Shown here one piece after another: positions 1 to 64,000 of a stretch of 64,000 bases of DNA. The translations under genes and the position numbers were made by a program. The stretch's first letter is position 1. Each line of letters begins with the position of its first letter. The notes under the pieces were generated by a model. The model was not told the DNA's origin. It was given only the letters and a program-made list of their open reading frames with translations, and made no database searches. The stretch is taken from NCBI GenBank assembly GCA_963662465.1, contig OY759599.1, positions 3,808,001-3,872,000 on the forward strand, given 5' to 3'. The stretch comes from Desulfatiglandales bacterium (lineage in GTDB: Bacteria; Desulfobacterota; DSM-4660; Desulfatiglandales; Desulfatiglandaceae).

Positions 1-60
1 GTAAAACTACCAACGTGGAAGAAATGTATGGCAAAAATGAGACAAGGGGATGTTAATCCA

Positions 61-1698
61 TCACCCCTCCTTCCGACGTTCCTCCTCGCTTCGAATCTCG
101 CGCCGGAGCAATTTCCCCACCTTGCTTGTGGGGAGCATATCCCGAAACTCGATATGCTGGGGCACCTTGTATCCGGCCAGCCGTTTGCGGCACCACTTAA
201 TAAGATCGTATCCGGTGACGCCCTTCACATCCTCCTTGAGAACCACGAAAGCCTTGATGCGTTCTCCCACCTTTTCGTCGGGGATGCCCACCACGCAGGC
301 GCCGACGACCGCCTGGTTTTCCTGCAAGACCCCTTCGATTTCGGAAGAGGACACCCGGTAACCTTTATGCTTGATGGTGTCGACCGTGCGGTCCACGAAA
401 TAATACTGACCTTTCTCGTCAATAGTCAAGACATCGGCTGTCCGGTAATAGAGCAGATTGTCGATTTCCACAAAGGCTTCTTTGGTTTCCTCCGGTTTGT
501 TCCAGTAGGCCCTGACCATGCGGTCCGAATGCACCAAGGCCTCGCCCTGCTCACCCGGGGCAACGGGTTCCAGGGTAGCGGGATCTACCAGCTTGACGGT
601 TTTGCTGGGCACCACCCTGCCGATGCTCTTGGGGGGATTGTCTTCATCGGTATGGCACATGGTAACCCCGCCGCAGGTTTCGGTGGCCCCATACCCCTGG
701 TAGATGGGACGATCAAACTTTTCATGCCACCGTCTGCTGATTTCTTCCGGCAGAACGTCGCCTCCGTTGAAAGCGTACCGAAGGGAAGAGAGATCATAAA
801 AATCGATGCGGTTATGATCCAGGATCATGCGGTAGAGGGTGGGAACCCCGATGAGCGTTTTGGCCTTGTGCCGATGAATGGCGTCAAAAATGGCGTCCAG
901 ATTGACTTTCGGCATCAGAATAATGGCCCCGCCCACCAGAAGGGTACTTAGGGAACAGGTCTGCCCCAGGATATGAAAGAGCGGCGCGGACCCTAAGACC
1001 ACATTTTCCTCGGGTTTAAAAAGAGGATCACAGACGGAAATCTGTTCGCCTGCCGACTCCAGATACAGACCGTGGGAGATGGGAACCCCTTTCGGAAATT
1101 TGGTGGTGCCGCCGGTGTAGATGATTTCCACCGTATCCGTTCCTTTCCGGTTCAGGGACGGCAAAGTCTTGGCGTTCCCCTTGACCATATCCCCGAACCA
1201 GAGGGTATCGTCTTCCCGGGAGACCTTCCCCTTGGGCACCCGGTCGAAGGTCCAGCCGAAGAGTTTTTTCCATCCCGGCAAGAGATCCGTAAGTTTAATG
1301 GCAATGGCTTTTTTGAGATCGGTTTCGGGAATGGCCTGTTTCACATAACCGAAATTGGTATCGGAGCAAACGATGTGTTTTGCTCCGGAATCATTGGCAA
1401 TATAGACCAGGTCATGTTTCGTATAGATGGGCGTGATAGGAACCACCACAGCCCCGGCTCGCTGGATGCCCAGCCAGGCCACCACCCAGTGAACGCTGTT
1501 GGGCACATATAGGATGATACGCTCCCCTTCTTCCACACCGACTGCTTTAAGTGAAGCGGCGAAATTTTCGGCAAAATTTAGAATGGCTTTGTAAGAAAAG
1601 CGGGTGCCCAGATAAATGATGGCCGTTTTGTTGGCGTTTTTATTGGCAGCCGAAGCAAAGGCGTCAAAGATATTTCCGTCGGGGTTCAGTGAGGTCAT
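61..1698 (-). CDS. Long-chain acyl-CoA synthetase / AMP-binding enzyme
   Basis: 545 aa; AMP-binding motif YTGGTTKFPKG, YGATE, YRTAD, terminal SKVGK(LLR) lysine motif. Confidence 0.92.
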   Translation of the reverse strand: MTSLNPDGNIFDAFASAANKNANKTAIIYLGTRFSYKAILNFAENFAASLKAVGVEEGERIILYVPNSVHWVVAWLGIQRAGAVVVPITPIYTKHDLVYIANDSGAKHIVCSDTNFGYVKQAIPETDLKKAIAIKLTDLLPGWKKLFGWTFDRVPKGKVSREDDTLWFGDMVKGNAKTLPSLNRKGTDTVEIIYTGGTTKFPKGVPISHGLYLESAGEQISVCDPLFKPEENVVLGSAPLFHILGQTCSLSTLLVGGAIILMPKVNLDAIFDAIHRHKAKTLIGVPTLYRMILDHNRIDFYDLSSLRYAFNGGDVLPEEISRRWHEKFDRPIYQGYGATETCGGVTMCHTDEDNPPKSIGRVVPSKTVKLVDPATLEPVAPGEQGEALVHSDRMVRAYWNKPEETKEAFVEIDNLLYYRTADVLTIDEKGQYYFVDRTVDTIKHKGYRVSSSEIEGVLQENQAVVGACVVGIPDEKVGERIKAFVVLKEDVKGVTGYDLIKWCRKRLAGYKVPQHIEFRDMLPTSKVGKLLRREIRSEEERRKEG

Positions 1699-1700
1699 GG

Positions 1701-2447
1701 TTAAATCCCAAAATAGGCGGCTTTGACTTCCGGGTTATCCATCAGTTCGGCGCCTGTGCCGGTTAATGTCAACATGCCGTTTTCAATGATGTAGCCGAAA
1801 TCAATCATGGGGAGCACGGGCCGGGCAAACTGCTCGCTGATAATCACGGTAATCCCCGATTTCGCTTTCAAGCCCTTGATAGCGTCCACCAGCACGTGCT
1901 GCATCATGGGGCTCAGGCCCAGGAGGGGTTCGTCCAACAACAGTAGTTGCGGTCGGGGCGCCAGGGCCATACCCACGGCCAGCATCTGTTGCTCGCCGCC
2001 GCTCATGAACCCCGCTTTCCGGGATTTTAAAGGAACCAGCGCCGGAAACAGCTCAAACACCTCCGAAATGTTTTTCCGGATTTCCGATTTTGTACGCAGA
2101 TACCCCGCCATTCGAAGATTCTGGAGAACATCGCTTTCAGGGAAAATAGGGTGGCGCTCGCGGCAGAGGACAATCCCCTTTCTGACCCTTTCGCTGGGCC
2201 GGGTGTCGGTGATATCCTCCCCTTTGAAGAAAACCTTTCCATAGACCGTAATCCGTTCGCCCCCCCGGCGTTTTTCCTTGATCCGCATATCGATGATAAG
2301 CCCAGACAGGGTGTTCATCAAGGTGGTTTTCCCGGCGCTGTTGCTCCCGATGACCCCCACCACCTGCCCCTCGCGCACTTCCATGCTGAAATCATTTAAG
2401 GCCAGGGCGTTTTCAAAAAAGACCATCAGGTTTTGAACGTCAAGCAT
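1701..2447 (-). CDS. livF: HAAT/branched-chain amino acid-type ABC transporter ATP-binding subunit (LivF-like)
   Basis: Walker A GSNSAGKTT, signature MSGGEQQ, Walker B LLLLDEP, AYFG C-terminus; start placed at ATG 2447. Confidence 0.88.
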   Translation of the reverse strand: MLDVQNLMVFFENALALNDFSMEVREGQVVGVIGSNSAGKTTLMNTLSGLIIDMRIKEKRRGGERITVYGKVFFKGEDITDTRPSERVRKGIVLCRERHPIFPESDVLQNLRMAGYLRTKSEIRKNISEVFELFPALVPLKSRKAGFMSGGEQQMLAVGMALAPRPQLLLLDEPLLGLSPMMQHVLVDAIKGLKAKSGITVIISEQFARPVLPMIDFGYIIENGMLTLTGTGAELMDNPEVKAAYFGI

Positions 2448-2458
2448 GGTTTTCCCTT

Positions 2459-3217
2459 TCACTCCGCTTCGCTGCCCAGATAGGCTTCCTTTACGTCCGG
2501 GCTTTCCATGACATCCTTCGCCTGGCCCTCGGCAATCTTTCGACCATAGTTCAGCACCATCACCCGGTCGGCGATGCGGAACAGTTCTTTTAAGCGATGT
2601 TCAATCATGATAATGGTTTTGCCCTGGTGTTTGAGTTTCTCGATAATAGGCACGATACTGGAGACTTCCGCCAGACTCAGGCCTGAAAACAGCTCATCCA
2701 AAATGATCAGATCCGGCCTAAGGGCCATTGATTTGGCCAGTTCCAGTCTTTTCAAATACCCTTGGGGAAGTGCGCCCGCTTTTTTGTAGCTCACATGGGC
2801 GTCCCGTTCAAAGCCCACTTCTTCCAGCAGGTCCAGGGCCACCGCGTCCCGATTCCCGTACTTTCCCCCGGCCAGTTTTTTGACCCGGGGGGAGTAGAGT
2901 GGGACGATGAGGTTCTTGTAGGCCGGCAGTTGGTAAAAGGGGCGGACCATCTGGAAGGTTCTGGAAATCCCCTGGCTCACCACATTGTAGGGAGGCCACC
3001 CGGTAATGTCTTTCCCCCGGAATTCAATGTTGCCCGCCGTCGGCTTCACAAACCCGGTGATGAGGTTTACCAGGGTGGTTTTCCCGCTGCCGTTGGGACC
3101 AATCACCCCCAGAAGCTTTCCTTCCTGAAGATCGAAACTCATGTTCGAAACGGCGGTGACGCCACCGAAGGTTTTGGTCAGTCCTGATACCCTGAGCAAG
3201 GGCGCCGAAGCTGTCAT
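2459..3217 (-). CDS. livG: HAAT-type ABC transporter ATP-binding subunit (LivG-like)
   Basis: GPNGSGKTT, ISRTFQ, IILDE, IEH, EAYLG; ATG 3217 overlaps the upstream stop (ATGA). Confidence 0.88.
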   Translation of the reverse strand: MTASAPLLRVSGLTKTFGGVTAVSNMSFDLQEGKLLGVIGPNGSGKTTLVNLITGFVKPTAGNIEFRGKDITGWPPYNVVSQGISRTFQMVRPFYQLPAYKNLIVPLYSPRVKKLAGGKYGNRDAVALDLLEEVGFERDAHVSYKKAGALPQGYLKRLELAKSMALRPDLIILDELFSGLSLAEVSSIVPIIEKLKHQGKTIIMIEHRLKELFRIADRVMVLNYGRKIAEGQAKDVMESPDVKEAYLGSEAE

Positions 3218-4215
3218 GATACGTCCACCCATCTTTCCACCTGCTGATATTTTCGCTGAATATAAGCAAAGATCCCCTCGGGCATCCCCACCACGAAGAC
3301 CACCAGGAACAGTCCATAGAAAACCATCCTGAGCGCCCCCAGGGCCCTTAGCATTTCCGAGAGGGGTACCAGGATAAAGGCCCCGATCAGGGGGCCTGCG
3401 AAGGTACCGACGCCCCCCACCACGGCGGCCGCCACCGGCATGATGGAGTAATCCAGGGCAAATCCGGGCATACCCGCAAACATGTCCATGTGAGTGCCGA
3501 AGGCCCCCGCGAAACATCCTACGGATGCGCCCAGAAAGAGGACCTGGGCCTTGTACCAGTAGATGTTGAGCCCTGCGCTCATGACGGACCGGTCATTGTC
3601 GCTGATCCCCTTGACCACCAGGCCGTAATCGCTTCCCATAATCCGCCGGAATCCAAAGAGGGTTGCCAGAAGCGCCAGTTGAATGATAAAGAGCGCCGTC
3701 AACTGGTTGGGAAAAGGGGTCAGTCCCGTGAGCCCTTCCGTACCCCCTAAAATGCGCGTGGCCTCCACCAGCCGGCTCAGCATGAGGGGCACCACGAGGG
3801 TCACCATGGCAAAATAGATGCCGCGCAACCGCAACACGGGCAGCAACAATACCGTGCAGAGCAATCCCCCCCCGATGGTGGCAATGGGCATGGTCAAAAT
3901 GGGCGGCAATCCCCCGTAATAGTTGAGGGAACCCGCAAGATATGACCCGATCCCGAAAAAGAGGGACTGCCCCAGGGAAAGGAGACCCACGCACATGAGC
4001 ATATCCCAGCTTATGGCCAGAAGGGCATAGATGGCCGTTGAGATAATCACTTCCCGCCAGTAATCGCTGAGCATGGGCGAAAAGCAGATGAGGGCCACCA
4101 CGGGAATGGCCCCGGGAATCATTAAATACAACATCTCCCGGTAGCTTGTGAGGGCGAATATGTCCGCCGAGCGGGCTTTAACGCCGCGATCGATTCGTTC
4201 CTTACGCCGTTCCAT
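3214..4215 (-). CDS. livM: HAAT-type ABC transporter permease (LivM-like)
   Basis: Hydrophobic; LSLGQSLFFGIGSY, LRLRGIYFAMVT, VGGVGT motifs. Confidence 0.88.
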   Translation of the reverse strand: MERRKERIDRGVKARSADIFALTSYREMLYLMIPGAIPVVALICFSPMLSDYWREVIISTAIYALLAISWDMLMCVGLLSLGQSLFFGIGSYLAGSLNYYGGLPPILTMPIATIGGGLLCTVLLLPVLRLRGIYFAMVTLVVPLMLSRLVEATRILGGTEGLTGLTPFPNQLTALFIIQLALLATLFGFRRIMGSDYGLVVKGISDNDRSVMSAGLNIYWYKAQVLFLGASVGCFAGAFGTHMDMFAGMPGFALDYSIMPVAAAVVGGVGTFAGPLIGAFILVPLSEMLRALGALRMVFYGLFLVVFVVGMPEGIFAYIQRKYQQVERWVDVS

Positions 4216-4223
4216 GTTTTTCT

Positions 4224-5096
4224 CTATATTCTCTCTTCAAGTTCTTTCTGGTGGCTGAAAAGCCCGGATGGCTTGACGATCAACACCACGGCAATGGCGA
4301 TGAGGCTCACCAGCATCATCCAGTGGGGTTCCAGGTAATTGGCCGTAATGGTCTGGGAATACCCGATGAGTACGCTGGCCACCAGAATACCCACGGTACT
4401 GCCGAGCCCCCCTACGATGCACACGGCCAGGGCATTGATGAGAACCTCATACCCCCCTTCCACCGCAATGGTACCCAGCGGCAGGATCACCACCGCCGCG
4501 ATGGCGGCCAAGGCGCACCCCAGGGCCATACTCAGGGCCCCCACCAGGTCGGCATCGATGCCGAAGGTCAGGGCCGTCCGCTCATCCTGGGCAATGGCCC
4601 TGAAAGCGAGCCCCGTCCGGGTATGGTTGGTAAAGAGGTACAGGCACAGGGTGAGACCCACGGCAATAAGACCGATGATCATCCGCTGGTAGTCGATGTA
4701 CACATCTCCCATGCTGAAGCTGCCGTCGACGAAGACGGGCAGGGTATAGCGAAACCCCACAAAATCAAAATACCGGAACAGCTCCATGATGGCCAGACCC
4801 AAACCGAAGGTGGCCATGACCTCGGATAAGGGCATGCCTTTGATTCTCAAGATAACCCCGTAATAGATGGCTAATCCCATGAGCGCTGCCAGCAGGATGG
4901 CAATCAAAACGGCCAACAGGTAGGGAATCCCCAGGGTGTTTAAGAGAATCCACACGGAAAATCCGGAAAAAATGTAGACGGCCCCATAGGCGAAATTGGC
5001 CACGCCGCTGATGCCGAAGGTCAGGTTGAACCCCATGGCCAAGAGGGCCAGGATCGCACTGTTGACAAAACCGTAGATAAGGGTGCCTAGAAGCAT
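4224..5096 (-). CDS. livH: HAAT-type ABC transporter permease (LivH-like)
   Basis: ALLAMGFNLTFGISGVANFAYG, GLAFRAIA, IVGGLGS, KPSGLF motifs. Confidence 0.88.
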   Translation of the reverse strand: MLLGTLIYGFVNSAILALLAMGFNLTFGISGVANFAYGAVYIFSGFSVWILLNTLGIPYLLAVLIAILLAALMGLAIYYGVILRIKGMPLSEVMATFGLGLAIMELFRYFDFVGFRYTLPVFVDGSFSMGDVYIDYQRMIIGLIAVGLTLCLYLFTNHTRTGLAFRAIAQDERTALTFGIDADLVGALSMALGCALAAIAAVVILPLGTIAVEGGYEVLINALAVCIVGGLGSTVGILVASVLIGYSQTITANYLEPHWMMLVSLIAIAVVLIVKPSGLFSHQKELEERI

Positions 5097-5119
5097 GGAA
5101 ATTCCTTTTTTGAAGACTT

Positions 5120-5181
5120 CAGTTATCAGTTGTCAGGGTGCAGGAGAGCACTTGCCCGCTTCTTTTGACAACTGATAACTG
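5120..5181. repeat. Intercistronic 16-bp inverted repeat made of heptamer units
   Basis: CAGTTATCAGTTGTCA (5120-5135) / TGACAACTGATAACTG (5166-5181), between the binding-protein and permease genes. Confidence 0.8.
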
Positions 5182-5186
5182 ATAAC

Positions 5187-6464
5187 TTATTTTAAGCTTT
5201 TGAGCCCTTCGGGTAATTGAATCTTGGCTTCTGCCACCGACGGGGGATAGACGATGACCCGTTTTCCCGGTTCCTGCCACTGGATCATGCATCCCAGGGC
5301 TTCCACTTCGGGGTCGTTGCCGTAGATGACCTGGTGGTCCTTGCCGAACTTGATGCGGCCCATGGCGCCCTGGCGGTCGGTTTTTTCAAGCGCCGCCACC
5401 ACCTTGTCGCCATTAACGGAGCCAGCCCGTTCAATGGCCTCTTTCAGCATATAGACCATCTCGTAGGCAGGGGCCGGGGAATGGCCCGCTTCAATGGGCT
5501 TGCCGTATTTTTTCTGATATTTTTCGTAGAACTCAACGGATTTGGGAACTTTCGGGACCGGCATGTTGCCGATTTCAAAGATGCAGTTCATGGCGCCGGA
5601 AATTTTTCCATCAAAGAGTTTCCAGGCGCCGGGTCCTGCCAAAGGTGAGATAAATCCGGCCATGAGGGCGGGGATGCGCATAATCTTCCACTGTTTTACC
5701 AGTATCCCGCTCTGGGGCATGTCAAAGATGGGCAGGATCACCTGGGCGCCCTTGGCCTTGGCCTTCATGAGGCCGGCTGAAAAATCTGAGCTTCCCGTGG
5801 GATACTGCTGGCGGCCCACCACTTCCCAGCCCATTTTTTCAAAAACCAGTTTGATCATGAGATCGCCGGTCTTTCGGGCCCAGGCCACATCCTGATTCAT
5901 GATATAGACCTTGTTGAAGCCGAATTCCTTGTTCAGGTAGGCCATGGTGCCGCCCAGGTATTTGATGAGGTAGACCGCGTTCAAACAGGCCCTGAAGGTG
6001 TATTTGTACTTGTCGTAATCGGTGGTTACCTTTTTTTGCATGCCGGGAGACATGGCCGTTCCGAGGATCATGGGAACCTGGTGCTGGGCCACCACATCCA
6101 TGCAGGCGATGGCGCACTCGGACCGAAATGATCCGAAGACGATGAAATCCGCCTTGTCTTCCAGGATGAGCTTTTTATGGGCTCGAATGACGTCGCTTAC
6201 GGGAACGCCGGGTTCCGCGCCCCGAGCGTCGATGGCAATGACCTTGAAGGGACGCGTTTCATTGCCCACCTTGACGCCCCCCGCTTCGTTGATTTCATCC
6301 ACGGCCATATTGACGCAGGCAAGCCCTTCCTTCCCTTCAAGGAACCCCAGCGATGTGGGAACCCCCAGGATAATAGGTTCGGCGGCATGGGAACGATGAA
6401 CCGGAACCAGCAAAAAAACCAGTAAAGCCAACACAACGGACAAAAAACAGACGCTCTTTTTCAT
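5187..6464 (-). CDS. ABC transporter periplasmic substrate-binding protein (LivK/PBP type I fold)
   Basis: Signal peptide ending SHA-A, AVDEINEAGGV motif, position in the liv operon; SD upstream of ATG 6464. Confidence 0.88.
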   Translation of the reverse strand: MKKSVCFLSVVLALLVFLLVPVHRSHAAEPIILGVPTSLGFLEGKEGLACVNMAVDEINEAGGVKVGNETRPFKVIAIDARGAEPGVPVSDVIRAHKKLILEDKADFIVFGSFRSECAIACMDVVAQHQVPMILGTAMSPGMQKKVTTDYDKYKYTFRACLNAVYLIKYLGGTMAYLNKEFGFNKVYIMNQDVAWARKTGDLMIKLVFEKMGWEVVGRQQYPTGSSDFSAGLMKAKAKGAQVILPIFDMPQSGILVKQWKIMRIPALMAGFISPLAGPGAWKLFDGKISGAMNCIFEIGNMPVPKVPKSVEFYEKYQKKYGKPIEAGHSPAPAYEMVYMLKEAIERAGSVNGDKVVAALEKTDRQGAMGRIKFGKDHQVIYGNDPEVEALGCMIQWQEPGKRVIVYPPSVAEAKIQLPEGLKSLK

Positions 6465-6591
6465 GAACACTCCCTCCTCATCAATAAAAGATTTGGTATA
6501 TCCATCAAGGACCTATTGTCCTTTGATCAACGTCTTAAATGTTGAAGAGCTTCCCTGTTCTTTGCCCGCAAACAAAGCGGAAAAACACTAT

Positions 6592-8166
6592 TTAAGGAAG
6601 CAACCCAGTCTGGGTATCGAGATCCTTTCTAAGCTTATATTTCAATATCTTCCCACTGGCACTCATGGGCAAAAAATCAACGAAAAGAATTTTTTTGGGA
6701 ATTTTATACCCGGCAATCTCGCCCCGGCAAAAAAGCTTGATATCCTCTTCCGGGATTTCCGATCCATTTTTCTTGACCACCATCGCCGTTACAATTTCTC
6801 CCCATTTCCGGTCCGGCGTACCGATGACGGCGGCCTGTGAAATCCCCGGATGCTTGTACAGAACATTTTCAACTTCGGCCGGATAAACATTTTCACCGCC
6901 CGTGATGATCATATCCTTTTTCCGATCCACCACGTAAATGAAGCCTTTCTCGTCGACCCGGCACATGTCCAATGGATAGTACCAGCCATTTCTGAAGTCC
7001 TTTCTTGTTTCAGCCGCCTTGTTCCAGTAACCCAGGGTATTTCCCAATCCCCGAACCTTGATTTCACCCACCATACCCGGTGAAACCGGCTGGTCATTTT
7101 CATCCACAACGACGCTCTGCATATCGACGAAGGATCTGCCGCAGGAACCCAGAATTTCCGTATTGCCCGATTCCAGGGCCTTGGCAACATCCTCGGTTTT
7201 TAGAATGGTCGTTTGCCCCACTGTTTCGGTGGTTCCGAAAAGGTGCAGAAAAACATTGCCGAACCGCTCGATGGCTTTCTGAAAGATCACGGGGGTCACC
7301 GGCGCTCCCGCAAAAAACATTTTTTTCAAACTGCTTAGATCATATTTGTCAACATGAGGATAGTCAATAAGAAAAAGCAACATGGGGGTTGCCAGCATCC
7401 CCATGGTCACTTTGTGTTTTTCCACAAGACCCATGAATTCTTCCACATCCCATTGGGGCATGATGACGGCCGTGGTTCCGCTGTACATGCAGGTCATCAA
7501 GACGACTTCGCCCGTGGCATGAAACAAAGGCGATGGGATGATGCCGAAGTCCTCCGAATCCATTTTCAGCTCAAGGGTCAAGCTTCTGCCGGCATGGTAA
7601 TAGTTGCGGTGAATGGCCATGCACCCTTTCGGGGCGCCGGTTGTGCCGCTGGTGTACATGAGGGCGGCCAGGTCATTTTCCGTGACATCTATATTTGGCG
7701 TCTCAGGGGAAGATTCCTGGATCAGCGTTTCATAATGATGCCAACCTTCCGGTGTTTTTGATGAATCGCCAATGAATATAAAGTGTTTAACAAAAGAAAG
7801 TTCGTCTTTTATTTTTTCAATATGAGGAAGATAACTTTCCCTCACCATGAGTACGGAGGCTTGGGAGTCGGACAGAATCGTTTGAATTTCCATGGGGGCC
7901 AGCCTGAAATTCAACATCACCAGGGCCAAACCGGCATTGGGAATGCTAAAATATGATTCCGCGTTTTCCATGCTGTTGTGGCTTAAAATGGCCACCCGAT
8001 CCCCTTTGTTGAGTCCCATGGCCAACAGGGCGTTGCCCATTCTGTTGGTTCTTTCCGAGAATTCTCTGAAGGTATATTGGCGATCCCCTTCAATCAAGGC
8101 CGGTTTATTCGGATGGTATTCCAAATTTCGGGTCAGCATATTTCTGAGTGTACATATTGTATTCAT
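6592..8166 (-). CDS. Acyl-CoA synthetase (AMP-forming), FadD/CaiC-like
   Basis: YTSGTTGAPKG, FGTTE, DRKKDMIITGGENVYP, SASGKILK. Confidence 0.92.
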   Translation of the reverse strand: MNTICTLRNMLTRNLEYHPNKPALIEGDRQYTFREFSERTNRMGNALLAMGLNKGDRVAILSHNSMENAESYFSIPNAGLALVMLNFRLAPMEIQTILSDSQASVLMVRESYLPHIEKIKDELSFVKHFIFIGDSSKTPEGWHHYETLIQESSPETPNIDVTENDLAALMYTSGTTGAPKGCMAIHRNYYHAGRSLTLELKMDSEDFGIIPSPLFHATGEVVLMTCMYSGTTAVIMPQWDVEEFMGLVEKHKVTMGMLATPMLLFLIDYPHVDKYDLSSLKKMFFAGAPVTPVIFQKAIERFGNVFLHLFGTTETVGQTTILKTEDVAKALESGNTEILGSCGRSFVDMQSVVVDENDQPVSPGMVGEIKVRGLGNTLGYWNKAAETRKDFRNGWYYPLDMCRVDEKGFIYVVDRKKDMIITGGENVYPAEVENVLYKHPGISQAAVIGTPDRKWGEIVTAMVVKKNGSEIPEEDIKLFCRGEIAGYKIPKKILFVDFLPMSASGKILKYKLRKDLDTQTGLLP

Positions 8167-8273
8167 TAGATGTCCTCACTGATATGGGTCTTATATAAAC
8201 AGGATGCTCGGCGTTTTTTTTATTGATCAGCCTTTCGAACAATCCTGAAGGAAGTAATCATCCTACCTGCGCA

Positions 8274-8289
8274 AGCAAAGGCCGTGCCA
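8274..8289 (-). promoter_or_regulatory. Sigma-54 (-24/-12) promoter for the ligase/ABC operon
   Basis: Minus strand reads TGGCACGGCCTTTGCT (TGGCAC-N5-TTGCT), ~110 bp upstream of ATG 8166; sigma-54 activator gene nearby. Confidence 0.85.
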
Positions 8290-8528
8290 TAAGAAAATAA
8301 TAAGCTTAACATGCTTAAAATAAAAGGTTTATTCCTATGGATCTCTCCTCAACGGAATTGACCGTGACTGTAAGAATTCGTTACAATCGGTTTGGAAGAA
8401 GAGGGTTCCGGATAAGATGGAGAAATAGAAATATGTTTATAAACAATAAGTTGACTTGTTTGTCCTGCCAGGCGTTACCAAAGGTGACGCGCAGAGGGAA
8501 TGCGTAAGAAAAGGTAACACCCGTCTGG

Positions 8529-9809
8529 TCAGTGGGACTTCCCGGCGGATTTCATAAAGGCAGGGAGCGCAATATGTCCCTCGGCGATGGTGTGGGGGAA
8601 CACAATGACGCGTTTTCCGGGCGGCTGCCACTGAACCACGCAGGCCAGGACATCTTGTTCGGGATTACGACCGAAAATGGCCTGGTGACCCCTGTGGAAA
8701 ATAACACGTCCCATCACCCCTTTTCGATCGGTGGCCGCCAGTGCTTCCGCCACTCGATCCGGGTCCAGGGTTTGGGCCCGTTCAAAAGCCTGGGCCAGAA
8801 TGTAAACTGATTCGTAGGCCGGGGCCGGTCCGTGGCCCGCCTGAATAGGAGAACCGTATCTGTCTTGATAGGCTTCGTAAAAAACTTGTGCCGGAGGATA
8901 TTTGAGTGACGGCAGGTTCCCCAGTTCAAATATGACGTTGATTACACCCTCCACCCCTCCCTGGAAAGAGGCCCAGGCATGGGGTCCGGAAGCCGGTGAA
9001 ATGAAGCCGCATAACATGGCCGGCGGTTTCATTTTATACCACGCTTGAACCAGGTTTTTACTGGTGGGCATGTCAAAAACGGCCAGAATCACTTGCGCTC
9101 CGGTTGCCTTTGCCCGGCTTAGCGACGGGTGGAAATTCGTTGTTTCAGCGGGAAGGTTTTCCTGCCCCAAAACTTTCCATCCGGATCGATCCAGATACAG
9201 TTTCAACATTAGGTAAGCCGTGGAACGGGCCCATGCCACATCCTGATTCAAGATAAGTACTTTTTCAAAACCGAATTCCTGTTTCATCAGCTTCATGGTT
9301 TTGATGAGATAAGCGACAAGGTATTTGGTGCTGAGCCCCACGCGAAAAATGTACTTATATTTGGCATTGCTCAGGATTTTGGCATCCACGGCCGGAGACA
9401 TGGCAATACATTCCAGGGTGGGCAGTTTTTTTTCAGCCAGAAGATCCATGGAAGCCAGAAGCACTTCCGAACGAAATGGCCCGACGACCAGAGCATGGGG
9501 GTTTTTCTCTCTGATAAAGGTTCGAAGTTTTGTCACAACTTCGGCGGGAGAAGAGGCGCCCGGCCCGACCTCATTCAGATCAAAGGGCGCCACCCTGAAC
9601 TTGTAATGTTTCCCTTTCAGGGTTACGCCTCCGGCGCCATTGATTTCCGCCACGGCCATTTGGACCGATTTTAAACTCTCCGACCCTTCGAGTGTTTTTA
9701 AGGATGTGGGCGCGCCCAAAAGGATCTCACTATCCCCACCGGCGATAGCAAACGAGACCCAATAGAGTACCATTACAAAAAGGGTCAGTATCCATAGCCA
9801 TCTGCTCAT
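8529..9809 (-). CDS. Second periplasmic substrate-binding protein, paralogue of 5187-6464
   Basis: Shares NQDVAWAR, FDMP, GFISP and AGHxPAPAYE motifs with 5187-6464; overlaps the regulator stop. Confidence 0.85.
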   Translation of the reverse strand: MSRWLWILTLFVMVLYWVSFAIAGGDSEILLGAPTSLKTLEGSESLKSVQMAVAEINGAGGVTLKGKHYKFRVAPFDLNEVGPGASSPAEVVTKLRTFIREKNPHALVVGPFRSEVLLASMDLLAEKKLPTLECIAMSPAVDAKILSNAKYKYIFRVGLSTKYLVAYLIKTMKLMKQEFGFEKVLILNQDVAWARSTAYLMLKLYLDRSGWKVLGQENLPAETTNFHPSLSRAKATGAQVILAVFDMPTSKNLVQAWYKMKPPAMLCGFISPASGPHAWASFQGGVEGVINVIFELGNLPSLKYPPAQVFYEAYQDRYGSPIQAGHGPAPAYESVYILAQAFERAQTLDPDRVAEALAATDRKGVMGRVIFHRGHQAIFGRNPEQDVLACVVQWQPPGKRVIVFPHTIAEGHIALPAFMKSAGKSH

Positions 9810-11224
9810 TCAGACATCTCCCGGCCGGGAACCATGATGTCTCTGATTCCCAATCGCTCCATCTTTTCGTAAAGCCCTTTCCGTGATATGCCGAGTACTT
9901 TGGCTGCCAGGGTTTTGTTGGCATGGCATCGTTTCATGGTACTAATAATCAGATGGGTCTCCATATCCTTGAGGGTTGGGCCTTTAGCGGAAGGATCTCC
10001 CTGGATTTCCGGGCCGAAAGGTCCCTCCGCGTGAGATGCCCGGCATACAATTTTCCGGGGAAGATCTTCCATGGCCAGATAGGGTTTTTTGGAGAGAATA
10101 ACGGACCTGGCGAGAGCGTTTTTCAGCTCCCGGATATTGCCCGGCCAATGGTAGTCCATCAATGCCCGCATGGCTTCCGGGGATACCCCCTCCATGGCTC
10201 TCAGATACCGTCTGGCATATCGATTGACAAAATGCTCCACCAGAAGGGGAATGTCTTCCGTTCGCTCCCTGAGAGGGGGGAGGTGGATGGGAATGACTTC
10301 GATGCGGTACAGTAAATCGCTCATGAACCGGCCGGAAGCAATTTGTTCCTCAAGGTTCGCATTGGTAGCGGCCACCAGTCGTACATTGACCCTTTTTTCT
10401 CTGTGATCCCCCACAGGCTCAAAAGTGCCGTCCTGTAGAAATCTCAGAAACTTGGACTGGAGGTTCAAGGACATATGACCGATCTCATCCAGAAACAGGG
10501 TCCCCTTGTGCGCCGATTCAAGCCTCCCTTTTCTGTCTGCCAAGGCCCCCGTGAAGGCCCCCTTTGCATGACCGAACAGTTCCGCCTCCAGAAGACTTTC
10601 CGTGAGCGCCGCGCAATTGATGCAGACGATTGGTTTTTCCCGTCGCCCGGACTCTATGTGGAGTGCCCTGGCCAGGAGTTCTTTTCCGGTGCCGGTCTCT
10701 CCCGTGATGAGTACGGACGCGTCTGTTGGACCTACCGTATGCACCATCTCAAAGATATCCCGCATGGTGGAACTGGCCCCCAGAATGCCGTGAAAGCTGC
10801 TCTCCTTTCTAACCTGACGTTGTAAGGTCGCCAATTTGAGACTTATTTCCGCCTGACGGCAGGCATTGGACAACACAATGGGAAGTTCCTCATAATTGAG
10901 GGGTTTGATGAGATAATCCGTTACCCCTTCCTTGAGGGCCATAATCGCCGTTTCCACCGTGGCATAAGCGGTCATGATAATAAAAGGAGGTGTGGGACCG
11001 GCGTGAACCATGGACCGGTAAAGATCCAATCCGGTCATGCCCGGCATGTTCATGTCGGCCAGCACCACGTCGATGTCTGTGTTTTTCCCAAAAATTTTCA
11101 ACGCTTCCCCGCCGCTGGATGCTTTTAAAACCCGGTAGCCCTTATCGGCCAGAAACAGCATCAACACCTTCAGGGTGTTGATTCTGTCGTCCACCACAAG
11201 GATGGTCCTTTCCGATGCAATCAT
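9806..11224 (-). CDS. Sigma-54-dependent response regulator (NtrC family)
   Basis: REC domain, GETGTGKE, GAFTGA, LFLDEI, WPGNIREL, Fis-type HTH. Confidence 0.95.
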   Translation of the reverse strand: MIASERTILVVDDRINTLKVLMLFLADKGYRVLKASSGGEALKIFGKNTDIDVVLADMNMPGMTGLDLYRSMVHAGPTPPFIIMTAYATVETAIMALKEGVTDYLIKPLNYEELPIVLSNACRQAEISLKLATLQRQVRKESSFHGILGASSTMRDIFEMVHTVGPTDASVLITGETGTGKELLARALHIESGRREKPIVCINCAALTESLLEAELFGHAKGAFTGALADRKGRLESAHKGTLFLDEIGHMSLNLQSKFLRFLQDGTFEPVGDHREKRVNVRLVAATNANLEEQIASGRFMSDLLYRIEVIPIHLPPLRERTEDIPLLVEHFVNRYARRYLRAMEGVSPEAMRALMDYHWPGNIRELKNALARSVILSKKPYLAMEDLPRKIVCRASHAEGPFGPEIQGDPSAKGPTLKDMETHLIISTMKRCHANKTLAAKVLGISRKGLYEKMERLGIRDIMVPGREMSE

Positions 11225-11227
11225 TTT

Positions 11228-13051
11228 TTATGTCCTCCCGGTTCCGGCCACTGGCAGAAAAATGGTGACCTGGGTCCCCCTGCCCGCCTGGCTGTCGATC
11301 TGGATGGCGCCCCCATGGGCTTCGACAATGCCAAGGCTGAGGGGCAATCCCAGCCCCGTACCGTCCTCCTTTGTGGTGAAAAAAGGGTCAAACACGTTGG
11401 GCAAATCCTGATCGTTGATGCCGACGCCGTTATCTTTCACCACCAGCAGCAACTTTTGTCCACCGGCCATATCAAGAACGAGGGCGCCCACTTCAATTTC
11501 ACCCCCCTCCTTCAGTGCATCCATGGCATTGATGAAGAGATTGAGGAGAACCTGTTCCATCTGATGGGTATCCAGTTGCACCAGTGGGAGGGAGGGTTCC
11601 AGCCGATTTTGGAACCTGATGCCCTTCTTTTGCGCCTCCCCAGCCAATAGATCCTCCGTCCCCAGAATGATTTTATTGATCTCAACCGTCTCAAATCTGG
11701 GGGGCGCCTGTTTGGAGAAATACAAAAATTCCGATACCACCCGGTCCAGACGATCGATTTCCTCCGCCACCAACTGTGTATACTGCCGTATCAATGGTTC
11801 ATGCCCATATTTTTGTCCCAAATGAACCATGGCGCCCTTCATGGCATTCAACGGGTTTCGGATCTCATGAGCAACGCCGGCTGACAACCGTCCCAGGGAA
11901 ATGAGTTTTTCCGAGCGGACCAGTTCTTTTTGAATGCGGGAAAGGTTATTGACCATTCGGTTGAAGGAACGGGTCAAATCCCCTAATTCGTCGCTGGATT
12001 TTACCGGAATCATCTGACTCATGTCGCCGCCGGCCAGGCGGTTCGTAGCCGTCACCAATCTGCGTACGGGTCTCAGAAGATGGTATGAAAGGACAAATGC
12101 ACCCAGAAGGGTTACCAGAATCGTCGCCACAACCAGCTGAATGACCTTGGTTCTGATGGCCTGGGCTTCCTTGCCGAATTCCTCAATGGGAATGGTGACG
12201 GCCATGGACCAGTTCATGGTGGGAATGGGGGCAAAAGCCGCCACCTTCTTTCGGCCCTGGAAGGTGTATTCCTGCCATCCCGTGGCCCCCGCTGCCATGT
12301 CATTGGCCAAACGAACCAGGCTTTGGTCCGGACTGTTTTTGGCATCATACTCATATGGCCCATAGAAGGGATGGACCAGGGTTTTCCCCTCATTGTCCGT
12401 CAAAAATGAATACCCCTCTTCGCCGATGCGGATGGCGCCTATAAAATGCCTTATTTTTTTAAAATCAACATCAATCACGATAACGCCCGCAAATTCCTGC
12501 CAACCCGTAAAAAATGCCTTGCTGCAATGAACCACATACCCCTCCCGGTCCCGGCAATGGACCAGACCCGAAAAATGGACGCCCACGGGTCTCATGGATG
12601 GGTTTTTCCCGAAAAAAAGCTTCCGGCTTTGATCATCTAAGGGATTAACAGCGCCGGGGCCCCCTACGCTGATCAATTCCTCTTCATGTTCATTCAACAC
12701 CCGTATCCCGTAATAAAAGGGGGTGCGGGCGAGAATATCCTCAAACAATTTACGCAGGTTGTCCCGGTTGAATTCGGCTTCGGCCTCCAGACGAAACAAC
12801 CTGGCGAGATGATACTCGGCCAGGATCGGGGACCGCGAAATGGTGGTCAAATCAACCCGGCAATGATAGAAAATATCATCGATTTTGTTGGCGGCCGCTT
12901 CCACCTGGACCATTTGTTCCTGGCGAACCAAACGGTTGACCCTTTCCACCGAAGCCTGAATGGAGGAATAGCCCACCACCGCAACCGGCAGGCATACCAT
13001 GGGGATAATAAACATCAGCAATTTGCTGAAGATGGAAATGCGGATCCGCAA
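11228..13051 (-). CDS. Membrane sensor histidine kinase (Cache, HAMP, HisKA, HATPase)
   Basis: Two TM segments, HAMP (DELGDLTRSFNRM), AHEIRNPL, NAMDA, DNGVG, FFTTK, GTGLGL; GGAGG before the TTG start. Confidence 0.93.
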   Translation of the reverse strand: MRIRISIFSKLLMFIIPMVCLPVAVVGYSSIQASVERVNRLVRQEQMVQVEAAANKIDDIFYHCRVDLTTISRSPILAEYHLARLFRLEAEAEFNRDNLRKLFEDILARTPFYYGIRVLNEHEEELISVGGPGAVNPLDDQSRKLFFGKNPSMRPVGVHFSGLVHCRDREGYVVHCSKAFFTGWQEFAGVIVIDVDFKKIRHFIGAIRIGEEGYSFLTDNEGKTLVHPFYGPYEYDAKNSPDQSLVRLANDMAAGATGWQEYTFQGRKKVAAFAPIPTMNWSMAVTIPIEEFGKEAQAIRTKVIQLVVATILVTLLGAFVLSYHLLRPVRRLVTATNRLAGGDMSQMIPVKSSDELGDLTRSFNRMVNNLSRIQKELVRSEKLISLGRLSAGVAHEIRNPLNAMKGAMVHLGQKYGHEPLIRQYTQLVAEEIDRLDRVVSEFLYFSKQAPPRFETVEINKIILGTEDLLAGEAQKKGIRFQNRLEPSLPLVQLDTHQMEQVLLNLFINAMDALKEGGEIEVGALVLDMAGGQKLLLVVKDNGVGINDQDLPNVFDPFFTTKEDGTGLGLPLSLGIVEAHGGAIQIDSQAGRGTQVTIFLPVAGTGRT

Positions 13052-13292
13052 ATGTTGCCTCCATCCACCCTTTCCGGGTAGGACTTACCGTAGGGGCTCA
13101 CCGTTCCCCTGTTTTCATCGAAAATCAATTCTTACCCCTTTTCGCTTTTAGAGTCAATTCCGGCAAAAGCGCCTGGATTTTATCTAAGTAGGGTCTGACG
13201 ACTTTGGTTTGACATTTGGTCATGCTTGTATAAAACTGTGAGGAAGTAACAACGAAGCGTTGTTCCCTAAATTGACGACCAGGAGATTGAAA

Positions 13293-14576
13293 ATGGAGCA
13301 TCTGCCGGCGGAAAACATTTTTTTGAACAGGGCGCGGGAAACAATGAATTGGAAAAAGCGTCGTGACCGTTTGGACCGGCGGTTTGCGGCAACGGTTGCC
13401 CACGCTTATGGGCAATCGAAGGCCTACCGTGAAATGTTTGATGCGGCGGGTATTGACGTTTCGAACATCCGCGGTCTCGATGATCTGGAAACCCTTCCCA
13501 TCCTGAGGATGGCGGGTCTTGCGGAGCGTCAGCAGAAAGATCCGCCATTTGGTGGGTTCAATACCGTCAACCCCGAAGACCTTCAAAGAATATATGTGAA
13601 TCCCGGATTTATCCTGCAGCCGGGCGAACGGCAATACGAGGACACGTCATGGGCCGAAGCGCTTTGCGGGGCCGGGTTTTCCGCCGGAGACCGGATTATC
13701 AATACCTTTAACTATCATCTCTGGCCGTTGGCTTTCATGTTGGATGAATCCGTGAAAATGATTGGCGGAACGGTTGTTCCCACGGGCGTCGGCAACACCA
13801 TGATGCAAGCTCGGATCATGCAGAAACTAAAGGTCAACGGATTTGTGGGAACCCCCAGTTTCCTGATGACCATTATTCAGCGGGCCGAGGGGATGGGACT
13901 CGATTTCAAGAAGGATATGGCGTTGAAAAAGGCGTTTGTGGGCGCTGAAATGCTGCCTGAATCCATGCGGTTACGGTTGGAACATAGACTTGAAATGACC
14001 ATCCGGGAGGCGTATGGTACAGTTCTTCTGGGATGCATTGGGTATGAGTGCGGGCATAGAACGGGTCTCCATGTCCCGGACGGCATGGTGGTGGAGGTGG
14101 TGGATCCTCACACGGGAAAAGGAGTGAAAGAAGGGGCGATGGGCGAAATTGTTGCCACGAATTTCAATGAAACCTACCCCATGATCCGCATGGCTACCGG
14201 GGATCTTTCCGTATTGACCCACCAAGGGTGCTCTTGCGGGCGAACCGGTCCCATGTTAAAGAAGATATTGGGCCGGACCGATCAGGCCGCCAAGGTGAAA
14301 GGAACCTTTATTCACCCCTGGCAGACGGATGAGGTGATGCACCGGTTTCCCGAAGTGTTCAAGTACCAGGTGGTGATCACACGGAAAGAATTGAAGGATG
14401 TGATGACCTTTGTGGTGGAGTTGAAAGAAGATATGGCCGAAACCTCCGTGTTTGGCGCACGCATGGAGCGGGATATCAAGGACCTCCTGACCGTCAGAGG
14501 GTTCGTTCGGATTGTGTCTCGGGGAACCATTCCCGATTTCCACAAAAAAATTGATGACCGGCGAACCTGGGAATGA
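13293..14576 (+). CDS. Phenylacetate-CoA ligase family protein (PaaK-like)
   Basis: GGTVVPTG, GTPSFL, GAEM, IGYEC, PMIRMATGDL, CSCGRT; SD AGGAG before ATG 13293. Confidence 0.82.
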   Translation: MEHLPAENIFLNRARETMNWKKRRDRLDRRFAATVAHAYGQSKAYREMFDAAGIDVSNIRGLDDLETLPILRMAGLAERQQKDPPFGGFNTVNPEDLQRIYVNPGFILQPGERQYEDTSWAEALCGAGFSAGDRIINTFNYHLWPLAFMLDESVKMIGGTVVPTGVGNTMMQARIMQKLKVNGFVGTPSFLMTIIQRAEGMGLDFKKDMALKKAFVGAEMLPESMRLRLEHRLEMTIREAYGTVLLGCIGYECGHRTGLHVPDGMVVEVVDPHTGKGVKEGAMGEIVATNFNETYPMIRMATGDLSVLTHQGCSCGRTGPMLKKILGRTDQAAKVKGTFIHPWQTDEVMHRFPEVFKYQVVITRKELKDVMTFVVELKEDMAETSVFGARMERDIKDLLTVRGFVRIVSRGTIPDFHKKIDDRRTWE

Positions 14577-14602
14577 CGCCCTTGGCTGGGAGATGGAATG
14601 CA

Positions 14603-15106
14603 ATGGAAAAGGTGAAAATCGGCGGCATCATGCAAAGCGACGGGCGGGCCCTGGTAAAGATCATGTCCGTACCCGATCATGTGGGTGTGGCCGGCGCCGT
14701 TCTGGGCGCCATGGGAAAGCATCATATCAATATAGAATTGCTGGTGGAAAGCTTTGACCTGGATGACTGCGGCAATTTTGCGATGGTCATTGACCAAAAA
14801 GATCTGGATCAGGCTCTTTTGGCACTGGAAGAAATAAAACCCGCCACCCATGCCAAGGCCGTTTCCTATGCGCCGGATGTAGCGGTCATTACGGTTTTTG
14901 CCCCCCATTTAAGGGAGAAACCCTTTGTTCATGGCGCCATGTTCGCTTCATTGGCCGCCGAGGGCATCAGTTCTCTTGCCATCTGTACCTCCATTTCGAG
15001 TATCTCCTGTGTGGTGGAAGGGCAATATATGGCGATGGCGGTTTTATCCCTTGAACAGGTGTTCATTACCCCATCCCAGGTGAAGGAGCGGCCCAAGGAT
15101 TATTAG
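14603..15106 (+). CDS. Tandem ACT-domain protein (aspartokinase beta-like)
   Basis: VPDHVGVAGAVLGAMGKHHINIE and MFASLAAEGIS...TSISSISCVV ACT repeats. Confidence 0.78.
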   Translation: MEKVKIGGIMQSDGRALVKIMSVPDHVGVAGAVLGAMGKHHINIELLVESFDLDDCGNFAMVIDQKDLDQALLALEEIKPATHAKAVSYAPDVAVITVFAPHLREKPFVHGAMFASLAAEGISSLAICTSISSISCVVEGQYMAMAVLSLEQVFITPSQVKERPKDY

Positions 15107-15116
15107 GAGGTCCAAC

Positions 15117-16253
15117 ATTAAATCGATCATCCTTCAAAATATTCTGGAAAGTATTCCGGTCGGTCTTCTGGTAATTAACCCCGATGGCGAGATTGTCACC
15201 AGCAATCAGTCGGCTTCGGTGATCCTGGGGTATCCCTGCTGCATGTTCGAAGGAAAGGGGTGGGGCGACCTGTTTCTGGAGGATTTGAGAAATCTGGCAT
15301 TTAACCAGGTTATACTGGATGTAATTCAGGAAAAAAAGGTAAATCTCCATCGCAGGGTCTCCTATGTACAACCGGGGGGTAAGATCCTTCAATTGTCCAT
15401 TAGGGGATCTTTTTTAAGGGAGGATGACGCGATCGCGGGCATTGTCCTGATCCTTCATGACGTAAGTGAGTTGACACGGCTCCATGACCGTGAAAAAAAG
15501 GTCTTGAAGGAAAAACACCGTTTGGAGCGGGAGCGGGCTGAAGGATTGACGCGGCTGGCCCTGGCCATTGCCCACCAGATCCGTAATCCCGTGATGTCCA
15601 TCGGGGGATTTGCCGTGCGAATCCTCAAAAAAATCAATGGAAATGCCACGATAACCGCTTACTTGAAAAATATTTTGAGCGATGCACGGCGGCTTGAAGA
15701 GATTGTAAAGGTGGTCAGCAATTACACCCGGATTCCTACGCCGGCCCCTGTAAGGGTTTCTCTTTCAGCTATCTTTGAAAAAGAGATGTTGCGGCTTCAG
15801 GGGAAAGCCTCCGAACTTTCAAAAACGGTCACGGGGTCTCTCCAGCTTGTGGTGACTGAGTTTATGGTTGATCCGGCGCTTTTTTCAAGAGCGATTTATG
15901 AGGTGTTGTTAAATGCTCTGGAGTTTTCAAAAAGCGAGGGATGCGCCGTCAAAATTTTTGTGACAGCGGATCAAAACGGCTTGTTGGTAGAAATCATCGA
16001 TGACGGCATCGGCATTTCGGAAAAAGATATGCCCTATGTTTTTGATCCATTTTTCACCTCCAAGGCCGTCGGGGTCGGCATGGGTCTGTGTCATGTGCGG
16101 CGGATTATCGGCGAGCATGGGGGGGGTGTACGGATTGACAGCGCGCCCGGAAAAGGCGCCAGAGTGATCATAAGGCTCCCCAACCGGTTATTGGAACCGG
16201 TTTTAACAACATCAGGCATGGAGGAAATAATGGATGTTGCCAAAAAAAAATGA
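15117..16253 (+). CDS. Cytoplasmic PAS-domain sensor histidine kinase
   Basis: PAS N-terminus ILESIPVGLLVINPDGEI is in frame upstream of GTG 15219; AHQIRNP, NALE, DDGIG, FFTSK, GMGL; start inferred at ATT 15117 after AGGAGG. Confidence 0.85.
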   Translation: MKSIILQNILESIPVGLLVINPDGEIVTSNQSASVILGYPCCMFEGKGWGDLFLEDLRNLAFNQVILDVIQEKKVNLHRRVSYVQPGGKILQLSIRGSFLREDDAIAGIVLILHDVSELTRLHDREKKVLKEKHRLERERAEGLTRLALAIAHQIRNPVMSIGGFAVRILKKINGNATITAYLKNILSDARRLEEIVKVVSNYTRIPTPAPVRVSLSAIFEKEMLRLQGKASELSKTVTGSLQLVVTEFMVDPALFSRAIYEVLLNALEFSKSEGCAVKIFVTADQNGLLVEIIDDGIGISEKDMPYVFDPFFTSKAVGVGMGLCHVRRIIGEHGGGVRIDSAPGKGARVIIRLPNRLLEPVLTTSGMEEIMDVAKKK

Positions 16254-16668
16254 TACGGTAACACGAAATTATCATGTTTTCCTGTTGCTTTTGGTCTGTT
16301 GCATGGTCTATTCCTGCACCAGCCCCTACAGGGGGAAAGAATGCGTCGATGTCAGGGAGATTGTCTGGGATTGTCAGTCTTATTGCGAAAATTCTAAAGA
16401 TCAGGGCATAACCGACCCCATGGCGTGCAAGGGGGGATGCTGGTTGATATCCGAATATGCAAAGCCATTGTTCCGTGAAATCGTCAGCATCGGCATGTGT
16501 GTGGAGCCGGACTATACCACCCGGTGTTGCGCGGCGCTGGATGAGGCACTCAGGGAATGCATGGATGAAAACAGGGAAGTGATGACCTGGGATGTGGAAG
16601 CGGGTGTGTTCAAGTTTGTGCATGATCTGGAAGACCGTTGTTTCAAGCTCTCTGAAAACGGCACTTGA
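16234..16668 (+). CDS. Cysteine-rich hypothetical lipoprotein
   Basis: Hydrophobic stretch plus lipobox-like VYS-C; many Cys; in operon. Confidence 0.55.
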   Translation: MLPKKNDTVTRNYHVFLLLLVCCMVYSCTSPYRGKECVDVREIVWDCQSYCENSKDQGITDPMACKGGCWLISEYAKPLFREIVSIGMCVEPDYTTRCCAALDEALRECMDENREVMTWDVEAGVFKFVHDLEDRCFKLSENGT

Positions 16669-16681
16669 GTAAACAATAGGG

Positions 16682-17260
16682 ATGGGGAGGACCGGAATGG
16701 GAAAAGGATTGCTCTTTTGGGCGGTCGTGGTGGTACTTTTTTTCGGCGCCTGTGCGTCGTCGAAACCCGTATTCAAGGGGGGGTCGTCTGAGACGGAGGT
16801 TGCCTCCGAAGGGGAACCCAACCTGGTGAGGGTGAGTTACAACCTGGCCGATAGCCTGATCCTCAATCTGAGGGAACCGCTGGCCCGTGATAAAACCATC
16901 CTGGTGGCCTCTTTTGTGGATGTCCGGTATATGCAGCGGTCATCCAATTTTGGTCGAATGATGGCGGAATACATTTGTTCCCGTCTGGGGCAGAAGGGCT
17001 ATAAAGTCATTGAGATAAAGCTTCGAAATGCTGTCTATGTCAAGGAGAAGGGCGGCGAATTCCTGCTGAGCCGTGCCGTCAAAGAGATTTCAGATGCCCA
17101 TGACGCCCAGGCGGTGGTGGTGGGCACTTACGCCCAAGCCATGACGAATGTGTATATTTCAACGCGGGTTGTTCAAGCCGACAACGGAGAAATTATTTCA
17201 TCATGCGACATCAAACTGCCCCTGGATATCGGTCTCAGGTCCATGCTGCATTCATCCTGA
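16682..17260 (+). CDS. FlgO-family outer membrane lipoprotein
   Basis: Lipobox FGA-C; ILVASFVD...SNFGR...GEFLLSR...VVVGTY pattern. Confidence 0.78.
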   Translation: MGRTGMGKGLLFWAVVVVLFFGACASSKPVFKGGSSETEVASEGEPNLVRVSYNLADSLILNLREPLARDKTILVASFVDVRYMQRSSNFGRMMAEYICSRLGQKGYKVIEIKLRNAVYVKEKGGEFLLSRAVKEISDAHDAQAVVVGTYAQAMTNVYISTRVVQADNGEIISSCDIKLPLDIGLRSMLHSS

Positions 17261-17317
17261 AACGGTACGGGCCCATAACCGGGAGCAGGTTGGGCGGTGC
17301 CAATGGGAGAAAACGGG

Positions 17318-17665
17318 ATGGAGATAGCGGAAGAAAATGTTAATGACCTTAGTGTGATAACGCTAAACGGGCGATTGGATGCAGGGACCGCGAAACGCCT
17401 GCTGGCCTGTGTAAAAGAACTGGTGAAGTGCAATCGGCTCAACATCATACTTGATATGAGCGGTGTGGCGTTTATTGACAGCGCGGGAGTGGGCATTCTT
17501 CTGGCCTCTTACCGGGCGGTTGACGCTCAGGGCGGCGTTATGAAAATATGTGCCATTCAGAACCAGGTAAAGAGCGTCTTCAGCCTGACGCGGCTGGGGG
17601 AATTTTTCGAGCTTTTTGATGACCGGGCTTCCGCTGTAAAGGATTTTGATGCGGTTCTTCCGTAG
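17318..17665 (+). CDS. STAS-domain anti-sigma factor antagonist
   Basis: GRLDA, LDMSGVAFIDSAGVG, VFSLTRL. Confidence 0.9.
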   Translation: MEIAEENVNDLSVITLNGRLDAGTAKRLLACVKELVKCNRLNIILDMSGVAFIDSAGVGILLASYRAVDAQGGVMKICAIQNQVKSVFSLTRLGEFFELFDDRASAVKDFDAVLP

Positions 17666-17726
17666 ATCCCGGTTTCTTTGAAAAGCCATGCAGGATTATG
17701 AACATCATTGTAAGAGGTAACAGCGA

Positions 17727-18602
17727 ATGAAAATTCTGATTTCGGGTGGCACCGGGCAATTGGGACGGGATTGCACAACGGTTCTGGAAAAAAACCACCA
17801 GGTGATCCCTGTAGGTTCAAAAGCCCTTGATATTGGGGACGGTACGGCGGTAAATGCGTTTGTTCAGGATTTGCAGCCGGATGTGATCTTAAATTGCGCG
17901 GCATTTACCAGGGTGGATGACTGCGAAACAAAAAAGGAATTGGCCTGGCGGGTCAATGTGGAAGGGCCCAGGAATCTGGCGGCGGCAGCCGCGAATCGGG
18001 GGGCGCGGTTGATCCATATTTCAACGGACTATGTGTTTGATGGAAAAAAGCCGGTTCCGGAATATTATACGGAAACGGATAATCCCCATCCCATTTCCTA
18101 CTATGGTCTCACAAAGCTGGCGGCGGAGAAGGCTGTTATCGGGGAAACGGACCGTTACACGATTCTGCGCACAGCCTGGTTATATGGGGCGCAAGGGCAA
18201 AATTTTCTTAAAACCATGCTGAGACTGGCGCTTCAAGATCCCCAAAAAGCGATCAAAGTGGTCAATGATCAGTTCGGTTCTCCCACCTGGTCCTACCGAT
18301 TGGCGGAGCAGATTGAAAAAGTGATGGATGCGGATATGAGTGGTATCTTTCATGCCACATCAGCCGACTATTGCACCTGGTATGAACTGGCGACAGTATT
18401 CCTTCATGAAATGAGCATCCCCAACGCTTTTGTTCCCTGCACCACCGCCGAATATCCCACCCCCGCAGCCAGGCCCGCCAACTCAATCCTGGAAAATCAG
18501 CGGTTGAAGGAAACGGGCCTCCATATCATGCGGGATTGGCGGGCGGACCTGATGCAATTTGTTACCCTGTTCAAAGACCGTTTGCTCGATGAGGTGAAAT
18601 AA
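17727..18602 (+). CDS. rfbD: dTDP-4-dehydrorhamnose reductase
   Basis: GGTGQLG, NCAAFTRVD, STDYVFDG, YGLTK, DQFGSPT, PAARP. Confidence 0.95.
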   Translation: MKILISGGTGQLGRDCTTVLEKNHQVIPVGSKALDIGDGTAVNAFVQDLQPDVILNCAAFTRVDDCETKKELAWRVNVEGPRNLAAAAANRGARLIHISTDYVFDGKKPVPEYYTETDNPHPISYYGLTKLAAEKAVIGETDRYTILRTAWLYGAQGQNFLKTMLRLALQDPQKAIKVVNDQFGSPTWSYRLAEQIEKVMDADMSGIFHATSADYCTWYELATVFLHEMSIPNAFVPCTTAEYPTPAARPANSILENQRLKETGLHIMRDWRADLMQFVTLFKDRLLDEVK

Positions 18603-19654
18603 TGGAAAATATGCTGGTAACCGGTGGATGTGGTTTCATCGGGGCTAATTTTATTCGATATCTTTTGGACGAAAGCGACTTCAAGGGCCGCATCATCAAT
18701 GTGGACGCCCTGACCTATGCGGGAAATCCCGAAAGCCTGATGGATATGGCGGAAAAATACAAAGATCGCTATGTCTTTGTGAAAGCGGATATATGCGACC
18801 GGGAACGAATGAACGACCTGTTCGATGCATACAATCCGGATTCGGTCTGCCATTTTGCCGCCGAATCCCATGTGGACCGATCCATTGTGGGGCCCGGCGC
18901 TTTTATTCAGACCAATATCGTGGGGACCTTCAACCTGCTGGAAGCGGCTAGGAACCATGCAGACCAAATTAAACTTTTTCACCACATCAGCACCGATGAG
19001 GTGTTTGGAAGCCTCAGCGCCGAAGGTCTGTTTACGGAAACCACCCCATACCAACCCAACAGTCCCTACTCCGCTTCCAAGGCCTCTTCCGATCACCTGG
19101 TGCGGGCCTACCACGAAACCTACGGCCTACCCGTTACCATCAGCAATTGCTCCAATAATTACGGCCCCTACCAGTTTCCCGAAAAACTGATCCCCCTGGT
19201 CATCCTCAACGCCATGGAGAATAAGGCCCTTCCCATCTACGGAGATGGTCTGAATGTGAGGGACTGGCTTTACGTGCGGGACCATTGTACGGCAGTCTGG
19301 ACCATCATGAAAAGTGGAAAAAGAGGGGAAACCTACAACATCGGCGGCAACACCGAAATGGAAAACATTCGGATCGTGGAGACCATCTGTGATTTGATCG
19401 ATGATCTTCCCGCCATGGAAACAATGCCCTCCCGGCGAACGTTGATTACCTACGTAAAAGACCGCCCAGGCCATGATCGCCGATATGCCATCGATGCCGG
19501 CAAGTTGTACAAGGAACTGGGATGGGTTCCGGAAGAATCCTTTCAAACGGGAATCGCGAAAACCCTTACATGGTATCTGGATCACCCCTTATGGATTGAC
19601 CGTGTCAGGAGCGGGGCGTATCAGGAGTGGATACGTGAGCACTATGACAGATAA
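18602..19654 (+). CDS. rfbB: dTDP-glucose 4,6-dehydratase
   Basis: TGGCGFIG, AAESHVDRS, STDEVFG, SPYSASK, CSNNYGP, DRPGHDRRY. Confidence 0.96.
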   Translation: MENMLVTGGCGFIGANFIRYLLDESDFKGRIINVDALTYAGNPESLMDMAEKYKDRYVFVKADICDRERMNDLFDAYNPDSVCHFAAESHVDRSIVGPGAFIQTNIVGTFNLLEAARNHADQIKLFHHISTDEVFGSLSAEGLFTETTPYQPNSPYSASKASSDHLVRAYHETYGLPVTISNCSNNYGPYQFPEKLIPLVILNAMENKALPIYGDGLNVRDWLYVRDHCTAVWTIMKSGKRGETYNIGGNTEMENIRIVETICDLIDDLPAMETMPSRRTLITYVKDRPGHDRRYAIDAGKLYKELGWVPEESFQTGIAKTLTWYLDHPLWIDRVRSGAYQEWIREHYDR

Positions 19655-20771
19655 CAGAGGTCAGAGGTCAGAAGACAGAAGACAGAGGTCAGAGGTCAGA
19701 AGGCGGAGATCAGAGGTCTGTCGTCCGTCCTCCTCACTCTTCACTCTTCACTCTTCACTCTTCACTTTCTTTCTGTGCCTGATCTTCTCCGTCCTCTGTA
19801 GCTGTTATCCCGCGCCCGTTGAGATTAAGGACGATACGCCGTTTAAGACCGTTGCATTCGAGTCCAGTATCCCCTATGTAACGCCTGAACTTCTGAAAAT
19901 CTACGACGCCAACCTGGACAAGGTGTATCTCATTGGTCCGGGGGATGTATTGAAGGTTGCCGTCTGGAACCGTCCCGATCTGGCAGGGGAACATGTGGTG
20001 GGACCCCACGGGCTTATTACGCTGCCCATGGTCGGCGTGTTCAAGATTGGCGGCATGAGCCGGGAGGATGCGGCACAAGCCATCAAGAAGTTGTATGTGA
20101 AATATTATGAAGATCCTTTGGTGACAGTCGGCATCACCGAATATAAAAACAACAAGGTTTTTGTTCTGGGCCGGGTGGATCATCCGGGCATTATTCATTT
20201 TGATGGGGCCGTTACCCTGCTTGAAGCCCTTTCCATGGCCGGCGGCCTTCCCACGGAGGATAAAAGCGTATTTCTATCAAAATGCTATATTGTTCGGGGC
20301 CGGGATCAGATCATCTGGGTAGATCTGCTGCGGCTCTTGCAGAAGGCGGACATGCGATTGAATGTGCGCTTGGCCAATAATGATATCGTTTATATTCCCG
20401 ACTCCATGGATGCCGCCGTCTTTGTGATGGGCGAAATCAATACGCCGGGTTCAGTGCCTATTCAGACCACGGCACTGACGATTCTGGATGCCATTAATCT
20501 GGCCGGTGGACCCACGGAAAATGCCAATATCGAAGAGATTCGCCTGATCCGGAAGGTGAAGGATCTGGAAGGGGTTAAAACCGTGAATTTAGAAACCATT
20601 CTGGCCCGGGGAGATTTCTCCCAAAACTATGTCCTTCAGGACAATGATATTATCTATCTTCCCAGAAAGGGGATCGCCAGGTTTAATTATTACTTAAGAC
20701 AGATTGATCCTTTGTTGAGAACCTTTATCAGCGGATCGGTTTTGTATGATATTTCAAGACCGAGCGACTAA
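19644..20771 (+). CDS. Polysaccharide export protein (Wza/Poly_export plus SLBB domains)
   Basis: YLIGPGDVLKV, VFVLGRVDHPG, LLEALSMAGG, VFVMGEI; lipobox-like LCS-C; start uncertain. Confidence 0.88.
   Translation: MTDNRGQRSEDRRQRSEVRRRRSEVCRPSSSLFTLHSSLFTFFLCLIFSVLCSCYPAPVEIKDDTPFKTVAFESSIPYVTPELLKIYDANLDKVYLIGPGDVLKVAVWNRPDLAGEHVVGPHGLITLPMVGVFKIGGMSREDAAQAIKKLYVKYYEDPLVTVGITEYKNNKVFVLGRVDHPGIIHFDGAVTLLEALSMAGGLPTEDKSVFLSKCYIVRGRDQIIWVDLLRLLQKADMRLNVRLANNDIVYIPDSMDAAVFVMGEINTPGSVPIQTTALTILDAINLAGGPTENANIEEIRLIRKVKDLEGVKTVNLETILARGDFSQNYVLQDNDIIYLPRKGIARFNYYLRQIDPLLRTFISGSVLYDISRPSD
19654..19800 (+). repeat. Short tandem heptamer repeats (AGAGGTC/AGAAGAC and TCACTCT)
   Basis: Runs visible at ~19654-19720 and ~19733-19767; related heptamer runs at ~21800-21840 and ~22358-22385. 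Confidence 0.85.
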
Positions 20772-20813
20772 ATTTCGTGTCATGAGCTTATAAAAAAAAG
20801 CATACTGGAGAAA

Positions 20814-21797
20814 ATGATCATGAAAATTTCAGTGATTGTTGTCAGTTTCAATACAAATGCCATGCTCAAAAAATGCCTGGAATCGCTGTTTCAATATCCC
20901 GGCGGCCATGAGCTGGAAGTCTTTGTGGTGGACAACGACTCAAGAGATGATTCCGCGGCCATGGTCCGGGAATTCTTCAAGCAGGTCCATCTGATCGAAA
21001 ATAAAACCAATCTCGGGTTTGCCGCAGCCAACAACCAGGCCTATGAACTGGCGACCGGTCAATATATTGTTTTGCTGAATCCAGATGCCTACGTTAAACC
21101 GGGGGCCATGGAAAATGGAGTGACCTTCATGGAAGATCATCCGGAATGCGGACTCTGTGGCGGTCGTCTGGTAAACCTGGATGGTGATCTGGACCCATCC
21201 GCACGAAGATTTCCCAACAGTTTGTACAAATTCTTCACGTTGAGCGGCCTCAGCGATAAATATCGCTCTTCAAAGATTTTTGGTCGGGGGGATTTTAAGT
21301 ATTTTGATCACAACAGCGTTCAGGAGGTGGATTGGGTGCCGGGAACCTTTACCATCTACCGCCGTCGCATGCTGACCCAGACCGGTCTTTTTGACGAGCG
21401 GTTTTTTATCTACTATGAGGAGACGGACCTTTGCCTTCGCGCCAAACGAAATGGTTGGAAGGTGTTTTTTGTTCCCGATGCCGAGGTGATTCATGTGGGG
21501 GGCGGCAGTGCCAGGACCCGAAAGGACCAGAAGTTTGATAAGGGCGGCAGCCAGGTGCTCAAGTTCAGGATGCGGAGCGAATATCTCTATTTTCGAAAAA
21601 ATTTTGGGTTTTTTTCGCTCATGGCCAATGCCGGTGTTGAAATTGGTTGGCATGCGTTGCGGTATCTGGCAAACCTGAGACCCGGTAGTGAAAACCGTTC
21701 CCTGAAACGGGAGGAATCCTTTGGTTTTATTCAGCAGGGGGTTCAGGCTTTGTGGGATACCCGGCTGGGGCGGGTTTCGCCGGAGATACCCTGGTAG
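20814..21797 (+). CDS. Glycosyltransferase family 2 (rhamnosyltransferase-like)
   Basis: VVDNDSRD, NLGFAAANN, LLNPD, FDERFFIYYEETDLC. Confidence 0.9.
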   Translation: MIMKISVIVVSFNTNAMLKKCLESLFQYPGGHELEVFVVDNDSRDDSAAMVREFFKQVHLIENKTNLGFAAANNQAYELATGQYIVLLNPDAYVKPGAMENGVTFMEDHPECGLCGGRLVNLDGDLDPSARRFPNSLYKFFTLSGLSDKYRSSKIFGRGDFKYFDHNSVQEVDWVPGTFTIYRRRMLTQTGLFDERFFIYYEETDLCLRAKRNGWKVFFVPDAEVIHVGGGSARTRKDQKFDKGGSQVLKFRMRSEYLYFRKNFGFFSLMANAGVEIGWHALRYLANLRPGSENRSLKREESFGFIQQGVQALWDTRLGRVSPEIPW

Positions 21798-21854
21798 ATT
21801 AGTTAAGAGTTAAAAGTTAAGAGTGACAGGTGACGAGTGGTGTGAGGGGATGGT

Positions 21855-22361
21855 ATGGGGATTTTTCCGAATTTAAGAGAGGATTTGAAAACATACGGGG
21901 GGGACTGGGGGTGCCAGGGGTTCTGGGTCATGATCGTTTACCGGTTCGGTCGGTGGCGGTATACCATTTCTAATCCTTGGTTCCGAAAACCCTGTTCCTT
22001 TATGTATAAATTTATGTACAAAGGGATTCAAATCATTACGGGGATTGAGTTTCCCTGTGAGGTGCGGGTTGGTGAAAACTTCAGGATCGATCATTTCGGC
22101 GATATCGTGGTGAGCGGGTATGCCGAATTCGGCGATAACTGCATTATCCGGAACGGCGTCACCGTGGGGTTGAGCCATACGGCCCATCCAGTGGCGCCGC
22201 ATATCGGAAACAATGTGGACATCGGGGTGGGAGCGAAAATCCTGGGAGACATTACGGTGGGCGACAACGTGGTCATCGGCGCCAATGCGGTGGTGATCCG
22301 GGATGTGCCCCCCGACAGTGTTGCGGTGGGTATACCCGCCCGTATCATTTTTAAGTGTTAA
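21855..22361 (+). CDS. Hexapeptide-repeat O-acetyltransferase (CysE/WcaB-like)
   Basis: RIDHFG, IGNNVDIGVGAKILG, IGANAVV, VGIPAR. Confidence 0.88.
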   Translation: MGIFPNLREDLKTYGGDWGCQGFWVMIVYRFGRWRYTISNPWFRKPCSFMYKFMYKGIQIITGIEFPCEVRVGENFRIDHFGDIVVSGYAEFGDNCIIRNGVTVGLSHTAHPVAPHIGNNVDIGVGAKILGDITVGDNVVIGANAVVIRDVPPDSVAVGIPARIIFKC

Positions 22362-22409
22362 GTTTTAGGTTTTAAGTTTTAAGTAAAAAAACGAAAGCGG
22401 AGTGAATCC

Positions 22410-24665
22410 ATGGATATTGATGTGGTAATCATCGGGGTCAATACGGAGAAGACCCTTGGAAAATGCATTGAAAGCGTCAAGGAAAGCCCTTACAAGGAAG
22501 GTAAAATCCACATCTGGTATGTGGATGGGGGGTCCATGGACGGCAGCGTCGCCGTTGCCGAAGGCCATGGTGGTGTAACGGTTATCCGGATTCATCCGGC
22601 CCATATTGTACAAACGGGGCCGACACCGGGTCTGGGTCGGAATGCGGGCTGGCGGGCCGGAAGCGCCCCTCTGGTTCAGTTTTTGGATTCGGATACCCTT
22701 ATGGATGCGGGCTGGCTTGAAAAGGCCGTTTCCACCATGTCGCCGGATGTGGGGGCCGTCCGGGGCAACCGCGAGGAGATCAACCCTTACGTATCGGTTT
22801 ACAACTGGATCGGGAGTTTGGAATGGAATGCGCGCCAGGGAGAATGCGAGGCTTTCGGTGGGGATGTGCTGATCCGACGTGCCATTCTGGAAGAGACGGA
22901 GGGTTACGACGAAGTCCTGGTGGGAGGAGAAGACCCCGAGCTGAGTCAGCGGGTGCGGCTCAAGGGGTGGAAAATTATTCAACTGGATGAACCCATGACC
23001 CGGCATGACCTGGCCATGACAAGGGTGAGCCAGTACTGGAAACGCTGTTTTCGCACCGGCTATGGGTTTGCCGCGGTAACAGCCCGCTTCGGCACTGCCA
23101 CCAAAGGCTTCTGGTTCCATGAGCTGATTCGCATCCTGATCCGGGGGGGTGGTTTTCTGGGGTTTGCTCTATTGGCGCTGGTGGGAATTTTCTTCAGCCC
23201 ATGGGCCATTCTTTTTCTGCTGCCGGGGTTGCTGCTCCTTTTTTTTCCCCGTATATTCAGGCTTTCTTATTTCATGAAGGACAAGGGGTTAACGCTGGAT
23301 CAGGCAAAGACCTATGCGCTGCACTGTTCCCTGATTGTGATTCCTGAATTTTTGGGTCTGGCCCGGTTCTTTTACGGACATCTGACGGGAAAGCCGTTGC
23401 GGAACAAGCGATCCGGTCTGGGAACCCCTATGACGATCACAAAGGAGAGAAGCATGGGAATCATGAAAAAGGTGGTTTATCTGGCCAGCGAGTATCCGGG
23501 CATTTCCCACACCTTTATTTTCAGGGAGATCCGCTCCTTGAGACAGCAGGGGTTTCATGTGATGACCGCTTCTATCAGAAGGCCCGGGAACCTGGAAAAA
23601 ATGACCGCCGAGGAAAAAGCGGATGCCGAAAAGACCCTATATATTAAAGATTCTTCGCTGTTGAAGGTGGTTACTTCCCATCTGGCACTGCTTTTTAATG
23701 GGCCGAAACCTTATTTCTTCATGCTGCGCCAGACCTTCAGGTTTTCGCGAATGGGTTTTCGCAATAGCCTCAAAGCCATGGCCTATTTTGCAGAGGCCGG
23801 GGTTCTGATCAGATGGATGCACCATCATCAAATGACCCACGTGCATGTTCATTTTGCCAACCCGGCTGCCACCGTTGCCATGATTGCCGCCACTTACGGC
23901 ACCTTGTCCTACAGCCTGAGCGTCCATGGGCCGGATGTGTTCTATAATGTGGATACCATTCTGCTGGCGGAAAAGGTGAAACGGGCCCGGGCCGTTCGGT
24001 GCATCAGTTATTATTGCCGAAGCCAGCTCATGCGTCTGGTGCCCCATGAACTGTGGTCCCGGTTTCATATCGTTCGCTGCGGTATCGATCCGGCCCGTTT
24101 TGCACCCCGACCGGACCCGGAAAATGAGATTCCCGAACTTCTCTGCCTGGGAAGGCTGGTGCCGGCCAAGGGGCAACATATTCTGCTGGAGGCGTGCGGG
24201 CTCCTGAAGCAGCGAAACCTGCCCTTTCACCTGACCTATGTGGGCGGCGGTGAGGACCGGGATTCCCTGGAAGCCCTGGCCCAAGATCTGGGGATCAGCC
24301 ATCTGGTAGAATTTACCGGCGCTGTGGGCCAGGACGAGGTTCACGGGTATTACGACCGGGCCGATATTTTTGTTCTGGCCAGTTTTGCCGAAGGGGTTCC
24401 GGTGGTCCTCATGGAGGCCATGGCCAAGGAGATTGTTTCCCTATCCACCCGGATCACCGGCATTCCGGAACTGATTGAAGATGGGGTGGATGGGGTATTG
24501 GTAGCGCCTTCTGATGTGGAAGGATTGGCGGACAGATTGCAGGCGTTGATTTCAGATCCGGATCTCAGGCGGAAATTGGGTAAACAGGGTCGTCTGAAGG
24601 TCCTTGAAATGTACGACCTGGATCGAAACTGCAAGGAAATGGCGGAATTTTTCAGTTATTGCTGA
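22410..24665 (+). CDS. Fused glycosyltransferase: N-terminal GT2 plus C-terminal GT4 (WcaL-like)
   Basis: GT2 motifs YVDGGSMDG, FLDSD, GEDPEL; GT4 motifs HVHF, GRLVPAKG, EGVPVVLMEAMA. Confidence 0.88.
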   Translation: MDIDVVIIGVNTEKTLGKCIESVKESPYKEGKIHIWYVDGGSMDGSVAVAEGHGGVTVIRIHPAHIVQTGPTPGLGRNAGWRAGSAPLVQFLDSDTLMDAGWLEKAVSTMSPDVGAVRGNREEINPYVSVYNWIGSLEWNARQGECEAFGGDVLIRRAILEETEGYDEVLVGGEDPELSQRVRLKGWKIIQLDEPMTRHDLAMTRVSQYWKRCFRTGYGFAAVTARFGTATKGFWFHELIRILIRGGGFLGFALLALVGIFFSPWAILFLLPGLLLLFFPRIFRLSYFMKDKGLTLDQAKTYALHCSLIVIPEFLGLARFFYGHLTGKPLRNKRSGLGTPMTITKERSMGIMKKVVYLASEYPGISHTFIFREIRSLRQQGFHVMTASIRRPGNLEKMTAEEKADAEKTLYIKDSSLLKVVTSHLALLFNGPKPYFFMLRQTFRFSRMGFRNSLKAMAYFAEAGVLIRWMHHHQMTHVHVHFANPAATVAMIAATYGTLSYSLSVHGPDVFYNVDTILLAEKVKRARAVRCISYYCRSQLMRLVPHELWSRFHIVRCGIDPARFAPRPDPENEIPELLCLGRLVPAKGQHILLEACGLLKQRNLPFHLTYVGGGEDRDSLEALAQDLGISHLVEFTGAVGQDEVHGYYDRADIFVLASFAEGVPVVLMEAMAKEIVSLSTRITGIPELIEDGVDGVLVAPSDVEGLADRLQALISDPDLRRKLGKQGRLKVLEMYDLDRNCKEMAEFFSYC

Positions 24666-24672
24666 CATAAAA

Positions 24673-25722
24673 ATGAAGCAGCGAATCGAGTGGCTCGACA
24701 ATTTAAGGGCGATCGCCATATTTTTCGTGGTGCTGGGGCATACGGTGGGTCTTCCTGAGCATGTGGAAAAATTGATCTTTTCCTTTCACATGCCCATTTT
24801 TTTCTGGATTTCAGGGCTTTTTGCCAAAGAGAGCATTCGCGATGAATCCTTTTCCGGGTTTATTTCCAAAAGATGGCGAAAGCGCCTGATTCCCTACCTT
24901 TCCTTTTCCATCATCAGCTATGTGGCCTGGTTTTTCCTGTTCAGGCATTTCGGGAGCCAGGCAGAGATGAACATCAGCCCCATTCGACCGCTCATCGGGT
25001 TTTTTTATGGCAACGGCATCAACGACTGGTTGGTGACCAATACCGTATTGTGGTTTTTTCTGTGTTTGTTTATTACGGAAATTTTTTTCTACTTTGTGAT
25101 CAAGGTCCCTTCGAAGCTTTGGATGGTGCTGCTGCTGGCGGGGTTTTCCATGGTGGGATATCTGGATGTTCACTACAACCCGCCCGATAGTTTCAGACTG
25201 CCCTGGGACATGGATATTGCGCTTACCACAGTTGTTTTCTATGGTGCCGGCTATCTTTCAAAAGGATACGTACTCGGAAATAAAAAAGCCACCCCCTGGC
25301 GGTGGCTCGTCATGCTCCTCAGCCTTGTCATTTATACGGTTTTCAGCCTCTTGAATCGGAAAGTAGCCCTGGTGGCGGGCGTGTACGGCAATTATTTTTA
25401 TTTTTATGCAGCTGCCATGGCGGGCATCTGCTTCTGGATGGAGCTGGCCTACATGATTCCGACGTCACGGTTTTTTTCCAAGATCGGCCGGAACACCCTC
25501 ACCATATTCTCCCTGCACCTGCTGGTGTTCCCATTCATTACCGCTGTTTTGGTCTACGGACTGAAGATGCCTTCCCAACTGAAATTTGAGTCTGCATCCC
25601 TCTCCCTGGCCTATGCGGTCATCAGCATCCTGGTGCTGCTGCCCATATCCGATCTGATCAATCGATATGTTCCCTTCATTCTGGGGGAGTCCCGAAAACC
25701 GGCGTCACGAGTAACCCTTTAA
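24673..25722 (+). CDS. Acyltransferase family 3 (membrane O-acetyltransferase), copy 1
   Basis: RIEWLDNLRAIAIFFVVLGH, SFHMPIFFWISG, LWFFLCL, IGRNTL..F.LH. Confidence 0.92.
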   Translation: MKQRIEWLDNLRAIAIFFVVLGHTVGLPEHVEKLIFSFHMPIFFWISGLFAKESIRDESFSGFISKRWRKRLIPYLSFSIISYVAWFFLFRHFGSQAEMNISPIRPLIGFFYGNGINDWLVTNTVLWFFLCLFITEIFFYFVIKVPSKLWMVLLLAGFSMVGYLDVHYNPPDSFRLPWDMDIALTTVVFYGAGYLSKGYVLGNKKATPWRWLVMLLSLVIYTVFSLLNRKVALVAGVYGNYFYFYAAAMAGICFWMELAYMIPTSRFFSKIGRNTLTIFSLHLLVFPFITAVLVYGLKMPSQLKFESASLSLAYAVISILVLLPISDLINRYVPFILGESRKPASRVTL

Positions 25723-25735
25723 CCTATAATTCCAA

Positions 25736-26947
25736 TTGAGGTTCAAAATGTTTATAATTCATCTTATGTTCACCCTGGTATTCCTGTATGTGATCATCAC
25801 AACCCTTTACCTCGTCATCCTGACCGTTGCCGCCTATTGTTTCACGAAGAAGCAAGGCTCTATTCCCGGCCCCTTTTCCATAGCGCTCATCATCCCCGCT
25901 CACAACGAGGCCCTTGAAATCAGGAAGACCATTGAAAATGTCAAGGCCTGCGGTTATCCTGAAGATGCCCATGGTATTGTGGTGATTGCCGATAATTGCG
26001 ACGATGAAACCGCTTCCCTGGCCCGGTCCGCGGGGGCTGTGGTGGTGGAGCGGACGGACATGGCAAACCGCGGGAAAGGCCAGGCCCTGGACTGGTTTTT
26101 CAAGAACCACGCTGACATTTATGGACGCTACGATGCCGTGGCCATCATGGATGCGGATACCCTCATGCATCCGGATTTTCTCTCTGAAATATCCTCGAGT
26201 CTTTCTTCTCCGGGGGTGAACGCGATGCAGGGCTATTATGGGGTTTCCAATCCCGAGGACAACTGGCGTACGGCATTGTCTTCCGCGGCCCTGAATGTAT
26301 TTCACCATATTCGTCCCGCCGGCCGCAACCGCATCGGGGGGACGGCAGGGCTCAAGGGAAACGGTATGGCCTTTAAAACCGACATCCTCAAAACATACGG
26401 CTGGCCCGCTTATTCTATTGTGGAAGATATTGAATTTTCCATGATCCTGCTTCACGACGGCATCCTGGTGCATTATAATCCGGACGCCATCGTTTATGGA
26501 GAGATGGCTACGGAAAAGAAACAGGCCGAAACCCAGCGAAAGCGCTGGGAAGGGGGGCGTTTCGAGGTCTTCAAGAAATACGGTTTGCCGCTGCTCAAAA
26601 TGTGGTCCAAGGACAAAAAAAAGGTGTGCTACCTGGATGGTTTCATGGAGTTGTTTACCCCGCCCCTTTCGCTTCTGGTGATGGGACAGATCCTCTTTTT
26701 TGGGGTGTCGGCCTTTATGTATCCGGCCCTGTTCAAACTTTCCATCTATTGCCTGCTGGGAACTGCCTTCTATGTCTTTTCCGGATTGATCCTCAAGAAG
26801 GCCCCTCTTTATGTTTGGAAATGCCTTTTTTCCGCCCCTTTCTTCATCCTGTGGAAAATTCCCATTTATTTGAAAATCGTAAAAAAAGGGGAGCAGCGTA
26901 CATGGGAGAGGACTCAGCGAAAATCTGAATTGGAGAAGAAAGAGTGA
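25736..26947 (+). CDS. Membrane glycosyltransferase family 2, copy 1
   Basis: IPAHNE, IADNC, GKG, DAD, VED, QRKRW motif. Confidence 0.92.
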   Translation: MRFKMFIIHLMFTLVFLYVIITTLYLVILTVAAYCFTKKQGSIPGPFSIALIIPAHNEALEIRKTIENVKACGYPEDAHGIVVIADNCDDETASLARSAGAVVVERTDMANRGKGQALDWFFKNHADIYGRYDAVAIMDADTLMHPDFLSEISSSLSSPGVNAMQGYYGVSNPEDNWRTALSSAALNVFHHIRPAGRNRIGGTAGLKGNGMAFKTDILKTYGWPAYSIVEDIEFSMILLHDGILVHYNPDAIVYGEMATEKKQAETQRKRWEGGRFEVFKKYGLPLLKMWSKDKKKVCYLDGFMELFTPPLSLLVMGQILFFGVSAFMYPALFKLSIYCLLGTAFYVFSGLILKKAPLYVWKCLFSAPFFILWKIPIYLKIVKKGEQRTWERTQRKSELEKKE

Positions 26948-27041
26948 TAGGCCATTCGGTTCGAGCGGGTTTGGTCAAAAAAACACACAGGATAAACCAG
27001 TGGTTTTCATGCTCGGTCCCTGTCCCTTATTGTTGGAGTAA

Positions 27042-27070
27042 TTGACAACGGACGCGGAGATTGGTATTAT
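27042..27070 (+). promoter_or_regulatory. Sigma-70 promoter of the TA-like pair, overlapped by inverted repeats
   Basis: TTGACA-17 bp-TATTAT; flanking TGTTGGAGTAAT (27031) and ATTATTTCCAACA (27066). Confidence 0.75.
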
Positions 27071-27077
27071 TTCCAAC

Positions 27078-27374
27078 ATGAAAGCCTTTGAGCTCATTCG
27101 CACACGTATCGCCTATTCTGAGTCGGCCTTTGCTGAGCTGGTATTGTGGCGTCTCCCAAAGCCGATCGAAGGATCGTTACATGGATTCAAGTACAGGCTG
27201 GCGTACGTCGCACGAGGAGAGTGCGTTTTGCGTTACGACAACGAGGTCGGGAAAGGCGATCACCGGCATTTCGGTGGAAAGGAAAGTGCTTACGTGTTTA
27301 CGACACCGGAACAGTTGGTCGCGGATTTCCAGAATGACATTGCGAGGTGGAACCATGAAAACCTTAACCCTTGA
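27078..27374 (+). CDS. DUF6516-like small protein (putative TA component)
   Basis: HGFKYRL...LRYDNE.GKGDHRH motif; overlaps the downstream HTH gene. Confidence 0.75.
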   Translation: MKAFELIRTRIAYSESAFAELVLWRLPKPIEGSLHGFKYRLAYVARGECVLRYDNEVGKGDHRHFGGKESAYVFTTPEQLVADFQNDIARWNHENLNP

Positions 27375-27702
27375 CGTACAAACGCCTACCGATTCAATGG
27401 CGAACTTTGCACGTGCTTGGAAGACAGGCAAACCCCAAAAGTCCACACGTATCAGCTTCGCAACTCCGGAACTGCTTTGGCGCGTGCTGACCGCAAAACG
27501 GTGGGTGTTGCTCAAGGCTCTTTGTGGAGCAGGCCCTGTATCAATCCGCGAAGCTGCTCGACGTGTTGGGCGCGATGTTAAAGCAGTCCACGGCGATGTT
27601 ACCGCACTACTTAACGCCGGCGTCCTTGATCGCACAGACGACGGACGGATCGTTTTTCCCTTCGAAGCCGTGAAAGTTGAATTCTTGTTGCATGCGGCAT
27701 AG
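27355..27702 (+). CDS. HTH DNA-binding protein (putative antitoxin/regulator)
   Basis: LTAKRW.LL...SIREAARRVGRDVKAVHGDV..L wHTH; SD GAGG. Confidence 0.78.
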   Translation: MKTLTLDVQTPTDSMANFARAWKTGKPQKSTRISFATPELLWRVLTAKRWVLLKALCGAGPVSIREAARRVGRDVKAVHGDVTALLNAGVLDRTDDGRIVFPFEAVKVEFLLHAA

Positions 27703-27764
27703 CCCGGTGACATCTTGGGCCGAACAATTTTGATCTATGGCAAGCAGAAACGGAATCAGAGGAG

Positions 27765-27965
27765 TGGTGTCGGCGTTTATGTATCCGGCCCTGTTCAGAT
27801 TTTCCATCTACTGTCTGCTGGGAACCGTGTTCTATAGAGGAAATGATCCGAAGGGATATATGAAACAAGATCGCCCCAGCCTGACTGCACATAAAGTCGC
27901 GATAATGCGGGCAGCACATCAGGTCCTCAATAATCCGAAAGTATTTGAAGATCCGGTAGCGTATG
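27765..27965 (+). pseudogene. Chimeric remnant: GT2 fragment joined to the 5' end of an LCM-type SAM methyltransferase
   Basis: VSAFMYPALFRFSIYCLLGT matches the GT2 gene at ~26705; MKQDRPSLTAHKVAIMRAAHQVLNNPKVFEDP resembles an LCM methyltransferase N-terminus. Confidence 0.6.
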
Positions 27966-28579
27966 GAATTGAGTCGGAAGGGGGAACAACCCTCTGTAAA
28001 GGATTTGACCGAGAAGGAGAAAATCCAGCAGAAGGTGCTGGGTTTGTGATACCTGTTATGCCTATTCTTCTGCTGGATTTTTCGGGGAAAAAGCCAAGAT
28101 TAGATACGGTAGTTTTGACAGGATACGACCGATATAAGATACAAAGATCATGCAAGCTATTTTTTTTGTGGCCGGATAATCGGAAAATGGATCGGCTCCA
28201 ATATGTTGTGGTTGTAGGATTTTTGGATTAGAATTCAGGGACGTGAGGGCTATTTCAGATATGTAAGGCATATCGCAGGTTTTTTGACCTGCTGAAATGT
28301 TGAGATGTTGGAGTTATGTCAAATGGTTGGAGCCCCAAAGCGAATTTTTGCGCCTACTATATCTTGTGTCTGCGTAGCGTTTATAAATTTTCCGTTGCTA
28401 TAGAAAATTTTCTTCATTTCCTGGTGAGATCCCAGGGGATTGGTCTACGAAAGCGAAATCTGTGACTTCAAGGCTGACATATCTAACCTTGCGTTGGACA
28501 CTTCTAAATTTTTCGCTTTACAAGCAGTTGAAAATCGGCCTAAATTGGGCGAAACGAAACGCAAGATTTATGCACGAAT

Positions 28580-29066
28580 GTGCGCCACGAGCGCATTTTA
28601 TATAGAGTGCGCGCAACTGCGCGAGAGATGAGGGTTTGGCCCCTCGAAGTCGGCTTGCAGGAGCAGGCTTCAAACCACCTTAAGCTGCTGTGGTCAAAAG
28701 CCGTGGTGGTGAGCGTTAAGGGAAAGTCGCGGCTTAGGATCGTGGCAGGCGTGGATCATGGAGATGAGCGAAAGCAAACCACTGATGAGGTGTCGAAAAT
28801 AACAAGACGGTGTCAAAACTGGGGTTCATGCTTGGTTCCAGGATGAGTATGCGGGAGACCTGCTTACTGCCCATGCGGCACCCGGCATAAAGGTGGCATG
28901 AACTTGATCCAGGCTCTTGTACGGAACGTGGGAACTCTTCATGTGATGTTAAGAGAAAACCCTATAAGTGAGGCCCACGAAGGGGGAAAGTATCGATGCG
29001 CATGAAGGGGGCGGATCATCCTGTAGTAGCGGGGACCGGAGGTGAAATTCCTCCGGTCTACCCGAC
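28580..29066 (+). mobile_element. Group II intron remnant, ORF-less, with internal deletion of DIII-DV
   Basis: 5' GTGCG; DI-like blocks (GAGCGAAAGC, GTCAAAACTGGGG, GGAACGTGGGAAC); DIII start GGCGGA..GTAGTAG; DVI-type end GACCGGAGGTGAAATTCCTCCGGTCTACCCGAC. Confidence 0.8.
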
Positions 29067-29420
29067 CAGGCAATATGTTTTCAGGCCAACTGACAATGTG
29101 CATGTGCGGAAGTGATCCCACACCCGGTTTATTCAACCTGAAGGAGGCAAATCGATGAAAGAGCTTATTTTTTCAGAAATCAAGAGAACCCTGTTTTCCG
29201 CTTTTTTCCTGCTGTTTATTCCAATCGTTATACTGTTATGTCCTTCCGCTTCATCAGCCGTCTGCACGTGGACTGGAGCCTGGGACATTACGCAGCGTGT
29301 TGCTGGTCAGGAGATAACCCAAAGATTTACCCTTGACCAGAGCGGATCTCAGATAACCGGGTTCAGCGATAATGTAGGAACGGCCTCAGGCGAAACGGTC
29401 AGCTTTCCTGCCTGTTTCGT

Positions 29421-31213
29421 CAGCAATTCCCGCTCAGGAATTTACTCACCGAGTTTGTAACACAAATTTGAAAAATAAACGGTGAGATCAAAAACTTTTC
29501 AGAAGATTACTCCAAATTCACTGTTGGCTCCTTCGATTTTTCACAGATTGAGGCTTTCCAGAAGAGAAAGAACGTAAAAAGATCTGAGTCAGGACAGAGA
29601 TATCCATTTCCGGAAACTCCAGATTTTTTATTGAGAGCACTCTTGTATGCAAATTGGACATCGCAAATTCACCCAGTGTCATACAAAATGACTGGCGCTT
29701 GGAATTTCACACCATAATAGAGAGCTTCATAGAGCATCCTCATGGATTTGAATTCAAAATCTTTAAACAGAGCTCTCATACGTTCCCATAATTCTCTTTT
29801 GGAACCGAGTTTCTGCCATGCAGCTCGAAATAAGGGACAACAAAGCTGCTGCGTTTGATCAACCAGAAATGCAATCATCATAAGCATCGCGAAAACAACA
29901 CTCAGATTTTTCTTGCCAAGGCCGAAGTTATGTTCAAAATGATAACCTTGGTTTTTAAGAGTATTGAAGGTTTCATTTTCGATCTTCCATCTCGCACGAC
30001 CGCCTCGCATCAGCTCGTATGCATTGTCCTTTTCTATGATAAAATCAGTCACCCAACTGAAATGCTGTGTTTTTTCCGGTGTAATTTCCCAATATTCCAG
30101 AAAGTTAACCAGTACATCCTTGTTAGAGGCGTTGAGAGGTACATGGTTAAGGAATCGGAAGCGATGCGTTTTTTCCGGATCCTCTTTGTCGACCAATTCG
30201 AATTCAGTAACGCCACCATTTACCCGCGCTTGTTCGACATGATTAAATAAGAAAGGATGATCGCCTCGTTTAACTCCCAGAATATAATGAAAGTTTTGCT
30301 TTTGTATTTCCTCTATATGGGGTGCATTCGAACTTAACGCGTCTTCTGTAATGATGAGAGACAGATGCGGATGATCCCTTTTCAGCTTACTCAAGAAACG
30401 TTTCGCTGCATTACGCTCACAGTCGTTTTTGCTTTGGCCGTCCTGCTTTACTATGAATTCCGGAGCAAGCGGAATGACCTCTTTGAAATCGGGATGCACA
30501 ATCGCTGCCCCCAGCATCTGCTGGTAATAGGTCTTTTCGCCGGTTTTTTTCGATACTTTTACCAAACAATTATCAGAGTAGAGCTTTTTCGAAGAGAAAA
30601 AGCCCGTTCCATCCAAAGATAGAAGATAACATCCTTCGAAAAAAGTCATACGTTCAAGCACTTTTCCTCTTTGCAGTTCCCAGAAGATATTCCTAAACGG
30701 TTTCCGAAGTTCTTCTGCGAGTACTTCATCAAGAATAGTGCGCATCTGACTGTCGCAAGGAACTTTTCCTATATGGTATATTCCAGCCAGATTACTATCG
30801 GTTTTTCTTCTTCCATCAAAAGCAAGCAATGAGGGATCCTTGAGCGAAAACATTGAAAACCCGGACATCAGTGCATCCGCCATTGGGATTTCGGGATCCT
30901 CACGATAGTCAGACACCTCCGAAAAATCTTTATGCAAACGTTTGAGCATTGCGTCTGCATTTAGATGCTTGCGAATTCCAATCTTGCCCTTTTGTTTTTT
31001 TCTTTCTTGGCGTGTGATTCCCATAGGGAGTAATCATCGCTCAAGTTGCTCCCAAAGTCCAGTTTTTCCTGAAAGATGCCAAATTTTTTTTATTTCTTTT
31101 GAAAATTTGAGAAAAAAGCCTTTCTGGGTTATTCATTCAATGTAAACCTTTACGAAAAGGAAATACCAAAATGTACTGTTTTCAGGCCTTTCAAGGGTGA
31201 GCGGGAATTGCTG
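29421..31213 (-). mobile_element. Insertion sequence (DDE, IS4/ISNCY-like) with 16-bp TIRs and 9-bp TSD
   Basis: TIR CAGCAATTCCCGCTCA 29421-29436 / TGAGCGGGAATTGCTG 31198-31213; TSD CTGTTTCGT at 29412-29420 and 31214-31222. Confidence 0.93.
29669..31024 (-). CDS. DDE transposase
   Basis: SLDGTG, TEDAL, GRARWKIENETFNTLK (YREK-like), located inside the TIRs. Confidence 0.93.
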   Translation of the reverse strand: MGITRQERKKQKGKIGIRKHLNADAMLKRLHKDFSEVSDYREDPEIPMADALMSGFSMFSLKDPSLLAFDGRRKTDSNLAGIYHIGKVPCDSQMRTILDEVLAEELRKPFRNIFWELQRGKVLERMTFFEGCYLLSLDGTGFFSSKKLYSDNCLVKVSKKTGEKTYYQQMLGAAIVHPDFKEVIPLAPEFIVKQDGQSKNDCERNAAKRFLSKLKRDHPHLSLIITEDALSSNAPHIEEIQKQNFHYILGVKRGDHPFLFNHVEQARVNGGVTEFELVDKEDPEKTHRFRFLNHVPLNASNKDVLVNFLEYWEITPEKTQHFSWVTDFIIEKDNAYELMRGGRARWKIENETFNTLKNQGYHFEHNFGLGKKNLSVVFAMLMMIAFLVDQTQQLCCPLFRAAWQKLGSKRELWERMRALFKDFEFKSMRMLYEALYYGVKFQAPVILYDTG

Positions 31214-32852
31214 CTGTTTCGTTAAGAGCAACGGAGCGTGCACCGCCTCAGGATATATTATCTGGACCATCCAGCCGGACTGTAACCATTTTACAGGGTA
31301 TTGTGAGTGGGACTACGATAAGACGGAATGTGCTTTCACGTGGAGTGGCGTACGTGTTGATGTGCCGAATCAGCCGCCTGAAGTAACTCTGAGTTATGAC
31401 CCCATCCACCCCTTTGCGGGCAAATTGATGACCTTTACTGTAGACGCCTTTGACCCTGATGGAGATTCCACTGGAATATACCTGGTATCTGGACGGCGCC
31501 GAACAGGCCGGCACATCGGAATTCCAATGGTCGAACCCGACCGTTGGTTACCATATTGTCAGTGTGCTGGTTTCAGACAAGAAAGGGGGAGATGAAGAGG
31601 ACTTTGTTGCGTTTGATGTGATTGAGCCAAAACGATACGTCATAGCGCCTGGAATGCAGGATGGGTCGGGGGAAGCCTGGGGGTTCGTTGATAAAATATT
31701 TATTGACGGCAAAGAGGTTACCGATGTTGAAAACACCGTTTTGTATTCCGGTTCTCAAATCAAGACCGGCCCGGGTGTGGAAATCCTGGTGCGGAGTTCC
31801 TATGGGGCGGTGACGAGGATTACAGAAGGCACGCAATATGAGGTAAAATCAACGCAGGTTGCAACCCCGACGACTCAAGAGGTATCCGGAAGACTTCTAA
31901 AAGGAGTTTGCGATTTCTATTGGCCGCCGGGTCGCGAAGCGGAAAAAAAGTTCGGAGTGGAAACAAACCGTGCAACCGTCGGTATAAAAGGCACGACGTT
32001 CAGTGTATCCCACTTTTTTGATGTCACCACTGTGGAGGTGGAAGAGGGCGTCGTTGAAGTAACCGATCTTGATACGAAAGTTATCTATACCATGCAGGCT
32101 GATGAGGAGCTTTCCTTTGGAAGCAATTGCATCCCCATTGCTGATGATCTGAGCATCTTCTTCTCCTGTGCCGAATATGATGAGGTAGGCTACAGTTTTA
32201 AGCTGGACTATTTTCCAAACCCGAATGATCCGTCCAATATTTATTGGAAGATGGATCTGTCAACGTTTAAGGCCGTCATGGAAAAAGACTGCATCCCGTT
32301 AGGGGGCGACCTGACCATAACCATTCCATGTGCGGAGTATGCTGGAATGCAGTACAGCTTTGCGCTCGATTTTGTTGTAATACCGGCAGACCCGGGAGGT
32401 ATCTACTGGAAGATGGATATAAGCACTTTCAAGGCGGTTCAAAGACCTGTTCCCGAAGCGCGATTGAGGTCTATTTTCTGAATATTACAGAGCCTCTTCG
32501 CCATAACTTGTTCATTCTCCATACGCTTCCGTGTTGTATTCCCTGTTTCCTGAAATAAAGGAAACAGGGAATATCCTCCCCCAAGACCCGCAAACGGGAA
32601 TGCAAGCAGATGAATTTTCTTTCTATACGGGGGCTGAGTCGGACTTGTTCTACTGTTCCGGCATTGGGGTGGGAGAACTCTCTCCGGAACCGAAAAGGCA
32701 GATATCGCCTGGTACTCTGTCCCCTGCTTTTCTTTTCTTCAGAATGATCCTGGCGACGAACGGTCACTATGCATTAAGGAGAACAATAACGATTCAAGTC
32801 CTACCTTGATTGTTACGGGGAGAGAGCGCCGAGCGCTTTCCACCACCTTCAA

Positions 32853-33665
32853 TCATTTCACTTTGTAGTAATCGAACTTGTGGTCGGTCGTTCTCTTGCC
32901 GTGACGCGTGTAGTAGCCGGTGATTCTCGAGTTATCATTGGAAATCGTCCAGTGATACACCCAGCCCTCGTCAACGCTGCGCCCGTACCGATTGGAAGGC
33001 ATAACTTGGAATACCATTTGGCGGCCTTGAAAAGTCCCCTCTCCCTTGTAGCTCTTCCAGATACCGGCCTTGTGGTCCGCGGCGGTAGACGGCCACGAGG
33101 TTATGACGGTGAAATGCTGTCCGTTTTGCCAGATATGCACTCTTCCGAGCTGATTTCTACTACCCTTGTAACTCCAGCTTCCCGCAACGTATACGGGCAG
33201 CGTTTTTCCGGGGGTGACAGAAGGCTGAGGCGGCGCTGGAGGAGCAGGAGTGGACGAGGATCTTCTCAGGGGGACCACCGAGGTAGCGGTCCACTGAAAG
33301 TTTCCCTTGAGATCCTGGGTGAAGGTGCCTGTGATCGTTCCTTTGCCGTCGGCGCCAATCGTCAGTTCACCTGTGAAGTCCTGTCTTAACTTTTTGTTAT
33401 CCCACTTTCGCGTAAAACTTATGGTGTTACCGGCAATGATTCCGTCAACCATTCTCTCGTTGTATACTGTGCCAGAAAAACGAGAGCCGGTCTGTTTGGA
33501 AACAACCAGCTTTCCGGGATAATTATTACCGATAATACGCCATTCCCCGGTCAGATCCGGAACATTGGAGGGCTGCGCCAAGGCAAACGAAGACTGACAG
33601 ACAAGAAGTCCAGCCAGAAACATTGAGGATACCAGCCGCGCAACGGCACTCATTCGGATGCTCAT
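32853..33665 (-). CDS. Secreted hypothetical protein with two beta-rich domains and a Pro-rich linker
   Basis: Signal peptide (ALA-Q), DLTGEW motif, linker TPAPPAPPQPS; G-rich SD. Confidence 0.65.
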   Translation of the reverse strand: MSIRMSAVARLVSSMFLAGLLVCQSSFALAQPSNVPDLTGEWRIIGNNYPGKLVVSKQTGSRFSGTVYNERMVDGIIAGNTISFTRKWDNKKLRQDFTGELTIGADGKGTITGTFTQDLKGNFQWTATSVVPLRRSSSTPAPPAPPQPSVTPGKTLPVYVAGSWSYKGSRNQLGRVHIWQNGQHFTVITSWPSTAADHKAGIWKSYKGEGTFQGRQMVFQVMPSNRYGRSVDEGWVYHWTISNDNSRITGYYTRHGKRTTDHKFDYYKVK

Positions 33666-34561
33666 GTCTAAATCCCCCTTTTAGCTGGCAGGAAACCGTT
33701 TTTTTAGATTTGCCAAAAAAACCATACATCATAAACATAGGATAGAAACTTGCTTTTTGTCAACGAGAATGCGACAGGCTTTTAAAATGTTCCCCCGTCC
33801 GCGAGCGGACGTGGAACGGCATGGCAGGGAGGGAATGGGCAAAGATCGGCAAAGGATTGAAACCGGTTCAGCAAAAACGGAAGTTGCTCGGAAATTAAGG
33901 GCAAGAGCCTGTACAATAGAAAATAGGGGACGTTTGTGCAGAAATTGACTAGAAAAGGAGGATGAATTCAAAATATGGTATAAATTGATAGGGAAATAAA
34001 GGGCAAGTCGATTCTATTCTTTCTTTGGTTCGTTATCCTACCTTTTGATTTCCGTATCATTTTATGAAAATGTTTCAGCTACTTAAGCTAAGTGCTGATG
34101 GCTAAAAGCCGATTGCGGTTTTCAGAATTAAATATAGCTTCGGGATAGTGTTCTCGAAGCCCCATATCTTGTGGCTTCCCCTCTATTAGATGATCCTCAT
34201 CCAATTCAAGCTTTCCTATATGCAACATTCTTTTGATTTCACTGGTAAATAGTGTAAGATTGATCTGTCATCCTTGCACGGTTTTGGCGGATGTGCTAAG
34301 AGGGTTGATGCAAGCATTGTGGAATCACACCCGGAGAGACTGAAGATCTTCCCATCTCAATATCTGGTGGTTCAAAAGACGACGATGTTACCTCTGATAC
34401 CGAACCTGGGATAGCATATCGGAAAATAATTTTTTGGCTTTTGACAATTATGGCGATTCCATGTATTCCCAATATATATCGACCATGCCAGACCTGAGAG
34501 AGGGATCTACCGCCCGCGCACGGGGATTGAACAGAAAACTGACACTCGAAAGGAGCTGCCA

Positions 34562-37222
34562 ATGCATAGAATGAGAGTAACGAGATATTTGTTTACCCTG
34601 TTCTTGTTCTTGTTTTTTTCTTTCCTGACACTGCGCCAGCCGCTGTCTTCCCCTACGGATTATGAACTTATGCAGGAAGTCATAAAGAACTTTGTAGAGC
34701 TGACCGGGGATCGAATCGTGGGGAGTGGTTCCTGGATAAAAGGCAGTACTTTTGAACCTGGGGTGTCTGATTTCGATATGCGGCTGTTGACGCGATCAGG
34801 AGATCCGGCTATTCAGATTCAAAAATGGAAAGAAAGCCAAGGGAAATTAGTCGAATTGATTCAAAAGAAATTTGGCTCCCGCGCAAATGCAATCCTTACC
34901 AGAACCAACCTGTATCCCCCCGACCAGATGATGTTTGGTGTCGAAGACCAATCTGAAGCAGCTGCGCGGTTTGCCGAATGGAGGCGCATGCCCAATCTCA
35001 AGAAGGGAGGTAAATTTACCTCCGCCAATGATATTGAAGGGCTGTGGGGGGAGCCAGGAAGGTTGATGCGACAAAAGAAGGAGCTATCCGAAGGCCTTCT
35101 ATTCTATAAAAACCCTGAGACCTTCGAAGCTATTACCAGCTCACCTCGAAGCATTCACAAGGCAGAAGGGATACTCAGGTACAACGCTGAACTCGCAGCC
35201 AAGAGTACCGCGCAGTGCGCCGACATAGGACTTGCATACCTGTCCAAAGGCAACTCTCATGAACTGCTCAAGTACCTCGGACGGACCGACAGGGAATTGC
35301 AGCGTTGCCGGGAGCTGAGTGGAGCGGCTATTGATTGGGATTTCATAAAAAAACTCCAGAAGTTACAGACGGACATCGAACTTGACCCCAAGCTCTTGAA
35401 AGATCCCAAATTTGCGGCCGGGGCCAAGCAGGTTCTGTTGCGCGCCAAATCGGAATCAGCCATCCTGGCCAATTACGCCAAAGCCGGCCCCATGCAGAAG
35501 GCCTATCTGAGGGTTATGCTCGATGGCGTTGCAGCAAAAAACCAGTTGGGGGACCTGATTGATACCATCGGTACACACACCCCGGACTGGGTCAATTTTA
35601 CCAATGCCGTCAAGTTCATGATGATTGCCGCTGGTACGGCCCAAGTCGCCGAGGCCGCCGGGCACGGAGATACGGATGAGGCTGTACGCAGTACTCTGAT
35701 TCTCCTCAAATCGGCCAGTGTCAAAGGACTTTCCTTGTCATCCCTGGTGGCCAGCATTCCCGGATACTCTGCTCTCTTGTTGGCGCAAATGATCGTTGAA
35801 ATCCGCATGGAGGCCAAACAAGCAGGAGTGTTACTGGCAGTGGGCAGGCAAAATCCTTGGGAGCTTATCAGCGGCATCTATAGGGCATGGGGAGCAGGGT
35901 ATGATCCTGATCCCAGGTACGGCAAAGAAAGGACCCTGGGTGACCTGGTGGCTCGATTTCACAGCGAGAGTCGCCTCGAGGCCTGGGTGCTTCACATGTG
36001 CGGCCGGGCGGTTTCTCAGGGTGCAAGGCCTCCGGAATGGGGGCCTAGGGTCAGGGCAACGGTAGAAGATACGAAAAAAGCCATCTTCGACAGGTGCTGG
36101 CCGATTATCCGTTTTGCCTGGCTATGGGAGCGAGAGATGCTGATGGCCGAGTACCTGAACATACGGAGTGAACTGGTTCACACGCCGCTGTTTATCGGCT
36201 ATACCCCACAGAAACCCAAACTCAATGAAAGTGTCATCGCCTCTGTACACAATATGGGGCAACATCTTGAGCAATCCTTATTCCGAATGGAGGTCATCCT
36301 CAAACTGCTTTATGGGAGCAAATCATTTCTTGGTTGGCAGTATTTTTGGGACCCGGAAGGCTCTCATGTCAGCTTGAAGAATCGGCGAAGCTTCATCTTT
36401 CAGACCCTTGGGAACCATCAGGTGGATGTTCGTCTGTCTTTGAAACCTTATCCGGGAGGTAACGATCCCGCGGGATTCCGCTCCGAAAATGTAACCGAAA
36501 CCCGAATCATGCGGGAATACGAACTCGAGGCTTCAGTTTATGTAGAAATAGTCGGCGAAACAGGTGATCAGGTTCAGGTCCCCGATGTGGTCGGTCTGCC
36601 CCAGGCAACCGCTGAAAAGGCAATCAAGGATGTGGGTCTTGAACCGTCTTCAACCACGGAGACGCTCGATACCGCACCGACCGGACAGGTTGTCAAGCAG
36701 AATCCGCTGGGTGGGACAAAGGTTCAGAGCGGAAGCACTGTGAATATTGCAGTTTCATCGGGAGCTAAAGGACTTCCGGTAAGTGGTGTATTTAAACCAC
36801 ACCGCATGGAACCAACAATGCCTGGTCACCCGGCTTATTTTCAAGATTTTCAAATCGAATATACCGTGAAGGGGTTGTATGCCAGGCAAGTCACGGATAC
36901 TATCGGCCAGACTACTGGAAGAAGGTCTTATTCAGGATGCTGTATTGATGGAGATCCGGGGGAATTGAGGGTTTCAGGGACGGCCTCAGGCAGCAACCTT
37001 GGTAATTCTTCACAGTATGCAGGAAGAATTGTTGTAAAAGTTCGACTCTGTTCATCCCCGGAAGAGGTTGTAACCTATCCCATTGCAATCAATACTTCGC
37101 CCCCTTACGCCTTTGATGTTTCGGTACCTGTTCCCTCTGGATGTACACGGGTTTCTTTCAGCATTACAACCGGTATGGCGTGGCCCAATGGGTTTTTCAA
37201 CATTTCCGTAAGCGGAGGGTAA
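34562..37222 (+). CDS. Large exported protein with an N-terminal NTase-like motif and a PASTA domain
   Basis: 886 aa; SD AAGGAG; hydrophobic N-terminus; GSW-x11-DFD; PASTA VPDVVGL..A...I...GL....GQVVKQNP..G......V.I.VS. Confidence 0.75.
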   Translation: MHRMRVTRYLFTLFLFLFFSFLTLRQPLSSPTDYELMQEVIKNFVELTGDRIVGSGSWIKGSTFEPGVSDFDMRLLTRSGDPAIQIQKWKESQGKLVELIQKKFGSRANAILTRTNLYPPDQMMFGVEDQSEAAARFAEWRRMPNLKKGGKFTSANDIEGLWGEPGRLMRQKKELSEGLLFYKNPETFEAITSSPRSIHKAEGILRYNAELAAKSTAQCADIGLAYLSKGNSHELLKYLGRTDRELQRCRELSGAAIDWDFIKKLQKLQTDIELDPKLLKDPKFAAGAKQVLLRAKSESAILANYAKAGPMQKAYLRVMLDGVAAKNQLGDLIDTIGTHTPDWVNFTNAVKFMMIAAGTAQVAEAAGHGDTDEAVRSTLILLKSASVKGLSLSSLVASIPGYSALLLAQMIVEIRMEAKQAGVLLAVGRQNPWELISGIYRAWGAGYDPDPRYGKERTLGDLVARFHSESRLEAWVLHMCGRAVSQGARPPEWGPRVRATVEDTKKAIFDRCWPIIRFAWLWEREMLMAEYLNIRSELVHTPLFIGYTPQKPKLNESVIASVHNMGQHLEQSLFRMEVILKLLYGSKSFLGWQYFWDPEGSHVSLKNRRSFIFQTLGNHQVDVRLSLKPYPGGNDPAGFRSENVTETRIMREYELEASVYVEIVGETGDQVQVPDVVGLPQATAEKAIKDVGLEPSSTTETLDTAPTGQVVKQNPLGGTKVQSGSTVNIAVSSGAKGLPVSGVFKPHRMEPTMPGHPAYFQDFQIEYTVKGLYARQVTDTIGQTTGRRSYSGCCIDGDPGELRVSGTASGSNLGNSSQYAGRIVVKVRLCSSPEEVVTYPIAINTSPPYAFDVSVPVPSGCTRVSFSITTGMAWPNGFFNISVSGG

Positions 37223-37561
37223 AAAAACCGACATGGCGCTGCAGCGGAGGACAGCGCTACCGAACGTTACAGTAACCGGAAAGTTTTACTCGTTGTACCG
37301 TGTTGAGATAAATACGGTTTAGGCCCTTGCGGCCTGGTGTTGTGTCACAAAAAACAAGAAAATTTCGAACTTCGCAAAAAGGAGTGTCAAAACAGTATTT
37401 TGACATGCCTGGCCTGACTCAGTTTAGAGGTGCCAAAATTTCATTTCGACACTTCTACGGTTGCGGGGGTAGCCCGCCTTAGAGGTCTTATAGCCCTTTG
37501 GTTAATTGCTTTGAACAGTCACCTAAATGGAATGAGTGGAAAACAGACAGGAGATGAGACC

Positions 37562-38407
37562 ATGGTCATCAACACGGATCATACTGCGCGCTATGTGTTT
37601 GTTTGTTTGCTGACAACGCTGTTGTTACTGGTTGTGGTACAGAATGCTATCGCACATGACCTGAACGGAACGTGGGGTTCATCGCAGTACGAGGCGGAGC
37701 TTTCCGTGTTGGGCGAAAGTGTTAAGGGTACCTTCAGATCCCTGTGGTATCCGGAACATGCCCTGGGAACCATTGCAGGAGATCTGAAGGAAAATGCCTT
37801 TGTCGCCGAATGGAGCACACCCGAAGGGGAGGGTCCAGGGGACTTCAGCACAGTGCTTGTCCTTTCAGCCAAAGGAGAAAGCCTTACCGGCTATAGGTGG
37901 AGCGAAGGGTTGTACTTTACAGGCTTTGCCCTGCATCGGGCTGTTGATGGAGAGATTCCAACGCTTTTTGATGAACAGATGTTTTCAGGCCCGGCATCCT
38001 CTGATACGTCTATAAAAAGGATCGATGACCCGCCAGATTTAGACGGCCGACAAGGTCTGGTAGGACAGGCCATTCAGGAGGCCAAAAAGCTCCTTCAACA
38101 AGCCCGCACCCAATGGAACAAAGGGGATCTGGACAGGGCAATAGCAACCCTGCGGGAAGCGAAAAAACTTGATCCGGATAACAAGGAGATCGTCAAGACG
38201 CTCGAAATTATGGAGCGCCAGAAAGATGAATGGCAGAGCCACACGCCCATAACCAAAAATCCACAGCCCACCCCTCAAAGACCTTCTTCTGACGATGGCT
38301 GGGCGCCCATCGGTGGAACAGGCTCCTCTACTACGAGAGATAAAAGTGGGAATTCGGAAGGGGAACGAAGCATACCCAAAGGGCACTCAACGCGCTACGG
38401 GTTTTAG
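37562..38407 (+). CDS. Secreted hypothetical protein with a TPR-like repeat
   Basis: SD AGGAG; signal peptide AIA-H; DLNGTW; A..QWNKGDLDRAIATLREAKKLDPDN. Confidence 0.65.
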   Translation: MVINTDHTARYVFVCLLTTLLLLVVVQNAIAHDLNGTWGSSQYEAELSVLGESVKGTFRSLWYPEHALGTIAGDLKENAFVAEWSTPEGEGPGDFSTVLVLSAKGESLTGYRWSEGLYFTGFALHRAVDGEIPTLFDEQMFSGPASSDTSIKRIDDPPDLDGRQGLVGQAIQEAKKLLQQARTQWNKGDLDRAIATLREAKKLDPDNKEIVKTLEIMERQKDEWQSHTPITKNPQPTPQRPSSDDGWAPIGGTGSSTTRDKSGNSEGERSIPKGHSTRYGF

Positions 38408-38717
38408 AGCTAAAGAAATTACTCCGGGACTGGAGACTGAATATTCCCTGGTTTTGCCTCTGAAAAATGGCCGTTCCCTGCAAACATAAAGATAATATGC
38501 CAGGCCTTGCTATATCCGTCAAAAATAGCGGATACGTCCATTAAATTCAACTGTAGCAAATAATGTGATATCGTTGTTGGGAGGGGGCAGACTGTGAGTT
38601 GATAGGGGCATGAAATTGGCAGTTTTCTGGGTTACATGAGATAGGCATATCTCCAACATACGTCAGGCAGCGAAAAGGTGCCTTATTAGCTCGTTTTCAC
38701 AAAATATGGAAATTATT

Positions 38718-39028
38718 GGGAGGGACGATTACGGATTACACGGTCCTTTTGACGGCAGGATTGGTCTGTCGCCAATTAAATAAAATCGTCAGGTGGCTTC
38801 TGGCAAATGGTCACTATTTCCCCGCCAGATTTTATCTTGCCCTGAACTAAATATAGTGATTTGTATGTCCCATGAAGTCAACTCCACTATTTGTCTGAAT
38901 CGATATCTCAAACGATTTCTCGCGGTCGAATGTTTGTGATATCATCATTGGGAGGCGGCGGATTCAGGGTTGAGAGATGCATGGAGCTGGAAGTTTTCTG
39001 ATCACACCAGGCTGGGACTATCTCCAAC
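38718..39028 (+). repeat. Non-coding repeat R1, copy 1 (~310 bp; copy 2 at 53634-53950)
   Basis: Near-identical from GGGAGG..ACGATTACGGATTACAC to GGGACTATCTCCAAC. Confidence 0.9.
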
Positions 39029-39284
39029 GTACCACAACCAAAGACGACGTTGTGATATGATCCACATATTACATCCGGTCCGTATTTGAAAACCGCTTTC
39101 GACAAATGATTGAGACCCCTACATCTTGTGGTCGCGCCTTTTTCAGATTGTTAATCCAAAAGTGAAGACTTCCTATATGAATATTCTGCCAAATCTGGAG
39201 CTTGGAGGCTTGAAAAAGCACCTGACTTGGAACTTCTGTTTTGGTGTAGCGTAGAGAAGGATGGCAGCTCTAATCTTCACCTCT

Positions 39285-39318
39285 CCGGGCTGAGACGCTT
39301 CGGCTCTCAACCCGGTTT
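39285..39318. terminator. Hairpin just downstream of the integrase stop; possible bidirectional terminator
   Basis: CCGGG-C-TGAGA-C-GC-TTCG-GC-TCTCA-A-CCCGG followed by TTTTGTTT. Confidence 0.55.
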
Positions 39319-39327
39319 TGTTTCCAT

Positions 39328-40163
39328 TTATCCATGAATATTGTCAATCCATCTCATGGCCTCCATATCACTGACTTTACCCAAATATCTTTGAGTGGTC
39401 GACAGGTTGGAATGGCGGAGGATGATCTTGCTGACAATCTCCAAAGGGGTTCCAGCCCGGGAGGCAAAAGTTGCGGCATGCCTTCTCAGATCATGCGGCC
39501 TCAATCTGACACCAACCAACTTACCGGCTTTCATCACAACAATCCTCGCAGCGGAGTAGCTTATTGGGAAAATTCTCTCAACAAGTTGAATCTTTTTCTC
39601 GCTGATGTACACCTTGAGTCTGTCTGCTACTTTTTTGGGGATAAAAACAACCTCCATTTCTTTTCCGCTTTTGGGCTCACAGATAAAGATTTTTCTGTCT
39701 TCAACGTCAGCAGGTGTGAGTTTCAGAACTTCTCCTACTCTCATGCCGCCACGCCCCATAAGTTCGAGCATGAGACGGTTTCTGATGTCTTCGGTTCTGA
39801 AGATGATTTCATCCACAACGTCTTTTTCCAAAATCTTCCAATGGATCGGTTTCTGGACTTTGAAAAGTTTCTTCAGTGTAGGGGAATCACAAGGGTTTTG
39901 AATTTTGGGGTCGAAAGAGGTCTTGATAAAATTGAAAAAGGTCGACAGGAGGGAGTAACGGAGCTTTTTCGTAGACTGCTTCGCCTCTTTTGATATCTTT
40001 GTGAGAAAAGGGAGGACATTTTCAGTGGTTACGGATGATAACTCAATGTTGCCGAAATGATGCTCGAATCTGGTTAGAACGAACTCATAGTTTTTCAATG
40101 TGCTTTTTTTTGAATTCATTCTCTGATAGTCAAAAAAAAATTCGTGGCCTCCAACAGTTCCAT
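39328..40163 (-). CDS. Tyrosine recombinase/integrase (SD-led start is out of frame at a T9 tract)
   Basis: GMRVGE, PKSG, HDLRR, LRHSNLSTTQRY catalytic R-K-H-R-H-Y; SAM-like N-domain TLKNY. Confidence 0.9.
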
Positions 40164-40190
40164 AGTGCACCTCCCGTTTTTTGAGGGTTA

Positions 40191-40820
40191 GTCAATGACC
40201 ACCACCAAAGGTGGTGGCTTGAATTAATGCACCTGGAAGGTGCATGGTACCTATTCTATTTGAACAATTTACCTTGCGTCACATCGGCATCTTTATCTTT
40301 ACTATGCTGCCATTTTACATACTTTTTGATCCGCTCTTCATCTAAGCCTACCGTACTCACACAATAGCCTCTCGACCACACATGTTGTCCCCAGTATTTT
40401 TTTCGCAGTTGAGGAAAACGGTCAAATAGTTGTAGAGCCAGTTTCCCCTTCAGGAACCCCATGAACTGCGATATGGCGTATTTCGGAGGGATTGATACGA
40501 CCAGGTGAACATGGTCAATTTGCACATTACCTTCCACCACTTCTACGTCATCTTTTTGATTACATAACCGATATATCTGTTGCATCACATATTTTGCCAC
40601 TTCTTCCTGCAATATTTTGTAGCGATATTTCGGGCAAAACACCACATGGTACTTACACTCATACAAAGAATGTGCTAATTTCTTGAATTGACGTTGACGA
40701 GTCATTATATGCCTCCTGTTAGTTTCGCACCTTCCAGGAAGACATATAATACTCGTCATATTCAATACACCGGTAGAACCTTTTTTTATTCCACTACCAG
40801 AGGTAGTGGTTTACTTTTTA
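40191..40820 (-). mobile_element. IS200/IS605-family element (tnpA only)
   Basis: Subterminal hairpins CCACCACC-AAA-GGTGGTGG (~40199) and CCACTACC-AGA-GGTAGTGG (40791); ends approximate. Confidence 0.85.
40256..40705 (-). CDS. tnpA: IS200-family HUH (Y1) transposase
   Basis: YHVVFCPKYR, DHVH (HUH), WSRGY..STVG, YV..Q; SD AGGAGG. Confidence 0.95.
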   Translation of the reverse strand: MTRQRQFKKLAHSLYECKYHVVFCPKYRYKILQEEVAKYVMQQIYRLCNQKDDVEVVEGNVQIDHVHLVVSIPPKYAISQFMGFLKGKLALQLFDRFPQLRKKYWGQHVWSRGYCVSTVGLDEERIKKYVKWQHSKDKDADVTQGKLFK

Positions 40821-40923
40821 ATAAAAAATGAATTGACCTCAACATATCCTATTGGTTAAAGTTACGACTTCTGAGTTAAATATTCAATTTGAGTAAGGTT
40901 GTTGGCGGTCAAGATTACTACAT

Positions 40924-41196
40924 ATTGGTAAAGCTGAACTGGTCGGGCAAATGGCTAAAGATGCAGCCATCAGCAAATCCGCTGCCAATGCTGTACTAAA
41001 TTCATTTATCGACAGTATTACGAAAGAGCTGAAGAAAAAGGATGGAAAAGTAACTGTGATTGGATTTGGTACATTCTCAAAAGTCCACCGAAAAGCTCGG
41101 AAAGGTCGAAACCCGAGTACCGGAGAACCGATCAAGATCAAGGCATCTAATGCCGTTAAATTTAAAGCAGGGAAGAAGCTGAAAGAGGCGGTTTAG
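40924..41196 (+). CDS. hup: HU-family DNA-binding protein (5' end degenerate)
   Basis: IGKAELV.., GFGTF, ARKGRNPSTGE, VKFKAGKKLKEAV; ATT at the expected Met position. Confidence 0.8.
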   Translation: MGKAELVGQMAKDAAISKSAANAVLNSFIDSITKELKKKDGKVTVIGFGTFSKVHRKARKGRNPSTGEPIKIKASNAVKFKAGKKLKEAV

Positions 41197-41351
41197 GATT
41201 TCGCAGGGAAACTGCATACATTTTCAGCGGTCGACTTGATTTACCCCATGGGGAATGTCGATCTACCGCATCGTGTTTTATCCTACAGAAGCAGATGGTG
41301 TAAGATTGATCTGGCATTCTTGCACGATTTTGGTGGTGTTGGGGTGAAGAC

Positions 41352-41480
41352 TCATGCACGTACTCTTTTTCTGTGACCGGATAAGCGGAAACCAAATTGA
41401 CCACAATATGTTGTTGTGGTAGGATTTTACGGTTTAGGTTCAGGAACGTGAAGGCGATTTCAGATATGTAAGGGCATATC
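41352..41480 (+). repeat. Non-coding repeat, diverged copy of 28148-28274
   Basis: TCATGCA..TTTTT.TGTG.CCGGATAA.CGGAAA..CAATATGTTG..TCAGG.ACGTGA.GGC.ATTTCAGATATGTAAGG.CATATC in both. Confidence 0.8.
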
Positions 41481-41514
41481 AACACTTCAGAGACACTGTT
41501 TTTTTGGGAATATT

Positions 41515-41685
41515 CTCAATTTATGTTGCGATGAAAAAGCTGACCACAACATCTGGGATATCGTCCAAACGGCTTTGTTTCCAGATACTGTCTGTCAAAA
41601 GCTATTCCCAAGGAAATTTGAAGTATTGATCTGGCTGTCCTTTAAAATTCGGACCGCTATGCTACGGAAGTAGCAATGCACGAAT
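41515..41685 (+). repeat. Non-coding ~165-bp repeat in three copies (also ~43868-44045 and ~51968-52130)
   Basis: GCGATGAAAA.GCTGACCACAACAT...CAAACG.CTTTG....TGTCAA.AGCTATTCC....TGAAGTATTGATCT....ACC.CTATGCT in all three. Confidence 0.85.
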
Positions 41686-41841
41686 TTTTGAATTGAAAGT
41701 GCTGACAAGTATTGAAAGATTCGGTTTTTCCGTTGACTTGTTTTAATCGATGAGCGGTTGAAAATAATAGTGTGACGACTTGGCCTTTGGCGGTGTACAA
41801 AGGGGCATTACAGCTTTAAAACATTTCAGAAAGAGGAAGAA

Positions 41842-43209
41842 ATGAAAACAGCAAAACTTTTGATCATCCTGTGTGTTTTTCTTGCGACTTTCCTGGTTGG
41901 AGGGATTTCCCTGGCTCTTGAAGCACCGACCTTAACGGTGTCGACCGCCGGAACTACACTTTCACTTTCTTGGACATCAGTAGCTGGTGCAACGGGATAT
42001 ACTCTATCTTATGCTCCAGCCCCATATACCGGGCCTGACACGATTGGAAGTATTCCCATGGGAACCCAAACATCATGGTCGGCCACTCTTTGGGAAGGTG
42101 CTGCCTATTTCGTGGCTGTCCAGGCGTATGACAGTGTTGCAAGCAGCGTCTATTCCAATATTGAGTATTTTGCTATTGATTCGTCTCTATTGAACCAACA
42201 GCTTCAAAACATTCTGGATACTGCTGTCGTCGACACAGGAGCGACAGGCGCTGTTCTTTCTGTCAAAAGCCCTTCCTTTCAGTGGACAGGTTCCAGCGGC
42301 TTTTCTAATCGTGAGACGAAAACAGCCATGGCGCCCACCGATATGCTACGGCTCGCCAGCATGACGAAATCCTTTGTCAGCGTTGTTGTTCAAAAATTGA
42401 GCGAGGAAGGGAAATTCGACCTGGATGACAAAATCCAGCAGTACCTCCCCGCCGCGATTGTGGACCGTATTTCCCATGGGTCGGAAGTCACCATACGCCA
42501 ACTCCTTAACATGACCAGTGGCATATACAGTTACACCGAAATTGACAACTACAACGATGAAGTAGAGAGAAACCCCTATCGGTCGCCTTGGACTCCAGAG
42601 GAAATTTTGGCGTATGTCTATTCAGAAAAAGCAGTTTTTTCTCCCGGAGAGGGATGGGAATACTCGAATACCAACTATATCTTGTTCGATATGCTTGTCA
42701 AAGAGGTGAGCGGCACTTCGCTTGCAAGCGAAATGCGACGAATTATTCATAAGCCCTTGGGATTAAGCGATACGTTTATGGAAATTCAAGAACCGAGGGA
42801 TGGAGGATTTGGGGGGCTAATTGTACGGGGGTATGAGAAAGATGGGGAGGATGTTACGGAAATTCAAGATGCACTCGGCTTGGGGGATGGTGGATTGATA
42901 TCAGATGCTGAAGGGGTCGTGAAGTTTCTCCAAGGCCTCTTTGTGGATAAGGTCCTGCTGAGTGCGACTTCACTGAATCAGATGCGTAATTTTCATCCCA
43001 TCGAAGATTATGGATTGGGTCTGGAACGCCGAAAGACCAAATTCGGGGAAGCATGGGGTCATAGTGGCGGTTCCAGTGGGTTTGAAGGAGACATGCTGTA
43101 TTTTCCGGAAAGTGAAGTCATTTTTGTATTTTTGACCAATACCATGGATACTAACGTCTGCGAAGAGGTTTTTCAGCACAGCATGGAGTTGCTCTTATCC
43201 ACCAATTGA
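41842..43209 (+). CDS. Secreted serine hydrolase (beta-lactamase/D-Ala-D-Ala carboxypeptidase family) with an N-terminal FN3-like domain
   Basis: Signal peptide; LSWTSVAGATGY FN3-like; SMTK (SxxK), YSN, WGHSG. Confidence 0.88.
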   Translation: MKTAKLLIILCVFLATFLVGGISLALEAPTLTVSTAGTTLSLSWTSVAGATGYTLSYAPAPYTGPDTIGSIPMGTQTSWSATLWEGAAYFVAVQAYDSVASSVYSNIEYFAIDSSLLNQQLQNILDTAVVDTGATGAVLSVKSPSFQWTGSSGFSNRETKTAMAPTDMLRLASMTKSFVSVVVQKLSEEGKFDLDDKIQQYLPAAIVDRISHGSEVTIRQLLNMTSGIYSYTEIDNYNDEVERNPYRSPWTPEEILAYVYSEKAVFSPGEGWEYSNTNYILFDMLVKEVSGTSLASEMRRIIHKPLGLSDTFMEIQEPRDGGFGGLIVRGYEKDGEDVTEIQDALGLGDGGLISDAEGVVKFLQGLFVDKVLLSATSLNQMRNFHPIEDYGLGLERRKTKFGEAWGHSGGSSGFEGDMLYFPESEVIFVFLTNTMDTNVCEEVFQHSMELLLSTN

Positions 43210-44199
43210 AACATTGCATCATCCCAAAAAACACATGACCCATCAACTCGGTGTACAGATAAAGGGCTGATTCTCTCCTGCTCATGGGCATGTTGAAAGG
43301 ATGAGGATGCCCTCGGAACGGGATACTGACTTTATTATGCCTATCTGGTATTTGGAGGATAGAATCCACGGCTATACTCTCAATTTATGTTGCGAGTTTG
43401 GTTATGTTGTGTGTATTTAATTCATCTAATTCATATTTAAAATTGAAATATCTATATAATTCTTATCATTCTGAGCTTGACTTTGCCTTACAAGCATGGT
43501 ATATATTACACCAAGCTTGATTTTATGGTTTTTCTCATATTATTATTATGATTGATTTTAGAAGTTGCAAGCTGTCTGTTATGTCCTACCCCACGTCGAA
43601 TTACCTTCCTTATAGGAGGTTTGCGATATGAGACTTTATGAAAGATGTAGGCCCGCTCGCTTGATCCAGTAACCCTCCCCGGAGCAGTTTAACCCCTGGA
43701 TCAGAACACAGAAGTATGTTTAAAGGATTATTATTATGTTGCGAGTTCCTTCAAACCGTTTCTGGAAATTGGAGGTAAACTATCGGAATCTTTACCAAAT
43801 CATCATTTCTCAAGCCAGATCCGAACTCCCTTATTATTTCGATAGGTTAGGCCAACACACAACATAACTCAATGTATCACAGACTGGCGATGAAAAAGCT
43901 GACCACAACATATAGGATATTGTCCAAACGGCTTTGGTTCCAGATGCTGTCAAGAGCTATTCCAGGAAAAGGTGAAGTATTGATCTATTGATCTCGCAGT
44001 ATTGCGAAATTCCAACCGCTATGCTATGGAGATATCATGCACGGACCCTTTTGCCGTGACCGGATAAGCGGTAAATTGCCCTACCCGCACATGCTGCGGC
44101 CGATGGAATTTCCGGTGTAGCTTTGAGCTTGAAGGGCCACAAGAACAATACGGCACCTGTCAAAATTTCGACAGGGCTGATTCTTTAGGATAATGCCAA

Positions 44200-45366
44200 T
44201 TGCGAAAACTCAATTTATTTCTGCAAGAAGAAGACATAGAAGCATTTCGATTCGGCGAAGGGCTAATCCTTTCCCGTCCACAGAAGCTTTACGTTCTCAA
44301 CGCCACTGCCACCTTTTTATGGGTGGACCTTCAAGAAGGATATACATTAGAAGAGGCCAACAAGCGGCAAGCCCAACGTTTTGGACTCTTGTCGGCTGAA
44401 CTTCTTCCAGATAGCGAGCACATCTACAAACAGTGGGCTTTTGAAGGCCTCATTCCAGGCTCCCCCCATCGTTTGGCTGAAACCAATAATTTACTGGTCA
44501 AATCTGAATTTGATGTTCGTTTTCGAGCAGAATTCTTAAAACCTGCTTCTCCGATTACCAGAACATACCGTTTCCCTGAAAATATGATAACATTGGGCTT
44601 TCAGAACCCAGCACTGGAAAATCTCATTCACCCGGCTTTCGCTCACCTAGAGGAAAAGGATATAACTCCCGATCGTGCCAATATTGAATTGAGAATGGAA
44701 AACGAGGCTGTCATAATTCACTGTGATGGGAAAGAGCCACTTTCCACATTTGATTTGCGTGAAGCCCGTACCAATGCGCTAAATCACATTTTGGATCACA
44801 CATCCGGAAATTCCGATTGGTGTGCACTGCTTCACTCCGCCGCTTTAGCTCGTGGAAAGGAGGCAATTGTTTTAGCTGGAGCCTGTCAAAAGGGTAAAAC
44901 GACTTTGACTGCCTATCTCATTCAAAGGGGTTGGGAATATCTCAGCGAGGATATAACTGCAATCGATGTCCAAATGGGCGCTGTATATGGTCTCCCTTCA
45001 GCGTTGAGCCTAAAACAAGGTAGCTGGGACCTTCTTTCTGCTGATTTTCCTGAAATTGAAACCTTAACCGTTTATGAAAAGTTTGGTTCCAAAATTCGTT
45101 ATTTGCCTCCACCAAAGTACGAAATCGGCCCACGATCCTTTGGATTTCTTTTTGCTGTCGATTTTGATCCAAATGCAACACACTCTTGCCAAGAATTACC
45201 TCCCTTAGAGACTTTGGAAAGTCTCGTCAGTGGCGATTCGTGGATAAGTTCAGCTTCAGATCATCTTATGTTTTTCTTGGGGCTACTCGAAAATGTTCCC
45301 GCTTATCGGTTGACGTATAAGACATTGGATCAGGCTCTATCTTCTATCGAAGAGATAATTTCATGA
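44200..45366 (+). CDS. PqqD/RRE-like domain fused to an HprK-related kinase
   Basis: LYVLNATATFLW (PqqD/RRE signature), LHSAAL, Walker A GACQKGKTT, YLSED. Confidence 0.8.
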   Translation: MRKLNLFLQEEDIEAFRFGEGLILSRPQKLYVLNATATFLWVDLQEGYTLEEANKRQAQRFGLLSAELLPDSEHIYKQWAFEGLIPGSPHRLAETNNLLVKSEFDVRFRAEFLKPASPITRTYRFPENMITLGFQNPALENLIHPAFAHLEEKDITPDRANIELRMENEAVIIHCDGKEPLSTFDLREARTNALNHILDHTSGNSDWCALLHSAALARGKEAIVLAGACQKGKTTLTAYLIQRGWEYLSEDITAIDVQMGAVYGLPSALSLKQGSWDLLSADFPEIETLTVYEKFGSKIRYLPPPKYEIGPRSFGFLFAVDFDPNATHSCQELPPLETLESLVSGDSWISSASDHLMFFLGLLENVPAYRLTYKTLDQALSSIEEIIS

Positions 45367-46472
45367 AAGACCGTGAAGCCCACCTTTTTATCGGACTTTG
45401 CTTATCTGCCCTAGTGGAATCACATCGTTCGCCAGTGCTTGCTGCGAAGTTAAAAAGCGGCCAGATCAACTGGCCCTTAATTGTTACAATCTCTAGTCGG
45501 CACCTGGTTACACCCGCCCTCTTTGCCTCGTTTCAAGTCCATGGGCTAACGGAAATACTTGAATCAGAGGTTCGAAACTATCTGTCAATCATTCACCAAC
45601 TGAATCTAGCTCGGAACAAAAATATTTTAAAGGAAGTGCATGATGTTGTATTCAAACTCAACGATGTCGGGGTTCAGCCAACCCTCATTAAGGGGGCGGC
45701 ACATCTAACCAGCGGGCTTTATAAAGATCCTGGAGCCCGAATTATGAGCGACATTGATATGCTCGTTCCCGAAAGCCAGCTGATGTCTTGTGTGGGAGCC
45801 CTTAAATCATTGGGATATGGTAGCAAAAACCCATTTGATGGTGAATTGAAAGGCCATCATTTTCCAAGATTGATTCACCCAAATCGAGAGGTAGGAATAG
45901 AACTTCACCGCTGGGCTACATCCAAAAATGCAATTAAAGCTGAAGAGATTTTTGGAGCATCTAGCCTTTGGGAGATAAACGGCAATAAATTCAGAATTCC
46001 CTCCCGTGAACACGCTCTCATGATTAATATCATACATGCCCATACGGGAGCGCTTAGATTTCCAGGCCAGATAAATTTCAGGGCTAACATGGACCATGCC
46101 CTTTTGATTCAAGCGCCTGGTGAAAAAGTCGATTGGGCTCGAATATCCGAGGCACTTTGCTCCGTCAGTGAAAAAAAAGCCATGGAAGCTTTTTTAGACA
46201 CCAACTATTGGCTAATGGCAGTTCCTCTTCCGCTACCATTGAGAACAGGCTTGCAGCTATATTTAGGACGTCTTGGGAGGAAAGTTTGCGTCACAAACCA
46301 TTATTTTGAGAAGGGAATTCTGTTGACGTTATTTTTCATTCATTATATAAATTCTCTAATGTTACGGTTTAAAGACCTTGGTCTTAATGAATTTCTTTTG
46401 CGATTAACCAGCCCCAAAAAATGGAAAAATCAAGCAACTGCTTTAAAGAATGTAGTAAAATCGTTAAAGTGA
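45363..46472 (+). CDS. Nucleotidyltransferase family protein (NTP_transf_5-like)
   Basis: LIKG, RIMSDIDML (DxD), IELH; ATGA overlap with the kinase gene. Confidence 0.82.
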   Translation: MKDREAHLFIGLCLSALVESHRSPVLAAKLKSGQINWPLIVTISSRHLVTPALFASFQVHGLTEILESEVRNYLSIIHQLNLARNKNILKEVHDVVFKLNDVGVQPTLIKGAAHLTSGLYKDPGARIMSDIDMLVPESQLMSCVGALKSLGYGSKNPFDGELKGHHFPRLIHPNREVGIELHRWATSKNAIKAEEIFGASSLWEINGNKFRIPSREHALMINIIHAHTGALRFPGQINFRANMDHALLIQAPGEKVDWARISEALCSVSEKKAMEAFLDTNYWLMAVPLPLPLRTGLQLYLGRLGRKVCVTNHYFEKGILLTLFFIHYINSLMLRFKDLGLNEFLLRLTSPKKWKNQATALKNVVKSLK

Positions 46473-46499
46473 CCTGCGAGTTCTAACGGAGGATTAGCT

Positions 46500-46703
46500 T
46501 TGGAAAGAAAAGATCGAGAGTCGTTTGGTGAATCGAATTTTCAAGAAAAGGAAGATCAAAAAGCATCTGAGGGCCTTGACCGCCGTGGCGCTTTCCAGGT
46601 AGCTGGAAAGATGGCGCTCTATACTGCTCCTGCAATGTTGGCGTTGTTAGTTGCAAAAAAGGCTCATGCTCACGGTGAATTTGTTCTAACGCTAATCCAT
46701 TGA
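46500..46703 (+). CDS. Small peptide 1 (candidate RiPP precursor)
   Basis: GGAGG SD plus TTG start; paralogue of 46993-47175; contains YTAP. Confidence 0.75.
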   Translation: MERKDRESFGESNFQEKEDQKASEGLDRRGAFQVAGKMALYTAPAMLALLVAKKAHAHGEFVLTLIH

Positions 46704-46992
46704 TTTGTTTGAATTGATGTGTCCTTCATAAGGTTTTGATATCAAAGGTTTACAAATAGAACAAATTTGCCCTGGTCTCATGCTAGTCCATAATGAAGAT
46801 TTCTAAACAGAATTTTTTCATCCCAATCTGATTTTATATCGGCCTCTGTCAGATTTTCAACCGATGCTTGTTGGATTCCCTCAAGGTTTTTTCACACGGG
46901 AACATGACGGTGTTTGTTTTTTTGAGAGTTTTTTTACACAGAAATCATAATTCTTTAAAAAAATCAAAAAACCAAAGGAGGAGGAAATAGCT

Positions 46993-47175
46993 TTGGAAAA
47001 AAAAGATATAGAGTCGGTTGGTGAATCGAATTCCCAAGAAACAGAAGATCACAAAGCATCTGAGGGCCTTGACCGTCGTGGGGCTTTCCAGGTAGCTGGA
47101 AAGATGGCGCTTTATACTGCTCCTGCAATGTTGGCATTATTAGTTGCAAAAAAAGCTCATGCTGGTTCCGAATAG
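46993..47175 (+). CDS. Small peptide 2 (candidate RiPP precursor)
   Basis: AGGAGGAGG SD plus TTG start; 37 aa identical to peptide 1 with only synonymous differences. Confidence 0.78.
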   Translation: MEKKDIESVGESNSQETEDHKASEGLDRRGAFQVAGKMALYTAPAMLALLVAKKAHAGSE

Positions 47176-47379
47176 AATTCTTTCATCAGATTTTGATTTT
47201 TTCTTTCAAAATCGATAGATGGGTTGTTTGAAATCTTTACAACGCCAAGAGGTAGCCTTCCGTTGTAGGCGATTAAGTTCCGGCCTCACTTAGCGGTTCT
47301 CAAACGAGACGACAGCGCCTTTCGAATATTGGGCGGTCATACCATATATTGTGGTTCCCACATTTTTGGAGAAACCTGC

Positions 47380-47930
47380 ACTATCTCCAACGTACCACAA
47401 CCAAAGACGACGTTGTGATATGATCCACATATCCCAATCGGACAAGACTGAAGTTGCGATTTCACTCATTATCCAACACCACTACATATTGTGGTCACGC
47501 CATTTTCAGATTGTTAATCCAAAAGTGAAGACTTCCTATCATTGTTTTGTTGGACCTGTAACCCGGAGGCCTGAAAAAAGCAGCTGCCTGGCACGAAGTT
47601 TTTCGGTGCAGCATGGAGAAGGATGGCAATTCAATTCTTCCGTTTTGAAACTGAAGGCACGCCCGAAAATCATCGATGTTAACTCTTCCTGAAAAGAATC
47701 AAAAATCATCAAGAGTCGCCCGTTAACGTCTTGCGGCTACCCCAAGATGCGGGGGTTGCCATCCTTATAAAAATTTTTGGCATAACTATCACAATATTCC
47801 AATAGGTTGTGATAAGAGCTCAATATCTCATCCGAGCAAAATTGAATTTGCCGTTTCACTCCTTGTCCAGTACCACTATATCTTGTGGTCGAGACCTTTT
47901 CAGACTGTTAATCCAAAAGTGAAGGTTACG
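47380..47930 (+). repeat. Diverged tandem pair of non-coding units (period ~394 bp) related to 39017-39260 and 54039-54101
   Basis: 47380-47432 identical to 39017-39069; CCACTA.AT.TTGTGGTC....TTTTCAGA.TGTTAATCCAAAAGTGAAG at 47479 and 47873. Confidence 0.85.
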
Positions 47931-48120
47931 TAATATTATGTTGCATTCGAATCTATGGAAAAAAACAGAATCTTACATCTTGCAGCCTTCACCCTTTGTG
48001 ACTGTCGAAAAAGAAGCTAGGGACATAAGGCGGGACAATTAACAAAAGCGCTTGTTCCCACGCTTTGCGTGCGTCAAGATGAGGCCATTGTGCGGGACCG
48101 TTGCAAGAAAAAAAGGACGC

Positions 48121-48193
48121 ATACAGCACTACGGCTTCACCCACAAAAAGGTGGATTTCATCATGAACCTTCGACATTAAGTACCGCATATGA
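48121..48193 (+). pseudogene. 3' remnant resembling the C-terminal tail of a type IIG restriction-modification enzyme
   Basis: HYGFTHKKVDFIMN/FDIKYRI* with one frameshift, resembling the HYGFT.EELDFIINYDIKYRMG tail. Confidence 0.5.
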
Positions 48194-48236
48194 AAGGCAT
48201 TGTACAATGGGAATGCCGGAAAATGTTTGAACACGA

Positions 48237-48621
48237 TTTAAAAGATTAAATGATGGACAGGATTGTCATTGCACGAGAAAACACCAATAAAAAGGGGTAA
48301 AGGGGTCTGAAGGAACTTGTTCAGACGCCGTCTCCTCATCCTGTCCATCCAAAAAATCCTGTTCATCGTGCTCAAAACAGTGGAGAGGCCAACAATGCCG
48401 GATAACCCTTTGCCCGTTTTTGAAATCTATAAAATCCGGACATCAGCGGCGGCCACAAGGCGGGACAATTAAAAAAAACGCGCTCCCACACGCTGCGTGG
48501 GGATGGATGAAAGTCAGGCCTTGGCCAGCCTGCCCCGCTTTTTGTCCGTAGCCATTTTTTGTGTATGTTATGAGTTGTTGATGGTACGATGTGTTCCTCA
48601 TAATAGAGCGTGTTGTTCTGC
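48237..48621 (+). repeat. 385-bp near-identical non-coding repeat R4, copy 1 (copy 2 at 55522-55906)
   Basis: Direct alignment by eye; contains the inverted repeat ATGGACAGGAT...ATCCTGTCCAT. Confidence 0.92.
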
Positions 48622-48668
48622 CCCTTAACGTCGTCCTTTTTGGGACTCATATCCTAATCTTGAAGTCA

Positions 48669-48727
48669 AAATGTATGATCTGGATCGAAACTGCAAAGAA
48701 ATGGCGGAATTTTTCAGTTATTGCTAG
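48669..48727 (+). pseudogene. Remnant of the 3' end of the GT2-GT4 gene (left edge of the duplicated block)
   Basis: Matches 24607-24665 (MYDLDRNCKEMAEFFSYC*). Confidence 0.85.
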
Positions 48728-48796
48728 AGAGGGTAAAAGTGGGGTATGGTACAGTTGCATTTGAGGTGAAATCCCGAAAAAAACACTGATATCATC

Positions 48797-49033
48797 ATGG
48801 ATTTTGAAATTGCAGAAAATATTTTAAGAATTGAAACCATCGCTGTCGGATCTTCAATTCGTGATTTAAAGCGTTTGATCAGAGTGTACGACAATGGGCG
48901 GTGGCGCAAGTTGAAAGGGTTTGCAACGGTACGTTTGATGGACGGATCTTTTCGTAAACCAGAGATCCATTGGTATGAGGCTCATGGAATAGGGAGAAAG
49001 GAATTTAAATTGAAACTCCCGTTTCTGGATTAG
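48797..49033 (+). CDS. Small conserved-looking hypothetical protein (putative toxin-like)
   Basis: IETIA.G.SIR...RL...Y..GRWRKLKG...EIHWYEAHGIG..EFK pattern; tightly paired with the next gene. Confidence 0.7.
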   Translation: MDFEIAENILRIETIAVGSSIRDLKRLIRVYDNGRWRKLKGFATVRLMDGSFRKPEIHWYEAHGIGRKEFKLKLPFLD

Positions 49034-49045
49034 AGGGGGACAGCC

Positions 49046-49297
49046 ATGGAAGAGAAGGTCGCGCTGACACAGGGATTTGTGCTTTGCCTCAACAACCAGG
49101 GATACGAAGCTTCTTTGGAGGTGGGGAAGTTGTATCGTTTTATTGAGGACAAGGATGCGGCATCGCACGGATATGCGCGTGTGGTCGATGAAAGCGGGGA
49201 AGATTATGCCTACTCCAAAAACCGGTTTTTTCATCTCCAGTTACCAAAGACTGTTGAAGAAGTATTGATGTCTTTTTCTGAACAATGTGTGGCATAA
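49046..49297 (+). CDS. Small hypothetical protein (partner of 48797-49033)
   Basis: SD GAGGGG; C..N.GY.ASLE..KLY......RVVDESGEDY.Y...F pattern. Confidence 0.7.
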   Translation: MEEKVALTQGFVLCLNNQGYEASLEVGKLYRFIEDKDAASHGYARVVDESGEDYAYSKNRFFHLQLPKTVEEVLMSFSEQCVA

Positions 49298-49369
49298 ATC
49301 TATAATTTACCACGCAAGAGCATGTGGGTCCATTATGGGCGTGAGGCAGATGGATCAAGAAAACAGAAA

Positions 49370-50419
49370 ATGAAGCAGCGAATTGAGTGGCTCGACAATT
49401 TAAGGGCAATTGCCATATTTTTTGTGGTGCTGGGGCATACCGTCGGTCTTCCCGGGCATGTGGAAAAATTGATTTTTTCTTTTCATATGCCCATTTTCTT
49501 CTGGATTTCAGGGCTTTTTGCCAGGGAAAGCATTCGCGATGAAACTTTTTGGGGTTTCATTGCCAAACGGTGGCGAAAACGCCTCATCCCCTACCTTTCT
49601 TTTTCCGTCATCAGCTATGTGGCCTGGTTTTGTCTGTTCAGACACTTCGGGAGCCAGGCGGAGATGAATATCAGCCCCATTCGGCCGCTCATCGGTTTTT
49701 TTTACGGCAACGGCATCAACGACTGGATGGTGACCAATACCGTATTGTGGTTTTTTCTGTGTTTGTTTGTTACGGAGATTTTTTTCTACTTTGTGATCAA
49801 GGTCCCTTCAAAGCTTTGGATGGTGCTGTTGCTGGCGGGGTTTTCCATTGTGGGATATCTGGATGTTTACTACAACCCGCCCGATGGTTTCAGACTGCCC
49901 TGGGACATGGATATTGCGCTTACAACGGTTGTTTTCTATGGCGCCGGGTATCTTTCAAAAGGGTACGTACTCGGAAATAAAAAATCCACCCCCTGGCGGT
50001 GGCTCGTCATGCTCCTCAGCCTTGTCATTTATGCGGTTTTCAGCCTCTTGAATCGGAAAGTCGCCCTGGTGGCGGGTGTGTACGGCAATTATTTTTATTT
50101 TTATGCGGCTGCCATAGCGGGCATCTGCTTCTGGATGGAGCTGGCCTACATGATTCCGACGTCACGGTTTTTTTCCAGGATCGGCCGGAACACCCTCACC
50201 ATATTCTCTCTGCACCTGCTGGTATTTCCTTTTATTACGGCCGTTTTGGTCTACGGATTGAAGATGCCCTCCCAATTGAAGTTCGAGTCCGCATCCCTCT
50301 CCCTGGCCTACGCGGTCATCAGCATCCTGGTGTTGCTGCCCATATCCGATCTGATCAATCGATATGTCCCCTTCATTCTAGGGGAGTCCCGAAAACCGGC
50401 GTCACAACTAACCCTTTAA
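49370..50419 (+). CDS. Acyltransferase family 3, copy 2
   Basis: Near-identical, intact paralogue of 24673-25722. Confidence 0.92.
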   Translation: MKQRIEWLDNLRAIAIFFVVLGHTVGLPGHVEKLIFSFHMPIFFWISGLFARESIRDETFWGFIAKRWRKRLIPYLSFSVISYVAWFCLFRHFGSQAEMNISPIRPLIGFFYGNGINDWMVTNTVLWFFLCLFVTEIFFYFVIKVPSKLWMVLLLAGFSIVGYLDVYYNPPDGFRLPWDMDIALTTVVFYGAGYLSKGYVLGNKKSTPWRWLVMLLSLVIYAVFSLLNRKVALVAGVYGNYFYFYAAAIAGICFWMELAYMIPTSRFFSRIGRNTLTIFSLHLLVFPFITAVLVYGLKMPSQLKFESASLSLAYAVISILVLLPISDLINRYVPFILGESRKPASQLTL

Positions 50420-50432
50420 CCTATAATTCCAA

Positions 50433-51642
50433 TTGAGGTTCAAAATGTTTATAATTCATCTTATGTTCACCCTGGTATTCCTGTATATAATCATCACAAC
50501 CCTTTACCTCGTCATCCTGACCGTTGCCGCCTATTGTTTCACGAAGAAGCAAGGATCTATTCCCGGACCCTTTTCCATAGCGCTCATCATCCCCGCTCAC
50601 AACGAGGCCCTTGAAATCGGGAAGACCATTGAAAATGTCAAGGGCTGCGGTTATCCTGAAGATGCCTACGGTATTGTGGTGATTGCCGATAACTGCAACG
50701 ATGAAACCGCTTCCCTGGCCCGGTCCGCGGGGGCTGTGGTGGTGGAGCGGACGGACATGGCAAACCGCGGGAAAGGCCAGGCCCTGGACTGGTTTTTCAA
50801 GAACCACGCCGACATTTATGGACGCTACGATGCCGTGGCCATCATGGATGCGGATACCCTTATGCATGGATTTTCTCTCTGAAATATCATCGAGTCTTTC
50901 TTCTCCGGGGGTGAACGCGATGCAGGGTTATTACGGGGTTTCCAATCCAGAGGACAACTGGCGTACGGCATTGTCTTCCGCCGCCCTGAATGTATTTCAC
51001 CATATTCGTCCCGCCGGCCGCAACCGCATCGGGGGGACGGCAGGGCTCAAGGGAAACGGTATGGCCTTTAAAACCGACATCCTCAAAACATACGGCTGGC
51101 CCGCTTATTCTATTGTGGAAGATATTGAATTTTCCATGATCCTGCTTCACGATGGCATCATTGTGCATTACAACCCGGACGCCATCGTTTATGGAGAGAT
51201 GGCCACGGAAAAGAAACAGGCCGAAACCCAGCGAAAGCGCTGGGAAGGGGGGCGTTTCGAGGTACTCAAGAAATACGCTTCGCCGCTGCTCAAAATGTGG
51301 TTCAAGGACAAAAAAAAGGTGCAATACCTGGATGGTTTCATGGAGTTGTTTACCCCGCCCCTGTCACTTCTGGTGATAGGACAGATCCTTTTTTTTGGGG
51401 TGTCGGCCTTTATGTATCCGGCCCTGTTTAGACTTTCCATCTACTGCCTGTTGGGAACCGCGTTCTATGTCTTTTCGGGATTGATCCTCAAGAAAGCGCC
51501 CCTTTATGTCTGGAAATGCCTTTTTTCGGCCCCTTTCTTTATCCTCTGGAAAATCCCCATCTATCTGAAAGTCGTAAAAAAGGGCAACCAGAACACCTGG
51601 GAGAGGACTCAGCGAAAATCCGAACTGGAGAAGAAAGAGTGA
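50433..51642 (+). pseudogene. Glycosyltransferase family 2, copy 2, frameshifted
   Basis: 2-nt deletion after 50867 (ATGCATCCGGAT in copy 1, ATGCATGGAT here). Confidence 0.88.
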
Positions 51643-51655
51643 TAGGCCATTCGAT

Positions 51656-51800
51656 TTCGCAACTCCGGAACTGCTTTGGCGCGTGCTGACCGCAAAACGG
51701 TGGGTGTTACTCAAGGCTCTCTGTGGAGCAGGCCCTGTATCAATCCGCGAAGCTGCTTGACGTGTTGGGCGCGATGTTAAGGCAGTCCACAGCGATGTTA
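51656..51800 (+). pseudogene. Internal fragment of the HTH gene 27355-27702
   Basis: Matches 27457-27601; CGA changed to a TGA nonsense codon. Confidence 0.88.
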
Positions 51801-51960
51801 AGTACCCGAACAATAGTTTTTTGGTATGAACTTAAGCAAAATTAATTCGGAATTCTCTGCCAATGTTTTTCAAAACATTTTCAACTTCATGGTCTAAATC
51901 TTTTAAAGAGTTATAGGCTGAGAAAAGCAACCATTTATATTTGACAAATCGCCAAAGAAT
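51801..51960 (-). mobile_element. IS630-family remnant (3' end of the transposase and right end)
   Basis: ILWRFVKYKWL.FSAY.S...L...V..VL..IG..FRINFA* resembles an IS630 C-terminus; junction at TA 51799-51800. Confidence 0.62.
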
Positions 51961-52279
51961 GGGGATACTCAATATATCACACGTTGGCGATGAAAAGGCT
52001 GACCACAACATCTGGATGTCATTCAAACGTCTTTGGCTCCATACTGTCAAGAGCTATTCCAGGGAAACGTGAAGTATTGATCTCGCAGTCTTGCGAAATT
52101 CTGACCACTATGCTCCGGAAGTATCATGTACAAAAGTCCGCGTTTAGAGGACCACCGAAAACATGTAAGATTGGATGTGTAAACATGAATCGGCCAATTT
52201 CATGACCACCGGAAAGATGGGTTAATGAGTTATTCACTTGTTTCAATGTCAACCTTTAACGCAAAAGGGGTGAGGAAAG

Positions 52280-53605
52280 ATGAGAATAAAGATCGCGGGT
52301 ATTGTGCTGTTTTTCTGTTTTGTGGTAACCGGTCTTTTTGGGGCTTCCATGGTCTTGTCATCTGATGACATAATTAATCCGCAGGGAAGCGAGACAGGGG
52401 ATAACGTCTGGTATGGGGAAGCTGCATGCGATAGCATCACGAGCGGAGCAGGTAACTCCTTTTTCGGAAGGGCCGCCGGGTATTCGAATACCACCGGTAA
52501 CGAGAACTCCTTTTTCGGAAGGGCTGCCGGTCTTATTAACACCACTGGAAACAACAATTCCTTTTTCGGAACAGATGCGGGGCATGAGAACAAAGACGGA
52601 CACTCCAACTCCTTTTTCGGATGGAAAGCCGGACATAACAACACTTCAGGATACTCAAACTCCTTTTTCGGGCTAAACGCCGGTCTTAGTAACACCACCG
52701 GAGACAACAATTCCTTTTTTGGAAGGGCCGCCGGGTATTCGAATACCACCGCAGACAACAATTCTTTTTTCGGGCAGGGCGCCGGTATCAATAACACTGG
52801 AGGAAGCGATAACGCCTTTTTCGGGCAGGATGCAGGGTGGAATAATACTAGCGCCAATTATAATACCTTTATCGGACAGGAAGCCGGACAAAGTGTAGAT
52901 AATCCCCTGACCGGAGGTAGCAACGTCTTTGTTGGACAGCGCACTGGATGGAAGAACACCAGCGGGCATTCCAATACTTTTCTCGGAAGAAATGCCGGTG
53001 CGTTTAACACAGAGGGATCCAGCAATACCTTTGTAGGGAGGGCTTCGGGATACCACAACCTGACTGGAGATCTTAATGTGTTCCTGGGTTATAATTCGGG
53101 ATATAATGAAACCGGATCCAACAAGCTCTATATTGCTAATACCGGCACTATTAACCCTCTTATCTGGGGTGATTTTAACACCAGAAACCTGGTGATAAAC
53201 GGAAACTTCCGGGCTATTGCAGTTACAAGCCCTTCGGATTTACGCTTAAAAAGGAATATTAAACCATTGGAATCATCCCTAGACAAAATATCCAATCTTC
53301 AGGGTGTGACCTATGAGTGGAATCGAGAAGACTATCCCGATGCGGGAATGACCGAGGGCAAACAGATCGGCCTGGTTGCACAAGACGTTGAAAAAGAGTT
53401 CCCTGAACTGGTCTCTGAGGACAAGGACGGCTATAAGGGTTTGTCCTATTCAAAATTGACGGCCGTGCTCGTTGAAGCTGTTAAGGAGTTGAAGACTGAG
53501 AATCAGAGTCAGAAAAAACTGATAGAGGCGCAACGGAACCAATTTAAGAAACAGCAGGCCGAAATTGAAGAATTACGTTCGATGATAAAAGAATTGAAGA
53601 GCTGA
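52280..53605 (+). CDS. Secreted trimeric fibre-like protein with 14-aa repeats and a C-terminal S74 intramolecular chaperone
   Basis: Signal peptide; NSFFGRAAGYSNTT-type repeats; SDLRLKRNI, IGLVAQDVE, LSYSKL..VLVEAVKE, coiled coil. Confidence 0.88.
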   Translation: MRIKIAGIVLFFCFVVTGLFGASMVLSSDDIINPQGSETGDNVWYGEAACDSITSGAGNSFFGRAAGYSNTTGNENSFFGRAAGLINTTGNNNSFFGTDAGHENKDGHSNSFFGWKAGHNNTSGYSNSFFGLNAGLSNTTGDNNSFFGRAAGYSNTTADNNSFFGQGAGINNTGGSDNAFFGQDAGWNNTSANYNTFIGQEAGQSVDNPLTGGSNVFVGQRTGWKNTSGHSNTFLGRNAGAFNTEGSSNTFVGRASGYHNLTGDLNVFLGYNSGYNETGSNKLYIANTGTINPLIWGDFNTRNLVINGNFRAIAVTSPSDLRLKRNIKPLESSLDKISNLQGVTYEWNREDYPDAGMTEGKQIGLVAQDVEKEFPELVSEDKDGYKGLSYSKLTAVLVEAVKELKTENQSQKKLIEAQRNQFKKQQAEIEELRSMIKELKS

Positions 53606-53633
53606 TTCATATTATGTCTGCAAAAGAAATATG

Positions 53634-53950
53634 GGGAGGAACGATTACGGATTACACTGTCCTTTTGACGCCAGGATTGGCCTGTCGCCAATTAAATTTA
53701 ATCGTCAGGTGGCTCTGGTATGGGGGTCACCACCTTCCCACCAGTTTTGTCTTGCCCTGAACCAAATATAGTGATTTGTATGTCCCATGAGGTCAACTCC
53801 ACTATTTGTCTGAATCGATATCTCAAACGATTTCTCGCGGTCGAATGTTTGTGATATCATCATTGGGATTGGGAGGGCGGCGGATTCAGGGTTGAGAGAT
53901 GCATGGAACTGGAAATTTTCTGATCACACCAGGCTGGGACTATCTCCAAC
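53634..53950 (+). repeat. Non-coding repeat R1, copy 2
   Basis: Near-identical to 38718-39028. Confidence 0.9.
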
Positions 53951-54410
53951 ATATCTCAGGCTCGGTTTCAAATGAGAAACGGACAGGATATTCAGAAAAA
54001 GTGTAGCACATTGACCCCATGAACCCAGAATGGGAGAACCACTACATCTTGTGGTCGCGTCCTTTTCAAACTGATAATCCAAAAGTGAAGGTTTCCTATA
54101 TTTATGTTTACTGTTACACTGTGCTCTTGGGAGCCTCAGAAAAATGGGTTTTTGACGCCCATTTTTCCGATAACAAAAAGTGAAGGATGCTGATTCTATT
54201 TTTCCGTTCGAAAGCTGAAAGGCATACCCTTTGAATCATCGTTTTCATATTGAGACTGTTAAATTTTTTAAATGTTTCATACTGAGACTGCTGTTTTGTT
54301 CTCATCACCGCAGGCCGTTTCTGGTAGGCCTGTTTATTTATTAATTATTCCTTACTAATACAACATGTTATGTTCAAAAACTGTTTGGACGCCAACTATT
54401 CCCCAATTTG

Positions 54411-54426
54411 AGGCACACAATTTGCA
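54411..54426 (+). promoter_or_regulatory. Sigma-54 promoter upstream of the PEP-CTERM gene
   Basis: AGGCAC-ACAAT-TTGCA (GG-N10-GC), ~107 bp before ATG 54533. Confidence 0.65.
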
Positions 54427-54532
54427 GTTATAAATTTGAGTGTAGAAGATATACTGGTTCTCATATTCAAGTTCGATGAAACAGGAACCTGATTTGCCTC
54501 TTACTGGAAAAGCGTATTAAGGAGCCAAAATA

Positions 54533-55306
54533 ATGAAAAAGCCGCTCAAAAAGATACTGTATTTGTTACTCTTGTTTTCATTGGTTGCAATAGGAACGGA
54601 TGCCAACGCAACTTTTTTCTCCGGCAGCGTAACCGGAGAGTGGGGAAATGTCATTTCTACCGACAACAATGATGTTTATAGTATCAGCAATAAGGATGAT
54701 CGTGGGCGGAATGGTGTTGCCAAATTCAATTGGGGAGAGGGTGGCTCATATCCTGCTACCTCGTTTGACAACCAATTCACCTTTGATGGCGTCGGTAGCG
54801 ACCCTGGAGAATCGGAATGGGACGTAGAGGAAGCGATTGCGTTTCTTCTGGGGGATTTTACCTATCGAAACGGGTCGACCTATAATTCAACAGGCGTCGA
54901 TGGCGTTGATCTCAATGTAATGGTTTCCCTTTCAAGCCCTGTAAATACAGACTATAATTTTTCAAGTTTTGGATTTACAATAACAAACACGCCCAATTCA
55001 ACAGGAAATTCGGTAACGGATGGTGATATTGTCATCCTTGCCAATAACACAACAGATAACACCTTTAGCTATGCCGGGACTGAATACACGCTCGAAGTCC
55101 TTGGATTTTCGAAGGATTCTGGAAATACATTTGCCTATAATTTCAGCAGCCCAGAAGGAGCAACTGCAAGTGCTGGGCTTTACGGAAAAATCAGCAAAAC
55201 AGGTGGTAGCGCCCAAGTCCCCGAACCAGCAACCATTTTCCTGTTGGGTTCCGGGCTATTGGGTCTCTTCGGATATCGAAAGAAATTCAATAAAACTGAT
55301 AATTGA
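54533..55306 (+). CDS. PEP-CTERM sorting-domain surface protein (choice-of-anchor K-like)
   Basis: Signal peptide ANA-T; Ser/Thr/Asn-rich; VPEPATIFLLGSGLLGLFGYRKK. Confidence 0.92.
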   Translation: MKKPLKKILYLLLLFSLVAIGTDANATFFSGSVTGEWGNVISTDNNDVYSISNKDDRGRNGVAKFNWGEGGSYPATSFDNQFTFDGVGSDPGESEWDVEEAIAFLLGDFTYRNGSTYNSTGVDGVDLNVMVSLSSPVNTDYNFSSFGFTITNTPNSTGNSVTDGDIVILANNTTDNTFSYAGTEYTLEVLGFSKDSGNTFAYNFSSPEGATASAGLYGKISKTGGSAQVPEPATIFLLGSGLLGLFGYRKKFNKTDN

Positions 55307-55521
55307 CAGCAAACCCTATTTAATGGAACCCCAACTCGAAGATTTAACCTTTGGGTTGGGGTTCTTTGTGTTATGAGCCACAAAATAACCATCACTGTAT
55401 ATTTAAGAACGATCTCAGAGCGATGCTTGCGTCCCCATTACCGTAGACTGTCGTTACATAACGGAAGGTTGCCTATATTGTATAGTTGCGTCAAGATGCA
55501 AATACCAATAAAGGTTGTGTT

Positions 55522-55906
55522 TTTAAAAGATTAAATGATGGACAGGATTGTCATTGCACGAGAAAACACCAATAAAAAGGTGTAAAGGGGTCTGAAGGAA
55601 CTTGTTCAGACGCCGTCTCCTCATCCTGTCCATCTAAAAAATCCTGTTCATCGTGTTCAAAACAGTGGAGAGGCCAACAATGCCGGACAACCCTTTGCCC
55701 GTTTTTGAAATCTATAAAATCCGGACATCAGCGGCGGCCACAAGGCGGGACAATTAAAAAAAACGCGCTCCCACACGCTGTGTGGGGATGGATGAAAGTC
55801 AGGCCTTGGCCAGCCGGCCCCGCTTTTTGTCCGTAGCCATTTTTTGTGTATGTTATGAGTTGTTGATGGTACGATGTGTTCCTCATAATAGAGCGTGTTG
55901 TTCTGC
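55522..55906 (+). repeat. 385-bp repeat R4, copy 2
   Basis: Near-identical to 48237-48621. Confidence 0.92.
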
Positions 55907-56211
55907 TTAATATTGATTTTTACATAAACGAATATCTGCTGTACGAAGATGCAACTGAAGCAAAGGATGGGGCATCTTTTGCTGGGATGTTTTTGGGTGA
56001 CTGGTTTATAAGAAAAGCAACGTGGGCAAATAAGTCAAGTATTAAGGGGTATGTAGCGAGCCTCAAGAAGTTCTACACATTTTTACAAGAGAAAGGATTG
56101 ATCGATAAAGAAGATCTGACTGAGTTGAAGCAAACGATAAAAGAAGAGATGCCTGAATGGTTGGCAACCTTGGAGGAGTATGATGATCCGTCAATTGAGG
56201 ACCTTTGGTAA
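55907..56211 (+). pseudogene. 5'-truncated gene resembling an integrase SAM-like N-terminal-domain protein
   Basis: NIDFYINEYL...FLGDWFIRKA.W....IK....SLKKFYTFL; the predicted start lies inside repeat R4. Confidence 0.55.
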
Positions 56212-59177
56212 GGAAAAACTTGACGCACAAAAATTCCGCAACCGATTACATCGATTTTAATGCACTGTATGAGAAATATCAGGCGCTGCTTGAAGAGAAC
56301 CTTTCTCTCAAAGCTGAAATCCGGGAACTGAAAAGACAACCCCTGTTGCCCTTCTATCCGCATCCTGTGTTGGATACCCCACCATTGCTTCAGGAACAGC
56401 TTATCGGCGAGTCATCAAAGCCGACAATTTCAAATACGGGGACCGTCACCAACCTCTCCCGGCCCGCCGATAAAATTGAACTTTTTATGTCGCTTTTTAG
56501 AGGCCGGGAGGATGTCTATGCCAGGAGATGGGAAAGCAAAACCGGAAAACGCGGATACAGCCCTGCCTGTTTGAATGAATGGAAACCGGGCGTATGCCAT
56601 AAGCCAAGAACTAAATGCTTCAATTGTAAATACCGATCTTATGCGCCTTTGAATGAAAAAGTGGTTGACAGCCATCTGCGCGGGGAAATGGTGATTGGGA
56701 TATACCCGTTGTGCCGCGATGAAACCTGTCATTTTCTGGCCATTGATTTTGACAAAGACGGCTGGCAGCAGGATGTTGCAGCAATAAGGGCTGTGTGTGG
56801 GGAGTTTGGAATTCCCATCGCTCTTGAACGTTCCATGTCAGGCAATGGCGCTCATGTATGGATCTTCTTTAAAATGAATATTCCTGCCGCTACGGCAAGG
56901 CGATTGGGTTCAGGCCTCCTCACCCATGCCATGGCGCGACGTCATGAGATCAAGTTTAAATCCTATGACAGACTTTTCCCGAACCAGGACACGATGCCCA
57001 AAGGCGGTTTGGGAAATCTGATTGCCGCGCCCCTTCAAATGGCAGCGCGAAAAAAAGAAAACAGCGTTTTTGTTGATGAGCGTTTTATCCCTTATGAAGA
57101 TCAATGGGAATTCCTGGACCAAATGCAAGCCCTTGGGCCGGAGGAGATATCAAAACTTGTCACGAGGCTTTGTCCGGAAAACGAACTGGGATACCTGAAA
57201 GCGGATGAATCTGTTACAAAAAAACCTTGGGAACGTTCCCATATGGATCTCAAAAGAAAGGATTTTCCGGAAACTTTTGATATCGTAAAATCCGGTATGC
57301 TTTATGTGGATAAGAAAGGCTTTTCCCAAAAGGCGCTGAATATCTTGAAACGATTGGCGGCCTTTAACAATCCGGAATTTTACAAAGCCCAGGCCATGCG
57401 GATGCCCACTTACGGCAAATCCAGAATTATTTCCTGCTTTGATGATTTTGAGACTCACCTCGGCCTGCCTCGGGGGTGCGAAAATGATCTGCGTGAACTT
57501 TTCGATGGATTCAGCCTCCAGCCGCGCTGGTTTGATGAAACACAGCATGGGAAGACCATTCGGGTGGAATTCGAGGGTAAACTCCGAGAAGAACAGCAAG
57601 CGGCACTTGATGCCTTGATGAAGTATGATATTGGCGTTTTGTCCGCTACAACCGCCTTTGGAAAAACCGTTGTAGGCGCCGGACTCATCAGTGAACGGAA
57701 GGTTAACACATTGATTCTGGTACACCGGCAACAGCTTTTGTCCCAATGGATGAAGCGATTGTCCGATTTTCTGGTAATACGGGAGGAACTCCCCGAACTG
57801 CCCGAAAAGAGGGGACGAAAAAAGGAACAGGGACTCATTGGGCAGATGGGCGCGGGGAAAAACCGGCCGAGCGGCATTATTGATGTCGCCATGATGCAGT
57901 CTTTGAATTCGAGGGAAGAAATTAAAGACTGCATAAAGGACTACGGGATGGTGATTGTTGATGAGTGCCATCACGTGCCGGCCTTCAGTTTTGAACAGAT
58001 ATTGAAAAATGCAACAGCAAGATATGTTTACGGTTTAACGGCAACGCCCGCCAGGAGGGATGGGCATCATCCCATTCTTTTTTTTCAATGCGGTCCCATC
58101 CGGTACAGTGTTGATGCAAAAAAGCAGGCTCAACAAAGACCTTTTGACCATTACGTTCTTCCAAGATTCACATCCTTTAAACTTCCATTCCGAAAAGGTG
58201 ACGATGATCCTTCCATTCAGGAGATTTACTCAACACTTGCCTCCGATGAAATTCGCAATGATTTAATCGTTGACGATGTGACGGCATGCCGTCAAAAAGG
58301 CCGGAATTCCCTTGTGCTGACCGGGCGGATTGCCCACGTTAAAGCATTGGCTGAAAAACTCAGACACAGTATCCCGAATGTGGTTGTCTTGACAGGCGGT
58401 ATGGGAACCAAAACAACCGGCAATTTGCTGGAGATGATATCCTCAACGCCCCGGGAGAACCCGCTTACGCTGGTTTCAACGGGAAAGTTTATCGGCGAAG
58501 GGTTTGATGAACCGAGACTTGACACCCTGTTTCTGGCCATGCCCATCTCCTGGAAAGGCACGTTGCAGCAGTACGTCGGAAGATTGCACCGGTTATGCGA
58601 CCATAAAAAGGATGTTCAAGTCTATGATTATGTGGATATCCATGTGCCCATGCTGGAAAAAATGTATGGGAAAAGATTAAGAGGTTACGCTTCCATCGGG
58701 TATCAGGCAAAGGGAGAGAGCATTCCAGGGGCGCCCGCTGACATTATCTTTGACAATCGCAGCTTTTTTAGCGTTTACACAAATGATATCGAAAATGCAT
58801 CCAAACAAATCTTGATCGTCAGTCCCTTTGTCACTGAAAAACGAGTCTCCCAGATGATGCCGTATTTCGAAGTGCTTCTGAAAAAAAAGATCGCCGTTAC
58901 CATCCTTACCCGGCCCGCGGAAAATTTCAAAATTGAAAAACTGAGGATGCTGAGGAGCATTTTCAGAAGTCTGATGGATGCCGGGATCAGGGTCATTTTC
59001 AAATCCCATATTCATCAGAAATTTGCCGTCATCGACCGAAAGATTGTCTGGTACGGCAGTATTAACCTGTTAAGTTTCGGCGTTTCCCAAGAGAGCATCA
59101 TGCGGTTGCTCAGCGGCGGGATTGCATATGAATTACTGCAGAGCGTTAATGCCGATGATCTTGATTTAAGGCTTTGA
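56205..59177 (+). CDS. AEP primase-like domain plus SF2 (DEAH-like) helicase plus PLD-like nuclease (TOTE-like architecture)
   Basis: AIDFD, ERSMSGNGAHVW; TAFGKT, DECHH, TAT, QYVGRLHR; IVSPF, HQKFAVID, GSINL. Confidence 0.82.
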   Translation: MVRKNLTHKNSATDYIDFNALYEKYQALLEENLSLKAEIRELKRQPLLPFYPHPVLDTPPLLQEQLIGESSKPTISNTGTVTNLSRPADKIELFMSLFRGREDVYARRWESKTGKRGYSPACLNEWKPGVCHKPRTKCFNCKYRSYAPLNEKVVDSHLRGEMVIGIYPLCRDETCHFLAIDFDKDGWQQDVAAIRAVCGEFGIPIALERSMSGNGAHVWIFFKMNIPAATARRLGSGLLTHAMARRHEIKFKSYDRLFPNQDTMPKGGLGNLIAAPLQMAARKKENSVFVDERFIPYEDQWEFLDQMQALGPEEISKLVTRLCPENELGYLKADESVTKKPWERSHMDLKRKDFPETFDIVKSGMLYVDKKGFSQKALNILKRLAAFNNPEFYKAQAMRMPTYGKSRIISCFDDFETHLGLPRGCENDLRELFDGFSLQPRWFDETQHGKTIRVEFEGKLREEQQAALDALMKYDIGVLSATTAFGKTVVGAGLISERKVNTLILVHRQQLLSQWMKRLSDFLVIREELPELPEKRGRKKEQGLIGQMGAGKNRPSGIIDVAMMQSLNSREEIKDCIKDYGMVIVDECHHVPAFSFEQILKNATARYVYGLTATPARRDGHHPILFFQCGPIRYSVDAKKQAQQRPFDHYVLPRFTSFKLPFRKGDDDPSIQEIYSTLASDEIRNDLIVDDVTACRQKGRNSLVLTGRIAHVKALAEKLRHSIPNVVVLTGGMGTKTTGNLLEMISSTPRENPLTLVSTGKFIGEGFDEPRLDTLFLAMPISWKGTLQQYVGRLHRLCDHKKDVQVYDYVDIHVPMLEKMYGKRLRGYASIGYQAKGESIPGAPADIIFDNRSFFSVYTNDIENASKQILIVSPFVTEKRVSQMMPYFEVLLKKKIAVTILTRPAENFKIEKLRMLRSIFRSLMDAGIRVIFKSHIHQKFAVIDRKIVWYGSINLLSFGVSQESIMRLLSGGIAYELLQSVNADDLDLRL

Positions 59178-59230
59178 GAAATAGACGGTTCAATTACCAT
59201 TTCAGAGCGATTTTCGGGGGTAGCTGGAAG

Positions 59231-59980
59231 ATGGTATTGAATATGGAAGTATCTGGGGATCGGAGATTGTCCATGGATCGGGTGGATCTCTGGTGGGAAA
59301 ATATTGACAGCCGGCCTCAAAGGATCTCCGAGTTCTGGAAAATGCTATCTGAAGATGAACGGAACCGTGCTGAAAGATTTCGCTTTGAACGCCACCGAGA
59401 GCGCTTTATCGTTCAAAGGGGCAGGCTCAGGGAAATTTTGAGCGGTTATGGGGATGTGCCACCCGGCGCAATCCGATTCCGTGAAGGATCCGACGGAAAA
59501 CCGGAGATTGAAGGGGATAACCCCATAATTCGTTTCAATCTCTCTCATTCAGGCGGACATGCCCTCTATGCGGTTGCATATGGCAGGGAAGTGGGGGTCG
59601 ACGTGGAGGTGGTTCGACCAAAACCGAAAGCCGCTGGATTGGTGGCGCGTTTTTTTTCACCCAATGAAAAACAGGCTTTTCGAAAGCTTGAACCCTGTGA
59701 AGAAGAAGCGGCCTTTTATGCCGGCTGGACGCGCAAGGAGGCCTATGTGAAGGCCTTGGGCAAGGGGTTGCGGTTTCCCCTGGACCGGTTCGATGTTTCC
59801 CTGAAATCCGGGGATCAAGAGGCCCTGCTCCATGTGGAAGGTGCGCCCGAGGAATTGAAGCGCTGGTCCCTTCGGGACATCGATCTGGGGCCGGGTTTCA
59901 AGGCCGCTTTGGCGGTGGAGCTGACAAATTCATCTCCCGTGGCGGGTCTTTCAATTCAATTCAGAAGTTATCGCCCTTGA
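59231..59980 (+). CDS. 4'-phosphopantetheinyl transferase (Sfp type)
   Basis: GKP, FNLSHS, VGVDVE, WTRKEAYVKA.G.GL; start uncertain. Confidence 0.9.
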   Translation: MVLNMEVSGDRRLSMDRVDLWWENIDSRPQRISEFWKMLSEDERNRAERFRFERHRERFIVQRGRLREILSGYGDVPPGAIRFREGSDGKPEIEGDNPIIRFNLSHSGGHALYAVAYGREVGVDVEVVRPKPKAAGLVARFFSPNEKQAFRKLEPCEEEAAFYAGWTRKEAYVKALGKGLRFPLDRFDVSLKSGDQEALLHVEGAPEELKRWSLRDIDLGPGFKAALAVELTNSSPVAGLSIQFRSYRP

Positions 59981-59986
59981 AATCCA

Positions 59987-60670
59987 CTAAATTCGTTTTT
60001 CCGACTCTTCAAGAATCTTTTCAACTAGTTCAGCGTAAGGACTGTCCTTTGGGAAAGCATCTGTCAATAGCGTTGCATAACCCGTTATCTTTTCGAGCGC
60101 TTTTGCTTGAACATTGATGACGGTCTCATATTCTTTCTGGATACCGAACAGATGATCAATTTTTCCGCCCAATGATCTTAATAAGGTTTGAAGCCGATCA
60201 TCCGGAAGATCTTCTCTATTAATCAATAGCTCCAGAACTTGATGATGAAGTCTCTTGTAGGTTCCAATGGTTTTTTCCGAATCAATGAAACGCCTGTATT
60301 GCAGGACCCTTTCGATTTTTTCTTTCAAATCATGGAGTGGAACGGGTTTTAGGATGTAATCAAAGGCGCCCAATTTCATGGCTTCCACGGCTGTGTCCAC
60401 TGTGGCGTAACCCGTGATCATAATCACCTCGGTGGCAGGCGCATATTCTCTCGCATGTCTCAAAAGGGTCATGCCGCCCTCCCGGTTGCCATCGCGATCG
60501 GGCATGTTCTTATCCGTCAGAAAAAGGTCATAGTTATTTTGGCTGAGCAACGCCAATGCCGTGTCCACGCTTTCAGCCAGGTCCACCCGGTATCCAAGAC
60601 CCGTCAAGTAATCAAAAAGCATATCCAGAATGTCCTTTTCATCGTCGGCAACCAGTATTTTTGCTTCCAT
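59987..60670 (-). CDS. Response regulator (receiver domain plus helical tail)
   Basis: ILVADDE, TDKNMP, ITGYA, FDYILKP. Confidence 0.88.
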   Translation of the reverse strand: MEAKILVADDEKDILDMLFDYLTGLGYRVDLAESVDTALALLSQNNYDLFLTDKNMPDRDGNREGGMTLLRHAREYAPATEVIMITGYATVDTAVEAMKLGAFDYILKPVPLHDLKEKIERVLQYRRFIDSEKTIGTYKRLHHQVLELLINREDLPDDRLQTLLRSLGGKIDHLFGIQKEYETVINVQAKALEKITGYATLLTDAFPKDSPYAELVEKILEESEKRI

Positions 60671-60890
60671 TTCTCTCTCTCACCTTACCCAGGTTAACTT
60701 CTTTGAATAAAAGCCCCAAAAGTCGAGCGCAAAAAAGGTGGAAATAAGCGTCTCATAATTTTATCCGGGGTAGTTTATTGCAAAGCAGCCGAAGCGTCAA
60801 GAATGAATTCTTTTTCACACGAAAACAAGCATTTTGCGAAAACGGCGTCGAATGTAGGATGATTTAATGGGTTTGGGGGCGCTGGTGATA

Positions 60891-61847
60891 CTATTTGGAG
60901 ATGATGCGAAAAAGATCATTAATCAATTCAGTGGCCATTCGCACATAGATGTGGGGCGGGAAATTTTCAAGGTTCATGCCTAAAGCGCCCAGGGCAGCCA
61001 GGAGGCAGCTCATGGCGTCATGTTCGCTGCATTCCAGAGCGATGCATTGTTTGCGAATGATCTGTTTTGTGAAAAGAGCGGGAAATTTAAAGCTTCGCGC
61101 CAATTTCATCAAATCAAAAAATGCAAAGCCCCTTGTGGATGAACCGGCCCAGTCAATGACCGCAAACTTCGGGGATGTTTTACCGGGCTCATCGGGCCCC
61201 GGCAGCATGATGTTTCCTTTCCACAGATCATTATGCGCCAGGATAGTTTGAGGTTGCCAGGCCCCGGATTCAATACGCTTGATGGAAAGCCTTGCCTCCT
61301 GCCTGAGATCCATGGGAAAATTTTCGTCTTCGGTAAATGCCCTTAGCGGCGCAATGGCGGTTTGTTCCATGGCAGGGTCGAGGATGGGCCTTTTCGACTT
61401 TCGAACCACTTTTGTTAACCAGGCCGTTACCGGCCATGCGAGTTTTGCTTTTTCCCAACGCCATTGCCAGGGATTTTCGGAAAGGGGCTGCTTCATGGTA
61501 AAAAGGGCCCAGGTCAATCCTTCAAAGCGACCTTCTTTAACAGGCATCTGAATGGTATCGCCCAGAGGCGTGTTCAGCAGTTCTTTTGCCTGCCTGGCCT
61601 TTTCCACGTTTCGCGCGATCAGACCGGGATTGCGAGTGTTTGAGCAGAGAAGAAATAATTGGGGTTGTTCATCGGCATTTTTGAAAATGGACTTAAAGGA
61701 GGCATCGGCCGGCGCATCTGCCAGGCTCAAGGTACTCGGTAAAAATGGTGATTTTTCAATAACGACGCCCGACCGTTTCGCTTCCTCCCCGGTTGCAACG
61801 TATTTTCTCAAGGCCTCTACCGGGGCCGGCGTTTTTGAATCCGTCAT
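60891..61847 (-). CDS. Aminoglycoside-phosphotransferase-like kinase
   Basis: HNDLWKGN (Brenner motif) and VIDW. Confidence 0.72.
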   Translation of the reverse strand: MTDSKTPAPVEALRKYVATGEEAKRSGVVIEKSPFLPSTLSLADAPADASFKSIFKNADEQPQLFLLCSNTRNPGLIARNVEKARQAKELLNTPLGDTIQMPVKEGRFEGLTWALFTMKQPLSENPWQWRWEKAKLAWPVTAWLTKVVRKSKRPILDPAMEQTAIAPLRAFTEDENFPMDLRQEARLSIKRIESGAWQPQTILAHNDLWKGNIMLPGPDEPGKTSPKFAVIDWAGSSTRGFAFFDLMKLARSFKFPALFTKQIIRKQCIALECSEHDAMSCLLAALGALGMNLENFPPHIYVRMATELINDLFRIISK

Positions 61848-62010
61848 GTTTTCTCTCCAAATGGTTGTCTTGTATCTTGACTAATATAAGGACTGCGTTA
61901 CATAATACGCCGCTAAAAGAGATCGACCCTCAATCAAGCTGTCATTATTCGTTAATGACGGCATATTGTCAAGGGGTTGGCCAGGTATGTTCAAAAAGTC
62001 AAAAAGGAGA

Positions 62011-62826
62011 ATGTTTGTGGATGATGAGCAACTAAAAAAATATCTGTTGATGGCTGTTCGTGCGTCCATGATGGCCGCTTCAGCCATCATGGAGGTTTAT
62101 TCACGGGCTGATTTCAATGTGGATATGAAATCAGATAATTCACCGCTGACGGATGCGGACAGAAAAGCCCATGAAATTATTGTGGATGCATTGAAGCATA
62201 CGCCGATTCCCATTCTCAGCGAAGAAGGGCGTGATATCCCTTATGTTGAACGTAAGGATTGGGACCCACTGTGGATTGTAGACCCCCTGGACGGTACAAA
62301 AGAATTTATCAAGCGAAACGGCGAATTTACGGTGAATATTGCGCTTATTCAGGATAATTCGCCTGTTTTCGGTGTGATTTATGCCCCTGTTTTGAAGCGA
62401 CTCTATTTTGGCGGTCGTGATTTCGGCGCTTATGGTTGCACCCGGGAAATGGAGGCCCTCCCCGACCGTCTGGATGAATTGATGAAGCAGTGTGATAAGC
62501 TGCCGTTGAAGATTTCCCGTTCTTCCTATGTGATTATGGGTTCCCGTTCCCATGCGACCCCTGAATTGGAAGCGTTTGTTCAGAAAAAACGAACGGAAGT
62601 GGAAGCGGTTGAATTTATATCGGCGGGCAGTTCTTTAAAGATATGCCGGGTGGCGGAAGGGGCCGCGGACATTTATCCGCGGCTGGGACCCACCATGGAA
62701 TGGGATACCGCGGCAGGTCAGGGCATTGCCGAGGGGGCGGGCCGAAAGGTGTTGCTCTGGGAAACAGACGAGCCACTCATGTACAACCGAGAGAATCTAC
62801 TGAATCCATGGTTTGTGGTTCAATAA
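62011..62826 (+). CDS. cysQ: 3'(2'),5'-bisphosphate nucleotidase
   Basis: SPLTDAD, LSEE, DPLDGTKEF, GSSLK, GPTMEWDTAAG. Confidence 0.95.
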   Translation: MFVDDEQLKKYLLMAVRASMMAASAIMEVYSRADFNVDMKSDNSPLTDADRKAHEIIVDALKHTPIPILSEEGRDIPYVERKDWDPLWIVDPLDGTKEFIKRNGEFTVNIALIQDNSPVFGVIYAPVLKRLYFGGRDFGAYGCTREMEALPDRLDELMKQCDKLPLKISRSSYVIMGSRSHATPELEAFVQKKRTEVEAVEFISAGSSLKICRVAEGAADIYPRLGPTMEWDTAAGQGIAEGAGRKVLLWETDEPLMYNRENLLNPWFVVQ

Positions 62827-62849
62827 AAAAAGAATGGATAAAGGGTGCT

Positions 62850-64000
62850 ATGGAAAATCATGATGCCGCCCATGGGGGCGAACTGGTTCAGTTGATTGTC
62901 GACGGGGACAGAGCGGAAGCCTTGAAGGATCTGTCAAGGGATCTGGAAAGTGTGACGCTGTCCGATTGCGCCGTGTGTGATCTGGAATTATTGATGAATG
63001 GCGGTTTTTCACCTTTGACGGGGTTTTTGAATCAAACGGATTATGAATCGGTCCTGGATCGGATGCGGTTGAAGGACGGCGCCCTCTGGCCGATTCCCAT
63101 TTGTTTGGATATCTCGGAAGGACAAGCCAAAAGCCTTGATGTGGGTCAATCCGTGGCCATTCGGGACAATGAAGGTTTTATGCTGGCGGTCATGCGTATT
63201 GAGAGTATCTGGCCCATCGATAAAAAGCGGGAAGCTGAAATCCTCTTTGAGACCCATGATGATCAGCACCCGGGCGTAGACCATCTGTTTAACGGAAAAG
63301 GGGCCTATTATATCGGCGGCGCCATTGAAGGACTCCAATTGCCCTTGCACTCCGCCTTCAAACGATACCGCCATACGCCGGTGGAGCTGCGGGCTCTTTT
63401 CAAAAAACTGGGCTGGCGGCGGATTGTGGGGTTTCATACGCGAAACCCCCTGCACAGGGCACAATTTGAAATGACCTTGAGGGCCATGGCCAAAGCAAAG
63501 GCAGGTCTTCTGTTGCATCCCGTGGCCGAGCAGGTCCGGCAGGGCGAAATTGATTATTACACCCGAATCCATTGTTACCTGGAAGCGGCCAGGTATTATC
63601 CCCCCAACATGATGCTGTTAAGCCTGCTCCCCCTTTCCATGAGAATGGCCGGACCCAGGGAGGCTTTGTGGCATGCCATTGTCAGAAAAAACCATGGTTG
63701 CACCCATTTTATCGTGGGGCACGGCCATGCGGATCCCGGCATGGGGAAAAATGGTGAATTATGGTATGAGCCGGATAGCAGTTGGGAACTGATGAAGCGT
63801 TACGCCGATGAAATCGGGATCGAGGTGGTTTCATTTGACGAAATGGTCTATTGGGTGGATGAGGATGTGTATCTGCCCGTCAGTGAGGCACCTGCCGGCA
63901 GCCGGACCCTGTCGCTTTCCAACGATCAGTTTCATAAGAAATTGAGAACCAGCCGGCGGGTCCCGGAATGGTTTACCTTCCCCGAAGTGGTGTCGGCGAT
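62850..64000 (+). CDS. sat: Sulfate adenylyltransferase-like protein (possibly Sat/CysC fusion), runs off the window
   Basis: Own translation: HGG, DLELLMNGGFSPLTGF, WPIPI, TRNPLHRA, MRMAGPREALWHA..RKN.GCTHFIVG, VPEWFTFPEVV; absent from the ORF track because there is no stop in the window. Confidence 0.85.
   Translation, partial: MENHDAAHGGELVQLIVDGDRAEALKDLSRDLESVTLSDCAVCDLELLMNGGFSPLTGFLNQTDYESVLDRMRLKDGALWPIPICLDISEGQAKSLDVGQSVAIRDNEGFMLAVMRIESIWPIDKKREAEILFETHDDQHPGVDHLFNGKGAYYIGGAIEGLQLPLHSAFKRYRHTPVELRALFKKLGWRRIVGFHTRNPLHRAQFEMTLRAMAKAKAGLLLHPVAEQVRQGEIDYYTRIHCYLEAARYYPPNMMLLSLLPLSMRMAGPREALWHAIVRKNHGCTHFIVGHGHADPGMGKNGELWYEPDSSWELMKRYADEIGIEVVSFDEMVYWVDEDVYLPVSEAPAGSRTLSLSNDQFHKKLRTSRRVPEWFTFPEVVSA

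Follow-up and report, generated by a model that had tools for sequence, protein, structure and literature searches.

The locus at positions 44200-47175 of the window, by which we mean the whole 64,000-nucleotide stretch analysed, raises the question of what a peptide-binding kinase and a nucleotidyltransferase might do beside small peptide genes where no lasso cyclase is encoded. The cassette is real. As the preliminary description had it, four ORFs lie on one strand. We find that the first encodes an RRE joined to an HprK-like kinase, the second a nucleotidyltransferase of family PF14907, and the last two a pair of paralogous peptides on which purifying selection acts. All of the motifs listed there (GACQKGKTT, LIKG, SDID, ELH and YTAPAML) are found in the sequence, and the strong SD sites are evident as GGAGG 7-8 nt upstream of the TTG start codons of both peptides. 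The features are:

44200..45366, + strand: RRE–HprK-like kinase fusion, 388 aa, frame intact
44230..44454, + strand: RRE (PqqD/B1-type), about residues 11-85, from the AlphaFold2 model and family profile matches
44878..44904, + strand: Walker A loop GACQKGKTT, residues 227-235, with Q230 in place of a nearly invariant Gly
45363..46472, + strand: PF14907 nucleotidyltransferase, 369 aa, with a 4-nt ATGA overlap with the kinase ORF
46500..46703, + strand: peptide 1, 67 aa, leader intact to AHA (residue 57), then 10 mobile-element residues
46661..46670, + strand: left copy of the target duplication, 10 bp, 9/10 match to the right copy
46671..46774, no strand assigned: miniature mobile element, 104 bp, inverted ends, 14 identical genome copies
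46775..46793, + strand: right target-duplication copy together with the displaced former peptide 1 tail (Ser-Pro-stop)
46993..47175, + strand: peptide 2, 60 aa, with acidic N-region, RR (28-29), YTAPAM (41-46), KK, AHA (55-57) and core GSE
47167..47169, + strand: Ser59 of peptide 2, predicted phosphorylation site, at Tyr+18 and +2 past AHA

The cassette has a GC content of 42.7% (genome 49.5%), which is at the 5th percentile among the genome's 3-kb windows. It is thus AT-richer, as described before, but with GC comparably low from 39.5 to 49 kb it does not stand out as an AT-rich unit with sharp edges. It lies amid repeats and remnants of IS elements, along with a glycosyltransferase segment that is both duplicated and frameshifted; an exopolysaccharide locus and a gene for a PEP-CTERM protein are found in the same window. 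Neither the promoter scan (13 versus 8.8±2.9 in shuffles) nor the terminator scan (5 versus 4.6±2.5) rose above shuffled sequence.

The N-terminus of the fusion protein, earlier called PqqD/RRE-like, indeed adopts an RRE fold in the AlphaFold2 model (three strands, then three helices), and its family profile matches TbiB1 (E 1e-10), TfuB1, LppB (4e-5) and PbaB1. Its two invariant columns, N34 and D71, correspond in the alignment to N33 and D70 of LppB, which hold the leader Pro and Tyr. This RRE is the sole PF05402 (PqqD) match in the genome; as here, RRE and kinase form a single protein in 38 of the 43 kinase matches that are near full length. The kinase domain has the HprK/PEP carboxykinase-type fold, with PF07475 matches in homologs. 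Besides Q230, it carries E250 downstream of the Walker A loop in place of a nearly invariant Asp; a relative of the kinase, P0003 (63% identity), has both G230Q and D250E. Of the HMMs named in the preliminary description, PF14907 clearly matches the second ORF (E 2.6e-31), whereas PF05402 (residues 28-85, a weak match at 19.7 bits, cut-off 23.4) and TIGR04352 (residues 168-385, E 1.8e-19, 69.9 bits, cut-off 200) match the kinase fusion below cut-off, and TIGR04353 was unreported for it at E up to 1. A word-index homolog search with the kinase returned three relatives, and a profile search was needed to recover the family; a metagenome scan with the single kinase sequence as query gave no matches.

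The two peptides differ by six non-synonymous and no synonymous changes over codons 1-26 and by six synonymous and no non-synonymous changes over codons 27-57, so both are real genes and the leader is under selection. While the earlier description of two paralogous peptides holds, peptide 1 owes its 67 aa to an insertion: residues 58-67 are encoded by the 104-bp element and include no Ser beyond the leader, and we rejected this tail as a genuine core. The 10-bp target duplication is perfect in 13 element copies and 9/10 at peptide 1. Beyond the element the frame reads SHASP-stop, which indicates that the former tail was Ser-Pro, and the identity of the copies indicates that the insertion is recent. 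The left end of the element agrees in 19 of 20 bases with 15 ends of larger elements; DDE_Tnp_1_assoc and DruA domains are encoded by one of these larger elements. Contigs from run X1 contain the insertion and no joint that skips the element, X1 possibly being the source sample and hence not independent; in runs X3-X5, coverage was limited to fragments and repeats. Both peptides had been put forward as substrates. Only peptide 2 retains the likely target Ser; peptide 1 lost its tail to the mobile element and probably no longer undergoes modification at the Ser site after AHA, and its product before the insertion would have been pSer-Pro.

No Pfam or NCBIfam model covers these peptides, no similar peptide was found among solved structures, and a word-index search returned only the query itself. 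A profile search, in turn, recovered 1,110 representatives (E≤0.001). Relatives of the cassette occur in several groups of Gram-negative bacteria, and its cultured hosts include Sinorhizobium meliloti Ak57 (UIJ95549-51), Ensifer canadensis T173 and Methylobacterium tardum DSM 19566. The closest peptide, P0055 (73% identity), ends with the Ser at Tyr+18. Arrays of up to seven members share one leader with varied tails, and the same leader is also found ahead of Ig-like domains of 145 aa, of a Hint-like domain, and of tails rich in Cys, Pro/Thr or Gly. Fold matches of the long core are generic Ig-like only (best Z 8.0, rmsd 2.7, 95 aligned; none at E≤0.001), so we draw no function from them, and an Atlas search with the long core gave no usable match. 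Seven weak peptide-profile matches were set aside; of the two inspected, one was a spurious frame and the other a long Fe-S protein whose Tat-like signal is ordinary; matches G734 and G707 were rejected as long proteins. A viral scan gave five pattern matches, none confirmed.

The neighbourhood survey proposed in the preliminary description does place homologous peptides next to homologous RRE-kinase and nucleotidyltransferase genes. After removal of ten loci (seven duplicates, L087, L197 and L198), 33 peptide loci remain that have 3 kb or more of sequence to either side, and of these 23 include the RRE/kinase and 19 the nucleotidyltransferase; the ten loci that lack the kinase come from six genomes that all encode a fused kinase elsewhere. 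Some loci add genes for GT2, GT-C-like (PMT_2, DUF2298), O-antigen ligase or 2OG-Fe(II) oxygenase proteins, and most have unrelated neighbours and no conserved glycan gene. A family scan of 125 of the 215 neighbouring ORFs, leaving out loci L179-L198, turned up neither a protease nor an exporter that is conserved, and several ORFs that recur as neighbours matched no family.

Could the peptides be lasso precursors matured by a B2/C pair that is encoded elsewhere? They share the YxxPx(L/M) motif with lasso systems, as the RRE shares its B1-like character. The preliminary description saw no lasso cyclase or B2 protease in the window, and our PF13471, PF00733 and PqqD searches extend the absence of a B2/C pair to the whole genome. 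The sole PF13471 match is a 519-aa transglutaminase-like protein. Three strong PF00733 matches are glutamine-amidotransferase (GATase) asparagine synthetases 0.9-2.6 Mb away, and two further weak matches, at 1.61 and 6.52 Mb, are frames of 232 and 243 aa. PF13471 matches occur in four of 19 other peptide genomes, each time on another contig. A lasso ring comprises 7-9 residues closed on an Asp or Glu acceptor, which is impossible with the three-residue core GSE. Given the missing B2 and the core length, we rejected lasso formation in trans for this genome, where it has next to no probability. The motif as published, [Y/W]xxPx[L/V/I/A/F/Y], is found in 59 of 146 peptides and in 120 of 146 if Met, the residue in the window peptides, is allowed. 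Phosphorylated and phosphoglycosylated lasso peptides (paeninodin, pseudomycoidin; PMC8498205) do share with the cassette a B1-type RRE, a YxxP leader and a homolog of HPr kinase, whose target in the lasso systems is a Ser of the precursor, and, for pseudomycoidin, a nucleotidyltransferase beside the kinase. In contrast to them, the cassette lacks a B2 protease, a cyclase and an ABC exporter, and its Ser follows a signal-peptidase-like site, whereas the lasso Ser ends the core.

A published precedent does exist for the cyclase-free phosphopeptide pathway suggested earlier: linear polyphosphorylated peptides (LPP), encoded by lppA-K-B-S-D-N in Paenibacillus alginolyticus, described as Bacillota-restricted and located in capsule loci [Popov et al. 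2026; PMC13381572]. Both systems have an RRE that retains the Asn and Asp, an HprK-like kinase and an NTP transferase with no cyclase, and capsule or EPS genes close by. Both precursors have a YxxPx(V/L/M) leader, a conserved N-terminal part, a very variable tail and a Ser at Tyr+18, the target in LPP and the predicted one here, often within A-Q-S. Compared with the LPP consensus YxxPxVLxHQxIxFETxxS, the YxxP, the apolar residues at +5/+6 and the Ser at +18 match, but HQxIxFET is absent and the cassette leader instead has an apolar run and KKAHA. Signal-peptidase-I-type cleavage has been shown for LPP and is proposed here for the cassette. The LPP RRE is a discrete protein, while that of the cassette is fused to the kinase; the cassette also has neither a SipW-type LppS nor an MsbA-like ABC exporter. 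Indeed, no SipW-like peptidase (TIGR02228) was found in this genome, which has one ordinary S26 peptidase 2.2 Mb from the cassette, and TIGR02228 exceeded its cut-off in one of 20 genomes, on another contig; no MsbA-like exporter was found among the window's flanking ORFs or the 125 of 215 neighbours scanned. The hosts are Gram-negative, and cores range from 1-3 residues up to a folded domain. Thus, the cassette would work like LPP yet falls outside that class, because it has no SipW-type peptidase, no ABC exporter and a fused RRE. The HPr-rel-A cassette (TIGR04352/TIGR04353) similarly combines an HprK-related kinase, a PqqD-like domain and a PF14907 neighbour, and TIGR04352 is the best NCBIfam match of the kinase; our fused architecture, the score far under the cut-off and the unmatched TIGR04353 set the two apart. 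We know of no function for HPr-rel-A, so it has no explanatory value here.

The nucleotidyltransferase retains the family-invariant residues G111, R126, D130, D132 and H225, and its profile matched no relative among solved structures. The pseudomycoidin enzyme adds one or two hexoses onto the phosphate in vivo (PMC8498205), and no product of LppN was detected in the work on LPP (PMC13381572). Based on the one in vivo precedent, a sugar-phosphate adduct would be favoured, and the '+NMP' adduct suggested earlier appears less likely.

The peptide is very probably the partner of the RRE. A predicted RRE–peptide complex scored 0.60 versus 0.02 for the best control, with at least 85% of contacts agreeing among runs and partner pLDDT of at least 57. 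In calibration, 116 of 157 solved pairs and two of 215 mismatched pairs reached the mark, but of these only 18 solved pairs and both mismatches fell at or below 0.60; the complex prediction proposed in the preliminary description gave a weak score that lends weak support to binding and may stem from likeness to solved B1-leader complexes. The leader Tyr and the RRE Asp agree at 35 of 36 loci (24 Tyr/Asp, 11 non-Tyr/non-Asp, one exception; L193, P0003 and P0004 omitted as ambiguous or without a locus), the best among 352 columns. On a quick tree this pairing comprises four changes, only one or two of them on well-supported branches, too few for significance in a sign test.

Ser59 is probably phosphorylated, by analogy with LppA, in which a single Ser, S3, is phosphorylated 18 residues from Y-16 (PMC13381572), the same Tyr-to-Ser spacing as in peptide 2. 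A universal Ser at Tyr+18 was rejected: this Ser is common, in 66 of 143 library peptides (inflated, as the seed profile contained it), and present in only 15 of 93 peptides read from loci. Ser occurs at +2 past AxA in 23 of 69 locus-read peptides and within +1 to +3 in 34 of 69, versus 96 of 371 control windows and five of 13 ordinary Tat sites (a small control that includes false positives). A Ser or Thr beyond the leader is found in 89 of 93 locus peptides; two complete kinase-adjacent peptides have none, one of them stopping at the AxA site, and 16 of 93 have at most five residues past Tyr+16.

The conserved leader consists of RR, an apolar stretch with YxxPxM, basic residues and AxA, here followed only by GSE. 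Judging from its sequence pattern, it is a putative Tat signal as well as a likely RRE-docking segment; the preliminary description had missed both the Tat likeness and the core of about three residues. The TatP pattern RR.[FGAVML][LITMVF] is matched by 140 of 146 peptides, an uncharged run of at least 13 residues by 143, a c-region K/R by 115 and a small-x-Ala site by 122. The Phe of RRxFLK is found in only 32 of 146 leaders, with Ala mostly in its place. TIGR01409 matched one of 125 peptides (E 0.018), TIGR02811 five of 125, and Pfam Tat-signal models none. Tat-signal families are among the named Atlas clusters that lie nearest (0.84-0.85), which serve only as leads. TatC is present in this genome and in 19/19 other peptide-bearing genomes, although also in 11 of 14 controls, and is thus common anyway. 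Ordinary Tat signals (S/T-RRxFLK; PMC6085387) likewise have twin Arg within 35 residues, a weakly apolar h-region, a basic c-region and AxA. Our leader differs in being far more conserved, with an embedded YxxPxM (YxxP occurs in 0/13 ordinary Tat candidates of this genome), an acidic n-region (median net charge -3) and almost no passenger.

Altogether, we see about an even chance that this is a cyclase-free peptide-modification cassette that proceeds by RRE docking, Ser phosphorylation, transferase decoration and export by Tat and signal peptidase I. The RRE would dock the YTAPAM motif and the HprK-like domain would phosphorylate the Ser two residues past AHA. The nucleotidyltransferase would possibly put a sugar or nucleotide on that phosphate, and we consider its action on phospho-Ser slightly short of even. 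The leader would serve as a Tat signal as well, which would spare the cluster from having to encode a protease or an exporter; export by housekeeping Tat with cleavage by signal peptidase I (LepB) is somewhat favoured, and the mature product in this genome would be about Gly-pSer(X)-Glu. Against this reading, the kinase departs from two nearly invariant positions, and we found no precedent for export of a three-residue core.

Other fates of the peptide bear weighing against export. With cores as short as one to three residues, the leader is nearly the whole gene, and the modified peptide might stay in the inner membrane as a sugar carrier or primer for surface-glycan assembly, or as a signal. 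The exopolysaccharide and PEP-CTERM genes in the window, the glycosyltransferase, ligase and oxygenase genes at some loci, and the capsule loci of LPP clusters (PMC13381572) fit such a role, yet it remains rather unlikely: the cleavage site is widely retained, no glycan gene is conserved among mostly unrelated neighbours, the apolar run is just ~15 residues, and long folded cores better suit export. Less probable still is that the RR helix docks the kinase or transferase in the cytoplasm, with the Tat likeness incidental and another protease and exporter at work. The RR lies a fixed 13 residues upstream of Tyr, Gly and Thr between and past RR and Tyr are conserved above signal-peptide need, and the Tat-motif Phe is mostly Ala; however, the whole tripartite layout is retained with its basic c-region and AxA, Tat-signal families are among the Atlas leads, and the scanned neighbours contained no conserved protease or exporter.

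The family could also be functional while this copy decays and makes no product, as the interrupted peptide 1, the two kinase substitutions and the debris around the cassette might suggest. However, peptide 2 and the frames of the two enzymes are undamaged, the leader has changed only synonymously, the insertion is recent, and P0003 carries both substitutions, and we consider decay improbable. Slightly lower again we place a peptide that acts as chaperone, localiser or regulator, while the enzymes would truly act on a sugar or on some other protein. The kinase fold is also that of PEP carboxykinase and HPr kinase, and two kinase-adjacent peptides lack any Ser/Thr past the leader; but nearly all locus peptides have one, arrays that join a single leader to diverse tails are a typical mark of precursors, and LppK (PMC13381572) and lasso kinases act on precursor Ser.

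Our preferred reading, docking and phosphorylation followed by Tat export, would carry LPP logic beyond Bacillota into Gram-negative bacteria, show one leader serving two machines (RRE and Tat translocase), and offer a three-gene system for the role of the PF14907 transferase, given the silence of LppN in the LPP study. A bolder extension, which we regard as less likely than not, is a widespread Gram-negative RiPP class with a ~30-residue RRE leader/Tat signal, in which the fused RRE-kinase would hold the signal until the passenger's first Ser is phosphorylated and glycosylated and then release it to Tat, with passengers from a single Ser or tripeptide to whole Ig-like domains. If true, the single Ser or tripeptide would amount to a phospho-sugar amino acid that is templated by the ribosome and set free in the periplasm, and the family a signal-peptide-directed protein phosphoglycosylation pathway. 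A portable leader that steers Ser modification of varied passengers could be an engineering tool, and the cultured hosts make the system directly testable.

The cassette at 44200-47175 is real: the sequence contains all four ORFs at their coordinates, the 4-nt overlap and every motif quoted in the preliminary description. It is a variant on a known system type, nearest to the linear polyphosphorylated peptides (LPP; PMC13381572), from which it differs, as far as the accessible part of that study goes, in having no discrete RRE, no SipW-like peptidase in the cluster, no MsbA-like exporter and no LPP leader consensus. The supplementary neighbourhood tables of the LPP study might include Gram-negative members. 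The literature searched, which mostly excluded subscription papers, yielded no description of a twin-arginine RRE leader or of a cassette of the window's type. Bufferins reportedly use a Sec signal. The low GC ascribed to the cassette was confirmed (42.7% vs 49.5%), but it spans about 10 kb.

Features of the window
17727-28228: exopolysaccharide (EPS) locus (RmlD, polysaccharide export protein, GT2, serine O-acetyltransferase-like, GT2-GT4 fusion, acyltransferase, EpsU-like GT2)
41842-43209: serine hydrolase of the beta-lactamase family with signal peptide, nearest to AmpH-type peptidases and far under beta-lactamase cut-offs
43373-43880: element of about 505 bp with short inverted ends and no long ORF, just upstream of the kinase
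44200-45366: ORF 1, RRE-HprK-like kinase fusion
45363-46472: ORF 2, nucleotidyltransferase (NTase)
46500-46703 and 46993-47175: peptides 1 and 2
46671-46774: 104-bp element, 14 identical genome copies, 10-bp target duplications
52280-53605: repeat-rich protein with endosialidase-chaperone (S74) domain
54533-55306: choice-of-anchor K/PEP-CTERM-like protein
56205-59177: primase-polymerase and helicase fusion, 990 aa

The proposed RRE/PqqD-like N-terminus of the kinase is borne out by a weak match of ORF 1 to PF05402 at residues 28-85, with homologs matching up to E 5e-13; the match to TIGR04352 is far under cut-off, and PF07475 is matched weakly by ORF 1 homologs. In an AlphaFold2 model (mean pLDDT 85), this N-terminus forms three strands and three helices, and the remainder resembles PEP carboxykinase and HPr kinase by Foldseek. 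The kinase retains H212, G232, K233, T235 and D251. Its substitutions G230Q and D250E, both at nearly invariant positions, also occur in the library relative P0003. ORF 2 is indeed a nucleotidyltransferase, of family PF14907. The two paralogous peptide genes differ by six synonymous and no non-synonymous changes over codons 27-57 (the reverse holds for codons 1-26), so they are under selection. As had been read from the window, there is no lasso cyclase or B2 protease, and PF13471 and PF00733 searches found none among the inspected matches in the complete genome. The sole PF13471 match is a 519-aa transglutaminase-like protein; three strong PF00733 matches bear glutamine amidotransferase domains and lie far from the locus, with two further weak matches. 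The genome's only PF05402 and PF14907 matches are at the window locus.

A search with the kinase gave matches in 36 of 401 phylum genomes. The best six places outside the window's own genome (G000) are fusions or close kinases; a similar peptide adjoins five, and a contig end adjoins the other. A peptide profile built from six rows gave 1,110 representatives (E≤0.001), the lower tail of which may include ordinary Tat signals. Pattern scans yielded 14 loci from named genomes (Desulfomonile, Syntrophaceae, Alphaproteobacteria, Magnetominusculus) and 61 metagenome loci. In a second sample of the phylum, 14 of 401 genomes had matches, two of them false. Arrays hold as many as seven peptides. With ten loci left out, the RRE/kinase occurs at 44/85 loci and the NTase at 33/85. 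The expected pairing of similar peptides with homologous kinase/NTase pairs recurs at loci with at least 3 kb on each side (RRE/kinase 23/33, NTase 19/33); these counts are not independent draws, because the seed peptides adjoined kinases and the loci are related. At the 10 orphan peptide loci of those 33, a kinase lies elsewhere in the same genomes. A scan of 125 of the 215 neighbouring ORFs at E≤1e-7 found no lasso B2 or C protein, no signal peptidase and no peptide exporter; 2OG-Fe(II) oxygenases, GT2, DUF6065 and DUF2298 recur in subsets. Cultured hosts of the cassette are S. meliloti Ak57, E. canadensis T173, M. tardum DSM 19566 and Parasedimentitalea psychrophila.

Peptides with Pro/Thr-rich tails (compared loci L091, L108, L134, L118, L132, L137, L138) adjoin 2OG-Fe(II) oxygenase plus GT2, or DUF6065 plus DUF2298, which suggests hydroxyproline or O-glycosylation branches. 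A related but distinct cassette (L045:4212-8225) has a discrete PqqD, kinase, radical SAM, NTase, Wzc-like protein and a peptide with RR farther upstream of YVAP. ORFs of 280-530 aa within or next to cassettes at L081:4357-5511, L084:7656-8924, L085:7187-8425, L091:537-1388, L108:5572-6405, L131:498-2084 and L132:3940-5526 had no Pfam or NCBIfam match.

The RRE family profile matches TbiB1, TfuB1, LppB and PbaB1. Two of its columns are invariant; in the window they are N34 and D71, which align to LppB N33 and D70, the residues that hold the leader Pro in place and form a hydrogen bond with the leader Tyr (PMC13381572). The RRE Asp is retained at 24/24 Tyr loci and absent in 11/12 loci where Phe, Val, Cys or Ala replaces Tyr, the best tracking among 352 columns, but the pairing falls short of significance because it rests on four changes. 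Complex prediction lends weak support (0.60 vs 0.02 for the control), and at this range a pass is more often wrong than right unless the complex was likely beforehand; the score possibly reflects memory of solved complexes.

Among the best 150 of the 1,110 representatives, 146 anchored peptides gave the leader consensus RRE(A/F)LKK(M/L/C)G(K/R)(Y/F)AAYTAPA(M/L)xxLLxxxKAxA-x-S-G; the anchor demanded RR, but in an unanchored alignment RR likewise reached at least 90% conservation. Judged by the Tat signal features in the accessible part of PMC6085387, this leader appears Tat-like: within the same 146 of the best 150, the TatP pattern fits 140, RR lies within 35 residues in 139, at least 13 uncharged residues occur in 143 and the c-region is basic in 115, but just 32 have Phe, and the n-region is acidic. 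Curated Tat models scarcely respond to the peptides. TatC was found in 20/20 genomes checked, weak support since TatC is common. The tatC gene at L036:17400-18239 (G295:C105) is about 6.4 kb downstream from the peptide, which may be chance. In one lineage (L039, L041, L071 and library relatives P0010, P0012, P0013, P0022, P0029, P0045, P0051, P0066, P0099), the leader precedes a domain of 145 aa whose model is an Ig-like sandwich, and one leader precedes a Hint-like domain (match under cut-off); both passengers suit export. In the 145-aa-domain lineage, Phe replaces the leader Tyr and an invariant QS precedes the unnamed Ig-like domain. An Omp85-family gene adjoins the kinase in L039 and L040.

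The LPP kinase adds phosphates to core Ser3, 18 residues past leader Tyr-16 in the context A-Q-S (PMC13381572). Peptide 2, which ends AHA-GSE, has Ser59 at Tyr+18, and its closest relative among the matches listed, P0055, has that Ser as its last residue. Ser occurs at Tyr+18 in 66/143 library peptides (from the best 150 of 1,110 representatives). In the less biased locus set, it is at Tyr+18 in 15/93, at +2 after AxA in 23/69, and within +1 to +3 after AxA in 34/69 vs 26% of control windows; Ser or Thr occurs somewhere past the leader in 89/93. Tyr+18 is thus the commonest site and peptide 2's only candidate, yet no family rule; the locus-set counts are weaker than the library counts.

Of the two tandem precursors proposed as substrates, both are selected as genes, but in peptide 1 the leader is no longer followed by any Ser. 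Its tail, HGEFVLTLIH, recurs across the genome because 46671-46774 is a multicopy element. The frame beyond it reads SHASP-stop, and therefore peptide 1 formerly ended AHA-SP. Contigs from sequencing run X1 (maybe the source sample, thus not independent) concur with the assembly. The element's left end is shared with 15 ends of larger elements, one of which encodes DDE_Tnp_1_assoc and DruA domains and points to an ISAs1-type parent. A multicopy element at L001:8148-10074 (about 2.024 Mb in G000), whose ORF joins DruA (DUF4338) with a DDE transposase-associated domain, has one end in common with the 104-bp element.

We infer all chemical and transport steps of the mechanism. Most likely, the RRE would dock YTAPAM and the kinase would phosphorylate Ser59; the transferase may then extend the phosphate with a hexose or nucleotide. 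Such decoration has a precedent in pseudomycoidin (PMC8498205); LppN was silent in the LPP study (PMC13381572). The leader would then direct the peptide via Tat, and the genome's one housekeeping signal peptidase would cleave it. The main rival, in which the peptide stays uncleaved and membrane-bound as a carrier, draws on the EPS locus and PEP-CTERM gene in the window, but glycan genes are not constant neighbours of the cassettes.

The 43373-43880 element has four further genome copies at 97-99% identity. Downstream of peptide 2, 47250-48620 holds several short dispersed repeat families, and 48237-48621 is repeated at 55522-55906 (98%). Two adjacent small ORFs at 48797-49297 (78 and 83 aa) had no Pfam or NCBIfam match; we take their layout to be reminiscent of a toxin-antitoxin-like pair. 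The acyltransferase and EpsU-like GT2 genes lie in a 2.3-kb duplication (24670-26958 and 49367-51653, 94% identical), and the second EpsU-like GT2 copy is broken across two frames near 50.7-50.9 kb.
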